The notes: a model not told the origin generated them from the letters alone. Counted from the stretch's first letter, positions 1-64,000 are shown. The stretch is DNA of 64,000 bases from Nitrospirota bacterium (GCA_963699545.1 CAVOUE010000005.1:96001-160000), one strand, 5' to 3'. Numbers and translations are program-made.

Positions 1-1
1 T

Positions 2-172
2 AAGGGCGTCTATCAGTATATGTTCAGCAGTTTCGCCAAAGTCCTGCCGGAAAAATACCGCTATCTGAACCTGGAGCAGGACCTTGACAAGGAAGCCCTC
101 AGGATCGCCAAATCTTCTTACCTCCCTGATGCAATGCTGAAAAAAGCGCGCGTGAGCCTGAAGAGAACATAA
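2..172 (+). CDS. 3' end of a hypothetical protein (truncated by window start)
   Basis: Frame 2 is open from base 2 to TAA at 170-172 (KGVYQYMFSSFAKVLPEKYRYLNLEQDLDKEALRIAKSSYLPDAMLKKARVSLKRT), with coding-like codon usage. Confidence 0.6.
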   Translation, partial: KGVYQYMFSSFAKVLPEKYRYLNLEQDLDKEALRIAKSSYLPDAMLKKARVSLKRT

Positions 173-301
173 CATATCCTTGCCGATACACTTCTGTGAG
201 CTAGCGTTTGGTTTTGTGGTGACGGCGGGCGCTTTTTCATATATAATTCTTGAAAGCGGTACGTTCTTTCAGTTCCCGCTCATGACCAAAAGGAGGTTGC
301 C

Positions 302-1482
302 ATGCAGAAAGGAAAAGGACGCACAGGAATGAACAGGAGAGAGTTCCTGAAGGCCGGCCTGGCAGGGACCACATCGGCCCTCTTTATGGGCAGCGGACTT
401 GCCGAAGCGGTTCAGCGCTACGCTTCGTCAGAACCCTTCGTTTTTCCCGCGCCCGTCTACCGCACCCTGGGCCGCACCGGACTGAAGATCACGGTCGTGA
501 GCTGCGGGGCGATGCTGACACCTGAGACCGAGGTGCTGAAGATCGCCGTTGAGCATGGTGTCAACTATGTGGATACGGCGCGGAAATATATGGACGGCAA
601 GAACGAGGACATCGTTGGCAAGGCATTGAAGGGCAGGCGTGACAAGGTGTATGTAGCAACGAAGACGCTGCCCACTTCAAAGGCGAAAGAGGACATCATC
701 AGGGATGTCGAGACAAGCCTCGAGGACGCTGGAGACCGACTATGTGGATGTCATCCAGCTCCATAATCTCACCGACAAGGAGCGGATATTCATTCCGGAG
801 ACGCGGGAGGCCCTCGTCAAACTGAGAGAACAGGGCAAGGTGCGTTTCTTCGGGGTGACCACGCACAAGAACCAGCCAGAGGTGCTCAACGCCCTTGTGG
901 ACGATCCTAACCGCTTCTTCGATACGGCGCTCGTGGCCTACAACTTCAAGAGCGACAAAGAGACTAAGGAGGCGATAGCAAGGGCAGCCCAGGCAGGAAT
1001 CGGGATCATTGCGATGAAGACCCAGGCAGGCGGCTACGCCACCGACGCGCTGGGCCCCATCAGTCCCCACCAGGCAGCCCTCAAGTGGGCGCTCCAGAAT
1101 ACAAATATCACCACTGCGATTCCGGGCATGAAGAGACATGGCGGAACTCAGGGAAGACATTGCGGTTATGGGGATGCCTTTCAGGTACGCCGACGAGCGC
1201 GTCCTGAAACGCTACAGCGCTGCGGTGCAGCCGTACTACTGCCATTTCTGCGGAAAATGCGAAGCGGGCTGCCCGAAGGGTGTGGAGATCAGTACGATCA
1301 ACCGTTCCCTTATGTACGCGGAAGGCTACAAGAGCCCCGAACTCGCCCTGTCCACTTACCGGGAAATCCCCTTGTCCGCCTCGGCTTCCGCTTGCCTCGA
1401 CTGCGCGGACTGTGTTGCACGATGCGTCAACGGGCTTGATATTGCGGCGAAGATGGCGCAGGCCAGGAAATTACTGGCGTAA
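302..1482 (+). CDS. Aldo/keto reductase with twin-arginine leader and C-terminal 4Fe-4S dicluster domain (two apparent indels, ~722 and ~1134)
   Basis: SD AGGAGG at 291-296; RREFLK motif; AKR motifs YRTLGRTG, DTARKY, TK, L.TDYVDVIQLH, IIAMK; C-terminal CHFCGKCEAGCP and CLDCADCVARC. Joins ORFs 302-766, 705-1439 and 1138-1482. Confidence 0.9.
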
Positions 1483-2484
1483 GTGAGCATGGGCTGTTCA
1501 GCAAAGCTCTCTATGCGGAGGTACGGGATATCCGCCATCATCATCTGTTCGCTGTGTTGCGCGTCGGTACCGGTCTTTGCTGCAGCGACCTCCCCTGAAG
1601 AAGTTCTGCCGACGCCTTCGTGCGGTGAAGGCTGGGTCATGGAGGAGAAGGTGACGCTCTACACCAGGGACACCCTCTTCGACCGCATCGACGGCGAGGC
1701 GGAGCTTTATTTTCCCTATGGATTCGAAGTGCTCGCTTCTGCCCGATATGCGAACAGGCAGAACCCGCAGATTGCAGTGGAGGCTGACGTATATAAGATG
1801 GGCTCTCTGCTCGATGCCTTCGGGATGTACGCCAACTACCGGAGGCCGGATGATAGCGTGGTTAAGATCGGTGCCGAGGGATTCCTGTCTTCGTCCCAAT
1901 TGTTGTTCTATCAGGACCGGTATTTTGTGAGGCTTCAAGCCTCCGGAACGTCGAGTCTGGGACAGGACATATTCCTTGCATGCGCTCAGGCGGTATCACA
2001 GAACCTCCCGCACAATGCAGGCAAGCCTGGAGAGCTTGAGGCGTTCATGATACCCGCTGTAGTGCAGAGGAGCGAGCGGTATATCGCCCAAAGCCTTCTT
2101 GGGTATGCCTTCTTTCGCAGGGGTCTGACAGCCGCCGCGATTCTGGAAGGTGAGCAGGTTCAGGTCTTCATAGTTCCCGAGGAATCCGGTGATGCCGCCC
2201 GAAGAGTCTTTGATCAATACGGCTCGTACCTGAAGGCATCGGGTCAGGAGATTCAGGTGACCGAGACAGCGGATCGGATCTCCCTGGTCGCTGTGGATCC
2301 GTTGTACGGAAACGTGTTCGTTGAGCAGGCGGGCCGTTACATTGTCGGCGCGGTCAAGGTCAAAGACATCTCTGCAGCGAAACAACTCGTCGAGCAACTC
2401 CGGAGACGGCTTCTCCGGCAGTCCAACTCCTATACGTGGAAAACTTCCGTTGCCGCATGGCGGCTGGCGGTATACACCGTATAG
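1483..2484 (+). CDS. Exported DUF6599-like protein (start may be 1489 or 1513)
   Basis: Signal peptide ending VFA; LFDRIDGEAELYFPYGF and DAFGMY motifs recalled from DUF6599 proteins; abuts the AKR gene. Confidence 0.65.
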   Translation: MSMGCSAKLSMRRYGISAIIICSLCCASVPVFAAATSPEEVLPTPSCGEGWVMEEKVTLYTRDTLFDRIDGEAELYFPYGFEVLASARYANRQNPQIAVEADVYKMGSLLDAFGMYANYRRPDDSVVKIGAEGFLSSSQLLFYQDRYFVRLQASGTSSLGQDIFLACAQAVSQNLPHNAGKPGELEAFMIPAVVQRSERYIAQSLLGYAFFRRGLTAAAILEGEQVQVFIVPEESGDAARRVFDQYGSYLKASGQEIQVTETADRISLVAVDPLYGNVFVEQAGRYIVGAVKVKDISAAKQLVEQLRRRLLRQSNSYTWKTSVAAWRLAVYTV

Positions 2485-3199
2485 TTCGGCCGTGCGATCT
2501 CCCGGTGGGTTTGTATCGCCCTGCCCGGATGGTTGTTCTGTTCAGACAGATGGGCCAGGCATGCCCACTTGAGGCTCTTGCCGTATCCACGCAGCAAGTG
2601 TGCGGCCTCGATGTTCGAGAGATGTCCTCCCGGCCCCTGGATACGTCGTTTAAGGAATGCCGGATAAGGCCCTTGCGCGAGCATTTCCGGATCGTAATTG
2701 CTCTCGATGAATACGCCGTCAAGGGAGGAGACAACCTCGCCAAGACCCGGAAAGGGGTGACCGAGATCGGTGAGTATGCCCAGCTTCTTTTTTCCCCACG
2801 ATATGACGAACGCCACACCGTCAGCACCGTCGTGCATGGTGGGAACGGTCTGAACAGACACATTCCCGAACTGAATTACCTCACCGCGATAAAAACGGCG
2901 GATATCGTATAAAGGCCCAAGCGTCTGCCGTTCAAGGGCGGCATCGAGCGTAGCGGGAGTCACATAGACGGGGAGGCGGTATTTTCGCTGAAAGACCCCG
3001 GCATACCGTATGTGGTCGGAATGATCGTGGGATATGATCACCGCATCGACATGGCGGATGTCCCTTCCGTGGGCTGCAAGCCTTTTCTCCGCCCGGATAC
3101 CGCAGATCCCGGCATCGAACAGAAGTCTTTTCCCCCTGCCTCAACGTAAATGCAGTTGCCGTTACTGCCGGACTGAAGGGAGATTGCCGTCATCCTCAT
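2430..3199 (-). CDS. MBL-fold metallo-hydrolase, YycJ/WalJ-like (one indel ~3130)
   Basis: N-terminus MRMTAISLQSGSNGNCIYV lies in a second frame; HDHSDH, HDG, TDLG, ESNYD, GHLSN and AHLS motifs. Confidence 0.9.
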
Positions 3200-3321
3200 G
3201 GTGGGTACTCTAACAGTCCGGAAGAGATTTGCGCAAGGGAACGCGCCATTGAAAAGAACAGCGTGCTTCTCCTCTACCGGGTCGGTTATAATGAAAACGG
3301 AGATGACATTGTGAGACGCCG

Positions 3322-4098
3322 ATGATTTCCTATCCGCAGATCGATCCCGAGGTGGTGAGAATAGGACCCTTTGCCGTCCGGTGGTATGGGCTCATGTACC
3401 TCGTTGGGTTTGCCTCCTCCTACCTTCTGGTGAACTACCAGATAAAAAGGAAGGGTCTGCAGATCAGCAGAGACACCGTGGTGTCCCTTTACTCGTATCT
3501 CGTCCTCGGCCTTATGGTGGGTGCGCGTCTCGGGTACGTGCTGTTTTACGATCTCTCCGCGTATATCGATCATCCTATCGAGATATTCGCCGTCTGGCAC
3601 GGAGGAATGTCATTTCACGGGGGACTCGTCGGGAGCATCACCGCGGGTATCATTTTCTGCAAAGCATCAAGACTGGACTTCTGGCAGGTGGCGGACCTTG
3701 TGGCCGCCACTGCGCCCATCGGACTTGGCCTGGGAAGGCTCGGGAACTTCATCAACGGCGAGCTTTACGGAAGGGTCTCAGCAGTGCCGTGGGCCATGGT
3801 GTTTCCGTCCGGAGGTCCTCTCCCGAGGCATCCCTCACAGCTGTATGAGTTTTTTCTTGAAGGCGTTGTGCTCTTTGGACTCGTCTGGGTACTTAAGGAC
3901 AGGCGGATCGGAAAAGGCGGTCTCTGTTCTCTTTTCCTGATCTTCTACGGTATTTTCAGATTCCTGGTGGAGTTTTTCAGGGAGCCGGACGCGCAACTCG
4001 GATTTATCCTGGGACCCTTGACCATGGGGCAACTCCTGAGTGGCGGGATGGTCCTTCTCGGCGTCATGATCTTTGCTCTCAGGAGAGATAAAGGATGA
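3322..4098 (+). CDS. lgt: Prolipoprotein diacylglyceryl transferase
   Basis: RWYGLMY, GARLGYVLFY, GGMSFHGG, GRLGNFINGELYGR, HPSQLYE, RF..EFFREPD. Confidence 0.98.
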   Translation: MISYPQIDPEVVRIGPFAVRWYGLMYLVGFASSYLLVNYQIKRKGLQISRDTVVSLYSYLVLGLMVGARLGYVLFYDLSAYIDHPIEIFAVWHGGMSFHGGLVGSITAGIIFCKASRLDFWQVADLVAATAPIGLGLGRLGNFINGELYGRVSAVPWAMVFPSGGPLPRHPSQLYEFFLEGVVLFGLVWVLKDRRIGKGGLCSLFLIFYGIFRFLVEFFREPDAQLGFILGPLTMGQLLSGGMVLLGVMIFALRRDKG

Positions 4099-4123
4099 TC
4101 CATGCAAAACAAAAGGACAAGAC

Positions 4124-4420
4124 GTGAATAGTCCTGACGAAGACCATACAGCGGAATTTCCTATCAACGGCATACTGGACCTTCACACCTTTAACCCCCG
4201 GGACGTGAAGGGATTGCTTCCTGATTACCTTGAACTCTGCAGGGAAAGGGGGATCTTCGAGATCCGCATTATCCACGGCAAGGGGACCGGGGCCCTTCGC
4301 GAAACGGTTCACTCGATCCTCAGGAAACTGCCGAACGTTCGATCCTTCAGATTGGCCGGAGAAGATGAGGGAGGATGGGGAGCGACCCTTGTGGTGCTGG
4401 GCAGAGAAAATGAGACATAG
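4124..4420 (+). CDS. Smr/MutS2 C-terminal domain protein
   Basis: LDLH, IIHGKGTG and GGWGAT motifs; GTG at 4124 follows AAAGGA. Confidence 0.92.
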   Translation: MNSPDEDHTAEFPINGILDLHTFNPRDVKGLLPDYLELCRERGIFEIRIIHGKGTGALRETVHSILRKLPNVRSFRLAGEDEGGWGATLVVLGRENET

Positions 4421-4734
4421 GTGAAGCGTGGTTGTACTTCCTCCTGAGGTGATTGCTAAAGGAGGGATCTCTAGGATGAAAAACATAAAGCAGTCATTTC
4501 TCATTCTATTTGCCTTGATCTGCCCGACAACAGGGGCGTATCGGCACAAGACGTAGCGGAACAATATAAAGTCTAAGCCTTTGGCACTTATCAGGGAGAA
4601 GAGAAGTGCCGATTATGCGACCGGGGAAAAACAATGATATACTGTTATTAGATGGCGACTTTTTCATGAATTCTTCTAAAGATTGAAAAAAGGGGCGCTC
4701 ATGATTAAATCATATAAGCGTCGAATCGTTACTG

Positions 4735-5556
4735 ATGAAGAGTGTTGCCGGTAGAAAAAATGCCGTCAACTTAGCCCCGCGGTGTCATGTCATTCCTGCC
4801 GCTCTGCTGATTTTTTTGTTCGTGACGGCTTTTATGGTTAATCATGCGGAGGGCGCTGAAGATAAAGTATCTGTGATCCATTTTGCCGAGGAAGCAAACT
4901 GGCCGCCGTTTACCCCCAACAGGTTCGGTATGACGGAAGAAGGGCTTTCTTTTCGCCTCATGCAGGCGGTTTTTTCCCGTCTGGGCATTGAGATTACCGT
5001 CGAACTTTTTCCCCAGAGACGGCTTCTGGAGATCCTCAAACAGGGGGACAAGGACGGAGCCCCGGTCATAAGCAAGGATGCCGAACGCCTGAAATACCTT
5101 ACGTTCACGGATCCGATATTTTCAAAGCGCGGTTTTGTATACTATCTGACATCCAGGAAATCCCCGCTCCAATGGAACGATGTCTCCGACTTGCAAGGCT
5201 TGAAGATCGGCATTACGGCCGGCCATAACTATGGGGAAGAGTTTCATCGGGCTGCATCGAGAAACCATCTCGGTCTCGTGGAGGTAAACACTGAAGAGCA
5301 GGGGTTTCACATGCTGTTGGCCGGCAGGATAGATGTTTTTCTTTGTATCGATATGACCGCCCGGCAGATCCTGCGCGACCCGAAATACAGAGGGGTCATC
5401 GTTCATGCGCCCAAGAGTTATTATCACAAGGACTACCACATCGCCTTTTCAAAAAAATCGCGGGCAGAGAAGCTCACACCAAAGGTGAATGAGGTTATAC
5501 GGGCCATGAAAGAGGACGGGTCCTTACCCCGGCTGCTCTTCCCGTATGTGGAGTGA
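4735..5556 (+). CDS. Family 3 (amino-acid type) periplasmic solute-binding protein
   Basis: Signal peptide ending AEG; NWPPF, L.GL.IG..G..YG, LLAGRID and C-terminal M.EDG motifs. Confidence 0.88.
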   Translation: MKSVAGRKNAVNLAPRCHVIPAALLIFLFVTAFMVNHAEGAEDKVSVIHFAEEANWPPFTPNRFGMTEEGLSFRLMQAVFSRLGIEITVELFPQRRLLEILKQGDKDGAPVISKDAERLKYLTFTDPIFSKRGFVYYLTSRKSPLQWNDVSDLQGLKIGITAGHNYGEEFHRAASRNHLGLVEVNTEEQGFHMLLAGRIDVFLCIDMTARQILRDPKYRGVIVHAPKSYYHKDYHIAFSKKSRAEKLTPKVNEVIRAMKEDGSLPRLLFPYVE

Positions 5557-5575
5557 CCTGGGAGGGGGATTGCGT

Positions 5576-7884
5576 ATGGGCCAGAAAAGAAAATCCATTG
5601 CCGTAGTGGTAATCATCTTTCTGATAGCGGTGATAACTCTCCTGCTGGGAATTTTTGCAGCCATCGCTTACAGGACGGAGCGCGACAGTGACATGAATGC
5701 CCTGCGCACCCAGCTTGCAGTCCAGGCAGATCAGCTTTCCGTGTCTCTTTCACATCCCCTCTGGTACCTGGATAGCGTCCAGATCGACAAGATACTTGAA
5801 AGCAGTATGAAGGACGTGAATAATTATGCTGTCGTGGTGAGGGAAAACGGCAAGCAGCCAAGGATCCATGCACGAGCTCGGGACAGCCGATGGGAAATCA
5901 CATCAAGAGACCAGGCCTTTTCTCCGGGAGGACTGCTTGTCGAAAAGCGGAACATAACCTTTTCGAACGAGATTCTGGGCTCTGTGGAGATACATGCCAC
6001 GCCCCGGTTCGTTCAGGAGCGGCTTAGAAACAAATTCGTCTCGAATCTGCTGAGCATTGTCCTGCTCGACCTGTTCCTGATAATGAGCCTGTATCTTCTG
6101 CTCTGGAGCAAAATATTGAGACCGCTCAAGGAGATTGAAAGGTACGCTGGCGAGATCAGTTCCGAGAGCACGGGCGCTCCTCGCGCCATGACAACGCAGT
6201 TTCAGGGCGAGCTGGAGAGCTTGAGGTCTTCAATCGAAAAAATGGTTACCCTGCTTGCCGCCCGCTATACGGAACTCCACGAAGAAGTGAAACGGCGCAG
6301 GGAAAGCGAAGAACGATTCCTGACTATATTCAATTCGGTCAATGATTCTATTCTTATCCACGACCTCGAAACGGGTTCGATTCTGGATGTAAATCAAAAA
6401 ATGTGTGAGATGTTCAGTTACACACGAGAGGAGGTCCGGAACATTGATATCGGGACACTCAGTTCGGGCGAGGTGCCCTATACCCAGAAGGAAGCCCTCG
6501 AGTGGATTGGGAAGGCGGCGCAGGGAAAACCACAACTCTTTGAATGGCACTGTAAAGATAAGGCGGAAAGACTGTTCTGGGGAGAGGTCAATATGCGGTG
6601 CGCAAAGATAGGCGGAATCGACCGGCTGCTCGTTGTTGTCCGCGACATAACGGATCGTAAGGCGGGTGAAAGCGCACTCCAAGAAAGTGGACGCCGTTAT
6701 AAGCTTCTCTTTGAGTCGGCGGGTGACGCCATTTTTCTGATGCGTGACAGTCTCTTCGTTGATTGTAACCCAAGAACATTGGAGATATTCGGCTGCAGCA
6801 GGGAACAGATCATCGGAGAAACACCTTATCGTTTCTCTCCACTCCTTCAGGCGGATGGAAGAGATTCAAGAGGAAAAGCCCTTGAGCTCATTGCTTCTGT
6901 TCTTGCCGGTACCCCTCAGGTCTTCGAATGGATGCACATAAAAGCAGATGGCACGCCATTCGATGCAGAGGTCAGTCTGAATCGTGTCGAACTGACTTCA
7001 GGGATGCACATCCAGGCAATTGTCCGGGATATCACCGAGCGCAAGCGGGCCGAGGATGAACTGAAGCAGCATCGTGCCCATCTGGAAGAAATGGTCGAGG
7101 CGCGCACCGGAGAGCTGTCGGCCGCGAATAAAAAGCTCAAGGAGCTTGACAGACTGAAATCGATGTTCATCGCTTCGATGTCGCATGAACTGCGCACACC
7201 TCTGAATTCCATCATCGGGTTCACTGGTATGACTCTCCAGGGTATGTCCGGAGAACTGAATGATGAGCAGAAGGACAATCTGACCAGGGCCTACTTTTCA
7301 GCCAAGCACCTTCTGAGCCTTATTACCGACGTCATTGATATTTCAAAGATTGAGGCAGGCAGAGTCGAGGCATATCCGGAGGTATTTTTCCTGAGAGAAG
7401 TGGTCGATGATGCCATCGCCACTATTAGGACCCCAGTTAAAAGACAAGGGATTGACCCTTGAGGTCGACGTGCCTCCTGACACGAACCTGAATACGGACA
7501 GGAAGCGACTGTTGCAATGCCTGATCAACTTCCTGAGCAATGCGGTAAAATTTACGGAGTCCGGAGGGGTCACCGTCGCTTCGCGGAGAACCGATGGACA
7601 GGTGTTTTTATCTGTGAGCGATACCGGCATCGGCATCGCGGAAAAAGATATACATAGACTGTTTGAGCCCTTTGAAAGACTGGAGACCCATTTGCGAGTG
7701 AAAGCCGGAGGCACGGGTCTCGGACTTTACCTGACAAAGAAGCTCGCGATCGATGTGTTGCGTGGGGATGTATTCCGTGGAAAGCATCGAGGGACAAGGC
7801 AGTACTTTTACTATCAGGATTCCCGAGGACATCAGACAGGCACAAAAGGCCTCAGTCGAGCAGAGCGGAGGTGATATAATATGA
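5576..7884 (+). CDS. Membrane sensor histidine kinase: periplasmic domain, HAMP, 2 PAS, HisKA, HATPase (indels ~7430 and ~7770)
   Basis: Two TM segments; two PAS domains ending RDIT.RK; H-box MSHELRTPLNSI; N-box NFLSNAVKFT; DTGIGI and GGTGLGL. The corrected frame ends at TGA 7882-7884, overlapping the next ATG. Confidence 0.93.
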
Positions 7885-8252
7885 AAACGGGATTAATCAT
7901 AGAAGATGATGAGAACAACATGGTTTTGATTACCAGATTGCTGGAAAAGTCCGGATACCGGACACTGCAGGCAGCAACCGGCTTGCAGGGTTTCGAGATG
8001 GCCCTTCGGCAGAAGCCGGACTTCATCATCCTCGATATCCAGCTGCCGGACATCGACGGCACAGAGGTGCTGCACAGGATACGCAGTTCCGAGATAGGCC
8101 ACACTATTCCCATTATCGCCATGACCTCCTTTGCCATGGCCGGTGACAGAGAAAGGCTTTTGAAGGCCGGCTGCGATGAATATATCGAAAAGCCGATTGA
8201 TCCGCTGCGGGTCATCTCCCAGATAAAAAGTGCGATAGGGGACGTCTCATGA
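7881..8252 (+). CDS. Single-domain response regulator, DivK-like
   Basis: IIEDD, LDIQLPDIDG, IIAMTS.AM.GD, YIEKP. Confidence 0.95.
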   Translation: MKTGLIIEDDENNMVLITRLLEKSGYRTLQAATGLQGFEMALRQKPDFIILDIQLPDIDGTEVLHRIRSSEIGHTIPIIAMTSFAMAGDRERLLKAGCDEYIEKPIDPLRVISQIKSAIGDVS

Positions 8253-10259
8253 AGATTCTGATAGTCGACGATGACGATAACTCAAGGGTTTTTCTTGAGC
8301 GGGCTTTGCGGGGACAGGACTATTCCGCAGAGAGCGCTGCCAACGGGGTCGAGGCTCTGGAAAAGGCTTACCAATGGCATCCGGACCTGATCATTTCAGA
8401 TATCCTGATGCCCGAAATGAATGGTTTTGAACTTTGCCGCAGGATAAAGACGGATGAGCAGCTTCGAAATATCCCCTTTATTTTCTATACGGCGACCTTT
8501 GTTGATCAAAAGGACGAAAAGCTGGCTATGGCGCTCGGCGCTTCACGGTTTCTCGTAAAGCCGATCGAACCCGCTGATTTTTTCAGGATCGTCAGAGAAG
8601 TAATCGACGAATACGAGAAGAACAAACTTTCAGTGCCGGGCCGGCCGCTGGGGGAAATGAAAGATCTGTGTCAGATGCAGGCGGAGGCCCTTGCACGGAA
8701 ACTGGACAAGAAAGTACGAGAACTTGACAAAGAGCGAAAGGCACTCCGGGAAAGCGAAGGAAGATTCCGGGCCTTAACAGAAAGCACGAGTGACTGGATA
8801 TGGGAAGTGGACCGAAATGGCGTTTATACATATTGCAGCCCGAAGATCAGAGATTTGTTGGGGTATGAGCCTGAGGACGTTATCGGGAAAACACCGTTTG
8901 ATTTTATGTCTTCTGACGATGCAAAGCGGCTGGCTAAAGAGTTTAAAACAATTGCGGAATCGAAGAAACCTTTTGCGGCATTGGAAAATGTGACCATGCA
9001 CAAGGATGGTCGAAAGGTAGTGCTCGAAAAAAGTGGTGTGCCTTTTTTCGACCCATCCGGAAACCTGGAAGGTTACCGGGGAATAGACCGCGACATAACA
9101 GAACGCAAGAAACTTGAAGAACAGCTTCTCCAGGCCCAGAAGATGGAAGCAATAGGACAATTCGCAGGAGGCATAGCTCATGACTTCAATAATATGCTGA
9201 CGGCAATAATGGGGTATGGTGAATTTTTGAAAATGGAGATAGATAAGGACAGCCGCTCTCAGCGTCATGTGGACGTGATACTGAGTGCGGCGGCAAAGTC
9301 GGCCAATTTGACCCAACAGATCCTGGCCTTCAGCAGGAAGCAGATAATCAGCCCGAAACAGACAGACTTGAATGAGCTGATTAAAGGGATTGAGAAGCTT
9401 CTTCACAGGCTCATCGGTGAAGATATCGAAATTAACATAGCTCTTGCAGATAGAGAATTAACGGTTCTGGTTGATCCCGGACAATTAGAGCAGGTGCTGA
9501 TGAATCTGTGCACTAATGCGCGTGATGCCATGCCTGATGGCGGGACCATATTCATGAGCACGGGAACGGACTTTCTGGACAGAGAATATGTAAAGACATA
9601 CGATGTCGAGAATGCCGGAATGTATGCCCTGATTACGGTAACAGATACCGGCAGCGGCATGGATGAAAAGACGAGGCAGAGGATCTTTGAGCCTTTTTTT
9701 ACAACCAAGGAGTTGGGCAAAGGGACAGGCCTCGGACTTGCCACAGTATACGGGATAATCAAGCAGCACAATGGTCATATCAATGTATACAGTGAACCGG
9801 GGAAAGGTACAACATTCAAGATATATCTGCCTTTGATTGCATCTCCGATGGACAAAGGAGAGTGCAAGGAAGTCATGCCACCAAGGCGTGGAAGCGAAAC
9901 GATACTGGTTGCAGAGGACAATGACGATGTAAGAACTCTTACGAAGCAGGTGCTTCTAAAATATGGTTATGATGTGATAGAGGCAGTCGATGGAGAAGAT
10001 GCTATAAATCAGCTGAGAAAATACAAAGACATAGTACGGCTTGTTGTCATTGATGTAATAATGCCCAAAGAAAAGTGGAAAAGAAGTATATGATGAAATA
10101 AGGAAGATAAAACCGGATATTAAAGTGCTCTTCACCAGTGGCTATACGTCAGACATAATTAATAAGAAAGGCATTCTGGAAAAAGGAGTTGATTTCATTT
10201 CAAAACCACTTACGCCCCATGATCTTCTGTGCAGGATAAGAGAATCTTTAGATAAATAG
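8249..10259 (+). CDS. Cytoplasmic hybrid kinase REC-PAS-HisKA-HATPase-REC (indel ~10066)
   Basis: N-terminal [18 protein letters not shown]-box; [19 protein letters not shown]. The C-terminal REC continues in a shifted frame ([24 protein letters not shown]...FISKP) to TAG 10257-10259. Confidence 0.93.
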
Positions 10260-10378
10260 GGGAGAACTATTCCAAGTCATCCAGCGTTTTCTGCTGTTTG
10301 CTGACGTGAGAGGTGAAGTGGAAGAGCTACCCTTTGTTCCTGATGAGCAACTCGAGAATCCAGGTGTAAAGTCCCTTG

Positions 10379-10978
10379 TCAGCAGGCTTCGGCAGGCCGC
10401 TGCGTCTTGAGCAGTTCTTTCAAAGCCTCGAAATCGCGACGGAGGGATTTCTTTCCTTCAGGGAACCGGAGGGCATACGCAGGATGAAAGGTGATGAAAT
10501 ACTTCCTGCGGTCTTTATCGATGACACTCCCGTGTTCCTTTGTGATCGGAACTTTCCTGTCGAGGAGTGCAACGCATGCCGTATTCCCCAGAAGCACAAC
10601 GATCTTAGGATCGATCATCAGGAGCTGTTCTGAGAGATGCTCACGACCGTGGAGGATGTTTTCTCTTGAAGGAGTCCCCCTCAGGGGGAGATACTTCACA
10701 GGACTGGTTATGAAGACCGCCTTCTCCTCCAGTCCGATCTCCGTCATCATGGCCCTCAACAGCTTCCCCGACCTGCCGACAAAAGGTCTTCCCGTCTTTG
10801 CCTCTTCCCTCCCTGGCGCCTCGCCGATGAAGACTATGTCCGCATCCGGATTTCCCTCTCCCGGCACCGCCCTGCCCTCGCCCCACTGCTTGCATAGAGG
10901 ACACAAATCGATCTCACGGGCGATCCTCAGGAGTCCCCTGTGCTTGACTCTATCATCCACATGACGCTTTCCCCTCAT
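10379..10978 (-). CDS. Uracil-DNA glycosylase family 4
   Basis: GEAPGREE..GRPFVGRSG and FHPAY.LR motifs; CPLC near the N-terminus. Confidence 0.93.
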   Translation of the reverse strand: MRGKRHVDDRVKHRGLLRIAREIDLCPLCKQWGEGRAVPGEGNPDADIVFIGEAPGREEAKTGRPFVGRSGKLLRAMMTEIGLEEKAVFITSPVKYLPLRGTPSRENILHGREHLSEQLLMIDPKIVVLLGNTACVALLDRKVPITKEHGSVIDKDRRKYFITFHPAYALRFPEGKKSLRRDFEALKELLKTQRPAEAC

Positions 10979-10979
10979 C

Positions 10980-13390
10980 TCACTGGTAAAGCAAGTATCG
11001 TTCCCTCACCTCAAGAAATGCCCGGAGGCGTTCCTGCCAGTGATCGACGATGGAGGTAGGATCCTGCTTCTCCCTGATAGCCTCGAAAATCCGGCGTGAC
11101 GCGATAAGACCCCTGGTCTTCTCAAGAAGGAAATCCTTCGGATAGAGCCGGTACAGGGCAGAGATGATCTCTATGCCGAGAAGTGGGGCGTCCAGCGCCT
11201 GACGGTCCAGAAGGATGATCTGTACACCGTGACACGTTATGTTCTTGTAGCGACTGTCTGAGGGTCTGAAGTCCGCTGAAAGAAAGCGTACCCCCTTGAT
11301 CGTGCGCTTGTTGAGGTACGCCGCCAGCTTTTTACCGTTGATCCAGGGAGCCCCCAGGAGTTCGAAGGGCGCGTCCGTTCCCCGGCCCACGCTCACATTG
11401 GAACCTTCCACCAAAGCCACCCCGGGGTAAAGAGCAGCCTGATTGAGACTTCTTATGTTCGGTGAAGGGTTCACCCATAGTAACCCTGTGTCGTCATACC
11501 AGTCGCCGCGCTCATACCCCCGCATTCTGATGATCTGAAGCTTCGCGTCCATTTTGTTTTCTGCATTGAACATCCCTGCCAGTTCTCCAACCGTCATGCC
11601 GTGCCTGACAGGCACAGGGAAATAGGCGGTGAAGGATTTCTGGTCATCGTCCGGAAGGAACCCCTGAACAAGGGTCGCGCCGATGGGGTTGGGTCTGTCC
11701 AGCACGTAGAATGATATTCCCTTCCCTGCAGCGGCTTCCATGGCATATCCCAGCGTGCTGATATAGGTGTAAAACCGTGCGCCGGCATCCTGGATGTCAA
11801 AGACAAGGGCATCAAGGCCTTCCAGCATTTTGTCTGTGGGGCGCTTCACCTCGCCGTAAAGGCTGTAAACAGGAAGGCCCGTAACGGCGTCCACCGAGGA
11901 AGAGACCCTGGCATCCTCTCTGCCGGAGAGTCCGTGTTCGGGGTTGAAGACCGCCTTGAGCTTTACCCCCGGCGCCTCATAAAGAACGTCAATGGTCCGC
12001 TTTCCTGCGGAGTCAATGCCCGAATGGTTTGTAATGAGCCCTACAGACAGGCCTTTCAACGTACCGAAGTCTTCCGATTGCAAAACGTCGATCCCGGTTT
12101 GCACCTTGCCGTTCCTCAAACCTTTGATGCGATGCCCGTTCGTGATCTCGGTATACCGTGCGAACGAACGCCTCTTTTCGGGCACATGCTCCGAGGAGAG
12201 GGCTCCGAGCTCGGCAGCAACAAAGGTGGCTATCTCTGACCTCAGGGGGGCTGCATTGCCCTTCCCATAAGGATGAAGTCTGCTGGTCAGGATGATAACG
12301 TAGGTTTTCGATTCGGGATCGATCCAGAGGGATGTTCCGGTAAATCCGGTATGGCCGAAAGAGCCCACAGGAAAAAGCGCGCCCCGGCAGGAGGAAAACG
12401 GAGAGTCTATGTCCCATCCCAGCCCGCGCACAATCGTTTTGCCGGGGGGAACTGCGGGGTGGTCATCTTTTTCACTGTGCTGGGACTCAAGATCCGTCCA
12501 TCCCCTGCCCTGCCGCCGTTAAGAACCATGCGGGCAAAGAGGGAAAGGTCGTCTGCCGTCGAAAAAAGTCCTGCATGCCCTGCCACGCCGCCCATTCTGC
12601 GGGCAGTGGGGTCGTGGACTTCTCCGTGAAGTGGCATTTCCTTCGACCCATTGCAGAATTCTGTGGGTGCGATACGTTCTCTTAATAGAGTTTCAGGGTT
12701 AAATGAGGTATCGTTCATCCCGAGAGGCCCGAAGATATGTCTTGCACAATACACCTCCAGGGGTTGACCTGAAATCCTCTGAACAAGTTCTCCCAGGATC
12801 ATAAAGTTAATGTCGCTGTACGTAAAGCGGGTCCCGGGAGGTGAAACCGGTTTTTCAGCAATGATCCGCTTAAGGGCTTCTTTATGCCCCGACCATTTAT
12901 GCCTCATGTCCAGATCAGGTCTGAGACCCGAATAATGGGTGAGGAGCTGCCGAACGGTGATCTGTTCTTTTCCTTTCCCCCTGAACGCCGGCCAGTATTT
13001 GACCACAGGCTTGTCCAGGAGCAACTTCCCCTCTTCCACCAGTTGCATCACCGCAGCGGTCGTCGCCACGATCTTTGTGAGGGAGGAGATATCAAAGATG
13101 GTGTCGGGGGTCATCGGGATATTTTCCGGTACCAGGGAGCGATGTCCGAACGCCTCACGGTAGATAACGCCGTCCCGATTGCCGACCAGCACGACTGCAC
13201 CGGGTATCTGATTGTCATGCATGGCCTTCTCTACGATTCCTGAGATAGCTGACATCCGTTCCGGGTCAAGAGGAAGATGGGGAAGATCCTCAGCGTAAGA
13301 GGTAAAAGGCGCCATAAGCAGACATGAGACCACCGACAGAACGACGACTCTTGCAGCTCTATTCATTGTCTTTCTCATCTCTTCAGGCAT
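10980..13390 (-). CDS. Exported fusion of a beta-lactamase-family serine hydrolase and a DUF1343/NamZ-like exo-beta-N-acetylmuramidase (indel ~12445)
   Basis: SSLTK, LLTHYSG, YSD, GHAGLFS and GHTGFTGT motifs, followed by TN.SG, PEHG, FDIQD.G.RFYTY, DRPNP, RHGMT, PSPN and GRGT motifs. Confidence 0.9.
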
Positions 13391-14686
13391 TCACTTTGCA
13401 CTCTGGTCCCTCTGCTGACCGTTCTTCTTCTTGAGACCTTCATCAGAATATGCATTGCGGGGATTCCAGAGCATCCAACCGTGGGAGCCGAATTTTTCAG
13501 CAGCATCGATCTGGTCCCGTATTTCCCTGCCGGTGAAGTGCCTGCGGTCAAAGGCATAGTCCCTGAATGCCTGCAGCCATGGTCTGAAGCGTACCGGGGA
13601 AACGCGGGTCCGTTCCCCAGCCTTCTTCAAGGTGAGATAGATGATTTCATGAGGGTGTGCCACAGGGTTGCGGTATCCCGGTATGCCGTATTGAAACCCT
13701 GACGGATAGAGCATGGGAGACATATATTCAAGGAGGGGGGCAAGGTCTTCGAGCCTCTGGCCGATCATAGTATCGTTGAGATTCCAGAAGACATAACCGA
13801 AGATGTCAGCAGCGAGGAAGACGTTGTACGGCATAAGCCTCTTTTTCGCTTCCCTGAGGAACTCCGAGATGGAATGCACCCGGTTTTCCTCTGTATTCGG
13901 CACAGAGAAGCTGAGCCCTTTTGTATCGGGGAAGCGCACGTAATCAAACTGTATCTCATCAAAGCCGTACTGGGCCGCTTCCACGGCGATATCAATATTG
14001 TAATCCCATACCTCTTTCCGGGAAGGGTCTACCCAGGCAAGACCTTCCTTGTCACGCCATATCCCCCCTCCCGGTGCTTTTATTGCCAGCTCCGGTTTGG
14101 CGACGGCAAGGGGATTATCCTTAAAGACCACGATCCGGGCGATGAGGTAGATGCCCCTCTCCTTCAGCGACCGTACAAGGCCTTTCATGTCCCTTACCGT
14201 AATGACCTTCTGGGCCCCTATATCAGCGGCAAGGGGTATGGAACTCCTGTAAGGGATAATGCCCCGGTCGCCCTTCACATCGATGACCAGGGCATTCAGC
14301 TCGGTCTCCTCGATCAGTTTCAGGGCAGAGTCCCGGAGGATTCTGCTCCCTATCCCGTATACGGTAAGGTAGAGGGCTTTGGGCGTGAAGGGTATCAGAT
14401 TTATCTGGAGAGGCGCTGAGAAAAGACCGGAAGAGACAGCCTGTTCAGCCCTCCGGTATCCGTATGCTTTCGCCGCAACTTTGACCCCTGCGTCCTTCAT
14501 CGTAAACATTCCTTTTTCATCGGTCATTGCCGCTTCATTGCCTGAAGTGACAATCGCTCCCATCACCGGCAATTTAGTGTAATAATCGACCACCTTTCCT
14601 TTGGTGTAGCCCATCGCAAGCCCGGGCATCATAAGGGAAAGAAACGTGCAAAGAGCTATTGCAAAGCATTTGTGTGTTCCGGTCAT
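13391..14686 (-). CDS. Exported putative glycoside hydrolase (DUF4015) with N-terminal carboxypeptidase-regulatory-like domain
   Basis: TELNALVIDVKGD.G, IARIVVFKD, GFDEIQFDYVRFPD, SPMLYPS, RPWLQAF, WMLWN. Confidence 0.85.
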   Translation of the reverse strand: MTGTHKCFAIALCTFLSLMMPGLAMGYTKGKVVDYYTKLPVMGAIVTSGNEAAMTDEKGMFTMKDAGVKVAAKAYGYRRAEQAVSSGLFSAPLQINLIPFTPKALYLTVYGIGSRILRDSALKLIEETELNALVIDVKGDRGIIPYRSSIPLAADIGAQKVITVRDMKGLVRSLKERGIYLIARIVVFKDNPLAVAKPELAIKAPGGGIWRDKEGLAWVDPSRKEVWDYNIDIAVEAAQYGFDEIQFDYVRFPDTKGLSFSVPNTEENRVHSISEFLREAKKRLMPYNVFLAADIFGYVFWNLNDTMIGQRLEDLAPLLEYMSPMLYPSGFQYGIPGYRNPVAHPHEIIYLTLKKAGERTRVSPVRFRPWLQAFRDYAFDRRHFTGREIRDQIDAAEKFGSHGWMLWNPRNAYSDEGLKKKNGQQRDQSAK

Positions 14687-14707
14687 ATTCGTGCAGATGT
14701 CCTTTCC

Positions 14708-15619
14708 TCAGTAAATGAGTTTTCTTTGAGGAGCGTTTCCCCTCAGAAACATTTCAAAGACCTTTCCCTTGTCCGCGTTCACCATTATGTAACGGGGAAG
14801 TGTCATCAGGTTATCTTTTGCACCGGCATGATGCCTCTCTATGGTAAATGCCGCGATATATCCATCAGCCTTCGCCTTAATGATCAGATCTTCGTCATAA
14901 ATGCCGAAGGGCCATGCCAGCATGTCCACCTTTACTCCAAGTTCCTTCTCCAGTTTCTCCCTGGATTTCTTCAACTGCATATCCACTGATTTTTCGTATT
15001 CAGCGAGGCTCATCCGTTTCCTGTCCTTCTTGAAGTTCGGGTGCCAGTACGAGTGGGACTGGATATCGAACAACCCCGACTTCTTCAACTCACGGAGCTG
15101 GTCCCATGTCATGGCGTAGGAGGCGTTGGATATGGCAGAAGGATATATGAAAAGCGTCACCGGGATCCCGTACTGTTTCACCAAGGGGAACATGTCCGTA
15201 TAGACTGTCTTGTGACCGTCGTCAGCTGCGATTACCACTGAGCGGGGCGGAGGAGGCGGTCCTTTTCTGAGAAAATGATCCACAAGCTGCCTGAGGGGTA
15301 TCACGGTATAGCCACTTTCCTTCAGGTATTTCAGATGTGATTCAAAGACAGATGTGGTGACGGTCATGCTGTCCGCGACCACAGGACCGAAACGGTGATA
15401 GAGGAGGATCGGGACCTGTACCTCGCGGAGTCCTTCTTTTCCATTGTGGATTTCTCCCGCTGCCAGGGAGAAAATAATCAGGAAGATGAAGAGGGAAAGA
15501 ACAAGCAGCCCCTCTTTTCCGAAAAGCGTTATCCCCTTGAAACGTGGTGCGCTGCTGCACTGCACGCAACTGCGAACGCCACAGAATTCCATAGCCTTCT
15601 TAGAATAGCGTTTCTTCAT
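14708..15619 (-). CDS. Polysaccharide deacetylase (CE4, IcaB/PgaB-like)
   Basis: PILLYH, DDG, QSHSYWH, LAWPFG and LPR motifs; N-terminal hydrophobic segment; start uncertain. Confidence 0.9.
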   Translation of the reverse strand: MKKRYSKKAMEFCGVRSCVQCSSAPRFKGITLFGKEGLLVLSLFIFLIIFSLAAGEIHNGKEGLREVQVPILLYHRFGPVVADSMTVTTSVFESHLKYLKESGYTVIPLRQLVDHFLRKGPPPPPRSVVIAADDGHKTVYTDMFPLVKQYGIPVTLFIYPSAISNASYAMTWDQLRELKKSGLFDIQSHSYWHPNFKKDRKRMSLAEYEKSVDMQLKKSREKLEKELGVKVDMLAWPFGIYDEDLIIKAKADGYIAAFTIERHHAGAKDNLMTLPRYIMVNADKGKVFEMFLRGNAPQRKLIY

Positions 15620-15901
15620 AACTTCATATACTATAATACAAATTGATGACTTGATGCAGCACCGATGTGGATGACGATGGCACATATTCATGGAAAGTAG
15701 CATGGATGGCGTTTGCCACACATTGTCCCTGTCGAACACGGGCCGTCAGGGCCTCTCCCTTCACGGTCTCCCTGGTTGTTCCTGTGTCCCTCATCTGGAG
15801 GCGGTTTTTTACAGACCCTGATGCCTTCCAGACTTGACAAAGAATGCAGATTCAGTGGAGCATATCCCGTGCAAAATCTTTCCCGGCATTCAAACGAAGA
15901 C

Positions 15902-16822
15902 GTGATCATGATACCGCCTTTCGAGGATTCCCACATGCATTTTACTATTGAGGGAACGCCTGCATCGACAGAAGAACTCAAAGAGGTAATGGATACCTGC
16001 AAACGATACGGGATCTTTTCGCTTAAGGACATGGGTCATAAAAGCGGGGCCGGTCTTAATGCGAAGAAGGACGCGCGAAGAGGGGTATCGGTGAAGTCAG
16101 CCGGATACGCCCTTTTCAAGAAAGGAGGATACGGAACATTCCTGGGCAAGGGGGTCGGAGGGAAGGAAGAGATCATAAGGACTGTCCGGGAGATTGCTGA
16201 TACGGGAGCGGACTTCATCAAGGTGATAAACTCCGGGATCGTTTCCACAAAAGGTGACGTGCCAATTACCGAAGGCGGTTTCTCACCGGAAGAGCTGAAG
16301 ATAATCACCGAGGAAGCACAGAAAAGGAACCGTGAAGTGGCGTGCCACGCCAACTCCGACACCGCGATAAGAAATGCTGTTGAAGCCGGCGTCTCGTCCA
16401 TAGAACACGGATTTTTTGTCTCCGGGGAGACTCTCCACATGATGGCAGAGTCAGGGACGGCATGGACGCCCACTGTCTATGCCCTGTGGACTCTGGCATC
16501 CCTCAAAGAGCCGCCGGAAAGAGCATATGTGCAGAAAGTCGTGGAAGATCACCTGGCGTCTTTACACTATGCTGCCTCGATCGGGGTAAGACTGCGTGTG
16601 GGTACCGACAGCGGATCAAGGGGAGTGGGACACGGGAAAGCCTTTTTCGATGAAATGCGCATGTGGGAGAAGGCCGGCCTTGCCTTGGAGCAGATCCTTT
16701 CCGCTGCATGCATGGACAAAGAGGAGATTGAAAAAAGGAATTACCTGGTGGTCGGGAAGGACTTTGTGTCGCGAGGAAAGGTTGATGCAGTCTACCAAGA
16801 AGGAGTCGGGGTGAATCCCTGA
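15902..16822 (+). CDS. Amidohydrolase family protein (compact, prolidase-like subgroup A); start uncertain
   Basis: DSHMH, GADFIKV, HAN, SIEHG and GTDSG metal-ligand motifs. Confidence 0.85.
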   Translation: MIMIPPFEDSHMHFTIEGTPASTEELKEVMDTCKRYGIFSLKDMGHKSGAGLNAKKDARRGVSVKSAGYALFKKGGYGTFLGKGVGGKEEIIRTVREIADTGADFIKVINSGIVSTKGDVPITEGGFSPEELKIITEEAQKRNREVACHANSDTAIRNAVEAGVSSIEHGFFVSGETLHMMAESGTAWTPTVYALWTLASLKEPPERAYVQKVVEDHLASLHYAASIGVRLRVGTDSGSRGVGHGKAFFDEMRMWEKAGLALEQILSAACMDKEEIEKRNYLVVGKDFVSRGKVDAVYQEGVGVNP

Positions 16823-16926
16823 AGTCCTCAGCATGGAAGGGACGGAAAAGGGAAGCGTGCGAGAATCGGTATCTGCCCGGTATCCGTTCCTGTTTCCCGG
16901 GGATACGGGGCAAGGTATAATAGTCC

Positions 16927-17910
16927 ATGCTGACGATTGGCCCCCTAACGTTGCCCGCCCCGTGTATCCTCGCTCCCATGGCAGGGATATCAGACCTGCC
17001 CTTCCGTGTGATCAACCGGGCCTTTGGATGTACGTTTGCTTTTGCCGAGATGATCAGTGCCCGGTCCCTTGTCTTTGAGAGCAAGAACACCAGGAGGATG
17101 CTGACCACGGACCCGCAGGACAGCCCGCTGGGTGTCCAACTGCTGGGAAATGACTCAGGGGTGATGCTCAAGGCGCTGGAAATGCTCAGGAACCTTCCCC
17201 TGCACCTGATAGACATTAATGCCGCCTGCCCGGTGACCAAGGTGACGAAAAAGGGAGAGGGGGCTGCCATGCTCAGGGAACCTCGCAGACTGGGGCAGCT
17301 CCTGAGAGTGCTTGTGGAGAATACAGAACTCCCTGTCACGGTGAAGATCCGTTCGGGGTGGGATGAAGACTCCATAAACGCGGCAGAGGTGGCGCTCCAC
17401 GCCCAGGACGCCGGGATAAGCGCTCTCTTCATCCATGGGAGGACAAGAGCGCAGGGATACCGGGGCAGAGTGGATTACAGCATCATCAGGGAAGTGAAAG
17501 AACTTCTGAGGATACCGGTCATCGCAAGTGGTGATACCTTTTCTGCAGAACTCATAAAAAAAATGTTTGACGAGACCGGATGTGACGGGGTAACCATTGC
17601 CCGCGGCGCTCTGGGAAACCCCTGGTTATTCAGAGAAGCCGCAGAATATCTTGCATCAGGCATGCTTCTCCCGAAGCCCGGCATCAGTAAGGTCATGGAG
17701 GTCATGACAAAGCACCTGAATCTCTGTTGCGACCATCATGGAGAAAGGGCCGGCACAGTGCTCTTCAGGAAATTCTTCTGCTGGTATGTTAAGGGAATTC
17801 CGGATTCCAACCTCCTCAAGGCGAAGGCCTTCCGTGCTGAAACGAAAAGCCAGATGCTGGATATAATCGAGGAGTTACGGCCCCGAAACGGCTGCCGGTC
17901 AGGTACATGA
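16927..17910 (+). CDS. dusB: tRNA-dihydrouridine synthase B
   Basis: LAPMAGISD.PFR, IDIN.ACP, TVKIRSGWD, HGRTR.Q.Y, RGALGNPW. Confidence 0.95.
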   Translation: MLTIGPLTLPAPCILAPMAGISDLPFRVINRAFGCTFAFAEMISARSLVFESKNTRRMLTTDPQDSPLGVQLLGNDSGVMLKALEMLRNLPLHLIDINAACPVTKVTKKGEGAAMLREPRRLGQLLRVLVENTELPVTVKIRSGWDEDSINAAEVALHAQDAGISALFIHGRTRAQGYRGRVDYSIIREVKELLRIPVIASGDTFSAELIKKMFDETGCDGVTIARGALGNPWLFREAAEYLASGMLLPKPGISKVMEVMTKHLNLCCDHHGERAGTVLFRKFFCWYVKGIPDSNLLKAKAFRAETKSQMLDIIEELRPRNGCRSGT

Positions 17911-17912
17911 CC

Positions 17913-18497
17913 TTACAATATCCTTATGCCGAATTTCTTGAGGGCGTCTGCGACCGCGCTCAGGGGGAGGCCCACGGCATTATGATAATCTCCCTCGATC
18001 TTTCTGATGAGGGCGGCGCCCAGCCCTTGAATGGCGTATGCCCCGGCTTTATCAAGGGGTTCTTTTGAACGGATATAGCTGTCAAGTTCCCGCGGAGCCA
18101 TCTTCCTGAAATAGACCTTTGTCTCCACTGACCGTGTCAATCTCTTCTTTGTCACGGTGTCCATAATGGTGAAGCCGGTGATCACCGAATGCGCCTTGCC
18201 ATTCAGCGTCCTGAGAATTCTCCCTGCTTCCGCAGCCGTGTGCGGTTTCCCGAATATCCTTCCCTTAAAGACGATAAAGGTGTCCGCTGCAATAATGATC
18301 GAATTCTTGTGCCGGGAGGCCACGGATGCCGCCTTCTGACGCGAAAGACGCCTTGCCAGCGCACGAGGGGATACCGCAGGATCCATCGCCTCATCAGACT
18401 CACACGCATCAACCCTGAAGGCCAGACCTGTTTTTGCAAGGATCTCTTTTCTCCGGGGGGAAGCAGATGCCAGGACCAGGGTCTTCACCTCACGCAT
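17913..18497 (-). CDS. maf: Maf-family nucleotide pyrophosphatase
   Basis: LASASPRR, ADT, GKP, DKAGAYAIQG, VGLP. Confidence 0.96.
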   Translation of the reverse strand: MREVKTLVLASASPRRKEILAKTGLAFRVDACESDEAMDPAVSPRALARRLSRQKAASVASRHKNSIIIAADTFIVFKGRIFGKPHTAAEAGRILRTLNGKAHSVITGFTIMDTVTKKRLTRSVETKVYFRKMAPRELDSYIRSKEPLDKAGAYAIQGLGAALIRKIEGDYHNAVGLPLSAVADALKKFGIRIL

Positions 18498-19656
18498 ACC
18501 GCCCCGCAACAAAACCCGAAGCCCATGCCCACTGCAGGTTGTACCCGCCCAGCTGACCGGTAACGTCAACGACCTCGCCCACGAAATAGAGACCGCTCAC
18601 TTTTTTCGCTTCCATGGTTTTTGATGAGAGCTCCTCCGTATCAACGCCTCCCAGGGTAACCTCCGCCTTCCTGTATCCTTCGGTCCCTTCCGGCACTATC
18701 TCCCAGTGGTGGAGCTGCTGAGCGATCGTTCTCAGTTCTTTCCCACTATACTGCACCATCGGTTTTGACGGCGCGTATCTCTCGCACCATATACGTGCAA
18801 AGCGGCGGGGCAGATAGACTGAGAGAAGGGTTCGCAGCCCGATGCCGCTCTCTTTTTTCGCCTCCAACATCTCGTAGGCGTCACGCTCCGGGAAGAGATT
18901 TATCCATATGGCCTGCCCCTTTTTCCAGTGCAACGAGACCTGAAGGATGGCAGGGCCGCTCAGTCCGCGGTGCGTGAAGAGGACGCTCCCGTGAAAAACC
19001 CTCTTGTCGCAGCTCACTGTTGCATCAAGGGAAATACCGCTGAGTTCCCGGAATATGCCCGTTGACCCTTCCCGGAGTGTGAACGGAACAAGGCCGGGTT
19101 CCAGAGGAGTGACCTTGAGGCCAAACTGTCTCGCAATGCGGTACCCCAGGTCAGACGCTCCCAGATCGGGATATGAGAGGCCCCCTGTAGCGACGACCAA
19201 TGAATCCGACTCTGCCGTCCCGCGGCCGGTTAAGAGGCGAAAAGCATTTTCTCTTCTTATCCCCGCGATTGTGCAGTTCAGCCATATCTCTACTCCAGCC
19301 TTCCTGCACTCCTCCTCGAGCATATGAACGATCGCGGCAGAGCTCGTCCCGCAAAAAAGTTGACCGGCTTCCCTCTCACAATACGTAAGAGAGTGTTCTT
19401 CGAGAAGGGAGATGAAATGCCGGGGGGTGAAACGGGCAAGCGCCGATTTGCAGAAATGGGCATTGCGGGAAACGTAGTGCTCATGACCCACGCTCAAGTT
19501 GGTAAAATTGCACCGGCCTCCTCCTGAGGCCCGTATCTTCTTCCCGATCTTTTCGGAGTGCTCCAGCACCAGGACCGAGCGGCCGCGCTTTCCCGCTTCT
19601 GCGGCGCACATGAGACCGGCGGCACCGGCGCCGATGATGATAACGTCCTTTTTCAT
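18490..19656 (-). CDS. HI0933/YhiN-family flavoprotein
   Basis: GAGAAG, KI..SGGGRCNFTN, ATGGLSYP, LFTH.GLSGP, T.GGV, GGYNLQWAW.SG. Confidence 0.95.
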   Translation of the reverse strand: MKKDVIIIGAGAAGLMCAAEAGKRGRSVLVLEHSEKIGKKIRASGGGRCNFTNLSVGHEHYVSRNAHFCKSALARFTPRHFISLLEEHSLTYCEREAGQLFCGTSSAAIVHMLEEECRKAGVEIWLNCTIAGIRRENAFRLLTGRGTAESDSLVVATGGLSYPDLGASDLGYRIARQFGLKVTPLEPGLVPFTLREGSTGIFRELSGISLDATVSCDKRVFHGSVLFTHRGLSGPAILQVSLHWKKGQAIWINLFPERDAYEMLEAKKESGIGLRTLLSVYLPRRFARIWCERYAPSKPMVQYSGKELRTIAQQLHHWEIVPEGTEGYRKAEVTLGGVDTEELSSKTMEAKKVSGLYFVGEVVDVTGQLGGYNLQWAWASGFVAGRYA

Positions 19657-19755
19657 ATCCCCCGATAGTATATCCGATTTCTCCCGGCAGACGCGTGACA
19701 CCGACCATGATTCATATCATACCCGTTTCCTGCAGGCGTTATAATAATACAAGGT

Positions 19756-20754
19756 ATGGTCGCTCAAAGGGCGTACATCAGGAAAGTAAGGTACGGGGTT
19801 CAGTTAGCGTTCCTCCTCTTCACCCTGTATGTGGGGTATCAGTTTTATCATTTCGTGTTGCACTTCAGGAGCCCGGGCTATCCGTTTGTGGAGAGGCCTT
19901 CCTCTGTGGACGCCTTTCTTCCCATATCTGGTCTGATGTCATTGAAATACTTCCTGTCCGCCGGAATTATAGAGCCCATTCATCCTGCGGCCTTTGTCAT
20001 GTTCGCTGCTATTCTCGCAGTGTCGTTGTTTATGAAAAAAGGATTCTGCGCCTGGATCTGTCCCGTGGGCACGCTCTCGCAGTATATCTGGATGGCGGGG
20101 AGGAAGCTCTGCGGCAGGAATTTCAGGATGGCAGACTATGCCGACACGGCATTCAGGTCCCTGAAATATATCCTCATGGCCCTTTTTCTTCTGCTCATCG
20201 GGGTGTTGATGAAGCCGAACATGATGGTGCTGTTCTTCATGACCGATTATTACGTGACCGCTGATGTGAGGACGATGAATGTCTTTACTGAAATGACCGC
20301 CGTCACCTTCTGGGTGCTCATTTCCCTGGGCGTTCTTTCCCTCCTCTACAAGAATTTCTGGTGCAGGTACCTCTGTCCCTACGGTGCTCTCCTCGGACTT
20401 CTGAGCCGCTTCGGGCCTGTGAAGATCGCGCGGAACGCAGAGAAGTGCATACACTGCCGTTCCTGCACCAGGGCATGCCCTTCCCTCGTTGAGGTGGAGG
20501 GGAAAGAGGTGGTGCATTCTCCCGAATGCTTCGGCTGTCTCACCTGTGTCAGCTCCTGTCCGTCGCCGGGAGCCCTTGACGTCTCGCTGAAGATTGGGAA
20601 AAGCCGCAGGGTTCTGAAGCCGTATCTCTATCCGGTGGCCCTGATCCTGTTCTTTTATCTCGTTATCGGGGCTGGGATGGCGGCCGGAAAATGGCAGTCC
20701 GGGATCCCCTACGAAGAATACAAAAGAATCATCCCCGAAATTTACAAGAAATAG
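19756..20754 (+). CDS. Membrane 4Fe-4S binding protein (NapH/YccM-like)
   Basis: FCAWICP.G and WCRYLCPYG motifs, two ferredoxin motifs, multiple TM helices. Confidence 0.9.
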   Translation: MVAQRAYIRKVRYGVQLAFLLFTLYVGYQFYHFVLHFRSPGYPFVERPSSVDAFLPISGLMSLKYFLSAGIIEPIHPAAFVMFAAILAVSLFMKKGFCAWICPVGTLSQYIWMAGRKLCGRNFRMADYADTAFRSLKYILMALFLLLIGVLMKPNMMVLFFMTDYYVTADVRTMNVFTEMTAVTFWVLISLGVLSLLYKNFWCRYLCPYGALLGLLSRFGPVKIARNAEKCIHCRSCTRACPSLVEVEGKEVVHSPECFGCLTCVSSCPSPGALDVSLKIGKSRRVLKPYLYPVALILFFYLVIGAGMAAGKWQSGIPYEEYKRIIPEIYKK

Positions 20755-20903
20755 CTGACCCGCAACATCTTCGCGACCCGTGTGCCTCACCGTATAACCA
20801 GGTGAACCCGTCGCAATGCAGACATGGTCCCCCCCCAAATCATGCGGTGAAACTCCGCATTGCATCCCTTAAGGGGAATCTGGTATATTCAACAAACATT
20901 CAT

Positions 20904-21901
20904 ATGAGCTATATTGCGGTCATAGGGGCGGGAAGCTGGGGGACCACCCTGGCATGCCTTCTTGCAGAAAAAGAATATGACGTTCTCCCTCTGGGTCAAT
21001 GAGGAAGACCTCTGCACAGAGATGAGAACCACGAGGATCAACAGCCTCTATCTCCCCGGATTCCCCATTCCCGACCATGTCCTCATCAGCGGGAACGTCC
21101 GGGAGGTGGTCGAAAAGGCCAGATACGTACTCAATGTAGTTCCGACCCAGTACGCACGGGCTGTTTCTGGAGCATGCCCTCCCTCATATCAGTCCTGACG
21201 CAGTCATCGTTAATGCTTCAAAAGGGATAGAGAAAAAGACCCTCCTCACCGTTTCGTCCATTATCAGAGAGTTATCAAACCACAGGGTCGCCGTTATTTC
21301 GGGCCCGAGCTTTGCCCATGAAGTCTGTCGCAGGCTTCCCACGGCTGTCACCCTTGCGTGCGAAGATGTGGGGACATCGTTGCTGTTACAGGAGATCTTC
21401 AACACCCCCTCTTTCAGGGTATACACCCACGATGATATCCTCGGGGTCGAACTGGGAGGCGCTCTGAAGAATGTCATTGCGATCGCCTCGGGCATCTCGG
21501 ACGGGCTCGGACTTGGCCATAACGCGAGGGCCGCACTCCTCACGAGGGGGCTGGCTGAACTGGAGAGGCTCGGGACCGCCATGGGTGCCCGGGAACACAC
21601 GTTTTCAGGCTTGAGCGGCCTCGGAGATCTCATCCTTACATGCACGGCGTTCCTTTCGAGAAATTATACTTTGGGCACGAAGCTTGCCCAGGGCTTGAAG
21701 CTGAACGATATCCTGTCTCAGTCAAAGAGCGTCGTGGAAGGTGTGGCAACCGCCGAATCTGCGTATGAGCTTTCGCAAAAATACGCTGTCCAGATGCCCT
21801 TTGTGGAACAGGTCTACAGGGTCCTTTATGAAGGCAAAGACCCCGGAGTTGCCGTTATCGAGTTGATGAACCGGGCGCTCAAGACAGAATTCCATGCATA
21901 G
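20904..21901 (+). CDS. gpsA: NAD(P)H-dependent glycerol-3-phosphate dehydrogenase (indels ~20985 and ~21166)
   Basis: GAGSWGT, N..YLP, SKGIE, SGPSFA.EV, GALKNVIAIA.G, GLGDLILTC, SRN, EGV.T, spread over three frames. Confidence 0.95.
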
Positions 21902-22631
21902 CTCGGATATCATGGAGATACTTGCCGGCGTGAAAGCGGGGAAACTTTCTGTCGATCAAGCCGTGGAAAAACTCAAGCATCTGCCTTATGAAGATCTCAC
22001 ATTTGCCAAGGTAGATCACCACAGACATCTGAGACAGGGGATACCCGAGGTGATCTATGCTAAGGGGAAAACGGTATCGGACATAAAGGCGATTGCCGCG
22101 GCGATGTATAAGAACAGCGGCAGGTTTCTCATCACAAAAGCGACCAAAGATATTTATAAAAGCCTGGGCCTTAAGAAAGCGCTCTTTTATCCTTCGTCAG
22201 GCGTGATCGTTGTGGGCGGGAAGAAAAAGGAGGAAAAGGGTCGTGTCCTTGTCCTTTCCGCAGGGACTTCCGATATACCGGTGGCCGAAGAGGCAGCGGT
22301 GACCGCTTCATTCCTCGGCAGTAGCGTCGAGACCGTCTACGATATAGGCGTCGCAGGGATCCACAGGGCACTGGACAGCAGGGGAAAGCTGTCATCCGCA
22401 AGGGTGATCGTCGTGGTTGCAGGCATGGAGGGTGCCCTCCCCTCGGTCATCGGGGGCTTGACGGACAGGCCCATCGTTGCCGTTCCGACGTCCGCAGGGT
22501 ATGGGACGAGTCTCGGCGGCTTAACGGCCCTCTTTGCGATGCTGAACTCCTGTGTGCCCGGCATAGCTGTCATGAATATCGACAACGGTTTCGGCGGCGG
22601 GTGTCTCGCTCATAGGATAAATACCGTATGA
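21894..22631 (+). CDS. larB: Nickel pincer cofactor biosynthesis protein LarB (AIR carboxylase-like)
   Basis: D.HR..RQG.PEVIY..GK, AGTSD.PVAEEA, D.GVAG.HR, AGMEGALPSV, PTS.GYG, NIDNGFG. Confidence 0.95.
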   Translation: MHSSDIMEILAGVKAGKLSVDQAVEKLKHLPYEDLTFAKVDHHRHLRQGIPEVIYAKGKTVSDIKAIAAAMYKNSGRFLITKATKDIYKSLGLKKALFYPSSGVIVVGGKKKEEKGRVLVLSAGTSDIPVAEEAAVTASFLGSSVETVYDIGVAGIHRALDSRGKLSSARVIVVVAGMEGALPSVIGGLTDRPIVAVPTSAGYGTSLGGLTALFAMLNSCVPGIAVMNIDNGFGGGCLAHRINTV

Positions 22632-22701
22632 CACCGTATTACTCCCGGACTTGACGTTCAATAAAAAGAAGACACGAAAAGAGGCGCGTTGGGGAGGAAA
22701 A

Positions 22702-23278
22702 ATGAGTGCGATCAGGTATCCGGAACTGGCGTATTTGATCATTCCTGTACTGCTGGGGCTGGAGTTCTTCATCAGCGCAAAGAATGAGAAGAACGAAAAA
22801 GGAGAGACCCCTCTGGGCTCATATATGCTCGATTTCTTCGGTTTCCTCTTCATGGCGCTGATCCCCGCAATTTTTTTATTCACCATATGGGCGGTGGAGA
22901 ACAAAGGCATTCCCCCTCCAGGACATGACCCTTGCACGGCTTGACCGGTATGCGGTGATCTTCTTTTTCCTGGGTTCCTGGTGGCAGGTGCACATGATCG
23001 CAGCCCTGAGATCGAGAAGACTGAGAGAAGAAGACACGAGGAAATGGTATGTCTGGGCACCCTATCTCATTCTCGGCGTCTTCATATCCTTGCTCATCCT
23101 CTGGGTCTCCCCCTTCCAGCTGAAATGGGTCTCGGTCGCATGGTTCCTGATGGTATTCAGCATACTCCGCATCTCCAGGGCAAAGGCCAAGACCATGGAA
23201 CGCGTGTTCTGGGTCCTCACGGTCTTTTTCTTCATTGTTGAAAATATAATGTTCATCTTTCTCGAAACAGTGGTATAG
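22702..23278 (+). CDS. Hypothetical integral membrane protein (indel ~22912)
   Basis: SD GGAGG; two hydrophobic ORFs (22651-22944 and 22925-23278) join on removing one C from a C run, giving about 6 TM segments. Confidence 0.7.
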
Positions 23279-23302
23279 AGGGTCCTGTCCGGCATGGCAC
23301 GG

Positions 23303-23851
23303 TCAGCGGACCTTAAACAGGATTAACCACTCATCAAAGGTCGCCAGTTTGTCCTTTCCATACGCGGCGATCATCTCCCTCACCTTTTCCGGCGGCTTTT
23401 CATGGAGAAGGTCATGCTCGCTTTTTGAGAAGAATTTATCGGCAAAACAGATGATCTTCTCCTCAATGGAGAGGGGCATCATGTCTCTCAGGGGCAAGGG
23501 GAGGCTATTGTCCTTTATGTCTTGCAGGGTGATCCCCATCCCCACGTGTCTCTCGCAGACAAGGGCATGGCGGGGCAGCCCTTCCTTTTCGAGAAGTTCC
23601 CTTCCGAGATAGCCGTGGCACAGATAATCTCTATACCCGAAGCAGCCCAGCTTCGGAGCGTTGGTGTAGAAGATGCCGATGTCATGGAGTATTGCCGCCT
23701 CTTCTATGAAGCTGACGTCAGGCCCGAGGTGCCTCACTTTTCCTGCGGTTTCCACTGCCTTCCCGGCCACAAGTCTGCTGTGGTGGATAAGAAAATGGTA
23801 TGCCTTTGATCCCGGATCGTAATATTTTTCGATCACTTCAAGCGGGTTCAT
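23303..23851 (-). CDS. HDIG-domain metal-dependent phosphohydrolase
   Basis: HS..V, LHDIG, HG..G, ERH.G.G, ADKFFSK; start overlaps the ATPase stop by 14 nt. Confidence 0.92.
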   Translation of the reverse strand: MNPLEVIEKYYDPGSKAYHFLIHHSRLVAGKAVETAGKVRHLGPDVSFIEEAAILHDIGIFYTNAPKLGCFGYRDYLCHGYLGRELLEKEGLPRHALVCERHVGMGITLQDIKDNSLPLPLRDMMPLSIEEKIICFADKFFSKSEHDLLHEKPPEKVREMIAAYGKDKLATFDEWLILFKVR

Positions 23852-26606
23852 GTGCCGTTCTTGACCTCCGCCATGCCTTCTCCAGTTCGACCGCAAAGAA
23901 TACCACAGATGACGCGGCAAGGGCGAGTGTCAATTCCCCCAGGGAAAGGGGCTGTGTCCTGAAGACAGGATTGAGCGCGGGTATATAGACCACAGCCATC
24001 TGGAAAAGGAAACTTACCACGACAGCACCGAGAAGCGGCTTGTTGGATGAAAGTCCTATGGTGAACAGTGATTCTCTTTCAGATCGTATGGCGAGAACGT
24101 TCCCCAGTTGGGTAAAGCACAGAACAGTGAATACCATGGTCTGCCAATGGACATTGCCGATCCTGATCGACCATGCCTGAATGAACAGGGCAATGCCTGC
24201 CATGAGCGTGCCCACCCAGAGGGCGTGTATCCAGAGCCCGCGGGCAAATATGCTCTCCTGCGGATGCCGCGGCGGCCTTTTCATCACGTCGCCTTCCGGT
24301 GGCTCCACGGCCAGGGCAAGGGCAGGAAGACCATCAGTCATAAGGTTTATCCAGAGGATGTGGATGGGGAGAAGGGGAATGGGCAGACCCACAAGAGGTG
24401 CAAGAAAGAGCGTCCATAGTTCCCCCGAATTTGTTGTGAGAAGGTATTTTACGAACTTCCTTATATTATCGTATATCCTCCTTCCCTCCTTCACCGCCTT
24501 TACAATGGTTGCAAAATTGTCATCGAGAAGTATCATATGAGCAACTTCCTTTGAAACATCTGTCCCTGTAATTCCCATTGCAATGCCGATATCGGCCCTC
24601 TTGAGCGCAGGCGCATCATTCACCCCGTCACCGGTCATTGCGACAAATTGTCCTCTGTCCTGCAGCGCTTTTACTATCTTCAGTTTCTGTTCAGGAGCCA
24701 CCCGTGCATAAACCCTGATGTGCTCGACCCGCTCTTTAAATTCCTCGACCGGCAATTCGGCGAGTTCCCTGCCGGTAATGATCGTTCGCTGGTCATCATC
24801 GAGGATCCCCAGTTTCCTCGCTATTGCCCGCGCTGTCAGGGGATGATCTCCTGTTATCATCACAGGCTTAATTCCTGCAGCCTTACACATTGAGACAGCT
24901 TCCCTGGCCTCTTCTCTCGGAGGGTCCATCAAACCTATGAGGCCCAGGAGAGTGATATCTGCCTCCACATTTTCTGCAGACATATCGTCAGGCAATGCAT
25001 CCCACTTCTTCATCGCAATGCCAAGTACCCTCAGACCATCAGCAGACATACGTTCATTGAGCCGGAGGATTTCCTCTTTATCAAGCGGCTTCAAACCTTC
25101 GGGGGTAAGCATTGACTCCGCCTTTTCGACCAGGACATCAACGGCACCTTTCGTGAAGGAGACGAATGAAAGGGTTTCGGAGGTGCCGGAAGACGGGAGT
25201 TCCGGCGAAAGACCTGAGTTTCGCCCTGAACCCATGATCCTTTCATCCCCTGACCACTTATGGAATGTGGTCATGCACTTTCTCTCGGAGTCGAACGGGA
25301 TTTCAGCCCTTCGCGGGAACTTGTTCTCGAGGGACTCTTTGTCAAAACCCGCGTCCTTAGCAACGGTATATATTGCATTCTCTGTAGGATCACCGATGAG
25401 ATTGCCTGAAGCGTCTGCCTGCGCATCATTGCTTAAGGCGAGAGCCGTCATCAAAGAATGGAACGGTAAATGGGTGTGACGCTGGATAAGTGAATCTGAA
25501 ATCGTCCTCTCTCCGTTTCCCCTTCTCTCCGTTTCACTCCGCATTGCTCCCCACTCCAAGCTCCGAACCAATTGACCGCCTACATAGATCTCTTCCACGG
25601 TCATTTTATTCAAGGTCAAGGTTCCTGTCTTATCGGAACAGATATACGTGACAGAACCGAGGGTTTCCACAGCAGGCAACTTTCTGATGAGCGCGTTCTG
25701 CCTTACCATCTTCCGCGCACCGAGGGCGAGCGCTACCGTTACTACCGCAGGCAAGGCCTCAGGAATGGCAGCTACCGCAAGGGAGATGGCAGTGAGGAGC
25801 ATCAGGAGCGCGGGTTCTCCTCTGACAACGCCGGCACCGAAGACAACGGCGCAGATGACCAGAACAGCAATCGCAAGTTTCTGCCCAAAGGAAGCAAGCC
25901 TCTTCTGGAGAGGCGTTGTTACGTCCTTTTCTGCCTGCAGCATTGCGGCAATTTTGCCGAGTTCTGTATCCATGCCTGTTGCCACAACAACACCTGTTCC
26001 CCGTCCATGGGTCACAAATGTTCCTCTGTATGCCATATTCTTCCTGTCACCAAGTGGTAACATTTCGTCATGTAATGGCTTTGTATGTTTCTCGACAGGC
26101 ACGGATTCACCGGTAAGGGCCGCCTCTTCCATCTTCAACTGCACTGCTTCAAGAAATCGTATGTCAGCAGGGACAACCCTCCCCGCCTCAAGCATCACGA
26201 TATCCCCCGGAACAAGGTCAGCTGCAGAAATATGCGCAGGGAGGCCGCCTCTCCTGACTGTCGCAGTCGGCGCAGCCATTTTCTTAAGAGCAGCCATCGC
26301 CTTTTCAGCCCTGTATTCCTGTATGAAGCCGACGACTGCGTTGAGGACAACGATTACGATTATTGCCAGTGTGTCCGATACCTCGCCTATGAACCCTGAG
26401 ATGACAGCAGCCGCAATCAGCACAAGAATCATGAAGTCTTTGAACTGATTGAGAAAAATCATGAGCGGGGTCTGCTTCTTTGTTTCCTTTAATTCATTGG
26501 GGCCGTGTTCGGCAAGCCTCCTGTGTGCCTCTTCCGTGGACAGGCCGTGAGGAAATGACCTCAGTTCGTGAATGACCTCGTTAGTTTCTCTCTGATGCCA
26601 GTGCAT
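23838..26606 (-). CDS. P2A-type cation-translocating P-type ATPase (Ca2+/Mn2+)
   Basis: LTGES, IPEALP, DKTGTLT, KGA, MITGD, TGDGVNDAPALK, TTNSGE and WINLMTDGLPA. Confidence 0.97.
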   Translation of the reverse strand: MHWHQRETNEVIHELRSFPHGLSTEEAHRRLAEHGPNELKETKKQTPLMIFLNQFKDFMILVLIAAAVISGFIGEVSDTLAIIVIVVLNAVVGFIQEYRAEKAMAALKKMAAPTATVRRGGLPAHISAADLVPGDIVMLEAGRVVPADIRFLEAVQLKMEEAALTGESVPVEKHTKPLHDEMLPLGDRKNMAYRGTFVTHGRGTGVVVATGMDTELGKIAAMLQAEKDVTTPLQKRLASFGQKLAIAVLVICAVVFGAGVVRGEPALLMLLTAISLAVAAIPEALPAVVTVALALGARKMVRQNALIRKLPAVETLGSVTYICSDKTGTLTLNKMTVEEIYVGGQLVRSLEWGAMRSETERRGNGERTISDSLIQRHTHLPFHSLMTALALSNDAQADASGNLIGDPTENAIYTVAKDAGFDKESLENKFPRRAEIPFDSERKCMTTFHKWSGDERIMGSGRNSGLSPELPSSGTSETLSFVSFTKGAVDVLVEKAESMLTPEGLKPLDKEEILRLNERMSADGLRVLGIAMKKWDALPDDMSAENVEADITLLGLIGLMDPPREEAREAVSMCKAAGIKPVMITGDHPLTARAIARKLGILDDDQRTIITGRELAELPVEEFKERVEHIRVYARVAPEQKLKIVKALQDRGQFVAMTGDGVNDAPALKRADIGIAMGITGTDVSKEVAHMILLDDNFATIVKAVKEGRRIYDNIRKFVKYLLTTNSGELWTLFLAPLVGLPIPLLPIHILWINLMTDGLPALALAVEPPEGDVMKRPPRHPQESIFARGLWIHALWVGTLMAGIALFIQAWSIRIGNVHWQTMVFTVLCFTQLGNVLAIRSERESLFTIGLSSNKPLLGAVVVSFLFQMAVVYIPALNPVFRTQPLSLGELTLALAASSVVFFAVELEKAWRRSRTAHEPA

Positions 26607-26814
26607 TCATACCCACCTTTTCAATAGAACACAAGGAGAACCCTGCCCCCGTTGCCGATACGATCTGTCCTCTCAACCACAAAGCACTGCGACGCGTGAA
26701 TACAACCGCACATAAAGAGTTCTTCCCAGATTTGCCGGTGAAAACGGAACATGTCCATTTTACCGTTATCATACCAGACCGCTCATTGCCAAGTCCTCAA
26801 GTTAATCCGCGAAC

Positions 26815-26862
26815 AAAAAAAGACCTTTTGCCACAACAATGCTTCCGTCGCAGCAAAGGTCT
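26815..26862 (-). terminator. Intrinsic terminator forming the riboswitch expression platform
   Basis: Minus-strand AGACCUUUGCUGCGAC-loop-GUUGUGGCAAAAGGUCU followed by a U run; its 5' arm overlaps the 3' strand of aptamer P1. Confidence 0.85.
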
Positions 26863-26957
26863 TGCTTGTTAGGTTATCTAACCGGCGGTACCGGCCTATC
26901 CGCCTCACGCGAACAGACGTCCTGACGATAGCCGCTGATTCAGCTACTCCCCTTTAC
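26855..26957 (-). ncRNA. yybP-ykoY manganese riboswitch aptamer
   Basis: Minus strand reads GUAAAGGGGAGUAGC...AUCGUCAGGAC...GCAAGACCUUU, matching the conserved P1/L1 (AAAGGGGAGUA...GCAAGACCUUU) and L3 (CGUCA) elements; upstream of a P2A ATPase, a known host class. Confidence 0.9.
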
Positions 26958-26964
26958 GCTTGTT

Positions 26965-26993
26965 ACTTTAGCGGGTTTTGCGGACAAAGTCAA
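26965..26993 (-). promoter_or_regulatory. Sigma70-type promoter for the riboswitch/ATPase unit
   Basis: TTGACT (26988-26993), 17 nt spacer, TAAAGT (26965-26970), ending about 7 nt before the aptamer. Confidence 0.75.
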
Positions 26994-27056
26994 TGCGAGT
27001 AACACTCTATGATGCAGAACATATACTTCTCCGTATCCTGCCGTTAAGCTATTTTT

Positions 27057-27509
27057 GTGAAACCGACGGTGCCTGAGACAGGGAGCGTAATAAAACTTGA
27101 CAGGGATATGGCGGTGGTGCTGTTCCGCAGCGGGGAGTCCTGTAAAGGGTGCGGAGCCGCGGCCATCGGCCTTTGCAAAGCATCCGGCTTGACAGCAACG
27201 CTCACGGTGAGGAACACCAAGCATGCACTCATCGGGGACACGGTGACCGTAGCCCTGGATAAGAGTATTCAGAGAAAGGGCTTTCTCCTTGCCTATGGTA
27301 TCCCCATCGTTTTCTTTATCGCGGGCTCACTCCTGGGATATATCTTGAGCAGGCATTATGCGATCCCCTCCCTTGAGGTCATTACCGGCTTTGCCTCCCT
27401 TCTGTTATCAGGCGCATGGTCTCTCCGGAGGCTGAAGAGGCTCGACGGTGCGTCGCTGATGACGATCAAGGAGATCGTGTCCGATCACGCTTACGCCCGC
27501 GAAGACTGA
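27057..27509 (+). CDS. RseC/MucC family protein
   Basis: C.GC.....C motif, GD.V.V, A..YG.P and two TM helices. Confidence 0.88.
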   Translation: MKPTVPETGSVIKLDRDMAVVLFRSGESCKGCGAAAIGLCKASGLTATLTVRNTKHALIGDTVTVALDKSIQRKGFLLAYGIPIVFFIAGSLLGYILSRHYAIPSLEVITGFASLLLSGAWSLRRLKRLDGASLMTIKEIVSDHAYARED

Positions 27510-27932
27510 GCTTGCCCTGTCAGTCGCGTGGTTTCCCCTTCCCGATGTTCAGCCTGGCAGTTGCAGCATCTGTGCAGTCTGCTTTGCCTCCTTCCCCTCA
27601 TGGAGGAACTTCTTCCTACTCAGCTGGATATTCGGACCAATTCGGAGGAAGTTCTGATTAACCTCGGACATCGCTGAAGCAGTGTAGACCCAATTCTCCT
27701 CAGAACTCCGCAGTGTCAGCTCCTTCCTGTACTCTAGCCTCAAGAGATATCGCCGCATAGTGCGTGTTAGTAATAATAATCTGTAATCGAAACCAAAGAC
27801 AATTTTGACAATGATATGGATCGCATTCTTAAATCAACAATTGATTTTCTCATCTCAAAGAAACGGTCTCAATCTGGCTGGCTATTGAATACGCCAGTGC
27901 AGAATCAGGTTCCCGACAATTGGCAATTTGCA

Positions 27933-27962
27933 TTGACAATACATACCTCTTAGGTCTATATT
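27933..27962 (+). promoter_or_regulatory. Probable sigma70 promoter of the outer-membrane barrel gene
   Basis: TTGACA, 18 nt spacer, TATATT. Confidence 0.5.
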
Positions 27963-28007
27963 GTGTCATCTAATGTGGCGTCTTAATTGATAAGCTATTT
28001 GGAAGCT

Positions 28008-28616
28008 ATGAAACAAACCGTGCTTATTTTCAGCATTGTCTTGATTTTTTTTATTCCTTTTCAAGCAGCAGGCCAAGAAAGAAAAAACTATCTTTCGATA
28101 AAATCAGGACTCTATACCTTCACTGGTGGGCTTAGAGAGGCTAACTTTGCCACCGGATTCGACGGGGAAATCGTCTATGGTCGTTATCTCACTCCCAATT
28201 GTGCCGTTGAGATCGGAACGGGTTATTTCCATGATGGGGTGTATAACTGGGTCTTTGCAAACGATATCAAAGGAATACCTGTTATGCTTACAGTAAAGGT
28301 TATTTACCCACTTCACCAAATCGAATTGTTTGCGGGTGGGGGTGGGGCCGTGTATTTCACAGAGCACCAAGGTTTTCTGGTAGATGCCGATGCGGCAAAG
28401 CACTTTAGTGATGGGGACGTTCATGACACTGCTCCTCATAGGAAGGCCACGGTTTTCGGAGGGCATTTCGTTGCCGGTGTAAATTATTCTTTCTCGCCTG
28501 CTTTTTTCTTCGGGATTGAAGGAAAATACATTATCACACAAGCGGCTAATTTCGAGATCTTCCATCCAACTCTGAACGGTTACACGGTAACAGGAAGTTT
28601 CGGATACAGGTTTTAA
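28008..28616 (+). CDS. Small outer-membrane beta-barrel protein (OmpA-TM/OmpW-like)
   Basis: Signal peptide, alternating amphipathic strands, C-terminal G.GYRF BAM signal. Confidence 0.85.
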   Translation: MKQTVLIFSIVLIFFIPFQAAGQERKNYLSIKSGLYTFTGGLREANFATGFDGEIVYGRYLTPNCAVEIGTGYFHDGVYNWVFANDIKGIPVMLTVKVIYPLHQIELFAGGGGAVYFTEHQGFLVDADAAKHFSDGDVHDTAPHRKATVFGGHFVAGVNYSFSPAFFFGIEGKYIITQAANFEIFHPTLNGYTVTGSFGYRF

Positions 28617-28727
28617 TAGAAAGGTCCCAAGAAAATACTATAGATTAGGATAGAATTTCCTCCTATTGAGAACGTTATGATACTCGTCAAATATACCGGT
28701 GACTCATAAGGGTTAAAGGCGATAAAT

Positions 28728-29096
28728 ACGCTTATCTTGCAAGCGGCATCGCGGGTTCTCCTGGCGCTTATTTTAGCGATTGGAGTACTGCGGGGAGACA
28801 AATCTGCATCTGATGGGAGAGGACTCAAGGAAGCATCCCTGAAGTTCATCTCAGGGATAAAAGAGGTCATAAGCGACAAACGGGTTGCAATTACTTCTGC
28901 AGTGGAAGGTCTTCAGAACATGACCATGGGCGCCCTGGAGGCCTTTCTGCCAATCTACGCAGTAAAGGTTGTCGCGGGAATTCTCCTTGCGAGATATGAC
29001 TACTTTCCCTCATTTCTGATCATGTCCTCGGCCCTCATTCTCGCAGTTCCCCTGTTTAGCTTCGGCGTTAAACTTGAACAAAAAGGAGTAGCGTAA
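28728..29096 (+). pseudogene. MFS transporter remnant (5'-truncated, internally deleted)
   Basis: A TM6-like segment, central loop and TM7 motif GALEAFLPIYA are joined directly to final TM-like helices; no proper start or SD. Confidence 0.55.
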
Positions 29097-29163
29097 AGTC
29101 TGTTCGTAGAGTACGCTGTAAAGAGAAGATCCTGTGGGTATGAACGCGTAAAAGGAGGTTGTT

Positions 29164-30000
29164 ATGGATTGTGCTCAATTTTGTCCGATGGGAAAACTTG
29201 AGAAGTTACTGGTAGCCACCGATGGCTCTCAGTTCAGTGAGGGTGCGATCAGGGAAGCGATAAGCTTTGCGAAGAAATGTTCGAGCAAACTTTATGCCTT
29301 GTCCGTACTCGAAACAAACCCCGAATATGAGACCATCGGCTCCGACGTGTTCGAAAAGGAAGAGGCGGAAGTGAGACGTCACCTCGAATCCGTAAGGGCA
29401 AGGGCATCACAGGAAGGGGTTGACTGTGAGGCCATTTTCCTTCATGGTGCCGAGCCTCATCAGCAGATCGTGGACGAGGCCGCAGAGAAGAAAGTTGACA
29501 TGATCGTCATCGGCAGGCGCGGTCGCAAGGGGCTGGAGAAGCTCCTTATGGGGGAAGTTGCTTCAAAAGTCATCGCCCATGCGCCATGCAAGGTTTTGGT
29601 GGTTCCTCGGGCCGCGAAGATCGGCTACAGAACGATCCTGGTCGCCACTGACGGGTCTGAGCACAGCAATGCAGCGGCCAGAGAGGCCACCACCATTGCA
29701 AAGCGCTGCGGGAGCGGCATCATCGCGGTTTCGGCCGTACGGTCGGAGAGCGAGGATCAGGAGGCGCAGGCAAATCTGCACGGGGTTCGTGAGCTGGCTC
29801 AGAAAGAAGGAGTGCCCGTTGAGGCCCTTGCCCCTCTGGGCAGGTCCTACGAGGTGATCGTCGAGACTGCGGGCGGCAGGGGTGTGGACCTGATCGTCAT
29901 GGGAACGTATGGGAAAACAGGATTGAAGAGGTTCCTCATGGGAAGTTCAACGGAAAAGGTCATAGGCAATGCAGGCTGCGCAGTGCTTGTGGTGAAGTAG
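29164..30000 (+). CDS. Tandem-domain universal stress protein
   Basis: Two USP domains (LVATDGS; D.IV.G..G..G....L.GS; C.VLVV); SD AAAGGAGG. Confidence 0.96.
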   Translation: MDCAQFCPMGKLEKLLVATDGSQFSEGAIREAISFAKKCSSKLYALSVLETNPEYETIGSDVFEKEEAEVRRHLESVRARASQEGVDCEAIFLHGAEPHQQIVDEAAEKKVDMIVIGRRGRKGLEKLLMGEVASKVIAHAPCKVLVVPRAAKIGYRTILVATDGSEHSNAAAREATTIAKRCGSGIIAVSAVRSESEDQEAQANLHGVRELAQKEGVPVEALAPLGRSYEVIVETAGGRGVDLIVMGTYGKTGLKRFLMGSSTEKVIGNAGCAVLVVK

Positions 30001-30031
30001 AGGCGTCACAGGGACGGGCCAATCTCACCGG

Positions 30032-30700
30032 TCACTTCAGCAGCTTCAGGGCGTTTAACGCTTCTTGCCGTATCAGGGGGTCGGCATCATTGAAAGCGAC
30101 CTTTTTCATAAGGGGGATCGTATCGAGGTCGCCCATCTCCCCTAGCGCCCTTACTGCGCTCATCCTTACCGAAAAATGTTTGTCCCCGAGGGCGGAAATG
30201 AGGTAAGGAAGGGCCTCCCTTTCCCCGATCCTTCCCAGCGACTCTATCACAGCCTCTCTCAGATAGAGGGTATCTTCGTTCAGTCTATAGAGAAGGGCAT
30301 CCGCCACTCTCGGATCACCTTTAAAATTTCCCAGGGCAACAATCCCGTTCCATTTCAACGCCGGACATTCATTGGTGAAGAAGGCGTCGGTCACGACCTT
30401 GATCAGGAGATCCGTTGCCAGGGGATTGGCGATATCGCCCAGCAGCCGTATGGCAACGATCTGGAGTTTCCAGTCATCCCTCCGCTCCTCCACGATCCTC
30501 ATGAGGGCGTACACCGTTTGATCGTCAGAGGACCTCCTCAGCTTGTCGACGGCTGATGAATGTTCCAGGGGATTTGCACTCTCAAGTTTTGCGATAAGTG
30601 CCTCGCGCTCTCCGGCCTCAGCGGGACCATACAACAAAACGACAATGAGAGACAAAAAACACATCTCAAGCACTCGTGTCAACAGCCCGCATTTCGTCAT
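30032..30700 (-). CDS. HEAT-repeat protein with probable signal peptide
   Basis: Repeats of R..A..ALG..GD..A...L...L.D; hydrophobic N-terminus ending AEA. Confidence 0.88.
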   Translation of the reverse strand: MTKCGLLTRVLEMCFLSLIVVLLYGPAEAGEREALIAKLESANPLEHSSAVDKLRRSSDDQTVYALMRIVEERRDDWKLQIVAIRLLGDIANPLATDLLIKVVTDAFFTNECPALKWNGIVALGNFKGDPRVADALLYRLNEDTLYLREAVIESLGRIGEREALPYLISALGDKHFSVRMSAVRALGEMGDLDTIPLMKKVAFNDADPLIRQEALNALKLLK

Positions 30701-31341
30701 TCCACAACTCCTCCTTCGTGGGAGATGCGCATCACATTCTTGAACCTCTTCAGGCGGTAGTAGGTCTCCCTCTCCCGCTCGCCGATATACTGCGCAATGC
30801 CCTTTATCTGCCCCCTCAGCTCAGGCAGTATCCTCTCTTCCAGAACCCTTATCCTCCTTGTGGTCTTCAGAATCTCCTCGCCTAGCCTCTTGAGTTTGCT
30901 TTCGAAGGTCGCGATCTCTATCATGGACTCCACGATCTTCTCAAAGAGCGCGATACACTCTTCAAGGTGCGGCGTGGTCGAGAGATAGTCGTAGCCTCTC
31001 TCCCCGGGGGTTCTGAGGGGCGTCTCATGCATGATTACGTCCCTGTACTTCAGCCCCCAGATACTCCTTTCCCTGATCTCGACGCCCATCTCCTTTTTTG
31101 TCACCATGGACAGGGATTCAATGCTCTCCCTGCCCTCGTGACCAAAACTGAGGGCAAGCTCCCCCATGGCCTTGCCATAGGCATTCCTGATGTCCTTACG
31201 CGTCCTCAGGAACGGCAGGGTCGTAGAGAGGAACTCCCTTATCAGCGCCTGCCTTCTCGCCCTGAGGATGCCGACACTGTTGTTTACCGACAGCGCTTTT
31301 TCCTTGAGGAGCAACAGGTTCGTCCTGGTGGGATGTATCAT
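30697..31341 (-). CDS. atpD: V/A-type ATP synthase subunit D
   Basis: PTR.NLL.LK, L...R..L..EF, T.RR..LE..ILP, ERE...RLK. Confidence 0.92.
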   Translation of the reverse strand: MIHPTRTNLLLLKEKALSVNNSVGILRARRQALIREFLSTTLPFLRTRKDIRNAYGKAMGELALSFGHEGRESIESLSMVTKKEMGVEIRERSIWGLKYRDVIMHETPLRTPGERGYDYLSTTPHLEECIALFEKIVESMIEIATFESKLKRLGEEILKTTRRIRVLEERILPELRGQIKGIAQYIGERERETYYRLKRFKNVMRISHEGGVVE

Positions 31342-33377
31342 TTCTGACCACCCTCGACGGGGTTCAAAAGGTCCATCACTCTCCTGAGGAGGGATTCCTT
31401 GTCGTAAAGACGCGGTCCTTTTTCGAATTCCCCGTGAAGGTCCTTTCTCTCTTCCCCGGCAAAACCGCGGGTTGTGAGCTTCGAAAAGACATTGGGCACA
31501 TCCACGAACCTCGATACCTTGTTGAACTGCGTGATGCCCCCTCTGAACCCCTCATGGTGCAGGGAGAGAACGAGGTGGTTTTTTGCCCTCGTGACCGCTA
31601 CGTAAAAAAGACGCTGCTCCTCTTCGATCTCATCTTTGTGGTCCAGGGAAAAAGCAACGGGCAGCACGCCGTCCATAAGGCCGATGAGGAAGACGCAGTC
31701 CCATTCAAGGCCCTTGGCAGAATGGATGGTGGACAGGGTCAGGGGCTTTTCTTCATCCGGGGTGGACGGCTCAACCCTCCATACCCCCCTTTCCGGCGGT
31801 TCCACAGCAAAGTCCTCAAGAAGGTCTTCCAGTGACCGGTACCTCATCGATATCTGCCGGAGGGTCTCCAGGTCATTGAGTCTGAAATGCCAGTCGTCAA
31901 ACCGGTCCCTCAGCAGCGGAACATAATAATCGACCACGAGACCGAACTGCTCGCCCGCATTTAGGGTTTCCCCGCGCACGGCCCTGAGAAGGGCAGCGAG
32001 TTCCTTTAATCCCCCGGCATATCTGCGGCCCCGGTGTTTCTCAAAGACGTCATCAAGGACACCCTCAAAGGAAGCTCTGGCGAGGATCTCTTCCGAAATA
32101 TATCCTGCCGTCTTCGGCCCGACACCCTCAATGAGCATAAGGACTCTGTTCCATGCCAGTTCATCTTTGGGGTTGGCGACTATCTTCAGATGGGACATGA
32201 CGTCCTTCACATGGGCTGTCTCATAGAACTTGAGTCCTCCAAATACTTCAAAAGGAATATTTCTCCTGCTCAGTTCCGCCTGAAGGGGGATCGAGAGATA
32301 CTGTGAGCGGAACAACACGCACTGCTGCCCCAGGGGGACGCCTTCATCCCTCTGAACCTTGATCCGTTCTGCCACCCATTCCGCCTCCTCGTGGGCGTCC
32401 TTGAAAAAGAGGAGCGAGGGTCTTTCCCCGGTCTGCTTTTTCGCCGAAACAAGGCACTTGGAGTATTTATTCTTCATGTTCTCGAGAACTGCATTGGCAA
32501 CATCCAGGATTGACTGGCTGCTCCGGTAGTTTTCTTCCAGTTTTATGATGGTGCACTCCGGGAATCTTCCGGGGAACTCCATGATATTCTCGTGGGACGC
32601 CCCCCGGAAGCCGTAGATGCTCTGGGCGTCGTCACCCACCGCCATGATATTCCGGTGACGTTCCCCAAGAAAGTAGGCGATATCCCCCTGGAGCTTATTC
32701 GTGTCCTGGTATTCATCTACCATGATGTACTTGAACTTCCGCGAGAGGCGGTCCCGTATCTCTTCATTTTCGAGGAGCAGCCTGAGGTAGACCAGGAGGT
32801 CGTCGTAATCAAGGTAGTTCTTGCTGATCTTGAAGGCGGCATACTCCCGTCTCAGATCATCGATATCGGGTGCAAATTCAAGAAAATGGGGATATTCTTT
32901 CTTCAATACCTCGCTTACCAGCATGTTCTTGTTCACAGACATGCTGATGATAGCCCTCAGGGTGTCTTTCTTGGGGTAGCGCTTTTCTTTCTCGTAAAAC
33001 CCGATTTTGGCAGAGCAGCGGTGAACAGCTTCCGCCGCATCGCCCTCATCGAGCAGTGAAAAGGAATCCGAAAAACCCATGACCTTTGCGTGTCTCTTGA
33101 GTTGCTTGTAAGCAAAGGAATGGAAGGTCCCCCCTTCGACGTCCCTGCATCGGGGGTCGTGCCGCGCCGCACGGGAAATCATCTCTCGGGCAGCGCTCCT
33201 CGTAAAGGTGAGGAGAAGGATGGAATGGGGATTTACCTTGTTCTCTACAAGAGAGAGAACGCGGTATTCGATCACCCTTGTCTTGCCGGAGCCTGCTCCC
33301 GCTATGACCAGCACAGGTCCGGCAGCAGCAGTGACCGCTGCAAACTGGGACGGGTTGAGCTGTCGTTTTATATCCAT
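31338..33377 (-). CDS. UvrD/PcrA-family ATP-dependent helicase
   Basis: AGAGSGKT, TFH, VDEYQD, VGDDAQSIYGFRGA, NYRS, TIHSAKGLEW, EE.RLFYVAVTRAK. Confidence 0.96.
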   Translation of the reverse strand: MDIKRQLNPSQFAAVTAAAGPVLVIAGAGSGKTRVIEYRVLSLVENKVNPHSILLLTFTRSAAREMISRAARHDPRCRDVEGGTFHSFAYKQLKRHAKVMGFSDSFSLLDEGDAAEAVHRCSAKIGFYEKEKRYPKKDTLRAIISMSVNKNMLVSEVLKKEYPHFLEFAPDIDDLRREYAAFKISKNYLDYDDLLVYLRLLLENEEIRDRLSRKFKYIMVDEYQDTNKLQGDIAYFLGERHRNIMAVGDDAQSIYGFRGASHENIMEFPGRFPECTIIKLEENYRSSQSILDVANAVLENMKNKYSKCLVSAKKQTGERPSLLFFKDAHEEAEWVAERIKVQRDEGVPLGQQCVLFRSQYLSIPLQAELSRRNIPFEVFGGLKFYETAHVKDVMSHLKIVANPKDELAWNRVLMLIEGVGPKTAGYISEEILARASFEGVLDDVFEKHRGRRYAGGLKELAALLRAVRGETLNAGEQFGLVVDYYVPLLRDRFDDWHFRLNDLETLRQISMRYRSLEDLLEDFAVEPPERGVWRVEPSTPDEEKPLTLSTIHSAKGLEWDCVFLIGLMDGVLPVAFSLDHKDEIEEEQRLFYVAVTRAKNHLVLSLHHEGFRGGITQFNKVSRFVDVPNVFSKLTTRGFAGEERKDLHGEFEKGPRLYDKESLLRRVMDLLNPVEGGQK

Positions 33378-33421
33378 GTATCGGTCTAAGCCCCTTTTCC
33401 ATTGTTGTATTTGTCACTACC

Positions 33422-33430
33422 ATTCTATCA
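33422..33430 (-). promoter_or_regulatory. Extended -10 element for uvrD-atpD-HEAT
   Basis: Minus-strand TGA-TAGAAT about 45 nt upstream of the helicase ATG. Confidence 0.5.
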
Positions 33431-33472
33431 CAGAAAAGACGCGGAGAGGATGGGACGGTATCGTATCGTAAC

Positions 33473-34321
33473 CTATGCCTCTTCCGTGCCGTTCATGGAC
33501 GGAAGGCCGGAATCATCTTCTTCATTGAGGGTGTATATTTCCTGCCTCTGCACATCCGTGCTCTCCTTCCTCAGGGTAAGTTCGCTGAAGATGAAGGGCC
33601 TGGCGGCAGCGGGGAGTTTCGGGTCTGCGTAAAGGTCCTTGAGGTCCGGCGTTTTCATCCCGCTGATGAAGTTCACCACGCAGGTCATGGGGGTATTGAA
33701 ATTTCGTATGAGTCCAAATCTCACCGAATACCGCAGCGACCATTTCGGATGTTCCGCGATCATCCTGATAACGTGAGGCCGGGAGGTCTTTTTGCTGATG
33801 ATAGCATAGAGGAGGCCTTCGGTGAGCGCTGGACTGTCAAGGCACGCGGCCACCACATTTTCATTCCCTTTTCCCATCAGGACGGTTACGATGCTGCTGC
33901 TGGCCCTCCTTGCCAGGGCTGTCATCACGCCCAGGGGCATTGACGGTATCCTTTCGGTTATGGACTGCTCGATCTTCTGCCTCACATTAAGGGGAAGGGT
34001 CTGTTCCCTTGTGAGGTCCGAGAGATCGAAGATCCTGAGGAATTTCAGCTGTGAGAAGGTGACCCTCTGGGGGGTCCTGGGGTTCTTGCAGAGAGCGACT
34101 TTGAGCTTGTAGCTGTCCTTGAACCTCACGTCCCCGGCAAGGAACTCCAGCGCTTCGGATGGGGTGTTCTTCTTCCTCGTGATGAAGACAGCCATATCTT
34201 CAGTGAGATGCCTGTTCAGTGTGGCATTGAGGATGATCTCCGCGCGGTGTTCGCGGACCAGCCTCCAGAGCTCTTCCCCCTCTGCAGAGAGGGCAGCCCT
34301 TATCTTATCTTCGATCTCCAC
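33473..34321 (-). CDS. Hypothetical alpha-helical repeat protein (LRV/DUF2336-like)
   Basis: Repeated L..NP.TP units (ALCKNPRTP, LIRNFNTP); GTG directly after the upstream stop. Confidence 0.7.
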   Translation of the reverse strand: MEIEDKIRAALSAEGEELWRLVREHRAEIILNATLNRHLTEDMAVFITRKKNTPSEALEFLAGDVRFKDSYKLKVALCKNPRTPQRVTFSQLKFLRIFDLSDLTREQTLPLNVRQKIEQSITERIPSMPLGVMTALARRASSSIVTVLMGKGNENVVAACLDSPALTEGLLYAIISKKTSRPHVIRMIAEHPKWSLRYSVRFGLIRNFNTPMTCVVNFISGMKTPDLKDLYADPKLPAAARPFIFSELTLRKESTDVQRQEIYTLNEEDDSGLPSMNGTEEA

Positions 34322-34322
34322 A

Positions 34323-35576
34323 TCACCCCTTGCCCCACGTGGAGACAAACTCCCGGTAGCTCAACCCGAATGATCCCTTGAAGGCCAGTTCAAGATCGCT
34401 CCCTCCTGAAAGAGACTGGAGGAATTCTTTCATCCGGTACAATCCGTGCCTTTCGATAAGGTACGAGACCGCAGAATAACTCTCCTTGTATGCCACGGCG
34501 ACCTGCTCCCCGGTGAGCCATGAAAAAGAACTGCCCAGCAAGTCAAGAGGAATGATCTGCCCGGTCTTGCCGGCGCGATTTATCGAGAAGTATTCTGCAA
34601 GGCCTTCGTTGATCCAGAGGGGACACCGGGAAGTGAGGGAATGGACAACAGAATGAGTGTACTCATGGAAAAGGACTTTTTTCAAGACCGTTTCGTTACG
34701 TTCAGCTCCCCTTACCGGTATCCGTATCTTTCCGTCGTATATCCCCCCCGACCATCCGGGCGCCCGGGTTATATCATGAAAGTCCTGGTTCGTGTAGAGA
34801 ACGGCATTCACTGTTCCCGAGGGGAAATAGCCGAATTCTTTTCCCACGGTGCTGTACGCATCTTCCAGGATCTCCAGGACCCTCCTGCTCATTCCGCCAT
34901 GTCTGTATCCATCAAAGGTGATCCTAAAATGCGATGTGCTTTCGCTCTCGGATACCTCCTGGGTGTTCTTGTCCCTTCTGAGCTTATCGCAGAGCTTCTG
35001 GAGTTCCTCGTCCTTCTTTATCGCGAGCCCCGCCTCTGCATGCGATAGACCCTTGTCAACATCGTCCTTTCTGTAATAGAGAAAAGCAAGGGTCTTTCTC
35101 ACACCGAAGTCACCCGGGTCGTTCTTCACGGCCTGCTCAAGAAACCTCTCTGCGTTTTCATGGTCCCCAAGCCTGAGATAGGAGATACCCATGCCGGCCA
35201 GCGCGCTCGTGTTCTTCCCGGAGAGTTCCCTGTAGAGCTTGATGGCCCCTTCATAATCCCCTGAGCGGAACTTTTCCGCTGCCTGAGAAGCAAGCTCCCG
35301 GTCCGTCTCCGATACCTGCTCTCTCCCCTGAGAAGAAACAGGGGCCTTCTCAGGGCCGGCGGGATTCGGCGGTTCGACCTTCACGGACTCTCTCAGCACA
35401 GAGATGCGTTCCCCATCACTCTGAGGAGCCGGAGATACGGGAGGTCGTTCGGATCTCACATCAGGGGGTTCGACAGGTATGTGCGGCGCAGCGTTCTCCT
35501 GCGATTTCTCAACGTAAAGATACCCCGTAAACGCCGCAAGACAGAGGATGAGACCGTACGTTATTACCCTTCCCAT
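34323..35576 (-). CDS. Membrane-anchored TPR protein with peptidase MA-family zinc domain
   Basis: N-terminal TM, TPR helices, HEYTH and P.W.NEGLAEY. Confidence 0.9.
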   Translation of the reverse strand: MGRVITYGLILCLAAFTGYLYVEKSQENAAPHIPVEPPDVRSERPPVSPAPQSDGERISVLRESVKVEPPNPAGPEKAPVSSQGREQVSETDRELASQAAEKFRSGDYEGAIKLYRELSGKNTSALAGMGISYLRLGDHENAERFLEQAVKNDPGDFGVRKTLAFLYYRKDDVDKGLSHAEAGLAIKKDEELQKLCDKLRRDKNTQEVSESESTSHFRITFDGYRHGGMSRRVLEILEDAYSTVGKEFGYFPSGTVNAVLYTNQDFHDITRAPGWSGGIYDGKIRIPVRGAERNETVLKKVLFHEYTHSVVHSLTSRCPLWINEGLAEYFSINRAGKTGQIIPLDLLGSSFSWLTGEQVAVAYKESYSAVSYLIERHGLYRMKEFLQSLSGGSDLELAFKGSFGLSYREFVSTWGKG

Positions 35577-35962
35577 TTATCGGGTGTCTTTTCGAAGCGG
35601 ATTCTCCTCAGACCGGTTATCCATGAAAGGAACATGCTCACGATACTCACGATGATGGCCCCCCAAAAGGCAGGCCAGAAGCCCCGTATGTGAAAGCCGA
35701 GATGAAAGGTATCGGAAACAGATGCGGTGAGTACAAGCATAAGGGTATTGATGATCAGTGTGAAAAGACCAAGGGTAAGGACGATAAAAGGGATACTGAA
35801 GAATTGCACAATCGGCTTTATCACCGAATTAACCGCACCGAAGAGCGCCCCGACGACTATCATCTTCCACCACTCGCCGGAAAAGGTTATGCCGTCCACG
35901 AGTTTCATAGCGACAACAAGAGAAAGGGCGTTTATCATCACCCCCAGGATCAGATATGACAT
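35564..35962 (-). CDS. YvlD/4-TMS 'phage holin family' membrane protein
   Basis: N..IKP.......P...LTLGLF...IN, GFW.A..GA. Confidence 0.9.
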   Translation of the reverse strand: MSYLILGVMINALSLVVAMKLVDGITFSGEWWKMIVVGALFGAVNSVIKPIVQFFSIPFIVLTLGLFTLIINTLMLVLTASVSDTFHLGFHIRGFWPAFWGAIIVSIVSMFLSWITGLRRIRFEKTPDKWEG

Positions 35963-36034
35963 GTCACCCCTCCCCATGAATTATAATAAAAGAACTCATC
36001 CCAATATTGGAATGCCCGAACCTCGCAGGCCCGA

Positions 36035-36625
36035 TCAGTCAATCTTTTTTTTCCCGTGGAAGAGTTCGCTCCCTGCACCGGGATACACCGTCCGCTCTTC
36101 CTTCGAGGTCGGCCTGCTCACCAGCGGCCATGTGTCGAAATGGGCTTCAGACCCTCCCCTTGCCGTACAAGACGGTTCAGAGTCCGCCATGATCGGCTTC
36201 TTCCGGACATTCACCCCTTCCACATTATGGCTGAACTCCACAGGAATGCCGTTGGGGTCAAAGGCATAGATCGAGTGGATGAAGCCGTGGTCGATCACCT
36301 CCGATACCCAGAAACCCGCAGCAGAGAACCTGTCCTTCAGCTCCCAGAGATCATCCTCCGCCTCGACCCCAAAGGCGATATGGTCAAAGACAAAGGGACC
36401 CCCTAGGGGACGACCATGCTCCTTTTCCGGCACGGGCTGCACCCCGGGCCATTCAAAGAAGGCCAGGAGATCATTCCCTGATATCTCGAAGAAATAGTGG
36501 CGGTAGCCGGGATGGCCGAGTCCTGCGACCAATCTCATGCCGAGCAGGTCCCTCCAGAAATGGATGGTTTTGTCCATGTTGTCGGTTGCCATTGCAAGAT
36601 GGTTGATGCCATTGAATTTTACCAT
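36035..36625 (-). CDS. VOC/glyoxalase family protein
   Basis: GINHLA, HIAF, DHGFIHSIY.FDPNG..E. Confidence 0.92.
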   Translation of the reverse strand: MVKFNGINHLAMATDNMDKTIHFWRDLLGMRLVAGLGHPGYRHYFFEISGNDLLAFFEWPGVQPVPEKEHGRPLGGPFVFDHIAFGVEAEDDLWELKDRFSAAGFWVSEVIDHGFIHSIYAFDPNGIPVEFSHNVEGVNVRKKPIMADSEPSCTARGGSEAHFDTWPLVSRPTSKEERTVYPGAGSELFHGKKKID

Positions 36626-36644
36626 GCATCACCTCACATCAACG

Positions 36645-37091
36645 TTAATTCCCAGGAAAACTTTCCAGGACCCCAAAGTATATCTTTCCACCGCGCTCAT
36701 AGACTTGCACTTCAACCGAGGCCCTCGAAAAAATGCCGGTGTACATCGGGTAAGTGAGGAGATATCCTATCGCCTTTCCTCTATACGTCACTTCCCTCAC
36801 ATCCACTTTCCTGTAGCCCTTTCCTTTTTGCATGAAGGCCATGGCGTCTTCGAAGGTTGAGGGAGCCTCATAAATCTGTACCGAATACGGGACGATCTCC
36901 TCATTACCTCCAGGGAATTTCAACAGAACAGCTCTGAACACGTCAGCGTCGCCATAAGCATAAAAATAGGCAGTGTACGTCGTCGTTTTCGGTATGCTAT
37001 CCGCCCTCTCAACACCCTGCATCTGGACTGTCTGCGCGCATCCTGCTGATATCACTAAAAGTACGACCATCAGGTTTCTCAGGTTCTTCAT
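36645..37091 (-). CDS. Hypothetical lipoprotein
   Basis: SD GGAGG; lipobox in MKNLRNLMVVLLVISAG-C; upstream TTGACT-16 nt-TATACT. Confidence 0.75.
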   Translation of the reverse strand: MKNLRNLMVVLLVISAGCAQTVQMQGVERADSIPKTTTYTAYFYAYGDADVFRAVLLKFPGGNEEIVPYSVQIYEAPSTFEDAMAFMQKGKGYRKVDVREVTYRGKAIGYLLTYPMYTGIFSRASVEVQVYERGGKIYFGVLESFPGN

Positions 37092-37199
37092 TATACCTTC
37101 CTCCTTTCTTATCACTCACACTCTTTCTTTTAAGTATACTGGAGAAAGATAAGCAGTCAAACGTGTAGAGCAAAAAAGGAACGTCAGGAAAAGGTCGGT

Positions 37200-38513
37200 T
37201 TATCCCCGGAGTCTCTTCTTCGACTCCATAAGGGCCTGTACAGGCTTGAGACCATACGGGCTGCCCTGCTCTATGGCCGTGAGCACCGTGCCCCCTCCTG
37301 TGAAAAAGTAGTAGCTGGCGTTGTCCATCACCGAGAGATAGAGGCCGGGACAGAGGTCCTTGAATTCCTGGAGAGTATCGCCGCCACCGTACATCTTCAT
37401 AGCGGACCTGTTCCTGTCTATGGTGTGGTCAAGGGCCTGGGAGCCGGCAGTGAAATGAGGCGTGTAGCCCATCACGGCGTTGACGAAGATGGTCCTTGCG
37501 GAACCGATGGCTTCAGCCACGACAGCATCCTCGAAGGACTGAGGGTCGATGTCGAGAACATACCCATGGGAATTCCCCGGCCTGAAGTCCCGTGTAGTGA
37601 TGGTCCTGAATCTTCCCTCAACCCGTCCCTCAACAGTGTCTGACTCGACCACGAAGGGGAGTTCAACGATCTTCTTCCTGGCCGCGTCTTTCTCGACAAG
37701 CTCTCTAGCCAGGGTAATGTCCTCATCGGTCACACCCATTATCCTCATATTATACTTCGCGCAGAGATACGTGTTATAGATGACTCCGCCCAATATGAGA
37801 CGGTCAACCTTTTCGTATATCGCATACAGGGGCTTTATCTTGGTGTCATACTTTGCCCCTGCGACCACCGCCACAAAGGGTCTTTCAGGATTCATCACGC
37901 TGCTGAGGTTGACCACCTCCTGTTGCATAAGGAACCCTGCATAGGAAGGGAGATATCTCGTGATATCGTAGGTGGATGCATGGGGCTGCCACGATCCGAA
38001 GGCATCGTTCACATAGATGTCCGCAAGCCCTGCCAACTGGAGACTGAAAGCTTCCCTGGATCCACCTTCCATCTCTTCCCCGGCAAACCACCGGGTATTG
38101 GGCAGATAAATCCCGCCGATCCGCCGCTCCCTCAGTTCCCGGATGGCAAGGTTGATGGACGTATCGATCCCTGCGATGCCTTTCTCAGGATCTATGGGAA
38201 ACCTCGGGATAGAGAATTTTGTATGGAGTTTCTGCTCCATATACTGGACGATGGCTTCCACGGACTCCTCGGGCCTGCACTGGATCCTTCCGCTCTTCTT
38301 ATCCCTGGGCCTGCCCACGTGCGTCATCATAACGGGCCTGCCGCCCCTCTCAACAATATGGAAGAGCGTACCAAGGGTGCGGTCTATCCTGTAAGGGTCC
38401 CGGATCTCGCCACCCTTCACCACATTGTGGTCGAACCTCACCAACACTATCTTCCCGTTCAGGTCAGCGTCCTGGATGAGTGGCAGGTCAGGATGCAAGC
38501 TGTTCTTCTTCAT
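37200..38513 (-). CDS. pgk: Phosphoglycerate kinase (divergent subfamily)
   Basis: VRFDHNV, HVGRP, YVNDAFG, GAK...KI, GGGDT and TGGG motifs. Confidence 0.85.
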   Translation of the reverse strand: MKKNSLHPDLPLIQDADLNGKIVLVRFDHNVVKGGEIRDPYRIDRTLGTLFHIVERGGRPVMMTHVGRPRDKKSGRIQCRPEESVEAIVQYMEQKLHTKFSIPRFPIDPEKGIAGIDTSINLAIRELRERRIGGIYLPNTRWFAGEEMEGGSREAFSLQLAGLADIYVNDAFGSWQPHASTYDITRYLPSYAGFLMQQEVVNLSSVMNPERPFVAVVAGAKYDTKIKPLYAIYEKVDRLILGGVIYNTYLCAKYNMRIMGVTDEDITLARELVEKDAARKKIVELPFVVESDTVEGRVEGRFRTITTRDFRPGNSHGYVLDIDPQSFEDAVVAEAIGSARTIFVNAVMGYTPHFTAGSQALDHTIDRNRSAMKMYGGGDTLQEFKDLCPGLYLSVMDNASYYFFTGGGTVLTAIEQGSPYGLKPVQALMESKKRLRG

Positions 38514-38560
38514 AGTCTATGAAAAGTATTGCGCGGGAAAGAGAGAATGTCAAGCAAGGG

Positions 38561-38776
38561 TTAGAGCTTCACCGGCTTGAGGTTCATCCTTGTTACGACT
38601 GAGAGTATCTGTTTTTCGTTGATTTCCTTCGGGTCGTACTGAATGGTTACGTTCTCTTTCCAGGAGTCCGCTTTTGCACTGATAATCCCATCCATGCGGA
38701 GAAGGATCGTTTCCAGATCAAGGGCACACCCTGCGCAATCCAGACCGGCGACCGCTAACTTTAACTCTTCGGACAT
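38561..38776 (-). CDS. Heavy-metal-associated (CopZ-like) domain protein
   Basis: GLDCAGC motif in a 71-aa ferredoxin-like pattern. Confidence 0.88.
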   Translation of the reverse strand: MSEELKLAVAGLDCAGCALDLETILLRMDGIISAKADSWKENVTIQYDPKEINEKQILSVVTRMNLKPVKL

Positions 38777-38816
38777 ACTTAAAGTAGTTTATGATATATA
38801 TGTGATAATTAACTGA

Positions 38817-39215
38817 TTACACAATATTATATGACAGTTTCTTGACTTCATCCGGCAGTGGAGCGGGCTTAAGGTCCTTGCCCACACAGACAAGGGTGGT
38901 GGTTGACCTGGCGATCAAAACATCTCCCTTTGTGATTTCCTGGAAGAACTTCATAGTGGCCATTCTTGCGTCTTCCACCCGAGCAGAAACCGTCAGCTTG
39001 TCCTGGTAACGGGCTGGCGCCTTATAGTCGATCTCGACCCGGGCAACCACGAACCAAATGTCCTTCTCCGCCAGCTTCGCCAGTTCTATCCCTTTGACAA
39101 GGAGATACTCGGTGCGCGCCTCTTCAAGGTACTTCAGGTAATTCGCGTAATAGACCACACCCCCGCAGTCCGTGTCGTGGTAGTAGATCTTCTTCTCTAT
39201 CGTAAAATCAGGCAT
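38817..39215 (-). CDS. YbgC/FadM-family acyl-CoA thioesterase
   Basis: YY.DTD.GGVVYYANYLKY.E.AR. Confidence 0.93.
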   Translation of the reverse strand: MPDFTIEKKIYYHDTDCGGVVYYANYLKYLEEARTEYLLVKGIELAKLAEKDIWFVVARVEIDYKAPARYQDKLTVSARVEDARMATMKFFQEITKGDVLIARSTTTLVCVGKDLKPAPLPDEVKKLSYNIV

Positions 39216-39218
39216 ACC

Positions 39219-40568
39219 TCATCGCTCCAGTCCGAACTTCTTCATCAGTTCCAGTCCCGCATCCAAAGATTCAAAGACAGAGCGCTTTTTCATTCCCTGG
39301 TTCACAAATTCCCTTTCGAACTCCTCGCCAAAATCCAGCATCACCCTGTCGCCCTCGCTCATTCCTTCCCTTCCCACGATTGCTTCAAGCCTCCTGAGGT
39401 CTCTGCCTTTCGCGTAATACTTGTAAAGGAGATTGGCCACTTTCCTGTGGTCTTCTCTTGTATGACCTGCTCCGATCCCGCTCTGCATGAGCCTTGAGAG
39501 GCTCGGCAGCACATCCACAGGAGGGAATATCTCCTTCTGGTGGAGTTCCCTGCTCAGGACGATCTGTCCTTCCGTGATATATCCGGTGAGGTCAGGAATG
39601 GGATGGGTGATGTCGTCCTCAGGCATGGTCACCACAGGCAACATAGTGACCGATCCGGGCATTCCATTGATCCTTCCTGCACGTTCATAGAGGGATGCCA
39701 GGTCAGAGTACATATACCCGGGATAGCCCCTTCTGCCGGGGAGTTCTTCCCTCGCAGTAGAGACCTCCCTCAGGGCATCGCAGTAGTTGGTCATATCCGT
39801 GATCACCACAAGCACGTCCATGCCCGTTTCAAAGGCAAGGTATTCGGCCACGGTCAGTCCATATCTCGGCGCAAGAAGTCTCTCCACCACAGGCTCATCC
39901 GCCATGTTCGCAAAGGCCACGAACCCCGTCCTCATCTCTTCAAGGGTTCTTTTATAGAAGGAATACTCATGGAAGGTGAGTCCCAACGCAACAAAGACGA
40001 CCACAAATCCTCCCGATACCTCCTGCCCTTCCTTTTGTGACCGAGAGGCAGTCCCTGCATTTTTCAGTATGCCAGCTGCAAGCTCCTTTGACGGCAGACC
40101 TGCGCAGGAAAAGATAGGGAGCTTCTGCCCCTTCACGAGGGTGTTGAGCCCGTCGATGCACGAAAACCCCGTCTCTATGAACTCCTCGGGCCGGGCCCGG
40201 GAAGCGGGATTAATGGGAAACCCTGTCACCGGAGCCCATTTTTCAGGGATGAACATCGGTGCACCGTCCCTGGGCTGAAATGAGCCGCTGAAGACCCTTC
40301 CAATGATATCGGATGAAAGGGGCGCCTTCTTCACTGCGTCCCCGAAAACCACCGAGGAGTTTCCGACATCCAGACCGCGCGTCTCGCCATAGACCTGGAT
40401 AAGGACAGAATCCCTGTCGATCTTCAGCACCTCGCCCTCCATCTCCTTGCCATCAGGGAAGACCACCTTGACCACTTCACCTGCCCGTGCGCTGAATACC
40501 TTTTCCACAAAGAGGAGAGGCCCCCTGATGGACGAGATGGTGGTATATATGTGGTCTGAGAGTCTCAC
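39219..40568 (-). CDS. atpB: V/A-type ATP synthase subunit B
   Basis: GQKLPIFS..GLP, DMTNYC.ALRE, PGRRGYPGYMYSDLA, THPIPDLTGYITEGQ, LPSLSRLM. Confidence 0.97.
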   Translation of the reverse strand: MRLSDHIYTTISSIRGPLLFVEKVFSARAGEVVKVVFPDGKEMEGEVLKIDRDSVLIQVYGETRGLDVGNSSVVFGDAVKKAPLSSDIIGRVFSGSFQPRDGAPMFIPEKWAPVTGFPINPASRARPEEFIETGFSCIDGLNTLVKGQKLPIFSCAGLPSKELAAGILKNAGTASRSQKEGQEVSGGFVVVFVALGLTFHEYSFYKRTLEEMRTGFVAFANMADEPVVERLLAPRYGLTVAEYLAFETGMDVLVVITDMTNYCDALREVSTAREELPGRRGYPGYMYSDLASLYERAGRINGMPGSVTMLPVVTMPEDDITHPIPDLTGYITEGQIVLSRELHQKEIFPPVDVLPSLSRLMQSGIGAGHTREDHRKVANLLYKYYAKGRDLRRLEAIVGREGMSEGDRVMLDFGEEFEREFVNQGMKKRSVFESLDAGLELMKKFGLER

Positions 40569-40586
40569 AGCCCTATCCTTGTGAGT

Positions 40587-40595
40587 ATTATACCA
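40587..40595 (-). promoter_or_regulatory. Extended -10 promoter of the detached atpB unit
   Basis: Minus-strand TGG-TATAAT, 18 nt upstream of the atpB GTG. Confidence 0.6.
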
Positions 40596-40680
40596 CCGGC
40601 CGGTTCGAAGGAAAAGGTTCTTGATTTCGAAAAGAGAGCCATTCGTTACCGTAATGCCTTATAATACATCGGGGCTAAAG

Positions 40681-41475
40681 GTGAACCTGCTCGACAAGCT
40701 CGAAAGAAAGTTCGGCCGTTATGCCATACGGGAATTGATGGTCTATATCATTGGTATCAACGCGCTCGTCTATTTTCTTTCCTACGCGTACCCTGAAAGC
40801 AGCGCGACAAGCAAACTCTGGCTCGACCCTTCCCTGATCATGAAGGGTGAGGTCTGGCGATTGATCACCTATATATTCATACCGCCGACGGCGTCGGTCC
40901 TCTGGATCTTTTTCATCCTTTATTTCTATTACATAGTGGGGACAGGGTTGGAACAGGAATGGGGAAGCTTCAGATTCACTGTTTACTATTTAGCCGGAAT
41001 GGTGGGGACCGTCATTGCAGCATTCATCGTTGGACAGGGCGCTACAGCCCTCTACCTGAACATGTCCCTCTTCCTGGCCTTTGCCTATGTGTATCCCAAC
41101 TTCGAAATACTGTTGTTTTTCGTCGTCCCTGTGAAGGTAAAGTATCTTGCCTGGCTTAACTGGATCTTTATCGCCTTTACTGTTTTGACGGCGCCATTGT
41201 CAGCCAAGGCCGCCGCCATTGTCTCCGTCTTGAATTACTTTCTTTTCTTCGGCAAAGATATTCTGAATGCGACCTCCGCCTATCAACGAAGAAGGCACTT
41301 TAAGTCCCTCAGTGCCCAGCCACTGAAGGCCACTATCCACAGATGCATGATATGCGGAATGACCGAAAATGACGACATACGGATGGAGTTCAGATATTGT
41401 TCCCGGTGCGAAGGCGATCGTGAATATTGCATGCCACACCTGAAAACGCACGAACACGTGGCACCGGAGAAATAG
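40681..41475 (+). CDS. Rhomboid/Derlin-like membrane protein with C-terminal zinc finger
   Basis: GEVWRLITYIF.P and G..LE..WG..RF motifs; C-terminal HRC.ICG...FRYCS.C....EYC..H....H. Confidence 0.8.
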   Translation: MNLLDKLERKFGRYAIRELMVYIIGINALVYFLSYAYPESSATSKLWLDPSLIMKGEVWRLITYIFIPPTASVLWIFFILYFYYIVGTGLEQEWGSFRFTVYYLAGMVGTVIAAFIVGQGATALYLNMSLFLAFAYVYPNFEILLFFVVPVKVKYLAWLNWIFIAFTVLTAPLSAKAAAIVSVLNYFLFFGKDILNATSAYQRRRHFKSLSAQPLKATIHRCMICGMTENDDIRMEFRYCSRCEGDREYCMPHLKTHEHVAPEK

Positions 41476-41522
41476 GGTCCATTCGTTCGATTCAACAATA
41501 TCCCAGGGAGGAGGACACAAGA

Positions 41523-41828
41523 ATGACAAGAGGAAAGATCGTCGTGGTGCTCGTAGGTCTCGTTTTCTGTCTCATGGTTTCACCGGTTTTCGCAGAGGAG
41601 AGCAGGTTTGACCTTAACGCAGGAGCCGCAATAAAGGACATTTTGAAGGATCAGGTGGGAAAGCGGGTATCCATACGGTTGGATGCAGGGGAAGAAATGG
41701 AAGGGACCGTTACCAGAGTCGGTGACCAGCTGGTGCATATCTCAAAGCTTTTACGAAGGGATTTTTACGACGCCGTCGTCCGCATCGACAAGATTAATGC
41801 GGTAATAATCAAAGTGAGAGGCAACTAA
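41523..41828 (+). CDS. Small exported hypothetical protein (possible Sm-like fold)
   Basis: SD GGAGGAGG; signal peptide ending VFA; GKRVSIRLDAGEEMEGTV pattern. Confidence 0.75.
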   Translation: MTRGKIVVVLVGLVFCLMVSPVFAEESRFDLNAGAAIKDILKDQVGKRVSIRLDAGEEMEGTVTRVGDQLVHISKLLRRDFYDAVVRIDKINAVIIKVRGN

Positions 41829-43441
41829 GGGGTCACTTTTAGGATCTCGTCAAGGGCTGCGCCCTTTTTGAGTTGTCCCAGAGAAGACTCATGGTATTCA
41901 ACGATCTCTCTGATTTTAGCGAGGGTCTTTTCAGGAGGGGAAAAGGCGTCGTCGGTGTAGGCGTTCTGGCCGAGAAACTCATGGCGTATTCTCTCTGCCA
42001 TTTTCATGAGGAGCCTGTCGGCGTCCTGAAGTCCCTCTGAGCCCACGATCTCCGCCACTTCCCTCAAAGCCTCCTCACGCTGGAGCAACTCCTTGCACTT
42101 TTCCTTCATCTTCCCCCACTGCTCAGACACCTGCTCATCGAAGTATCCCGAAAGCTCCTTTTCATAGAGCGAATAGCTCTGGAACCAGTTCACCGCAGGG
42201 AAATGTCTCTTGTGAGCCAGGGACTTGTCCAGCATAAGGAATGCCCCCGTCGTCCTCAAACATGCCTGGGTGACCGGTTCTGTAAAGTCCCCTCCCGGGG
42301 GCGAAACAGAGAGGATCATGCTGAGCGAGCCGATCCTTCCCGACAATGTCTCGACCAGCCCTGCCCTCTCGAAGAAGCCTGAGAGCCTCGATGCGAGATA
42401 TGTGGGGTAGCCTTCTTCCCCGGGCATCTCCTCGAGGGACGCCGAGATCTCCCTCGCTGCCTCTGCCCACCGCGAAAGGCTGTCCGCCAGGAGCAGCACA
42501 TGGTACCCCATGTCCCGATAATATTCCGCCATCGTGACTGCGGTGTAGATGGACGCCTCACGCGCGGCCACAGGCATGTTGGATGTGTTGACCACAAGTA
42601 TGGTCCTTTCCATAAGCATCTTACCCGTCCACGGGTCCTTGAGCAGACGGAATTCGCCGATAAGTTCGGCCATCTCGTTACCGCGCTCGCCGCATCCCAC
42701 GTAGACCACGATGTCAGCATTGGCGAATTTTGCTATGGACTGCTCCAGAATGGTCTTGCCCGTACCGAAACCTCCGGGGAAAATGGCTGTCCCACCCCTT
42801 GCAAAGGGAAAGAGAAAGTCAATGCACCGTTGCCCGGTCAGCAGGGGCTCACCAGTGGCGAGCTTCTTTTTGTAAGGGCGCGGCATCCTCACCGGCCACT
42901 CATTGCATCCGTAAATGCCTGTTCCGTCCTCGAGCTCAGCAATGGTCTCATCAAGGCTCACCTCACCATCTGCGATCCATGAGATCCTGCCGGACCGATA
43001 GACTGAAACGAAATGCCTGAAACTCCCCTCCTCTATGCATCCGATGATCTCTCCCCTCTTCACCTCGGCGCCCTTTTGCGTGAGGGGAGAAAATCTCCAC
43101 TTCTTCAGATAATCCAGGGCATAGATCTCCCTGCCTCCGGTTATGAAAGGGCCCATCTCCTCCCTCAGCCTTTCAAGGGGTCTCTGGAGCCCGTCGAACA
43201 TGCCGCAGAGAAGTCCGGGTCCCAGCCGCACCGTCAGGGGCATACCCACACCCTTCACCGGTTCTCCAATACCCAGCCCTTTGGTGCTTTCATAAACCTG
43301 GACCACTGCCCTGTCTTTATCAAGCCTTACCACTTCACCCGTGAGCATGGAATGGCCCACATAGACGCGGTCATAGAGCTTCAGCCCTCCCATTTCGACA
43401 CTGACCGTCGGTCCTGATATGCCCCGTATGCGTCCGATCAC
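41825..43441 (-). CDS. atpA: V/A-type ATP synthase catalytic subunit A
   Basis: PGGFGTGKT Walker A, GCGERGNE, NTSNMPVAAREASIY, EEMPGEEGYP.YL, SPPGGDF.EPVTQ. Confidence 0.97.
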   Translation of the reverse strand: MIGRIRGISGPTVSVEMGGLKLYDRVYVGHSMLTGEVVRLDKDRAVVQVYESTKGLGIGEPVKGVGMPLTVRLGPGLLCGMFDGLQRPLERLREEMGPFITGGREIYALDYLKKWRFSPLTQKGAEVKRGEIIGCIEEGSFRHFVSVYRSGRISWIADGEVSLDETIAELEDGTGIYGCNEWPVRMPRPYKKKLATGEPLLTGQRCIDFLFPFARGGTAIFPGGFGTGKTILEQSIAKFANADIVVYVGCGERGNEMAELIGEFRLLKDPWTGKMLMERTILVVNTSNMPVAAREASIYTAVTMAEYYRDMGYHVLLLADSLSRWAEAAREISASLEEMPGEEGYPTYLASRLSGFFERAGLVETLSGRIGSLSMILSVSPPGGDFTEPVTQACLRTTGAFLMLDKSLAHKRHFPAVNWFQSYSLYEKELSGYFDEQVSEQWGKMKEKCKELLQREEALREVAEIVGSEGLQDADRLLMKMAERIRHEFLGQNAYTDDAFSPPEKTLAKIREIVEYHESSLGQLKKGAALDEILKVTP

Positions 43442-43758
43442 AGCTTCACCTTCACGTGGTACCCAATCGCCCTCTTTATGAGTCTCATGGCATAATCCTC
43501 CACTTCAACACCTGGTCTCTCAGGGGCCGGCAGGATGAGAAGGATGCCGAACCATCTCTTTTCTAGCTCCCTGATTTTTGCCTCGCTCATACCCCGGACC
43601 AGGCGCTCATCAACTACCACAAGCCCGGCCTCCTCGTCAGCAATAACGGTCTTCAGTGTATCCTCAAGATCTTCTTCCTTAATGACAACGTGCATCGCCC
43701 CGGTGAGACTGAAGCCGTATTCTGCGTCCTGTGGCGTAATAAACACTACTTTCTTCAT
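43438..43758 (-). CDS. atpF: V/A-type ATP synthase subunit F
   Basis: GF.L.G and I.RAIG motifs; position between C and A. Confidence 0.9.
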   Translation of the reverse strand: MKKVVFITPQDAEYGFSLTGAMHVVIKEEDLEDTLKTVIADEEAGLVVVDERLVRGMSEAKIRELEKRWFGILLILPAPERPGVEVEDYAMRLIKRAIGYHVKVKL

Positions 43759-44744
43759 TGTATCAGCTCGGTCCTCAGGGCATCCCTCTCCATGTCTTTT
43801 CCGTGGAAGAGGATTCCAAGGTTCATGACCTCAAGCGAACACCTCCAGAGATAGTCCAGGATAAAGCCGACTCCCGATATCTCTCTACCCTTGTGCCGCA
43901 GGAAACGCGTCATCTCTCTATAAAGGGCATTTTCGACGGCGGTGGGGTCGGGGATTTTCACTGGTATCCCCGTCAGTGTCCGTATAAGTGATGTCACTTC
44001 AAATATATCCTCTCTCTCCAGAATGCTTCTGAAACGCCTCTGGTTCATCCTCCCCCCTTGAATGAAATGAGGGATTTCCTTCAGTTCCCACCTCAGATGT
44101 TTGTAAAGAGCGATGACATTCCTTGCGTCCACGAGGCGGCTGAAAAATTCCCTCATGACAGGATGGAGGTCCGAGTCCATGGTATATTCAAGGCACGTGT
44201 TCGTCAGGTGCTGTTCCAGACCCTTGAACCCGTCCTTTGCAAAGATCGCCTTAAGTCCCCTGAACTTCATGGAACGGGACACAAGGAAACCCTCAACGTT
44301 ATCGAGACTATCCTCTACATGATTACTGTCCATCAGGGCCTTCTTGAACGCCTTCGAAAAAAGGCTGGAAGCCAAAAGTTGCTCCATCTTTATCTCTTCG
44401 CCGGCTGCTTTATATCTGAGACAGAAGAAAAGCGTTCTGAGCTCTGAATAAAGGAAAAAAGGTCTGAATATGTTCCTCATGGACTTCTCCATCTGGAAAT
44501 AGGCCCATCGGTACTCGTGAAGGAGATATTTCCAGAGACCGGCTGAAGACGTCTCGCGGACGAACCCGCCGTATCGGGAAGGGGAAAGAGATTCCAGGGG
44601 GTCAGCGCCGAAAATGAGGGGTTCCCAGTCCACAACGAGGGAGACCCTTCTCCCCCTGAGCCTCGAAAGAAGATACTCCATGGGATATCCCCCTTCTTCC
44701 CGTTCCTGGAGAAGTTCCTTATCCCGGTATTTCTCTGTAAACAT
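43755..44744 (-). CDS. atpC: V/A-type ATP synthase subunit C (divergent)
   Basis: Y...R.R at the N-terminus, D.RN, YL....E..NL; operon position. Confidence 0.8.
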   Translation of the reverse strand: MFTEKYRDKELLQEREEGGYPMEYLLSRLRGRRVSLVVDWEPLIFGADPLESLSPSRYGGFVRETSSAGLWKYLLHEYRWAYFQMEKSMRNIFRPFFLYSELRTLFFCLRYKAAGEEIKMEQLLASSLFSKAFKKALMDSNHVEDSLDNVEGFLVSRSMKFRGLKAIFAKDGFKGLEQHLTNTCLEYTMDSDLHPVMREFFSRLVDARNVIALYKHLRWELKEIPHFIQGGRMNQRRFRSILEREDIFEVTSLIRTLTGIPVKIPDPTAVENALYREMTRFLRHKGREISGVGFILDYLWRCSLEVMNLGILFHGKDMERDALRTELIQ

Positions 44745-45288
44745 CTTTCATAATCTCCGGCAGCATCTCAGCCCATGCCCTTTCGAGCCTTCTTTCGAAG
44801 GTATTCAATACACGGACGCTCCCTTTCCCGCTGATGACTTCCAGGCCTCCCGTTATGCCGGGTTCATTGAGGATCTCTGCATCAGGAAATAATCTCCTCG
44901 CAAGCGCTCCGTCCTCCGGGTTCACCTTAACCACCTCCCAGGGGCCGCGGGGAAGCTCGTGAACAAGGGAGAGAAAGACCTCCCCGTACCGGTCATCTCT
45001 TAAGCGATTGAGAGAGTGCGCTGCCGCCTGATACAGGCGTTCAGCAAGTTCTTTTTCTGCCTTCAGCCTGTTCACACGGGCGGTATGCCCCGCCTCCGAT
45101 AGAATCGCGTCCGTCCTCTTCCTCGCCGCGGAAGACCGCTCACGGCCAGAGCTCTCTTTCATCTCACACGCCTTCCTGAGGACTTCTGCCCTTGTCGCTT
45201 CTGCCTCGGCACGGGCATCCTGCCAGATCTTCTGCGCCTTTTCCTCGCACTCCCTCCTGAGGGCGTCAATGAGCTCCTGATAACTCAT
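44719..45288 (-). CDS. atpE: V/A-type ATP synthase subunit E
   Basis: Charged coiled coil followed by I.GG......G.....NTFE.RL. Confidence 0.9.
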   Translation of the reverse strand: MSYQELIDALRRECEEKAQKIWQDARAEAEATRAEVLRKACEMKESSGRERSSAARKRTDAILSEAGHTARVNRLKAEKELAERLYQAAAHSLNRLRDDRYGEVFLSLVHELPRGPWEVVKVNPEDGALARRLFPDAEILNEPGITGGLEVISGKGSVRVLNTFERRLERAWAEMLPEIMKDVYREIPG

Positions 45289-45289
45289 C

Positions 45290-45508
45290 CTATTTGACCG
45301 TGAGGAGTATCATTGTGGCGATCACGAAGCCGAGGATCACCATGGTTTCGGGAATCGCCAGCAGAATAATAATGGTACCGCTTAACTCCGGCTTCTCAGC
45401 AAGGGTTCCCGCACCTGCTGCTCCGATCCGTGACTGTGCCCATGCAGTGGCAATGGCCGAAAGACCGATTGCCAGGGCAGCGGCAAAAGCGACGAGTACC
45501 TTTTCCAT
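45290..45508 (-). CDS. atpK: V/A-type ATP synthase proteolipid subunit K (c), single hairpin
   Basis: 72 aa with two TM helices; AWAQ..IG, AEKP and AIPET; strong SD. Confidence 0.95.
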   Translation of the reverse strand: MEKVLVAFAAALAIGLSAIATAWAQSRIGAAGAGTLAEKPELSGTIIILLAIPETMVILGFVIATMILLTVK

Positions 45509-45573
45509 AACCCTTTCCTCCTTTTTAAGCCCGGCCCCGTCCGGACGACAACGGCGGGACCGATAGCCAATGG

Positions 45574-47457
45574 TTAACGTTCCTTTTTAAAGGGATCAAA
45601 CTTTCTCCCTCCGTGTTCCATAAACTTACTAAAGAACTCCACATAGTGGAGCCTCAGGGAATGGATCGTGGGAGAGAAGACCCCGAGGATGATATTGATG
45701 ATATGGAGCAATCCGGCGGCGATGATGCCGACGACGATATCCCCGGTCATTCCTGCCAGTCTGTTCGCCACAAAGGCAAGCAGGACAGACGCCATGCCGA
45801 TGGCCATGATCCTGGCGTAGGAGACGATATTCCCTATGCTCTTCAACAGTTCCAGGGGGGCCAAAAGTCCGCCGGTAAAGAAGAGCAACGGCGTCAGCAC
45901 GAGGATGAGTATGATGATCGGCCTGTTGAGAAGCCACGGAAAAGGCTTGAAGAACGACAAAGCCAGCACCACGAGGCAGAAGATGATGAATATATTCAGG
46001 AGCTTGAAGGCCGCTTCCTTCCTCGCCCTTCTCCTCATGGCAGAGGTGAAACCGAGGAAGAGTCCCAAGGTGACATGGAAGATACCGACGCTGAAGGCAA
46101 AGGCAAGCATGGGGATGACCGCGCCCCGCCTCTCGATCCAGACGGGCTCAAGACCGAAAAGCGTATTACCAAGTTCACCGAAAAACTCCCCGTAGATGAT
46201 GCCGAAGAAGACCGAATAGAGAGAGGATATAAGCAGTATTCTTGACGCGTTCCTGACGTCATCTTTCTTCCTGTGCCGTTTGAGAATCACAAGGGAAAGA
46301 GTGAGGAGGAGGATACCGTATCCCGCGTCACCCAGGATCATGCCGAAAAAAACCGGGAAAAAGATACCGATGAACGGCGTCGGGTCAAAGGAGGTGTACT
46401 TCGGCAGGGGCAGAAGCCTTACCATGAGCTCAAAGGGACGGAAATAGGGACGGTTCCTGAGAATAATGGGGACCCTTTCCAGGTCCTCTTCGTGGATACT
46501 CTTCTCATCCAGTGCCACCTTTCCCCCGAAAGAAACGATCAATCTTCTCCTGAGGATTTCCACATCTCCGGCAGGCATCCACCCATTGATGAAGAAGCAC
46601 ATCCTGGTCTCAAAGACAGAAGCGGTCGCCCTCAGGAGCGATAGTCTCTCCTCTGCCCATTCCTTCACCCTTCGATAAATGGGAAGCCACCTCCGGGAAA
46701 ATCTCTCCAGTTCCCCGCTCACCAGTTGTATCCCGTTATCCACGTCCGCTATCCTCTTCTTTACATATATGGACTTTTCCCGGAAGGTGAGGTCACCCAT
46801 TGCCGAAGGAAAGCGGAGCTCTGGAACATGCTCATCGCTCAAGGCCTTTTTTACCTTCTCCGAGATACCCTTCTCTACGGTAATGAGCCCCACCACCGTA
46901 CCGTCCTCCTCCTCATCGGTCAGAAGCTCAAAGCGGTAATCCGTGAGCCGGGAGATCAGCTCCCTGACGCGTCCGACCATACCCGGCTCTTTTATGGTGA
47001 GACCTATGAAGTCCAGGTCCGGGGTTTCCTTTGCGCTCTCAAGGAGGGGAGAGAGGGTGTCGAGGAATGTGCCGTACCGCTTGAGTTCGTTCATCTCCTT
47101 CTGCAGTTCCTCCCTTTGCCCATGAAGGTTCCTGCATGTTGTAAGGTGTTTCTCAAGGGTCTTGCTTATGGTGTCAATAATGGGGAGGGGCTCGATATAA
47201 CTTCTTCTCACATCAATGGCCGGGAGATACGAGGCCATCTCTTCAATCTGCGCCCTCAGATTTTCAAGAAACAGCACCTCCGCAAGGGAATGCGCATCAG
47301 GGAGAAAAGCGGTAATATGCTCTTCGCACCCCTTGTCGATAAAACCGACAGTGGCGGGTTCGATCTGGAAGATGCCCAGTTCTTTCAACAGACAAAGCAC
47401 ATCTTCGAGAAGTCCTTTGGGACCGAGGATCTCGACCTTTGACATCCTGACGATCAC
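45574..47457 (-). CDS. atpI: V/A-type ATP synthase subunit I (a)
   Basis: DPTP, FFGM.LGDAGYG, SYARIMA, HSLRLHYVEFFSKF. Confidence 0.96.
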   Translation of the reverse strand: MIVRMSKVEILGPKGLLEDVLCLLKELGIFQIEPATVGFIDKGCEEHITAFLPDAHSLAEVLFLENLRAQIEEMASYLPAIDVRRSYIEPLPIIDTISKTLEKHLTTCRNLHGQREELQKEMNELKRYGTFLDTLSPLLESAKETPDLDFIGLTIKEPGMVGRVRELISRLTDYRFELLTDEEEDGTVVGLITVEKGISEKVKKALSDEHVPELRFPSAMGDLTFREKSIYVKKRIADVDNGIQLVSGELERFSRRWLPIYRRVKEWAEERLSLLRATASVFETRMCFFINGWMPAGDVEILRRRLIVSFGGKVALDEKSIHEEDLERVPIILRNRPYFRPFELMVRLLPLPKYTSFDPTPFIGIFFPVFFGMILGDAGYGILLLTLSLVILKRHRKKDDVRNASRILLISSLYSVFFGIIYGEFFGELGNTLFGLEPVWIERRGAVIPMLAFAFSVGIFHVTLGLFLGFTSAMRRRARKEAAFKLLNIFIIFCLVVLALSFFKPFPWLLNRPIIILILVLTPLLFFTGGLLAPLELLKSIGNIVSYARIMAIGMASVLLAFVANRLAGMTGDIVVGIIAAGLLHIINIILGVFSPTIHSLRLHYVEFFSKFMEHGGRKFDPFKKER

Positions 47458-47801
47458 GATGACTCCCGACCTTTTTCTGAGGAGAGTGACGGCACTATGC
47501 GGGGAATATACTTCAGGAGTATGGTTTTCAGGGCCTCGTCGCTGATGCGGGCGAGCTTTTCTGTCTCGAGGATTGAATCCCCCACTATCTCTGACGCTTG
47601 CTTCTCGGCCTCCGCGACTGTTTCATCAACGGCTTTTTTATAGCACACATCTAACTGTTCTTCTTCCCCGCCAATCTCCTCTTCCGCTTGCTTCCTTGCG
47701 CTTTCGATCCACTCGATGGACCTGCTCTTCTCCTCCCTCAGCTTCTCCTGAATCTCTCTCTCGACCTCTATCACTTTGCTGAGGATGTCTTTTTCCATCA
47801 C
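47454..47801 (-). CDS. V/A-type ATP synthase peripheral stalk subunit H/G
   Basis: Acidic coiled coil of 115 aa immediately upstream of subunit I. Confidence 0.75.
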   Translation of the reverse strand: MMEKDILSKVIEVEREIQEKLREEKSRSIEWIESARKQAEEEIGGEEEQLDVCYKKAVDETVAEAEKQASEIVGDSILETEKLARISDEALKTILLKYIPRIVPSLSSEKGRESS

Positions 47802-49018
47802 CTGGCGCCCTTTACGGGCCGCCCTCCCCTGGGAAGGATGGCGATCCCCGATGAATCGATATGCGAGGAGAGCCGGTCGGCATCGGGATTGAACCCTATA
47901 TGTTCACCCTCCTTCACAATGTTGTGCTTGTCCACAATCACCCTCCGGAGACTGCATCCCTTCTTGAGCACTGAATGGTCCATGATGATGCAGTCCTCCA
48001 CGCTCACATCGCTCTCAATAACGACACCGCTCCGGATGACGGAATCCCGTATCTTTGCCCTGTGAATCACGCTTCCCTCTCCAATGATGCTGTTTCTTAT
48101 ATCTCCTCTGAGGATCTTTGTGGACGGGCCTTCATATCCGGACGGGTGGATGCCCCACAGAGGGTTATCCAGTTCGAAGAGGGGGGATTCGCCAAGCATA
48201 TCCATATGGGCATCAAAAAAAGCCTCGATAGTGCCGACGTCCCTCCAGTAACCCTGTTCCTCGTAACGCCGGGTACCCGGTATCACGTTCGTTGCGAAGT
48301 CGTATGCAAAGACCTTCTCGGTCTCCACCAGGTCCGGTATCACATGGGCCCCGAAATCGTGCTGCTTCTTCCTCTGGGCCCTGGCGAGGGCATCGAGCAG
48401 AACCCCTGTATTGAAGACGTAATTCCCCATGGAGACATAAGCGCGTTTCGGGTCATCATGCATGGGCGTCGGTTTCTTCGGTTTCTCCTGAAAACCGACG
48501 ATCCTTTTTTCGGTGTCGGTCACAATAACGCCGAACGATGAAGCTTGCTCAACGGGTACAGGTCGGGCGGCCACAGTGACGAAGGCTTCCCGTTCCAGAT
48601 GAAAATCGATCATCTGTCGGATATCCATCCGGTAGATATGGTCCGCACCGAAGACCACAACAAGGGCGGGGGTATGCTCCCGGATAAGACTGACGTTCTG
48701 GAAAACAGCGTCCGCCGTTCCCTGGAACCACTCCGGCCCCATCCTCATCTGAGGCGGGACCACCGTCACGAAATGATCCTTGACAAAGGAAGAGAGCACC
48801 CAGTTCCGCCTTACGTGTTCGATGAGGGACTGGGACTTGTACTGAACGAGGAGATAGACCGCATAAATATGGGAGTTCACGAGGTTGCTGAGGACGAAAT
48901 CGACTATCCTGTATCTTCCCCCGAAGGGAACAGATGGTTTTGAACGAAATGACGTGAGGGGGAAAAGCCTTTCTCCTTTCCCTCCAGCGAGCACAAAAGC
49001 GAGGATCTTGGGCTGCAT
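47798..49018 (-). CDS. glgC: Glucose-1-phosphate adenylyltransferase
   Basis: LAGG.G.RL.PLT..RSKPSVPFGG.YR, GTADAV.QN, DHIY.MD, EKP, SMGNY, YWRDVGT. Confidence 0.98.
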   Translation of the reverse strand: MQPKILAFVLAGGKGERLFPLTSFRSKPSVPFGGRYRIVDFVLSNLVNSHIYAVYLLVQYKSQSLIEHVRRNWVLSSFVKDHFVTVVPPQMRMGPEWFQGTADAVFQNVSLIREHTPALVVVFGADHIYRMDIRQMIDFHLEREAFVTVAARPVPVEQASSFGVIVTDTEKRIVGFQEKPKKPTPMHDDPKRAYVSMGNYVFNTGVLLDALARAQRKKQHDFGAHVIPDLVETEKVFAYDFATNVIPGTRRYEEQGYWRDVGTIEAFFDAHMDMLGESPLFELDNPLWGIHPSGYEGPSTKILRGDIRNSIIGEGSVIHRAKIRDSVIRSGVVIESDVSVEDCIIMDHSVLKKGCSLRRVIVDKHNIVKEGEHIGFNPDADRLSSHIDSSGIAILPRGGRPVKGAR

Positions 49019-49146
49019 GCATACCTCCTGGGAGGCGTTATATCCTTACGTGGGTAAGCGTACTATCCATTCATGCCCTCTCTGTGGCCCTTTCACACGA
49101 TGGAAGCCTGTTCCGTGCGCTTTCTCTTCAAGCCATCCCTCTCTAC

Positions 49147-49175
49147 AGTATATAGGCTTCGATGCAGATGGTCAA
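49147..49175 (-). promoter_or_regulatory. Sigma70 promoter of the glgC-ATPase operon
   Basis: TTGACC (49170-49175), 17 nt spacer, TATACT (49147-49152). Confidence 0.7.
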
Positions 49176-49191
49176 GAAAAAGAACGGAACA

Positions 49192-50127
49192 TTAAAACAG
49201 GGGACGGACGCACCTTGGATCAGGAGCGCGCAGATCGCCGCAGATCAGAAGGCTGACTGCTGGACATCCTCCGTGACAGAGGGGAAAAAGTTCACATCCC
49301 CTATGGGTACAGGTATTCCCCTCGAATCTCCTGAAGAAGTCCAGTTTCGGGCTCTCCCATATCTCATCGAAACCGCTGACCAGAATATTGCCGAGCCTGA
49401 ACTCCTGGTTGCGAAAAAAGAGATAGCATGGATACACCGAACCATCCGGCAAAACGGAAAGCTTTGTTGTACCCGCAGGGCACCGGACATATTCCAGGAC
49501 GGGATAAGTGGTAACGTCCGGAATAAACCCCGAACAGAATACCCCCTTAAGACCCAGATGATCCCTCTTCAGCGGTACAAGGTCATGGAAGAACTCATAA
49601 AAAGGCCGGCAGCTTCTGAGGTCATCCCGGGACACGGCATCCGCATAAAGCAGATAATATGTGAGACCCGGCAGAAAGAGGTACTCTCTCGCCGCGTCGG
49701 TGAGTTTCCGGTCTTTCGTAGAGACACTCTTGAGCATCGGCCTGCATGTGGTGATATATCGGTGCAACTCGCCGGGAATCACCTCCGAGTGAAGAGAGAC
49801 CCCCACCCTCACCACCCCATTGTCGTACCTGCGATGAAGATGCTCAAGCAGCCGGACATCGTGACCGTTGGTACTGAGGGTGGTCCTCATTGCACGGGCA
49901 GATGCTCTTTCGACTAATTCACCCAAGCCCGGATGGAGGGTCGGTTCGCCCCCGAGAATATCCAGGCCTTGTATTCCCCTCTCGGAGAGTAGGGACACGA
50001 TCCTCTCAAAGTCGCAGACCGAGACATCAGCCTGTGAGGGGATTCCCCGATTGAAACAGAAAGAGCAGGAGAGATTGCATCTCAGCGTGCAATACAACTG
50101 AATGTAGTCGGGAACGCTTCTGTACAA
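49192..50127 (-). CDS. Radical SAM/SPASM domain protein
   Basis: CNLSCSFC and GGEP; SPASM pattern C.AG...DG.VYPC...C...C.....C.GGCP...DP.C; TTG start after GGAGG. Confidence 0.92.
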   Translation of the reverse strand: MYRSVPDYIQLYCTLRCNLSCSFCFNRGIPSQADVSVCDFERIVSLLSERGIQGLDILGGEPTLHPGLGELVERASARAMRTTLSTNGHDVRLLEHLHRRYDNGVVRVGVSLHSEVIPGELHRYITTCRPMLKSVSTKDRKLTDAAREYLFLPGLTYYLLYADAVSRDDLRSCRPFYEFFHDLVPLKRDHLGLKGVFCSGFIPDVTTYPVLEYVRCPAGTTKLSVLPDGSVYPCYLFFRNQEFRLGNILVSGFDEIWESPKLDFFRRFEGNTCTHRGCELFPLCHGGCPAVSLLICGDLRAPDPRCVRPLF

Positions 50128-50216
50128 ATGTCCTCCGCTTCTGCCCGCACTGCTCTGCACTTATTGTAGCACCCGGCTGGATTTTTGGCACTCCAGAGAG
50201 TATAATTGAACCACGT

Positions 50217-50657
50217 ATGGAACAGCAGAAGTTCGAGCTCGCCGATATATTCCGGAGATGGCTCGTAAAGATCGACATGGCCTTCCACGTTGTGGCGGCA
50301 CTCCTTTTGCTCGCTGCATGCAGCCTTATTCTCTATTATGGCTTGCTCACCGTGCTCCATCCTTCACGGGAATCCATACTACACCTTGTCAACGACGTGC
50401 TCCTTGCGTTGATCATGCTCGAACTCCTTTGGACAGTTATACGGTTCTTGAAGAGACAGAAATTCGTCTTGGGACCTTTCCTTGCCATCGGCATTATAGC
50501 AGCGGTAAGGAGGATACTCCTCGTAGAGGCGCAGACGTCTTTCCTGGAGCACGTCCCCATGGAGAAGTTGTATGAAATAGGGTTGAGTGCTGTTGTGGTC
50601 TTGATTCTTATGATCGCCTACTACCTGTCCGCGAAGGCCGAGAGGCTTGAACAGTAG
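50217..50657 (+). CDS. PsiE-family membrane protein
   Basis: LL.LI..EL..TV and PFL.IGIIA.VR.IL motifs. Confidence 0.88.
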   Translation: MEQQKFELADIFRRWLVKIDMAFHVVAALLLLAACSLILYYGLLTVLHPSRESILHLVNDVLLALIMLELLWTVIRFLKRQKFVLGPFLAIGIIAAVRRILLVEAQTSFLEHVPMEKLYEIGLSAVVVLILMIAYYLSAKAERLEQ

Positions 50658-50672
50658 AAACGGGGGGAACAA

Positions 50673-51170
50673 ATGGCTGATGAACATTTCTTCGATGTCG
50701 TCTGTAACGTAGACCTGCAGGAAGTTTCCAATGCCGTAAACCAGGCGATGAAAGAGATAGAGCAGCGCTTTGATTTCAAGGGAAGCAAGAGCTCCATAGA
50801 GCTGGACAAGGGCAAGGCGGTCATCACTCTCGCCTCCGATGACGAAACCAAACTGAAGAGCGTCATCGATATCCTCCAGTCCAAGCTCGTGAAACGCACC
50901 ATATCCCTGAAGGCCTTGAATTACGGCAAAATTGAACAGGCTGCCGGAAGCACGGTGCGCCAGGTGATCACCCTCCAACAGGGAATTCCTCAGGACAAGG
51001 CAAAGGAGATGGTGAAGCTCATCAAAGACCTGAAGCTGAAGGTGAACGCAGAGATACAGAAGGACCAGGTCCGGGTAAGGGCGAAAAAGATCGATGACCT
51101 CCAGCTGATCATCGCTAAACTGAAGGAAAAAGACTTCGGCATCGCCCTTCAGTTCACCAACTACCGTTAA
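50673..51170 (+). CDS. yajQ: YajQ-family nucleotide/c-di-GMP-binding protein
   Basis: FDVV..VD.QEV.NAV, RFDFKG, L.QGI, K.IDDLQ, LQFTNYR. Confidence 0.96.
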
Positions 51171-51326
51171 GGGTATTTCCGCGTCTTTAGCGGGGAACAG
51201 CGGGAAATATCCCTGTCTGTCCGACCCGTTGATTAAGAGTCTTTCGCAGCTGCTTCTGCATAAGGGTATGCATTATCTCCGGAGGCATTCCCGGTCCCCT
51301 CTTGAAATATGAGTGGCGGGTGTGTG

Positions 51327-51746
51327 TTAAAAAGATAATGTTCCTTTCGCTTTGCTTGCCAGCGTGATGAGGTTCATAGCCCCTGCTGCCCTGACACCGG
51401 GAATCAGGTCTTCTTCCGTGATCTTTTTGTTCGCCATGGTCTGGGAACACGACTGGATCTCGACTCCCATCTCCATCGCCTCGGTGAGCCTTTGTGTAAG
51501 TGTCGGAACCCCGGGCTGGGGAACTTCGTTCTTCTCGATGGCGCCCTTGACCAGAACATCCACGGCATTCTGGATGCAGTAGAGTATGGTCTTGTAGTTC
51601 GCTGACGCGGCGAGCGTGGCGAACATCAGGGCGGAGCGGGCCCTGGGTATGCTGTCAAATCCTGAAGCCGACAGGACGATGAAAAGCTCATCTATGTCCT
51701 GTTTCCCCGAGTGATTCGCTTCAAAAACCTTTTCTGTCGTCGCCAT
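51327..51746 (-). CDS. DsrE/DsrF-like protein
   Basis: GVEIQSCSQT (conserved Cys position) and L.PGV...GA motifs; SD AAAAGGAGG. Confidence 0.85.
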   Translation of the reverse strand: MATTEKVFEANHSGKQDIDELFIVLSASGFDSIPRARSALMFATLAASANYKTILYCIQNAVDVLVKGAIEKNEVPQPGVPTLTQRLTEAMEMGVEIQSCSQTMANKKITEEDLIPGVRAAGAMNLITLASKAKGTLSF

Positions 51747-51810
51747 TGTTACCTCCTTTTTCACTTTAAGGTTATTATCTTCAGCCGCCGCCATCGGGAC
51801 ACCCACCCTT

Positions 51811-52407
51811 TCAGGCCCCCAACATAAAATATGTTCCGCTAACGGCGATCGCCAGTCCGGCCAGTCTCAGCAGTCTGGTCCCCTTCCGGCTGTGCACAGC
51901 CATATACCCCGTCACGGCCCCGAGGATATGCAACCCCGCTGTTGCAGCGCAAAATCCGAGAGCATACATGGCGGGTTCTGCAAGGCGAGGCATTTCGGTG
52001 CCGTGAGCATGGCCGTGGAAGAGGGCAAAGAATCCGACAAAGCCCATCGCAACGGAGACCGGTAGTTTCCTCGCTGCCGCAAGGGCGCTGCCGAGGGCCA
52101 GGACAGAGAAGGCTATCCACAATTCTACCATCGGCAGTGCAATGCCCTTCATGCCGAGGATGCCGCCCACAGACATGACCGTCACAAAAGTTGCCGGAAC
52201 GGTCCATATCGCCCTTCCCCCCATCTGTGCGCTGAGGAAACCCACGGTGACCATGGCAAGGAGGTGGTCAAAGCCGAAGACGGGATGATTCAATCCCGAA
52301 ACAAAACCGCTGTCGCCGGCATTTCCATGAGCTCCGGCAATTCCGGGGATCAACACCATAACCGTGGTACCCAGGAACATATGTATCATTCGTTTATCCC
52401 ATTTCAT
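51811..52407 (-). CDS. HupE/UreJ-family Ni/Co permease
   Basis: Signal peptide followed by His; HP..G.DHLLAMV.VG, FHGHAHGTE, LH..G. Confidence 0.95.
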   Translation of the reverse strand: MKWDKRMIHMFLGTTVMVLIPGIAGAHGNAGDSGFVSGLNHPVFGFDHLLAMVTVGFLSAQMGGRAIWTVPATFVTVMSVGGILGMKGIALPMVELWIAFSVLALGSALAAARKLPVSVAMGFVGFFALFHGHAHGTEMPRLAEPAMYALGFCAATAGLHILGAVTGYMAVHSRKGTRLLRLAGLAIAVSGTYFMLGA

Positions 52408-52466
52408 CGTCGGGGCCCCCTTTACGTAAGGTTAATGGAACATGTGTTCCCACGCTGTTTCTGTCC

Positions 52467-53738
52467 CTACACAGCCAATACCGCATGAGGGGCATTGGCT
52501 ATTTTTGACAACACGGATCCGAACTCTCCCTTCCTCAGGACGTGCTCTGTGAGTTCGCTCTTTATGGACGTAATATCTGCCCGGCTGCGTATGAAGCGAG
52601 TGAGGATGCCGGCGTAGTCTATTTGGCTCACAAGCACGGCTCCTACAAGCCTGTTTCCCTCAAATACGAGTTTTCTGTATACTTTTCCTTTTCGAAAGGC
52701 CTTTACTTCATGGCTTTCACTGGTTTGGTTCGTGATGCCCATTGTCATGACGGGAAGGCCGTAGACTTCAACGGAGTTCATTCCCATGCCGCCCGCGTAA
52801 GCGCGCTGACCACCAGCCATGTTGTAGCCCGCTACTCGCCCCTGTTCGTACGCAAGGGGCACGATGGCGATCACCGAATCTCTGTTGTTGAGTATATCCG
52901 AGGCTTCGGCCACATCTCCTGCCGCGTAAATATTGTTGATACTCGTCATCATCCACTTGTCAACAACTATGCCTCTGTTTACGCGGACGGGAGTGTTCTT
53001 CACAATATCCATATTGGGCCTGACCCCAATGGCGATAATAAGGATCTCGCACTCAAGTTTTTTGTTGTTATCGAGGATTATTCCGCAGACATTCCCCTTC
53101 CCATCGGATAGTATTTCCTTCGCGGTATGACCTGCGATCAATTTGATACCGTTGTCTCTGAGTTGTCTGTTCACTATCGCGCCCGAGACTTCATCGAGCG
53201 CCACTGCCAGAATCCTCGGCCCAAGTTCAACAATTGTCACCTCCAATCCCAGGTCATTGATTCCCTCGGCGGCTTTGAGACCTATGAGCCCTCCGCCGAT
53301 GACCACTGCCTTCTTCTTCCCATGGGCAACTTTTTTTATTTTCTTCGCATCGTCCCACTTGGTAAAACTGAAGACGTTGTGCGCTTCAAGACCCTTTATA
53401 GGGGGGATAAAAGGCTGGCCCCCCGTACCGATCAGAAGCCTGTCGTATACGAAGACCGTTCCGTCCTCAAGGGATATTTGCCGACGCGCGCTGCTGATGT
53501 TTACGACCTTTTTCCCCAAGATGAGCCTTACATTGTTCTTTTTATAGAAACCGGCCGACCGATAGTACATGTCCTTCGATGCGACGTGACCGCCCAGATT
53601 ATAGGAAATAAGGGGTCTCGCATAGGCGAGATACGGCTCGTCGGATATCATCGTGATATCACCTTCACGGTCACGTTCCCTGATTCCTTCTACAGCCCCC
53701 ACTCCCGCATATGAGTTACCGACGATCACGTACTTCAT
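52467..53738 (-). CDS. FAD-dependent pyridine nucleotide oxidoreductase (NirB-N/rubredoxin reductase-like)
   Basis: VIVGNSYAG, Y.RP, GGGLIG, IYAAGDVA, A..QG..AG.NM, C-terminal Y.KLV....L.GA. Confidence 0.92.
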   Translation of the reverse strand: MKYVIVGNSYAGVGAVEGIRERDREGDITMISDEPYLAYARPLISYNLGGHVASKDMYYRSAGFYKKNNVRLILGKKVVNISSARRQISLEDGTVFVYDRLLIGTGGQPFIPPIKGLEAHNVFSFTKWDDAKKIKKVAHGKKKAVVIGGGLIGLKAAEGINDLGLEVTIVELGPRILAVALDEVSGAIVNRQLRDNGIKLIAGHTAKEILSDGKGNVCGIILDNNKKLECEILIIAIGVRPNMDIVKNTPVRVNRGIVVDKWMMTSINNIYAAGDVAEASDILNNRDSVIAIVPLAYEQGRVAGYNMAGGQRAYAGGMGMNSVEVYGLPVMTMGITNQTSESHEVKAFRKGKVYRKLVFEGNRLVGAVLVSQIDYAGILTRFIRSRADITSIKSELTEHVLRKGEFGSVLSKIANAPHAVLAV

Positions 53739-54238
53739 TTTACCGGCGTATCCTCCCTTTCTCCTGTCAAAAACCTTGCTGCCGCCTTTTTCCTCACCGC
53801 ACTCGAAAGGTCGTGAACATCGCTGTGGCCAAGGATTCCCCTCTCGCATGCGGCCACACAGGCCGGGACCTCCCTATCGGGGCATCCCTCGCATTTCAGG
53901 GCAATGTGCTCGCCCTCCACCCTTTCAATCGCGCCGAAAGGACAATTCATGATGCACATCCAGCACCCGATGCAGCGGCTGTAATCAGTGACAACCCGTC
54001 CCTTTCCATTCCTGTGCCTGCTGCCCGACATGCAGGCGGTGGCGCAGGGGGCGTCTTCGCAGTTCCGGCAGATGACCGGGACATACGCGTTCCCGTTCCT
54101 GAGGAGCTTTATGCCGGCGATCTTTTTCATGCCCCTGCCTTGTTTCTTCGGGGCCGCCCTAAGGCATGCCTCAATGCATTTCCCGCATCCGTCGCAAACC
54201 CCGGGGCCAAGGGTCACCTTTCCCGTCTTTCTCGGCAT
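53735..54238 (-). CDS. 4x[4Fe-4S] ferredoxin-like protein (CooF/HydN type)
   Basis: CDGCGKCIEAC, CRNCEDAPCATAC, CIGCWMCIMNCP, KCEGC....PACVAAC. Confidence 0.93.
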   Translation of the reverse strand: MPRKTGKVTLGPGVCDGCGKCIEACLRAAPKKQGRGMKKIAGIKLLRNGNAYVPVICRNCEDAPCATACMSGSRHRNGKGRVVTDYSRCIGCWMCIMNCPFGAIERVEGEHIALKCEGCPDREVPACVAACERGILGHSDVHDLSSAVRKKAAARFLTGEREDTPVK

Positions 54239-54586
54239 TTATTTCAATGACTCCAGATACGTTGCAAGGTCCAGAAACATCTTCTCTGTCAGCTTATCGA
54301 ACTTCGGCATATTCTCCGGATGTTTCAGATGGGTGGCTGAGGGATCGGCGAGGTTCTTTATCTGCCATTCGATCCCCCTCTTCCTGGCGCTTTCATTTGT
54401 CAGGTCAGGGCCGGTGTTCCCGCCTTCGTTGCCGATCTTGTGGCAGTAATAACACCTCATTTTGTTATACAGGAGCTTCCCGTTCTCGGGAGAACCCGTC
54501 TTTTCTTTCGTTGCCGCCCATGCCTCTGCCCCCCAGAGAACTGTCACCGAAACCGCGACCATAACCAGAAACTTAAGGGTGTTCAT
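54239..54586 (-). CDS. Periplasmic monoheme cytochrome c
   Basis: SD GAGGAGG; signal peptide ending AWA; CYYCH, GPDL, MP.F, L..YL.SLK. Confidence 0.92.
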   Translation of the reverse strand: MNTLKFLVMVAVSVTVLWGAEAWAATKEKTGSPENGKLLYNKMRCYYCHKIGNEGGNTGPDLTNESARKRGIEWQIKNLADPSATHLKHPENMPKFDKLTEKMFLDLATYLESLK

Positions 54587-54627
54587 TGCTTCCTCCTCTT
54601 TTGTGGTATATTTTTTTGAGGCCTGCG

Positions 54628-55392
54628 TTATTTTTTCTTTTTGCCCCAGGGGCAGACCGACATGCAGACGCCGCATATGGGATAGCCGACCCCCGATATG
54701 TTCTTGAATTTCAGCCAGAGCGTATCCCGGCACCTGGGGAAATCGAGCACCTCTTCCCTGGGAGGCGGAATGCCGTCAAAACTCAACCCTCTGATGGCCT
54801 TTGCAGGACATGCCTTTACGCACTCCTCACATGTCCCACACCTGCTCTTCATAGGCGTGTCCGGGGTGAGCGGCATGTTGGTGATGACCGAGGCATGCCT
54901 GAATCTCGGTCCCATTTCCGGGTTCACAATGAGCAGGCTCTTCCCGAACCATCCCAGTCCCGCAGCTCTCGCCACCGCCTTGCTCGGCAGGGTTGAGGAA
55001 GTGAGAGGTCCCCAATCCAGTTCCTTCGCCGCCTTCGTATCCAATTTTTCAGCGATGCTTGCGGCTTCAGAGGCAGGCACCGGTATGGCGTCATATCCAG
55101 CATGAATTATTTCACGCGCCAGATCGAAGGTAATAAGGTCAAGCAGGGTGTTTGCCATTCTATGGACATGGGCATAGGACGGTGTGGGCCTGTCCTCTAT
55201 GCGGTCCAACACACTGTCGTTGAGGCGCACTCCCACGCTTACGGCCATGGTAAAGCCCTCAAGAAGGTTCGCGGGCTTCGTGGGTATCCCCCTGAGGAGG
55301 CCCAGATCCGCGATCCCGATGATGTCCGCTCCCTTTTCAACGGCGCTTTTTTTTATCCTTAGCGTTGCCTGTATTCCGCGTATCAGGTCCAA
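54628..55392 (-). CDS. QueG/reductive-dehalogenase-like double [4Fe-4S] protein
   Basis: GAD..GIA, K..A..AGLG..GK..L...P..GPR.R..SV.T, CGTCEECVKACP and C...CGVCMSVCP. Confidence 0.85.
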   Translation of the reverse strand: MDLIRGIQATLRIKKSAVEKGADIIGIADLGLLRGIPTKPANLLEGFTMAVSVGVRLNDSVLDRIEDRPTPSYAHVHRMANTLLDLITFDLAREIIHAGYDAIPVPASEAASIAEKLDTKAAKELDWGPLTSSTLPSKAVARAAGLGWFGKSLLIVNPEMGPRFRHASVITNMPLTPDTPMKSRCGTCEECVKACPAKAIRGLSFDGIPPPREEVLDFPRCRDTLWLKFKNISGVGYPICGVCMSVCPWGKKKK

Positions 55393-55395
55393 TAT

Positions 55396-56326
55396 TCACT
55401 CCATATTAGGACGAAGTTGGCAGGTAACGGCATGAGCAAGAAGTTCTTCGTCATGGGCTTGTTTTATCCGTCCCATCTCCCGGTAAACCCCGGACAGGAG
55501 GAGATGGACTTCGGGATAATCCGGTCTGAGACGAATGGCTTTCCTGTAATATCTGGCCGCCCCGTATTTCCTTCCCATTTCGGAATAGAGGGTCCCGAGG
55601 TTGATATAATTTTCGGCATCTCCCGGTCTCAGCCGTGCTACTTTCTTCAGGATGCGCTCCGCTTCCTTCAGGCGGCCTGACTTCCTGTAGAGCCTGCCGA
55701 GGTTGTTCAGCGCCGGCAGATAATCAGGCCTGAGCGTGACCGCCCTGCGAAAGTTCTCTTCGGCCTGCACCACGTTCTCCTTTGAACTCAAAGAGCTGCC
55801 CGAGGTTGTTGTAGATCTCGGGCTGCTTATGCATCTTTCTGAGAAGGTCCTGATACAGAGGGATCGCCTCTTCGGCCCGCCCGACGGAGGAGAAGGCAAA
55901 GGCCAGGTGATAGAGATACCGGGGATTAGCGCGGTCCAGCCGCACCGCCTCTTTCCACAGCCCGGCAGCCCGCTCCAGGTCCAGCTTCTTATAAAAGACC
56001 AGGGCCAGGTTGTGGCGGAGCGGCGCGGAACCAGGGTTTGTTCTTATGGCTTCAGAGAAAAGCCTTTCCGCCTCGCCGTAATCTCCGCGTCCCAGGGCCT
56101 TTATCCCGTCTTTGTTCAGGGCGGTCGAAAGTCCCCCCGGGGAGGAAAGGGAAACAGGTTCCAGCGGGAAAAGGAAAGGCCTCGCTCCGCCGTACATCTT
56201 CTTCCAGTAAGCCTGGTCCCGTGCCGTCCAGTCATTGCATGCATGGACGTCAAAGGCATGCAGAGAGAATGTGAGGAGCAGCGCGACCAGCGCCAGGGTT
56301 GTCATCGTGTTCATTTTGCACCTCAT
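55396..56326 (-). CDS. Exported TPR-repeat protein (indel ~55782)
   Basis: Signal peptide; tandem TPRs (HNLA, YHLA, NNLG, NNLG, INLG) across ORFs 55724-56326 and 55396-55899. Confidence 0.85.
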
Positions 56327-56330
56327 CGCG

Positions 56331-56792
56331 TCATTTCACCTCGAAGTAGCTGTAGAGCCTTTCGAGGGCAGCCCCGAAGAGGATCTTCGCCAATCTGCCC
56401 TTCTGTTCCCTGGCCATGGCCACCGCCCTGTAGCTGCCTTTCTTCAGTCTGCCCCTGTCTGTCGCCTTCTCCTGCATCACGGCCTTCTTAAGGTCGAATA
56501 CAAAGTCCAGCCACTCATCGGGCTTGAGAAGGACCGTGCTGCACTTCTCCTCGGAGACCGCGGTGTAGGTGCCTCCGGAGAGCCCTTCTACCCAGAAGCA
56601 GACCTTCAGCTCCTTCATCTCCGCGCTCCTGTTGGCGTGAGCGCCGTTATGGATCCTGAGATAGAAGGTTTCCTTCGAGTCATCGGCCCAGAATCTCGGC
56701 TCCATGTTCCAATGTGCCAGGGCCGGAGCCGAGTGGAACAAGACTCCGAGGAGCGCGGCAACACACAGCCCTGTGACATACGGGTAACGCAT
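56331..56792 (-). CDS. Exported hypothetical protein (beta-rich)
   Basis: Signal peptide ending ALA with His at +1; 1 nt from the ABC ATPase stop. Confidence 0.75.
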   Translation of the reverse strand: MRYPYVTGLCVAALLGVLFHSAPALAHWNMEPRFWADDSKETFYLRIHNGAHANRSAEMKELKVCFWVEGLSGGTYTAVSEEKCSTVLLKPDEWLDFVFDLKKAVMQEKATDRGRLKKGSYRAVAMAREQKGRLAKILFGAALERLYSYFEVK

Positions 56793-56793
56793 A

Positions 56794-57657
56794 TCAGTGT
56801 CTTATGAGATCAGCGAGATGAGTCCTGTATTCGATGAATTCAGGACTTGTCCTCTCCCTCGGATGCGGCAGGTTTATGTTTACCACTTCCCTGATCTGGC
56901 CGGGTCTTGCGCTGAAGACAATGACTCTGTTGGCCAGATAGGCAGCCTCCTCGATATCATGGGTGACAAAAACTATGGTCTGCTCTATGCTCTGCCATAT
57001 CCTTATGAGATGGTCCTGGAGGTTGTTCCTTGTCTGGGCATCCAGCGCGCCGAAGGGCTCGTCCATCAGGAGAACTTCGGGATGGTTCACGATCGCCCTG
57101 CCCACGGCGACCCTCTGGAGCATTCCCCCCGAAAGCGTCCTCGGGTATGACTTCTCGAAGCCGGTGAGCTGAATGAGATCTATCGTCTTCGTCACCTGTT
57201 TCTTCCTCTCCTCACTTTCCACTCCCTGAAGTCTTGGACCGAGGCTTATATTGCTTTCGACCGTGAGCCATGGGAAGACCGCCCGCTCGCTCTGGAACAC
57301 CATGGCCCTCTGGGGGTGCGGGCCATCTATGCACACGCCTTTGCACTTTGCCACGCCGTTGGAGGGAGATTCAAAGCCCGCCAGTATCCTCAGAAGGGTG
57401 CTCTTCCCGCAGCCGCTCGGGCCGAGGAACGCGACGAATTCCCCGTGGTCGATGTTCAGGGTCACGTCCTTGAGCGCCACCAGCTCACAGGGTTTCTTTC
57501 TTGAAAAGAAGCGTTTCTTTTCGGTGATCACCGTCTCCCCGTGGGTCGTGTAAACATAGAAGGATTTGGAGACGTTCTCTATCTCCATGACGTGCCGTCC
57601 GTTGTGGATGGTCTTGCTCCGGGGACCGGAAATCCGCTCGATATTTTTCTTCATCAT
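56794..57657 (-). CDS. NitT/TauT-family ABC transporter ATP-binding protein
   Basis: GPSGCGKS, FPWLTV, LSGGM.QR, LLMDEPFGALDAQTR, VTHDIEEA, RPG.I; SD GGGAGG before 57657. Confidence 0.96.
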   Translation of the reverse strand: MMKKNIERISGPRSKTIHNGRHVMEIENVSKSFYVYTTHGETVITEKKRFFSRKKPCELVALKDVTLNIDHGEFVAFLGPSGCGKSTLLRILAGFESPSNGVAKCKGVCIDGPHPQRAMVFQSERAVFPWLTVESNISLGPRLQGVESEERKKQVTKTIDLIQLTGFEKSYPRTLSGGMLQRVAVGRAIVNHPEVLLMDEPFGALDAQTRNNLQDHLIRIWQSIEQTIVFVTHDIEEAAYLANRVIVFSARPGQIREVVNINLPHPRERTSPEFIEYRTHLADLIRH

Positions 57658-57692
57658 TGCTACCTCCCTGTTCTCTTCAATAGACGTTTCCA

Positions 57693-58691
57693 TCATTGCC
57701 ACCTCACAATCGCCTGTTCTGTTTTCCGTAAAATAGTGTCGAAGAGTATCCCGAGCATGCAGATCACCACCATCCCCCCCAGGACCGTCGGAGTATCAAG
57801 GAGGTTCCTCGCGTCTTCGATCATCCATCCAAGCCCGGCATCCACCGCTACCAGCTCTGCGGTTACAAGGCATACCCAGCCAATGCCGAAGCCGATCCTT
57901 ATCCCGGTAAAGATGGTGGGGAACGCCGACGGCAGCATCACCCTTCCGTAGACGTCCATCCTCTTTCCGCCGAGGGTAAGTATCGATTCGACATGTATCT
58001 GCTGTGTATTCCTGATGCCGCGAATTGTATTCAGGAGGATCGGGAAGAAAGATCCAAGCCAGATTATGTATATCGCCGGCGGGTTACCGATCCCGAACCA
58101 CAGGATCGCAAAGGGCAGCCACGCCGGAGGAGGTATCACTCTGATAAGATTCAGAAGGGGATCAATATAGTCTGAAATCCTGCGGAAATTGGCGATGAGG
58201 AACCCGAGCGGTATCCCGGTGAGAATGGCAAGGAAAAAGGCGATGAAGAGCCGCTGTAGCGATGCTATGATATGTATCTGCAGATAGTGCTTTGCCCAGT
58301 GGCCCTCCAGCTTTGCTATCACCGTCGTGGGCGGAGGGAGAAGGACCGACCTGACAAAATGTGTATATACGATCATCTCCCAGCAAATCAGGACAACCCC
58401 AACCGAAGTCAATGCGCGGACAAGAACGATCGGAATCACTTTCGGAAACCTGGACTTCAGAAGATGGAGAATAGCTATCGCGATCGCCACTCCGATCGCG
58501 AAGTGGAGTGGGTTGTAGACCTCCCCTACCTTGAACTCCTTCTCCATAGGCCTGTTCCAGGTGTCAACAGGCCCTCCTTTCTGGTCGTACACCTGTTCTG
58601 CCCCATAGGTCACTGCGACCTGCACCACCAGGAACCCCAGGGCCAAGGCCATGACCACGGCCAGTACACATATCTTTTTCCTGAACTCCAT
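57693..58691 (-). CDS. NitT/TauT-family ABC permease (third), with N-terminal extension
   Basis: LPPP, IPPPAWLP.AILWFGIG, FFPILLNT..G, LP...TG.RIG.G.GW..LV.AE, GLG. Confidence 0.95.
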   Translation of the reverse strand: MEFRKKICVLAVVMALALGFLVVQVAVTYGAEQVYDQKGGPVDTWNRPMEKEFKVGEVYNPLHFAIGVAIAIAILHLLKSRFPKVIPIVLVRALTSVGVVLICWEMIVYTHFVRSVLLPPPTTVIAKLEGHWAKHYLQIHIIASLQRLFIAFFLAILTGIPLGFLIANFRRISDYIDPLLNLIRVIPPPAWLPFAILWFGIGNPPAIYIIWLGSFFPILLNTIRGIRNTQQIHVESILTLGGKRMDVYGRVMLPSAFPTIFTGIRIGFGIGWVCLVTAELVAVDAGLGWMIEDARNLLDTPTVLGGMVVICMLGILFDTILRKTEQAIVRWQ

Positions 58692-58696
58692 TAATG

Positions 58697-59665
58697 TTAC
58701 CTCCCCTCGTTACAGAGTATTTTTTTGTTTATTTTTGTGATGTCCGACTCAACCTGAAGAAAAACACCTCCTCTTCTAAGGATGAAAAACCTTTCGATCT
58801 TCTTTAGGAAAATATCCATGGTAAGCCCCAGGGCACATACCGTCGTCATTCCTACAAACACCGTGGGCGTTTCGAGCCGGTTCCTCGCGCCTTCGATCAT
58901 AAAACCGAGTCCGCTGTCCGCAGCAACGATCTCCGCACTCACCAGGACAAGCCAGCCGATGCCGAAGCCGATCCTTATACCGGTGAGAATAGTGGGCAGA
59001 GCGGAAGGGATGATCACATGCCTTAAGACATCCATGCTGTTCCCTCCCAGCGTCTGTATCACCTCAATGTGAAGTTTTTCCGCCTCCCTCACGCCCTGCA
59101 CGGTGTTCAGAAGGATGGGGAAGAAAGATCCGAGGGCTATCACAAAAACAGCAGGACCCTCCCCGATCCCGAGCAGGATGATGGCGAAGGGCAAGATGGC
59201 AGGAGCAGGGACCATCCTCATAAAATTCAAGGGAGGGGCCAACCAGTCATATGCCTTTTTGAAAAGACCGAGCATAATACCAACGGGAACAGCAATGACA
59301 AGGGCAAGAGAAAACCCCGCCAGAAACCTGCTCATGGTAGCGATGATGTTTGCCTGCAAATACCCTTTCTTCAGGAAATAGACTGTCTTTGTGATGATGA
59401 CCGACGGAGGCGCGAGGAGCATGCTCCTGAAGATCCCGAGGTAGAGGGTCCCCTCCCAGAGAAGGAGGAAGAGCGACCACACCACGAAGGTCCCGTAAAG
59501 CTCCCTGGAGATTGCATGTTCCGCATAATATCGGGAAAGCGTTGCCAGCAGCAGCACCGCCGAAACAGCAGCTATAAAGAAGAGTGGATGAATCGTACAC
59601 CTCCCTGAAATACTCCCTGTCTGTTCCAGTTCCAGTAATTCATGACCATCCCTGCACAAGTCCAT
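58697..59665 (-). CDS. NitT/TauT-family ABC permease (second); start uncertain, possibly 59643 with an indel
   Basis: L.PP, VP.PA.LP, FFPILLNT..GV, LP.ILTG.RIG.G.GW..LV.AE. Confidence 0.93.
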   Translation of the reverse strand: MDLCRDGHELLELEQTGSISGRCTIHPLFFIAAVSAVLLLATLSRYYAEHAISRELYGTFVVWSLFLLLWEGTLYLGIFRSMLLAPPSVIITKTVYFLKKGYLQANIIATMSRFLAGFSLALVIAVPVGIMLGLFKKAYDWLAPPLNFMRMVPAPAILPFAIILLGIGEGPAVFVIALGSFFPILLNTVQGVREAEKLHIEVIQTLGGNSMDVLRHVIIPSALPTILTGIRIGFGIGWLVLVSAEIVAADSGLGFMIEGARNRLETPTVFVGMTTVCALGLTMDIFLKKIERFFILRRGGVFLQVESDITKINKKILCNEGR

Positions 59666-60513
59666 CGAACTTTTTCAGGATGAGATCGGTTATTGTCCCG
59701 AGCATGCCCACCACGATTATGCCGCTCAGGACCGTAGTCGTATCGAGAAGGATTCTCGAGTCCTGGATCATCCATCCCAGTCCGGCTCCGATATCCACGG
59801 AGGCCAGTTCGGCAGTGATCACCGTTATCCACCCGATTCCAAGCCCTATCCTCGCCCCTGTCAATATGTGGTGATAGGCTACCGGCAGGATTACCTCCAT
59901 AAGCACGTCAAACTTGTCTCCTCCAAAAGTCAAAACCGTTTCTACCTGAACCGGTTCGGCCTTGTTCACCCCATTCACCGTATTCATAAAGATGGGGAAA
60001 AAAACCCCGAGCCATATGATGAATATCGCAGAGGCATAACCGATACCGAACCACAATATCGCAAGAGAGAGCCACGCAGGCGCCGGAATCATACGGACCG
60101 CATTGATCAGGGACTCAATGGGTGAAAAACGTTTCGAAAAATAGCTCACTAAAATGCCGAGCGTGACTGCACTGAGAAGGGCCAGAACAAATGCATATGC
60201 CAGCCTGAAAAGCGTTGAACCTATCTGGGGCTGGAGGAACCCTATCGACCAGAGATATACGATATTCGAAAAAAACTTTGTGGGTGGCGGCAAAAGCACG
60301 GGACTCAGGAGCTTTAGTAACGACAACATTTCCCAGACAAAGAGGAGAACCGCTTGCCACGATGAAGCCCTTCAGCAAAGAGGAGGAGACCAACCCGGGA
60401 AAGAGGCGTCGTGCGACAGCAAGGACTACACATAAGAAGAGTAATATGAGGATGAAGAACGGTGAAGCGATGATATCTCCGCTTTCCATTTCTGGAAAAA
60501 TATTGCCATGCAT
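59640..60513 (-). CDS. NitT/TauT-family ABC permease (first; indel ~60354)
   Basis: The N-terminal TM in ORF 60115-60513 joins LPPP, IP.PAW, FFPIFMNT and TG.RIGLG.GW..VI.AE in ORF 59640-60329. Confidence 0.92.
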
Positions 60514-60560
60514 CAGGGTGCCCCTTTTATAAGGTATATATTTTATTAATTACGAATATC

Positions 60561-60593
60561 AAGGAAGGATCCCCAGCCCGGGGACCCCTCCCT
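60561..60593 (-). other. Intra-operon stem-loop after the solute-binding protein gene
   Basis: AGGGAGGGGUCCCC-GGGCU-GGGGAUCCUUCCUU; no long U tail. Confidence 0.7.
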
Positions 60594-60601
60594 GACACAT
60601 C

Positions 60602-61633
60602 CTACAGTCCCAGCTCCGGCAGAGATGAAAGCCCCATCTCTTTCAGCGCCAATTTCTGGAATCTGTCGTTCAGACCGTCTTTCTGGAACACTGCCTTCTC
60701 GATTATCCCGAGGGCCTTCGTCGCCTCGGCAAACTTCTGCGACCCTTCAGGGTCGAGGCTGAGGTTGAGCCTCTGCCGTTTTTCTCTGAAGACCGTTGCG
60801 ATCTCCTTTTCATCGATGCCGCACCATTTTGCATTCGCCCTGACGTTGTCATCAAAGTTCTTCGCGATATGCATGTAGCCCTTTATGTGGGCCTTCATGA
60901 CCTTCGTCGCAACCTCCACGTTCTTGTTCGCCCAGTCTGTGCCGAACGCCATCCGGCAGCATACGTGTCTCGGCCAAATATCCTTCGAAAAGATCGCCGG
61001 CCTGCCGTATTTTGTCGCCTCTGCATGGGTCGCCCAAGGCTCCCAGAGTATCGCGCAATCAAGGTCACCCTTTTCGAGCCCCGTGAGGATGTCCTGGTTG
61101 TGGGTGAAGTTTCTCACTGTGGCGTCCTTGAAGGGATCTATGCCTGCCTCCAACATCTTGTACCGCACAACGATATCAGCGGTCGCGGCCCTGATCGTGC
61201 CTATCTTTTTACCGCGCAGGTCCTTCACTGTCTTGATGTCCGAAGGCCGGTTCATCGGCACCACCACTGCCGAAGACTCCATGGCAGAACCCGAAACTAT
61301 GTTCATGGGCACGTCCCTGGTTACCATGCCTATGGACGGGCTTGAGCCCAGATATGCGACCTGAATCGCTCCGGTAATACAGGCAGAACCGATCTCCCCG
61401 GACCCCTGGAAGAGAACCGGCTTGACGTCGAGTCCTTCATCCTTGTAAAAGCCCTGTTCAAGGGCCACAAAGAGGGGGGCATGATGCGTCGCCTTCAGAT
61501 ATCCGATCTTGATCTCTTCCTTGGCCAGGGATTTCTTGACAAAAGGCCCAATAAATGACCCGCCCAGGACAAATGCCCCAGTGGCCACCATTGAGGCTTT
61601 CACAAAATCCCGTCTGTTCAGCTTTTTGTCCAT
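60602..61633 (-). CDS. NrtA/CmpA/SsuA-like ABC substrate-binding protein with Tat signal
   Basis: RRDFVK; IKIGYL...HAPL.VA.E.G, DL.GK.IG, WEPW, W..H.CC. Confidence 0.92.
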   Translation of the reverse strand: MDKKLNRRDFVKASMVATGAFVLGGSFIGPFVKKSLAKEEIKIGYLKATHHAPLFVALEQGFYKDEGLDVKPVLFQGSGEIGSACITGAIQVAYLGSSPSIGMVTRDVPMNIVSGSAMESSAVVVPMNRPSDIKTVKDLRGKKIGTIRAATADIVVRYKMLEAGIDPFKDATVRNFTHNQDILTGLEKGDLDCAILWEPWATHAEATKYGRPAIFSKDIWPRHVCCRMAFGTDWANKNVEVATKVMKAHIKGYMHIAKNFDDNVRANAKWCGIDEKEIATVFREKRQRLNLSLDPEGSQKFAEATKALGIIEKAVFQKDGLNDRFQKLALKEMGLSSLPELGL

Positions 61634-61656
61634 TCTTCCTCCTTCTTCCTTTTTGA

Positions 61657-61702
61657 GAGTAAGAGTTGGACGTCTTAATCCGTCCAATGCGCCTCTTTAC
61701 TC
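61657..61702 (-). other. Intra-operon stem-loop between the OsmC-like and SBP genes
   Basis: GAGUAAAGAG-GCGCA-UUGGACG-loop-CGUCCAA-CUCUUACUC. Confidence 0.65.
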
Positions 61703-61708
61703 ATACTC

Positions 61709-62248
61709 TTATGCGTTGTATACGAGCTCGGTCTTTACATTTACCGTTTTACAAATCGTCAATCCCACGGGCGAGAACTGTACGACACGGTCGAAGACCT
61801 TCTTGATCGCTTCCTTGCTCGCGTCGCTCTTGATGTGCACTTTGGCCTTCACGGTATGGTAGCCGGGAAGGTCCTTCAGCCCTTCAAGACCCGAGAGACG
61901 GAGAAAACCCGGCAGATCGATGTGGCCTTCCAGATCAATCTCGATGCTCTTTAATTGTATCCCCTCTAAGGCAGCATTGAGACTCAATCCAACTGTCAGG
62001 CAGGCCCCATAGCAAGCAAGAATTGTTTCATGGGGGCTTATCGCCGTATCAGTACCTGCTACAGCCTCAGGCTCATCAAAGTTCAGAGTGAAGTTCCTGA
62101 GCTTGGCCTCAGACTTCAGTCCGCCTTTCCATTTTGTTTTTGCGGTCCATATCGTCGCCCCTTTCTTGGGATCATCCTTAACGGCATTGACCGTAGCTTT
62201 GAACACCTCAAGATCGACATCATTAACCATTTTGGTTCCAACAGCCAT
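61709..62248 (-). CDS. OsmC-family protein
   Basis: DEP....G.D...SP.E..L....AC, L.G.IDL.GF, PGY..V, SPV..T; SD GAGGAGG. Confidence 0.9.
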   Translation of the reverse strand: MAVGTKMVNDVDLEVFKATVNAVKDDPKKGATIWTAKTKWKGGLKSEAKLRNFTLNFDEPEAVAGTDTAISPHETILACYGACLTVGLSLNAALEGIQLKSIEIDLEGHIDLPGFLRLSGLEGLKDLPGYHTVKAKVHIKSDASKEAIKKVFDRVVQFSPVGLTICKTVNVKTELVYNA

Positions 62249-62329
62249 GTTTGTTACCTCCTCTTTTTTTGTTTACCATTCGTAACCCCTGCCTTTCACT
62301 GCACTTGCGCCTCGTACCTCCACCTCCTT

Positions 62330-62878
62330 TCAGGGAAAGAAAACGTTTGGTTTCAGTGTCGGATTCACAACCGCTGCGATCCTTCCTATTGAACGAACGC
62401 TGTACTTCTTCCTTATCAGCTTCGACAACTCTTGCAGATCACCGTAATACATCGCCTCGGAGGGACAGTTCTGAACGCACGCAGGTATCCCGCCTTTGGA
62501 TGTCCTGTGAATGCAGAGGGTGCATTTCTGCATCTTCAGGTCCTCACCCATTTGAGGCGCTCCGAAGGGGCACGCCCTGAAGCATTCAACGCACCCAATA
62601 CATAAATCCTTGTTCACCAGCACAATGCCGTCTTCTTCTCTTTTTGATATAGCCTTCGTGGGGCAGACCCTCAGGCACGCAGGGGAACCGCAGTGCATGC
62701 ACGCCATGGGTTTCCAGTGAATCTTCCATTCACCCGCCACCTTGCTTTCGACCTCCATAACCTGTATCCACTTGGGGCCGGGAGGAACGCCGTTTTCGGC
62801 CTTGCACGCTGTTTCACACGCGTGGCAGCCCACGCACCGGAATGTGTCGACAAATATCGCCTTGTGGTGGTTATGCAT
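62330..62878 (-). CDS. DmsB/NrfC-like four-cluster Fe-S subunit
   Basis: CVGCHACETACK.EN, CMHC..PAC..VCP, CIGC..C..ACPFGA, KC.LC.....PACV..CP. Confidence 0.95.
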   Translation of the reverse strand: MHNHHKAIFVDTFRCVGCHACETACKAENGVPPGPKWIQVMEVESKVAGEWKIHWKPMACMHCGSPACLRVCPTKAISKREEDGIVLVNKDLCIGCVECFRACPFGAPQMGEDLKMQKCTLCIHRTSKGGIPACVQNCPSEAMYYGDLQELSKLIRKKYSVRSIGRIAAVVNPTLKPNVFFP

Positions 62879-64000
62879 GGACCCCCTCCTTTTTTATCTG
62901 CACCAGACAGTTGAAATAGGCAATGGTGTGCCCGTCCCGCTCAAAGTCATACTCCTCCATAATCCCGGCCCCCACGTCCCTGGGCCCTCCTATCAGTTGT
63001 TCAAGCAGGACATTGGCGCTCCCGTTGCTCTTTACCCATATACCGCTGTTCACCTCACATACGCCTGCCTTTATCCTGTTCGTCATCTTTGCGATCACCG
63101 ATATCTCTCCCCTGTCATTGAAAACCTTCACCCTGTCACCGTTCTCTATTCCGCGGTCCACCGCATCCTTTTCGTTGATGAAGATGCTGGGGGGACCTTC
63201 TATCTCCTGAATCTCTTCTATGTTGAACCACTGGCTGTGGGTCCTGTAGGGTGCATGCTGGGAGATGAGCATGAGAGGATATTTCTTGTAGAGGTCCGGA
63301 CGGCTGACGGGACTCTCTGCAGTCTCCTCAAAATGAGGTACAGGATGCCAGTCCCCGGCATATTTTTTCCCCTTTTCGACCATTCCCGTTGAATAGAGCT
63401 CCACCTTTCCGGTTGGGGTATCGAATACCCTGTCGCTCCAGGGGATGCGGGGAGCATACTTTTCCGGAACCCTTATGGGATCGTTGGAAGCAAGGGCATT
63501 CTTTATCGTGCTATGGCTGATATCGTCGGCAAGGAACTCCCTGATCCAGTCAAGCCCTGTATACTCCTTGGGGAAGAACTTTTCGTATCCCATTCTCCGC
63601 CCCAGTTCACACCAGAAGTCGATGTCTGGCTTCGACTCAAAGAGAGGTTCTATCACGGGCATCTGGAGTTGGAGATAGGGATGCCAGTAGGAAGGATGAA
63701 CTCCCCACTGCTCAAACGTATCGCTCGCGGGAAGGACCAGGTCCGCCCAGTCCGTGTCATCAGTCATGAAGAGTTCCATGCTTACGAAGAGCTCGAGTTT
63801 CTTGATGGCTTCCGTCATCCGGTGGACATTCGGATGCTGGCTGATGAGTCCTCCTCTCCAGGAGATGACCGCCTTGAGCGGAGGGTCCTTCGCTTCCCTC
63901 AGCGCAGGGCCGAAGGTGCTTATGTTGATGAGCCTTCTCCTCAGGGTTTTGTGCGGAGCGCCCCTCGGATACATCACCCTCTCGAAGTTAAGAATCCCCT
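62871..64000 (-). CDS. Molybdopterin (bis-PGD, DMSO reductase family) oxidoreductase catalytic subunit, 5' part outside the window
   Basis: FMT.....ADLVLPA...FE, PVIEPLFESK, F.TPTGKVELYS, YPL.L...H.....HS, IN..DA..RGI..GD.V.VFN.RG. Confidence 0.95.
   Translation of the reverse strand, partial: GILNFERVMYPRGAPHKTLRRRLINISTFGPALREAKDPPLKAVISWRGGLISQHPNVHRMTEAIKKLELFVSMELFMTDDTDWADLVLPASDTFEQWGVHPSYWHPYLQLQMPVIEPLFESKPDIDFWCELGRRMGYEKFFPKEYTGLDWIREFLADDISHSTIKNALASNDPIRVPEKYAPRIPWSDRVFDTPTGKVELYSTGMVEKGKKYAGDWHPVPHFEETAESPVSRPDLYKKYPLMLISQHAPYRTHSQWFNIEEIQEIEGPPSIFINEKDAVDRGIENGDRVKVFNDRGEISVIAKMTNRIKAGVCEVNSGIWVKSNGSANVLLEQLIGGPRDVGAGIMEEYDFERDGHTIAYFNCLVQIKKEGVHA

Follow-up and report, generated by a model that had tools for sequence, protein, structure and literature searches.

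A run of co-oriented genes in a sulfate-reducing, dsrA-bearing anaerobe of the Nitrospirota joins a predicted molybdenum or tungsten enzyme to an ABC importer, a ferredoxin and flavoprotein, and thiol proteins. Sequence comparisons support the assignment of this enzyme to an uncharacterised clade of Mo-bisPGD proteins. We tentatively propose that the system may catalyse NAD(P)H-driven reduction of an imported organosulfur oxyanion (e.g., methanesulfinate or an oxidised coenzyme M (CoM) species) to the thiol; we infer both the substrate and the direction of the reaction.

Layout and recurrence of the operon

The window, i.e., the whole 64,000-nucleotide stretch of DNA analysed, contains 16 co-oriented minus-strand genes between positions 51327 and 64000, with intergenic spacing of -26 to +88 nt:

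62871..64000, minus strand: Mo/W-bisPGD catalytic subunit, 3' part (full gene G000:C5:158871-161093, 740 aa)
62330..62878, minus strand: DmsB-like 4x[4Fe-4S] electron-transfer subunit (Pfam Fer4_11)
61709..62248, minus strand: OsmC2, an OsmC-fold protein with CYGAC (Pfam OsmC)
60602..61633, minus strand: Tat-type NitT/TauT binding protein, SsuA/NrtA-like (Pfam NMT1_2)
59640..60513, minus strand: ABC permease 1, split in the assembly, 290 aa in relatives (Pfam BPD_transp_1)
58697..59665, minus strand: ABC permease 2 (Pfam BPD_transp_1)
57693..58691, minus strand: ABC permease 3 (Pfam BPD_transp_1)
56794..57702, minus strand: ABC ATPase, NitT/TauT type (Pfam ABC_tran)
56331..56792, minus strand: exported protein with two conserved Cys (no Pfam family)
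55396..56326, minus strand: exported TPR protein, split in the assembly, 305-336 aa in relatives (Pfam TPR)
54628..55392, minus strand: QueG/RdhA-like double [4Fe-4S] protein, accessory (Pfam Fer4_16; weak QueG and RdhA matches in NCBIfam)
54239..54586, minus strand: exported monoheme cytochrome c, accessory (Pfam Cytochrom_C)
53735..54238, minus strand: CooF/PadI-like ferredoxin (Pfam Fer4_11)
52467..53738, minus strand: FAD-dependent NAD(P)H oxidoreductase (Pfam Pyr_redox_2; best match PadH)
51811..52407, minus strand: HupE/UreJ Ni/Co permease (Pfam HupE_UreJ)
51327..51746, minus strand: DsrE-family protein with a conserved CSQT/CTQT cysteine (Pfam DsrE)

The first-pass annotation had described 16 co-oriented genes in this order with gaps under about 90 nt, which holds (the largest gap is 88 nt), and Pfam backs each of its gene labels, the exported protein of no family included. 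That protein lies directly 3' of the ATPase gene in all eight loci that hold it; its Atlas matches (0.87-0.90) are a lead at most and carry no hint of a substrate. The DmsB-like gene is directly 3' of the Mo gene in every locus long enough to show it.

The operon runs past the window edge on contig C5, where the upstream sequence called for by the first-pass annotation was recovered. It supplied the rest of the Mo gene with its metal ligand and without a Tat signal, a second OsmC gene (the 17th gene), a sigma-54 -24/-12 site (TGGTACG-N4-TTGCT) at C5:161601 and a gene for a GAF/sigma-54 activator. The reading as one sigma-54 operon is supported. Scans inside the operon for sigma-70 promoters (five, 9.1 expected by chance) and terminators (13, 12.5 expected by chance) were at or below the chance level. 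In one metatranscriptome run, positions 60597-62389 are spanned by a 1,793-nt contig that carries 91 differences, and shorter pieces match other parts; since a contig does not prove a transcript and the sample could contain DNA, we do not count it as expression evidence. One surplus base each splits permease 1 (near 60348) and the TPR gene. As each is a single ORF in loci L018 and L052 and the surplus base at 60348 is absent from the contigs of runs X1 and X3, both splits are very likely assembly errors, and pseudogenes within the operon were ruled out on the grounds that these are single-base errors.

The operon core returns with the same gene order in Nitrospirota and Nitrospinota, which indicates that the arrangement is not due to chance. 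The genes for cytochrome c, QueG-like protein, TPR protein, HupE and DsrE are variably present, and cytochrome c is absent from the Nitrospinota-type loci L023, L054 and L055. Outside these two phyla the enzyme is paired with other transporters and partners. The suggestion that the genes form one system was upheld as to their recurring order across genomes, but not as to the 16-gene set, which is not a fixed unit. Enzyme and binding protein occur together, in the same three of 60 relatives. A second ferredoxin and an FAD oxidoreductase occur with the enzyme in both Nitrospirota and Firmicutes, with the FAD cluster present in 25 of 71 loci. Many rumen Lachnospiraceae loci have the two enzyme subunits only. 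A phylum sample contained the enzyme in none of 300 other genomes (three candidates scored per genome), and a plasmid collection held no close relative (best 32.5%).

The catalytic subunit and its relatives

Three Pfam domains above cut-off (PF00384, PF04879, PF01568) place the catalytic subunit in the DMSO reductase superfamily, in which many clades have no known substrate; the present clade is sharply bounded and has an informative neighbourhood. The subunit has a CxxxCxxxC...C Fe-S motif and no twin-arginine leader, and is predicted to be cytoplasmic because it carries no export signal. A periplasmic respiratory reductase was ruled out, as there is neither a Tat leader nor a membrane anchor. 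The metal ligand is Cys168 (GSFCILSG), which aligns with the Cys of PsrA (segment SLCTA), the Sec of FdhF and the Cys of NapA. The residue that follows is Ile, Leu or Val, so the Sec/Cys-His pair of FdhF is absent. The host copy has a Cys codon, and three of the 65 loci with a readable ligand codon have TGA instead. All three genomes concerned have selA, and a hairpin of -13 kcal/mol (a figure without shuffle control) lies 15 nt downstream of the TGA. With TGA on a conserved Cys, Sec machinery and a hairpin, these copies are predicted selenoproteins.

The predicted model (pLDDT 90.8) matched the Mo-bisPGD fold in Foldseek with TM scores of 0.71-0.80 at 25% identity or less; no single family stood out, and DMSO reductase and MtsZ took the top ranks. 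No solved structure searched exceeded 25% identity. The best PDB sequence matches (phmmer) were acetylene hydratase (211 bits) and PsrA (206 bits), both at 24-25% identity. No named-family cut-off in NCBIfam was reached. The best model, DmsA/YnfE (TIGR02166), scored 326.6 bits against a cut-off of 777.7, and the traits of that family are missing: the ligand is Cys/Sec rather than Ser, there is no Tat leader, and no operon protein matches DmsC. Scores were likewise below cut-off for PhsA (218/694 bits), ArrA (101/1600), TtrA (57/1750), formate dehydrogenase (260/666), NapA (102/904) and NasC (199/1100).

Clade members share 46-93% identity. In a limited tree, from which acetylene hydratase, PsrA, ArrA and SoeA are absent, the clade forms its own branch, with unnamed relatives carrying CPHDCPDTC and TIC motifs as sister group. 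The clade and its sister group may correspond to the uncharacterised MopB_3 / YyaE-like group of CDD. Together they join E. coli DmsA, YnfE/F, TorA and BisC, not the Psr-like or NapA/FdhF proteins (support 0.97; 96). This agrees with the earlier proposal of an uncharacterised MopB clade, and the subunit did not fall within a characterised clade that would explain its neighbours. A literature search, chiefly of openly accessible papers, found no published description of the clade or operon. Molybdopterin-biosynthesis genes occur near the enzyme loci. With its sharp bounds, its informative neighbourhood and its cultured carriers, Neomoorella humiferrea (WP_106006541.1) and Dehalobacterium formicoaceticum (WP_089610116.1), the clade is open to assay now.

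Importer, thiol proteins and methyltransferases

An NMT1-like binding protein, BPD_transp_1 permeases and an ATPase (Pfam) identify the transporter as a NitT/TauT importer; it is unusual in itself for a conserved importer to have three distinct permeases. The binding protein begins with a twin-arginine motif (NRRDFVK) and has conserved HxCCR, WCG and basic KRQR motifs. Scores against SsuA (119/163.5 bits), TauA (52/304) and NtrCD (218/292) were all below cut-off, the binding protein showed equally weak similarity to binders of nitrate, bicarbonate, taurine and sulfonate (E 1e-12 to 1e-3), and a structure search with it indicated no substrate.

In Firmicutes loci the same enzyme lies beside AhpD-type and lipoyl proteins. 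A thiol/lipoyl module was found in 16 of 25 clade groups (absent in nine) versus none of 10 control loci, a count that covers groups whose locus spans 9 kb or more, takes its queries from the clade's own neighbourhoods and includes related genomes that are not independent. Its parts are unrelated between lineages: OsmC2; a CxxC CMD protein with a lipoyl-fused dihydrolipoamide dehydrogenase; or GcvH with LipS1/S2 and HdrBC-like genes. Cys83 of OsmC2 is invariant in 48 of 48 aligned homologues, and the resolving-Cys site reads SPVG in 14 of 14, so OsmC2 lacks the hallmark of two-cysteine Ohr/OsmC peroxidases; the upstream OsmC1 retains both Cys. OsmC2 is probably a thiol or sulfur carrier. Thiol proteins that depend on lipoyl groups include both OsmC and AhpD (PMC8945050). 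The operon itself has no lipoyl system, and a weak GcvH match and a dihydrolipoamide dehydrogenase are on another contig. An Atlas search with OsmC2 gave no substrate clue. The first-pass annotation had envisaged an import-and-redox pathway for one small, probably sulfur-containing compound; its sulfur link is supported, and more strongly than could then be seen, whereas the single compound is putative.

Corrinoid methyltransferases adjoin the enzyme in separate lineages. MtmB-like and corrinoid genes are beside it in L022, L027 and L029, MtaA, corrinoid and activator genes follow the operon in G062, at most 17 kb past its end, and a whole CoM-type block adjoins the operon on contig C1. The operon on C1 was rejected as a second true copy: contig C1 as a whole is 70-90% identical to several separate places in the genome and has many frameshifts, and it probably derives from a co-binned sister organism. 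HxCG is present in seven of eight UroD-family proteins checked, six of which also have a C-terminal GC; this His-Cys-Cys set is a mark of S/Se-methyltransferases (PMC10418091). The methyl link is not general because only four of 29 carrier genomes have MtmB-like and eight MtaA-like genes; most Firmicutes carriers lack these methyltransferases. The MtmB-like neighbour in L022 is an open 471-aa frame with Gly aligned to Pyl position 202, and without pyrrolysine methylamine was rejected as its substrate. The one non-pyrrolysine MtmB to have been characterised has quaternary amines, and not thiols, as its substrates (PMC13044021).

Several operon proteins have paralogues in the CoM block (activator 71% identical, DsrE 72%, OsmC2 49%), as does the QueG/RdhA-like protein, and DsrE-family members of CoM-type blocks are 71-72% identical. 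Cysteate synthase is present in nine of 11 relatives carrying this DsrE versus 30 of 60 overall, and among 33 Nitrospinota-group genomes all three with the enzyme are among the seven with cysteate synthase. It is common in the host's order anyway (31/61) and was rejected as a specific marker there. It was not found in two of eight Nitrospirota/Nitrospinota carriers or in any of the 21 other carriers.

Candidate function and comparison with known systems

In the proposed reduction, the importer would take up an anionic, oxidised organic sulfur compound for cytoplasmic conversion to the thiol. Electrons from NAD(P)H would reach the metal by way of the flavoprotein, then the CooF-like ferredoxin and finally the B subunit. 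The metal would strip an oxygen atom from a sulfinate (R-SO2-) or thiosulfinate. Sulfinates resist thiols, and sulfenates react with them. The thiol-reactive product could be trapped as a mixed disulfide on OsmC2 or DsrE (in Firmicutes, on AhpD-type CMD and lipoyl carriers) and then freed as R-SH. Were R methyl, the MtaA-like or non-pyrrolysine MtmB-like corrinoid methyltransferases might transfer it, with a CoM-type thiol or tetrahydrofolate as acceptor, and DsrE/rhodanese would take the sulfur. The likeliest substrates would be methanesulfinate or the host's own CoM-type thiol in an over-oxidised state. If organosulfinates are indeed reduced, this would be a new reaction for molybdenum enzymology and a missing anaerobic step of the organic sulfur cycle. 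It would also suggest what the archaeal-type CoM genes, which are common among the sulfate reducers of this order, are for. A bolder version, which we consider rather unlikely, is that the clade is the first enzyme family to take an organic sulfinate down to the thiol level with no use of ATP, by Mo oxygen-atom transfer and a protein-thiol relay, feeding methanesulfinate or over-oxidised CoM species into bacterial CoM/corrinoid methyl transfer in Nitrospirota and Nitrospinota. If this is true, oxidised methyl-sulfur in groundwater, wetlands, digesters and the gut would have an anaerobic sink that has gone unrecognised.

The reaction might run in the opposite direction, with a thiol or sulfinate oxidised at the metal (to sulfinate or sulfonate), disulfide delivered by the Cys/lipoyl proteins and NADH made by ferredoxin and flavoprotein, as in SoeAB or sHdr-lipoate systems. 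The best match of the flavoprotein, PadH, is a subunit of an NAD-reducing dehydrogenase, and LipS1/LipS2, GcvH and HdrBC-like genes beside the Firmicutes enzyme resemble the lipoate module of the sHdr system; DsrE, a sulfur carrier of oxidisers, is in the operon. We nevertheless judge oxidation unlikely: a high-affinity anion importer suits a substrate that arrives oxidised, the host carries dsrA and lives anaerobically, fermenters and syntrophs are among the carriers, and thiol oxidation by NAD+ would be expected to be uphill. A plain two-electron sulfoxide or N-oxide reductase (for DMSO, methionine sulfoxide, methyl-CoM sulfoxide or lipoate S-oxide) acting in the repair or respiration of an oxidised thioether, with the thiol proteins as co-regulated oxidative-stress support, would fit the tree position near DmsA/TorA/BisC, the best NCBIfam model, the top Foldseek ranks and the redox-sensing MarR/RrpA-like regulator upstream in rumen loci. 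However, those enzymes have a Ser ligand, the DmsA/YnfE score is less than half of its cut-off (327 vs 778), and three different thiol relays were recruited although a sulfoxide would not require one, so we give this little credence.

To cleavage of an S-S bond we assign a similarly low probability. By polysulfide/thiosulfate-reductase chemistry, thiosulfate, a thiosulfonate or a disulfide would be split and sulfane sulfur passed to OsmC2/DsrE, for example in the last step of CoM synthesis. The Cys ligand is as in PsrA, the second-best PDB match, DsrE lies between cysteate synthase and comDE in G064, an OsmC2-DsrE-rhodanese run is beside the CoM block, and the final CoM step is unresolved (PMC12713407). 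Against this, PhsA scored far below its cut-off, the Psr-like proteins of relatives branch apart from the clade, 21 of 29 carriers are Firmicutes or Synergistota in which cysteate synthase was not found, and the adjacent MtmB-like genes are left unexplained. Least probable of all is that the enzyme reduces methylated oxyanions of selenium or arsenic (methaneseleninate, methylarsonate, dimethylarsinate), which would then be bound by dithiols and lose their methyl groups, in a scheme resembling the SAO proposal or the mlp clusters. Permeases and ATPase have good scores on SaoP and SaoA, the binding protein has a CC motif like that of SaoX (bioRxiv 2022.07.06.499078), MtaA-like proteins act on selenide (PMC10418091), and three loci have a Sec ligand. 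All Sao scores are under cut-off, however, the CC motif also occurs in the CoM-block binding protein, and no arsenic efflux or regulator gene was seen among annotated neighbours. Selenium salvage as a general function was rejected, since selD could not be found in 11 of the 29 carriers; one of these is G073, whose enzyme gene has MtmB-like and corrinoid genes next to it.

Among known systems, DmsAB/YnfEF, TorA, BisC and MtsZ share the Mo-bisPGD fold (TM 0.75-0.79), the CxxxCxxxC Fe-S motif and a DmsB-like partner, and are the nearest characterised branch in the limited tree. At 25-29% identity, the present enzyme differs in its Cys/Sec ligand, its lack of a Tat signal and DmsC anchor, and its coupling to an NAD(P)H module, importer and thiol proteins. 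PsrA/PhsA and acetylene hydratase are the best PDB sequence matches, but at 24-25% identity, and the Cys ligand is as in PsrA; the present enzyme is predicted to be cytoplasmic, and its Fe-S motif spacing differs from that of acetylene hydratase. Type 1 mlp clusters, proposed for methyl-sulfur or methyl-selenium recycling (Kountz and Balskus, PMC10418091), have the MtaA-like His-Cys-Cys methyltransferases, corrinoid protein and activator that adjoin the operon in G062, L022 and C1. The available main text of that paper has no mention of 'molybd', 'OsmC', 'Nitrospir', 'cysteate' or 'MtmB', and its survey excluded clusters with a tetrahydrofolate methylase, whereas the host's CoM block has MtrH-like genes. 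The SAO system of Clostridioides difficile (Haft and Gwadz, bioRxiv 2022.07.06.499078) shares a NitT/TauT importer, a CC-motif binding protein, a DsrE-like protein and selenocysteine use. The operon scored below the cut-offs for SaoX (80/300 bits), SaoP (134-177/295) and SaoA (250/360), has three permeases rather than one, with no in-frame TGA, and has no match to MerB-like SaoL among its proteins; the SAO description, in its available text, includes no Mo enzyme ('molybdopterin' once, 'OsmC' never). Lipoyl-dependent AhpD and Ohr/OsmC peroxidases (PMC8945050) share the OsmC fold and CxxC CMD, with lipoyl proteins and dihydrolipoamide dehydrogenase in the Firmicutes loci, but OsmC2 has CxxxC and no resolving Cys, and the proteins here are tied to a molybdoenzyme operon. 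The PadI/PadH NAD-coupling module has the same succession of a CooF-like 4Fe-4S protein and an FAD oxidoreductase. CooF-FNOR and AorA/AorC are further NAD-coupling ferredoxin/flavoprotein modules. The operon proteins fall below both Pad cut-offs (324 bits against 475 for PadH) and, in contrast to PadI/PadH, serve a Mo-bisPGD enzyme.

Operon layout and upstream region

The 16 co-oriented genes described in the first-pass annotation all lie on the minus strand in the order that it gave, with gaps of -26 to +88 nt between neighbours. One extra base is present in each of two genes in the host assembly, permease 1 and the TPR gene. Because both are single open reading frames in two related loci (L018 and L052), and the base at 60348 is absent from the contigs of two public runs, the extra bases are very likely assembly errors. 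The three permeases (window 57693-60513) differ from one another, with a mutual core identity of ~46-51%, and all three are kept in every locus spanning the transporter. RNA evidence for the operon consists of one contig, which cannot show a transcript.

The window corresponds to G000:C5:96001-160000 of the host assembly. Recovery of the upstream part of the contig, as had been proposed, yielded the remainder of the Mo gene (full length 740 aa), a gene for a two-cysteine OsmC protein (OsmC1), a sigma-54 site ~70 nt before the start of that gene, and a GAF/sigma-54 activator. The 3.04-Mb assembly contains 12 matches to a strict sigma-54 promoter pattern, two of them before the Mo operon; in 13 related loci the pattern likewise precedes the enzyme. 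In all 11 orthologues and paralogues aligned, the GAF domain of the activator contains a GEC(M/L/V)CG motif, which could possibly be a thiol or metal sensor.

Features upstream of the operon on contig C5 of the host assembly (G000), with positions in locus L001
G000:C5:161926-163428 (L001:5926-7428), GAF/sigma-54 activator
G000:C5:164103-169491 (L001:8103-13491), divergent genes upstream of the activator: molybdopterin-binding protein, xanthine-oxidase-family two-subunit enzyme, XdhC and probable nucleotidyltransferase

Downstream of the operon and unrelated to it, window 43755-51170 encodes YajQ, PsiE and a radical SAM/SPASM protein; open reading frames there also read like what we take to be GlgC and V-type ATPase subunits. 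The host genome carries dsrA, selA and tRNA-Sec, and we infer that the host is a Nitrospirota sulfate reducer. An acetyl-CoA synthase match on another of its contigs (G000:C4:198822-199920) is split in two and contains a single TGA, which may reflect an assembly error or recoding.

The Mo/W subunit, its clade and recurrence of the gene set

The Mo subunit has all three Mo-bisPGD domains and a CxxxCxxxC Fe-S motif. The Tat signal and Mo ligand, which the first-pass annotation had left to the upstream sequence, could now be read. No twin-arginine leader was found on the full-length protein, which is predicted to be cytoplasmic because it lacks one, and the ligand position is Cys168, which aligns with the polysulfide reductase Cys, the FdhF selenocysteine and the NapA Cys. 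The ligand codon is readable in 65 of the 71 clade loci (62 Cys and 3 TGA), and selA is present in all three TGA-codon genomes. Three loci (L077, L079 and L084), whose neighbouring genes look archaeal, form a basal subgroup with a GTFCDASE ligand motif. L077 also encodes a sodium:solute symporter, and L079 an upstream corrinoid protein.

Homologues in the clade form a block at 46-93% identity (81 among the 120 matches listed), after which identity drops to at most 36%. A profile run against 1.84 billion representatives found one match scoring 1,287 bits, with 650 bits for the next, and no named NCBIfam model reached its cut-off for the Mo subunit (best DmsA/YnfE, 327 of 778 bits). The predicted structure is confident (pLDDT 90.8) and solved structures fit it about equally, with identities of at most 25%. 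When the enzyme was placed in a 55-sequence tree, as had been suggested, 25 clade members were monophyletic (FastTree 1.0; IQ-TREE 91.8 as parsed) and sister to unnamed proteins. The E. coli enzymes DmsA/YnfE/YnfF/TorA/BisC are closer to this combined group of clade and sisters than Psr-like proteins or NapA/FdhF are. Because acetylene hydratase, PsrA, ArrA and SoeA are absent from the tree, this is a hint only of a placement near the DmsA/TorA/BisC branch. The enzyme belongs to the DMSO-reductase superfamily and to none of the named families tested.

The enzyme is rare: it was found at ≥76% identity in 3 of 60 relatives (the binding protein at ≥83% in the same 3) and in 0 of 300 genomes of a phylum sample with limited scoring. 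The gene set does recur in other genomes, a point on which the first-pass annotation had made its proposal depend. A core order of Mo subunit, Fe-S subunit, OsmC2 (the OsmC-fold protein within the window), binding protein, three permeases, ATPase, exported protein, ferredoxin and flavoprotein was found in L018, L020, L021, L023 and L052-L055, among which L023/L054, L020/L021 and L052/L053 are near-duplicate pairs. The cytochrome c, QueG-like protein, TPR protein, HupE, OsmC1 and DsrE are variable across loci, and many rumen loci hold just the two subunits, sometimes accompanied by a redox-type MarR regulator.

Themes recurring beside the enzyme

Three themes, an NAD(P)H module, a thiol relay and corrinoid methyl transfer, recur across lineages that differ in their transporter. 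Because it needs all three, we tentatively prefer a four-electron reduction of oxidised organic sulfur to thiol as the operon's chemistry. The NAD(P)H module pairs a second ferredoxin with an FAD oxidoreductase, which was identified in 25 of the 71 loci. Between ferredoxin and flavoprotein, some Firmicutes and Synergistota loci encode a short protein (L025:4938-6161, L030:13236-14201, L032:13319-14239) that corresponds to the N-terminal domain of aldehyde:ferredoxin oxidoreductase only.

Relay parts differ by lineage: OsmC2 in Nitrospirota and Nitrospinota; a CxxC AhpD-type protein (CMD), lipoyl-fused dihydrolipoamide dehydrogenase and lipoate ligase in gut Firmicutes and Synergistota; and GcvH, LipS1/S2, CMD and HdrBC-like genes in Syntrophomonadaceae and Desulfitobacterium. 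With queries drawn from the clade's own neighbourhoods, a thiol module was detected in 16 of 25 clade groups (90% identity, locus ≥9 kb; six groups with shorter loci left out) versus 0 of 10 loci of outside relatives; the 9 of 25 groups where it was not found count against the preferred reduction. AhpD and OsmC are both reduced via lipoyl proteins, according to PMC8945050. With CxxxC and without the usual resolving Cys, OsmC2 would fit a role as carrier better than one as peroxidase.

MtmB-like genes without pyrrolysine, together with corrinoid genes, adjoin the enzyme in three loci.

Non-pyrrolysine MtmB homologues, a conserved group from three distant lineages
L022:14194-15609, MtmB homologue
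L027:4074-5468, MtmB homologue
L029:12655-14049, MtmB homologue

In genome G062, DsrE, a second OsmC2 and an MtaA/corrinoid/activator block continue the operon at its end, and in G067 such a block lies ~20 kb away on the same contig. Counted against the methyl link, only 4 of 29 carrier genomes have MtmB-like genes and 8 of 29 MtaA-like genes; counted against the four-electron reduction, the sole non-pyrrolysine MtmB characterised so far acts on tetramethylammonium and choline, which it demethylates (PMC13044021). Directly after the Mo genes, the Dehalobacterium locus encodes a DUF169 protein, a glycyl radical enzyme and its activase (L027:12729-17962); the glycyl radical enzyme reaches no named cut-off (542 of 678 bits at best).

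Contig C3 of the host genome carries a block of coenzyme M (CoM) type that shares several paralogues with the Mo operon: the activator (71% identity), DsrE (72%), OsmC2 (49%), a QueG-like protein and binding proteins (~30%).

CoM-type block and related insertion
G000:C3:861500-884200 (part in L050), CoM-type block: cysteate synthase, fused ComDE, HdrD-like and NarI-like genes and NitT/TauT ABC transporter; also activator RACo, corrinoid protein, two MtaA-like genes, MtrH-like gene, CMD, OsmC and CobW; then GAF/sigma-54 activator, OsmC2, DsrE and exported rhodanese
L111:11167-14190 (genome G064), DsrE gene inserted between cysteate synthase and comDE

On contig C1 a CoM-type block is contiguous with the Mo operon. 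This contig (G000:C1:1-48748, L047) matches C3, C5, C6, C9 and C12 at ~66-90% nucleotide identity with many frameshifts, and probably comes from a co-binned sister organism. In G064 an OsmC2 paralogue closes the Mo operon, and the inserted DsrE may be the sulfur carrier of the last, still unresolved step in CoM synthesis. Cysteate synthase is present in 9 of 11 relatives with this DsrE versus 30 of 60 overall, and in a Nitrospinota group of 33 genomes all 3 enzyme carriers are among the 7 with cysteate synthase, counts that are suggestive because kin are not independent. The presence of cysteate synthase in only 6 of 29 carrier genomes was counted against the four-electron reduction.

Proposed chemistry and comparison with described clusters

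In the preferred four-electron reduction, the metal would take off one oxygen with electrons from NAD(P)H, a thiol-reactive product would be captured and then freed by the cysteine relay, and a methyl group, if present, would pass to the corrinoid. From the observed gene anatomy we infer the direction, the substrate and every handover. Methanesulfinate or an over-oxidised CoM species would fit as substrate, being matched by an anion importer with basic conserved residues; comparison with known binding proteins did not indicate the substrate, which counts against the preferred reading. An antioxidant role of the thiol CoM has been proposed for Methanosarcina (PMC12713407).

The enzyme most likely acts as an oxygen-atom-transfer reductase, and it is rather unlikely that the chemistry runs in the oxidative direction. 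A relay is unnecessary for a sulfoxide, and a sulfinate or thiosulfinate would need one; a plain sulfoxide or N-oxide reductase seems unlikely, and S-S cleavage or sulfur supply is similarly improbable. We consider a methyl-selenium or methyl-arsenic substrate very unlikely, as this reading is weakened by the failure to find selD in 11 of 29 carriers and by Sao scores below threshold.

The nearest described gene clusters are the mlp clusters (PMC10418091) and SAO (bioRxiv 2022.07.06.499078), as far as the available text of both goes; the available main text on mlp does not mention molybdenum enzymes, OsmC or Nitrospirota. No description of this gene combination was found in the open literature searched, which mostly excludes subscription papers, and a listing in a supplementary table is possible. 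The operon is real and conserved, and apparently undescribed. The Cys/Sec molybdoenzyme clade is well bounded and uncharacterised, is linked convergently to thiol relays and to methyl-sulfur metabolism, and includes cultured carriers, Neomoorella humiferrea (WP_106006541.1) and Dehalobacterium formicoaceticum (WP_089610116.1), that make testing possible.
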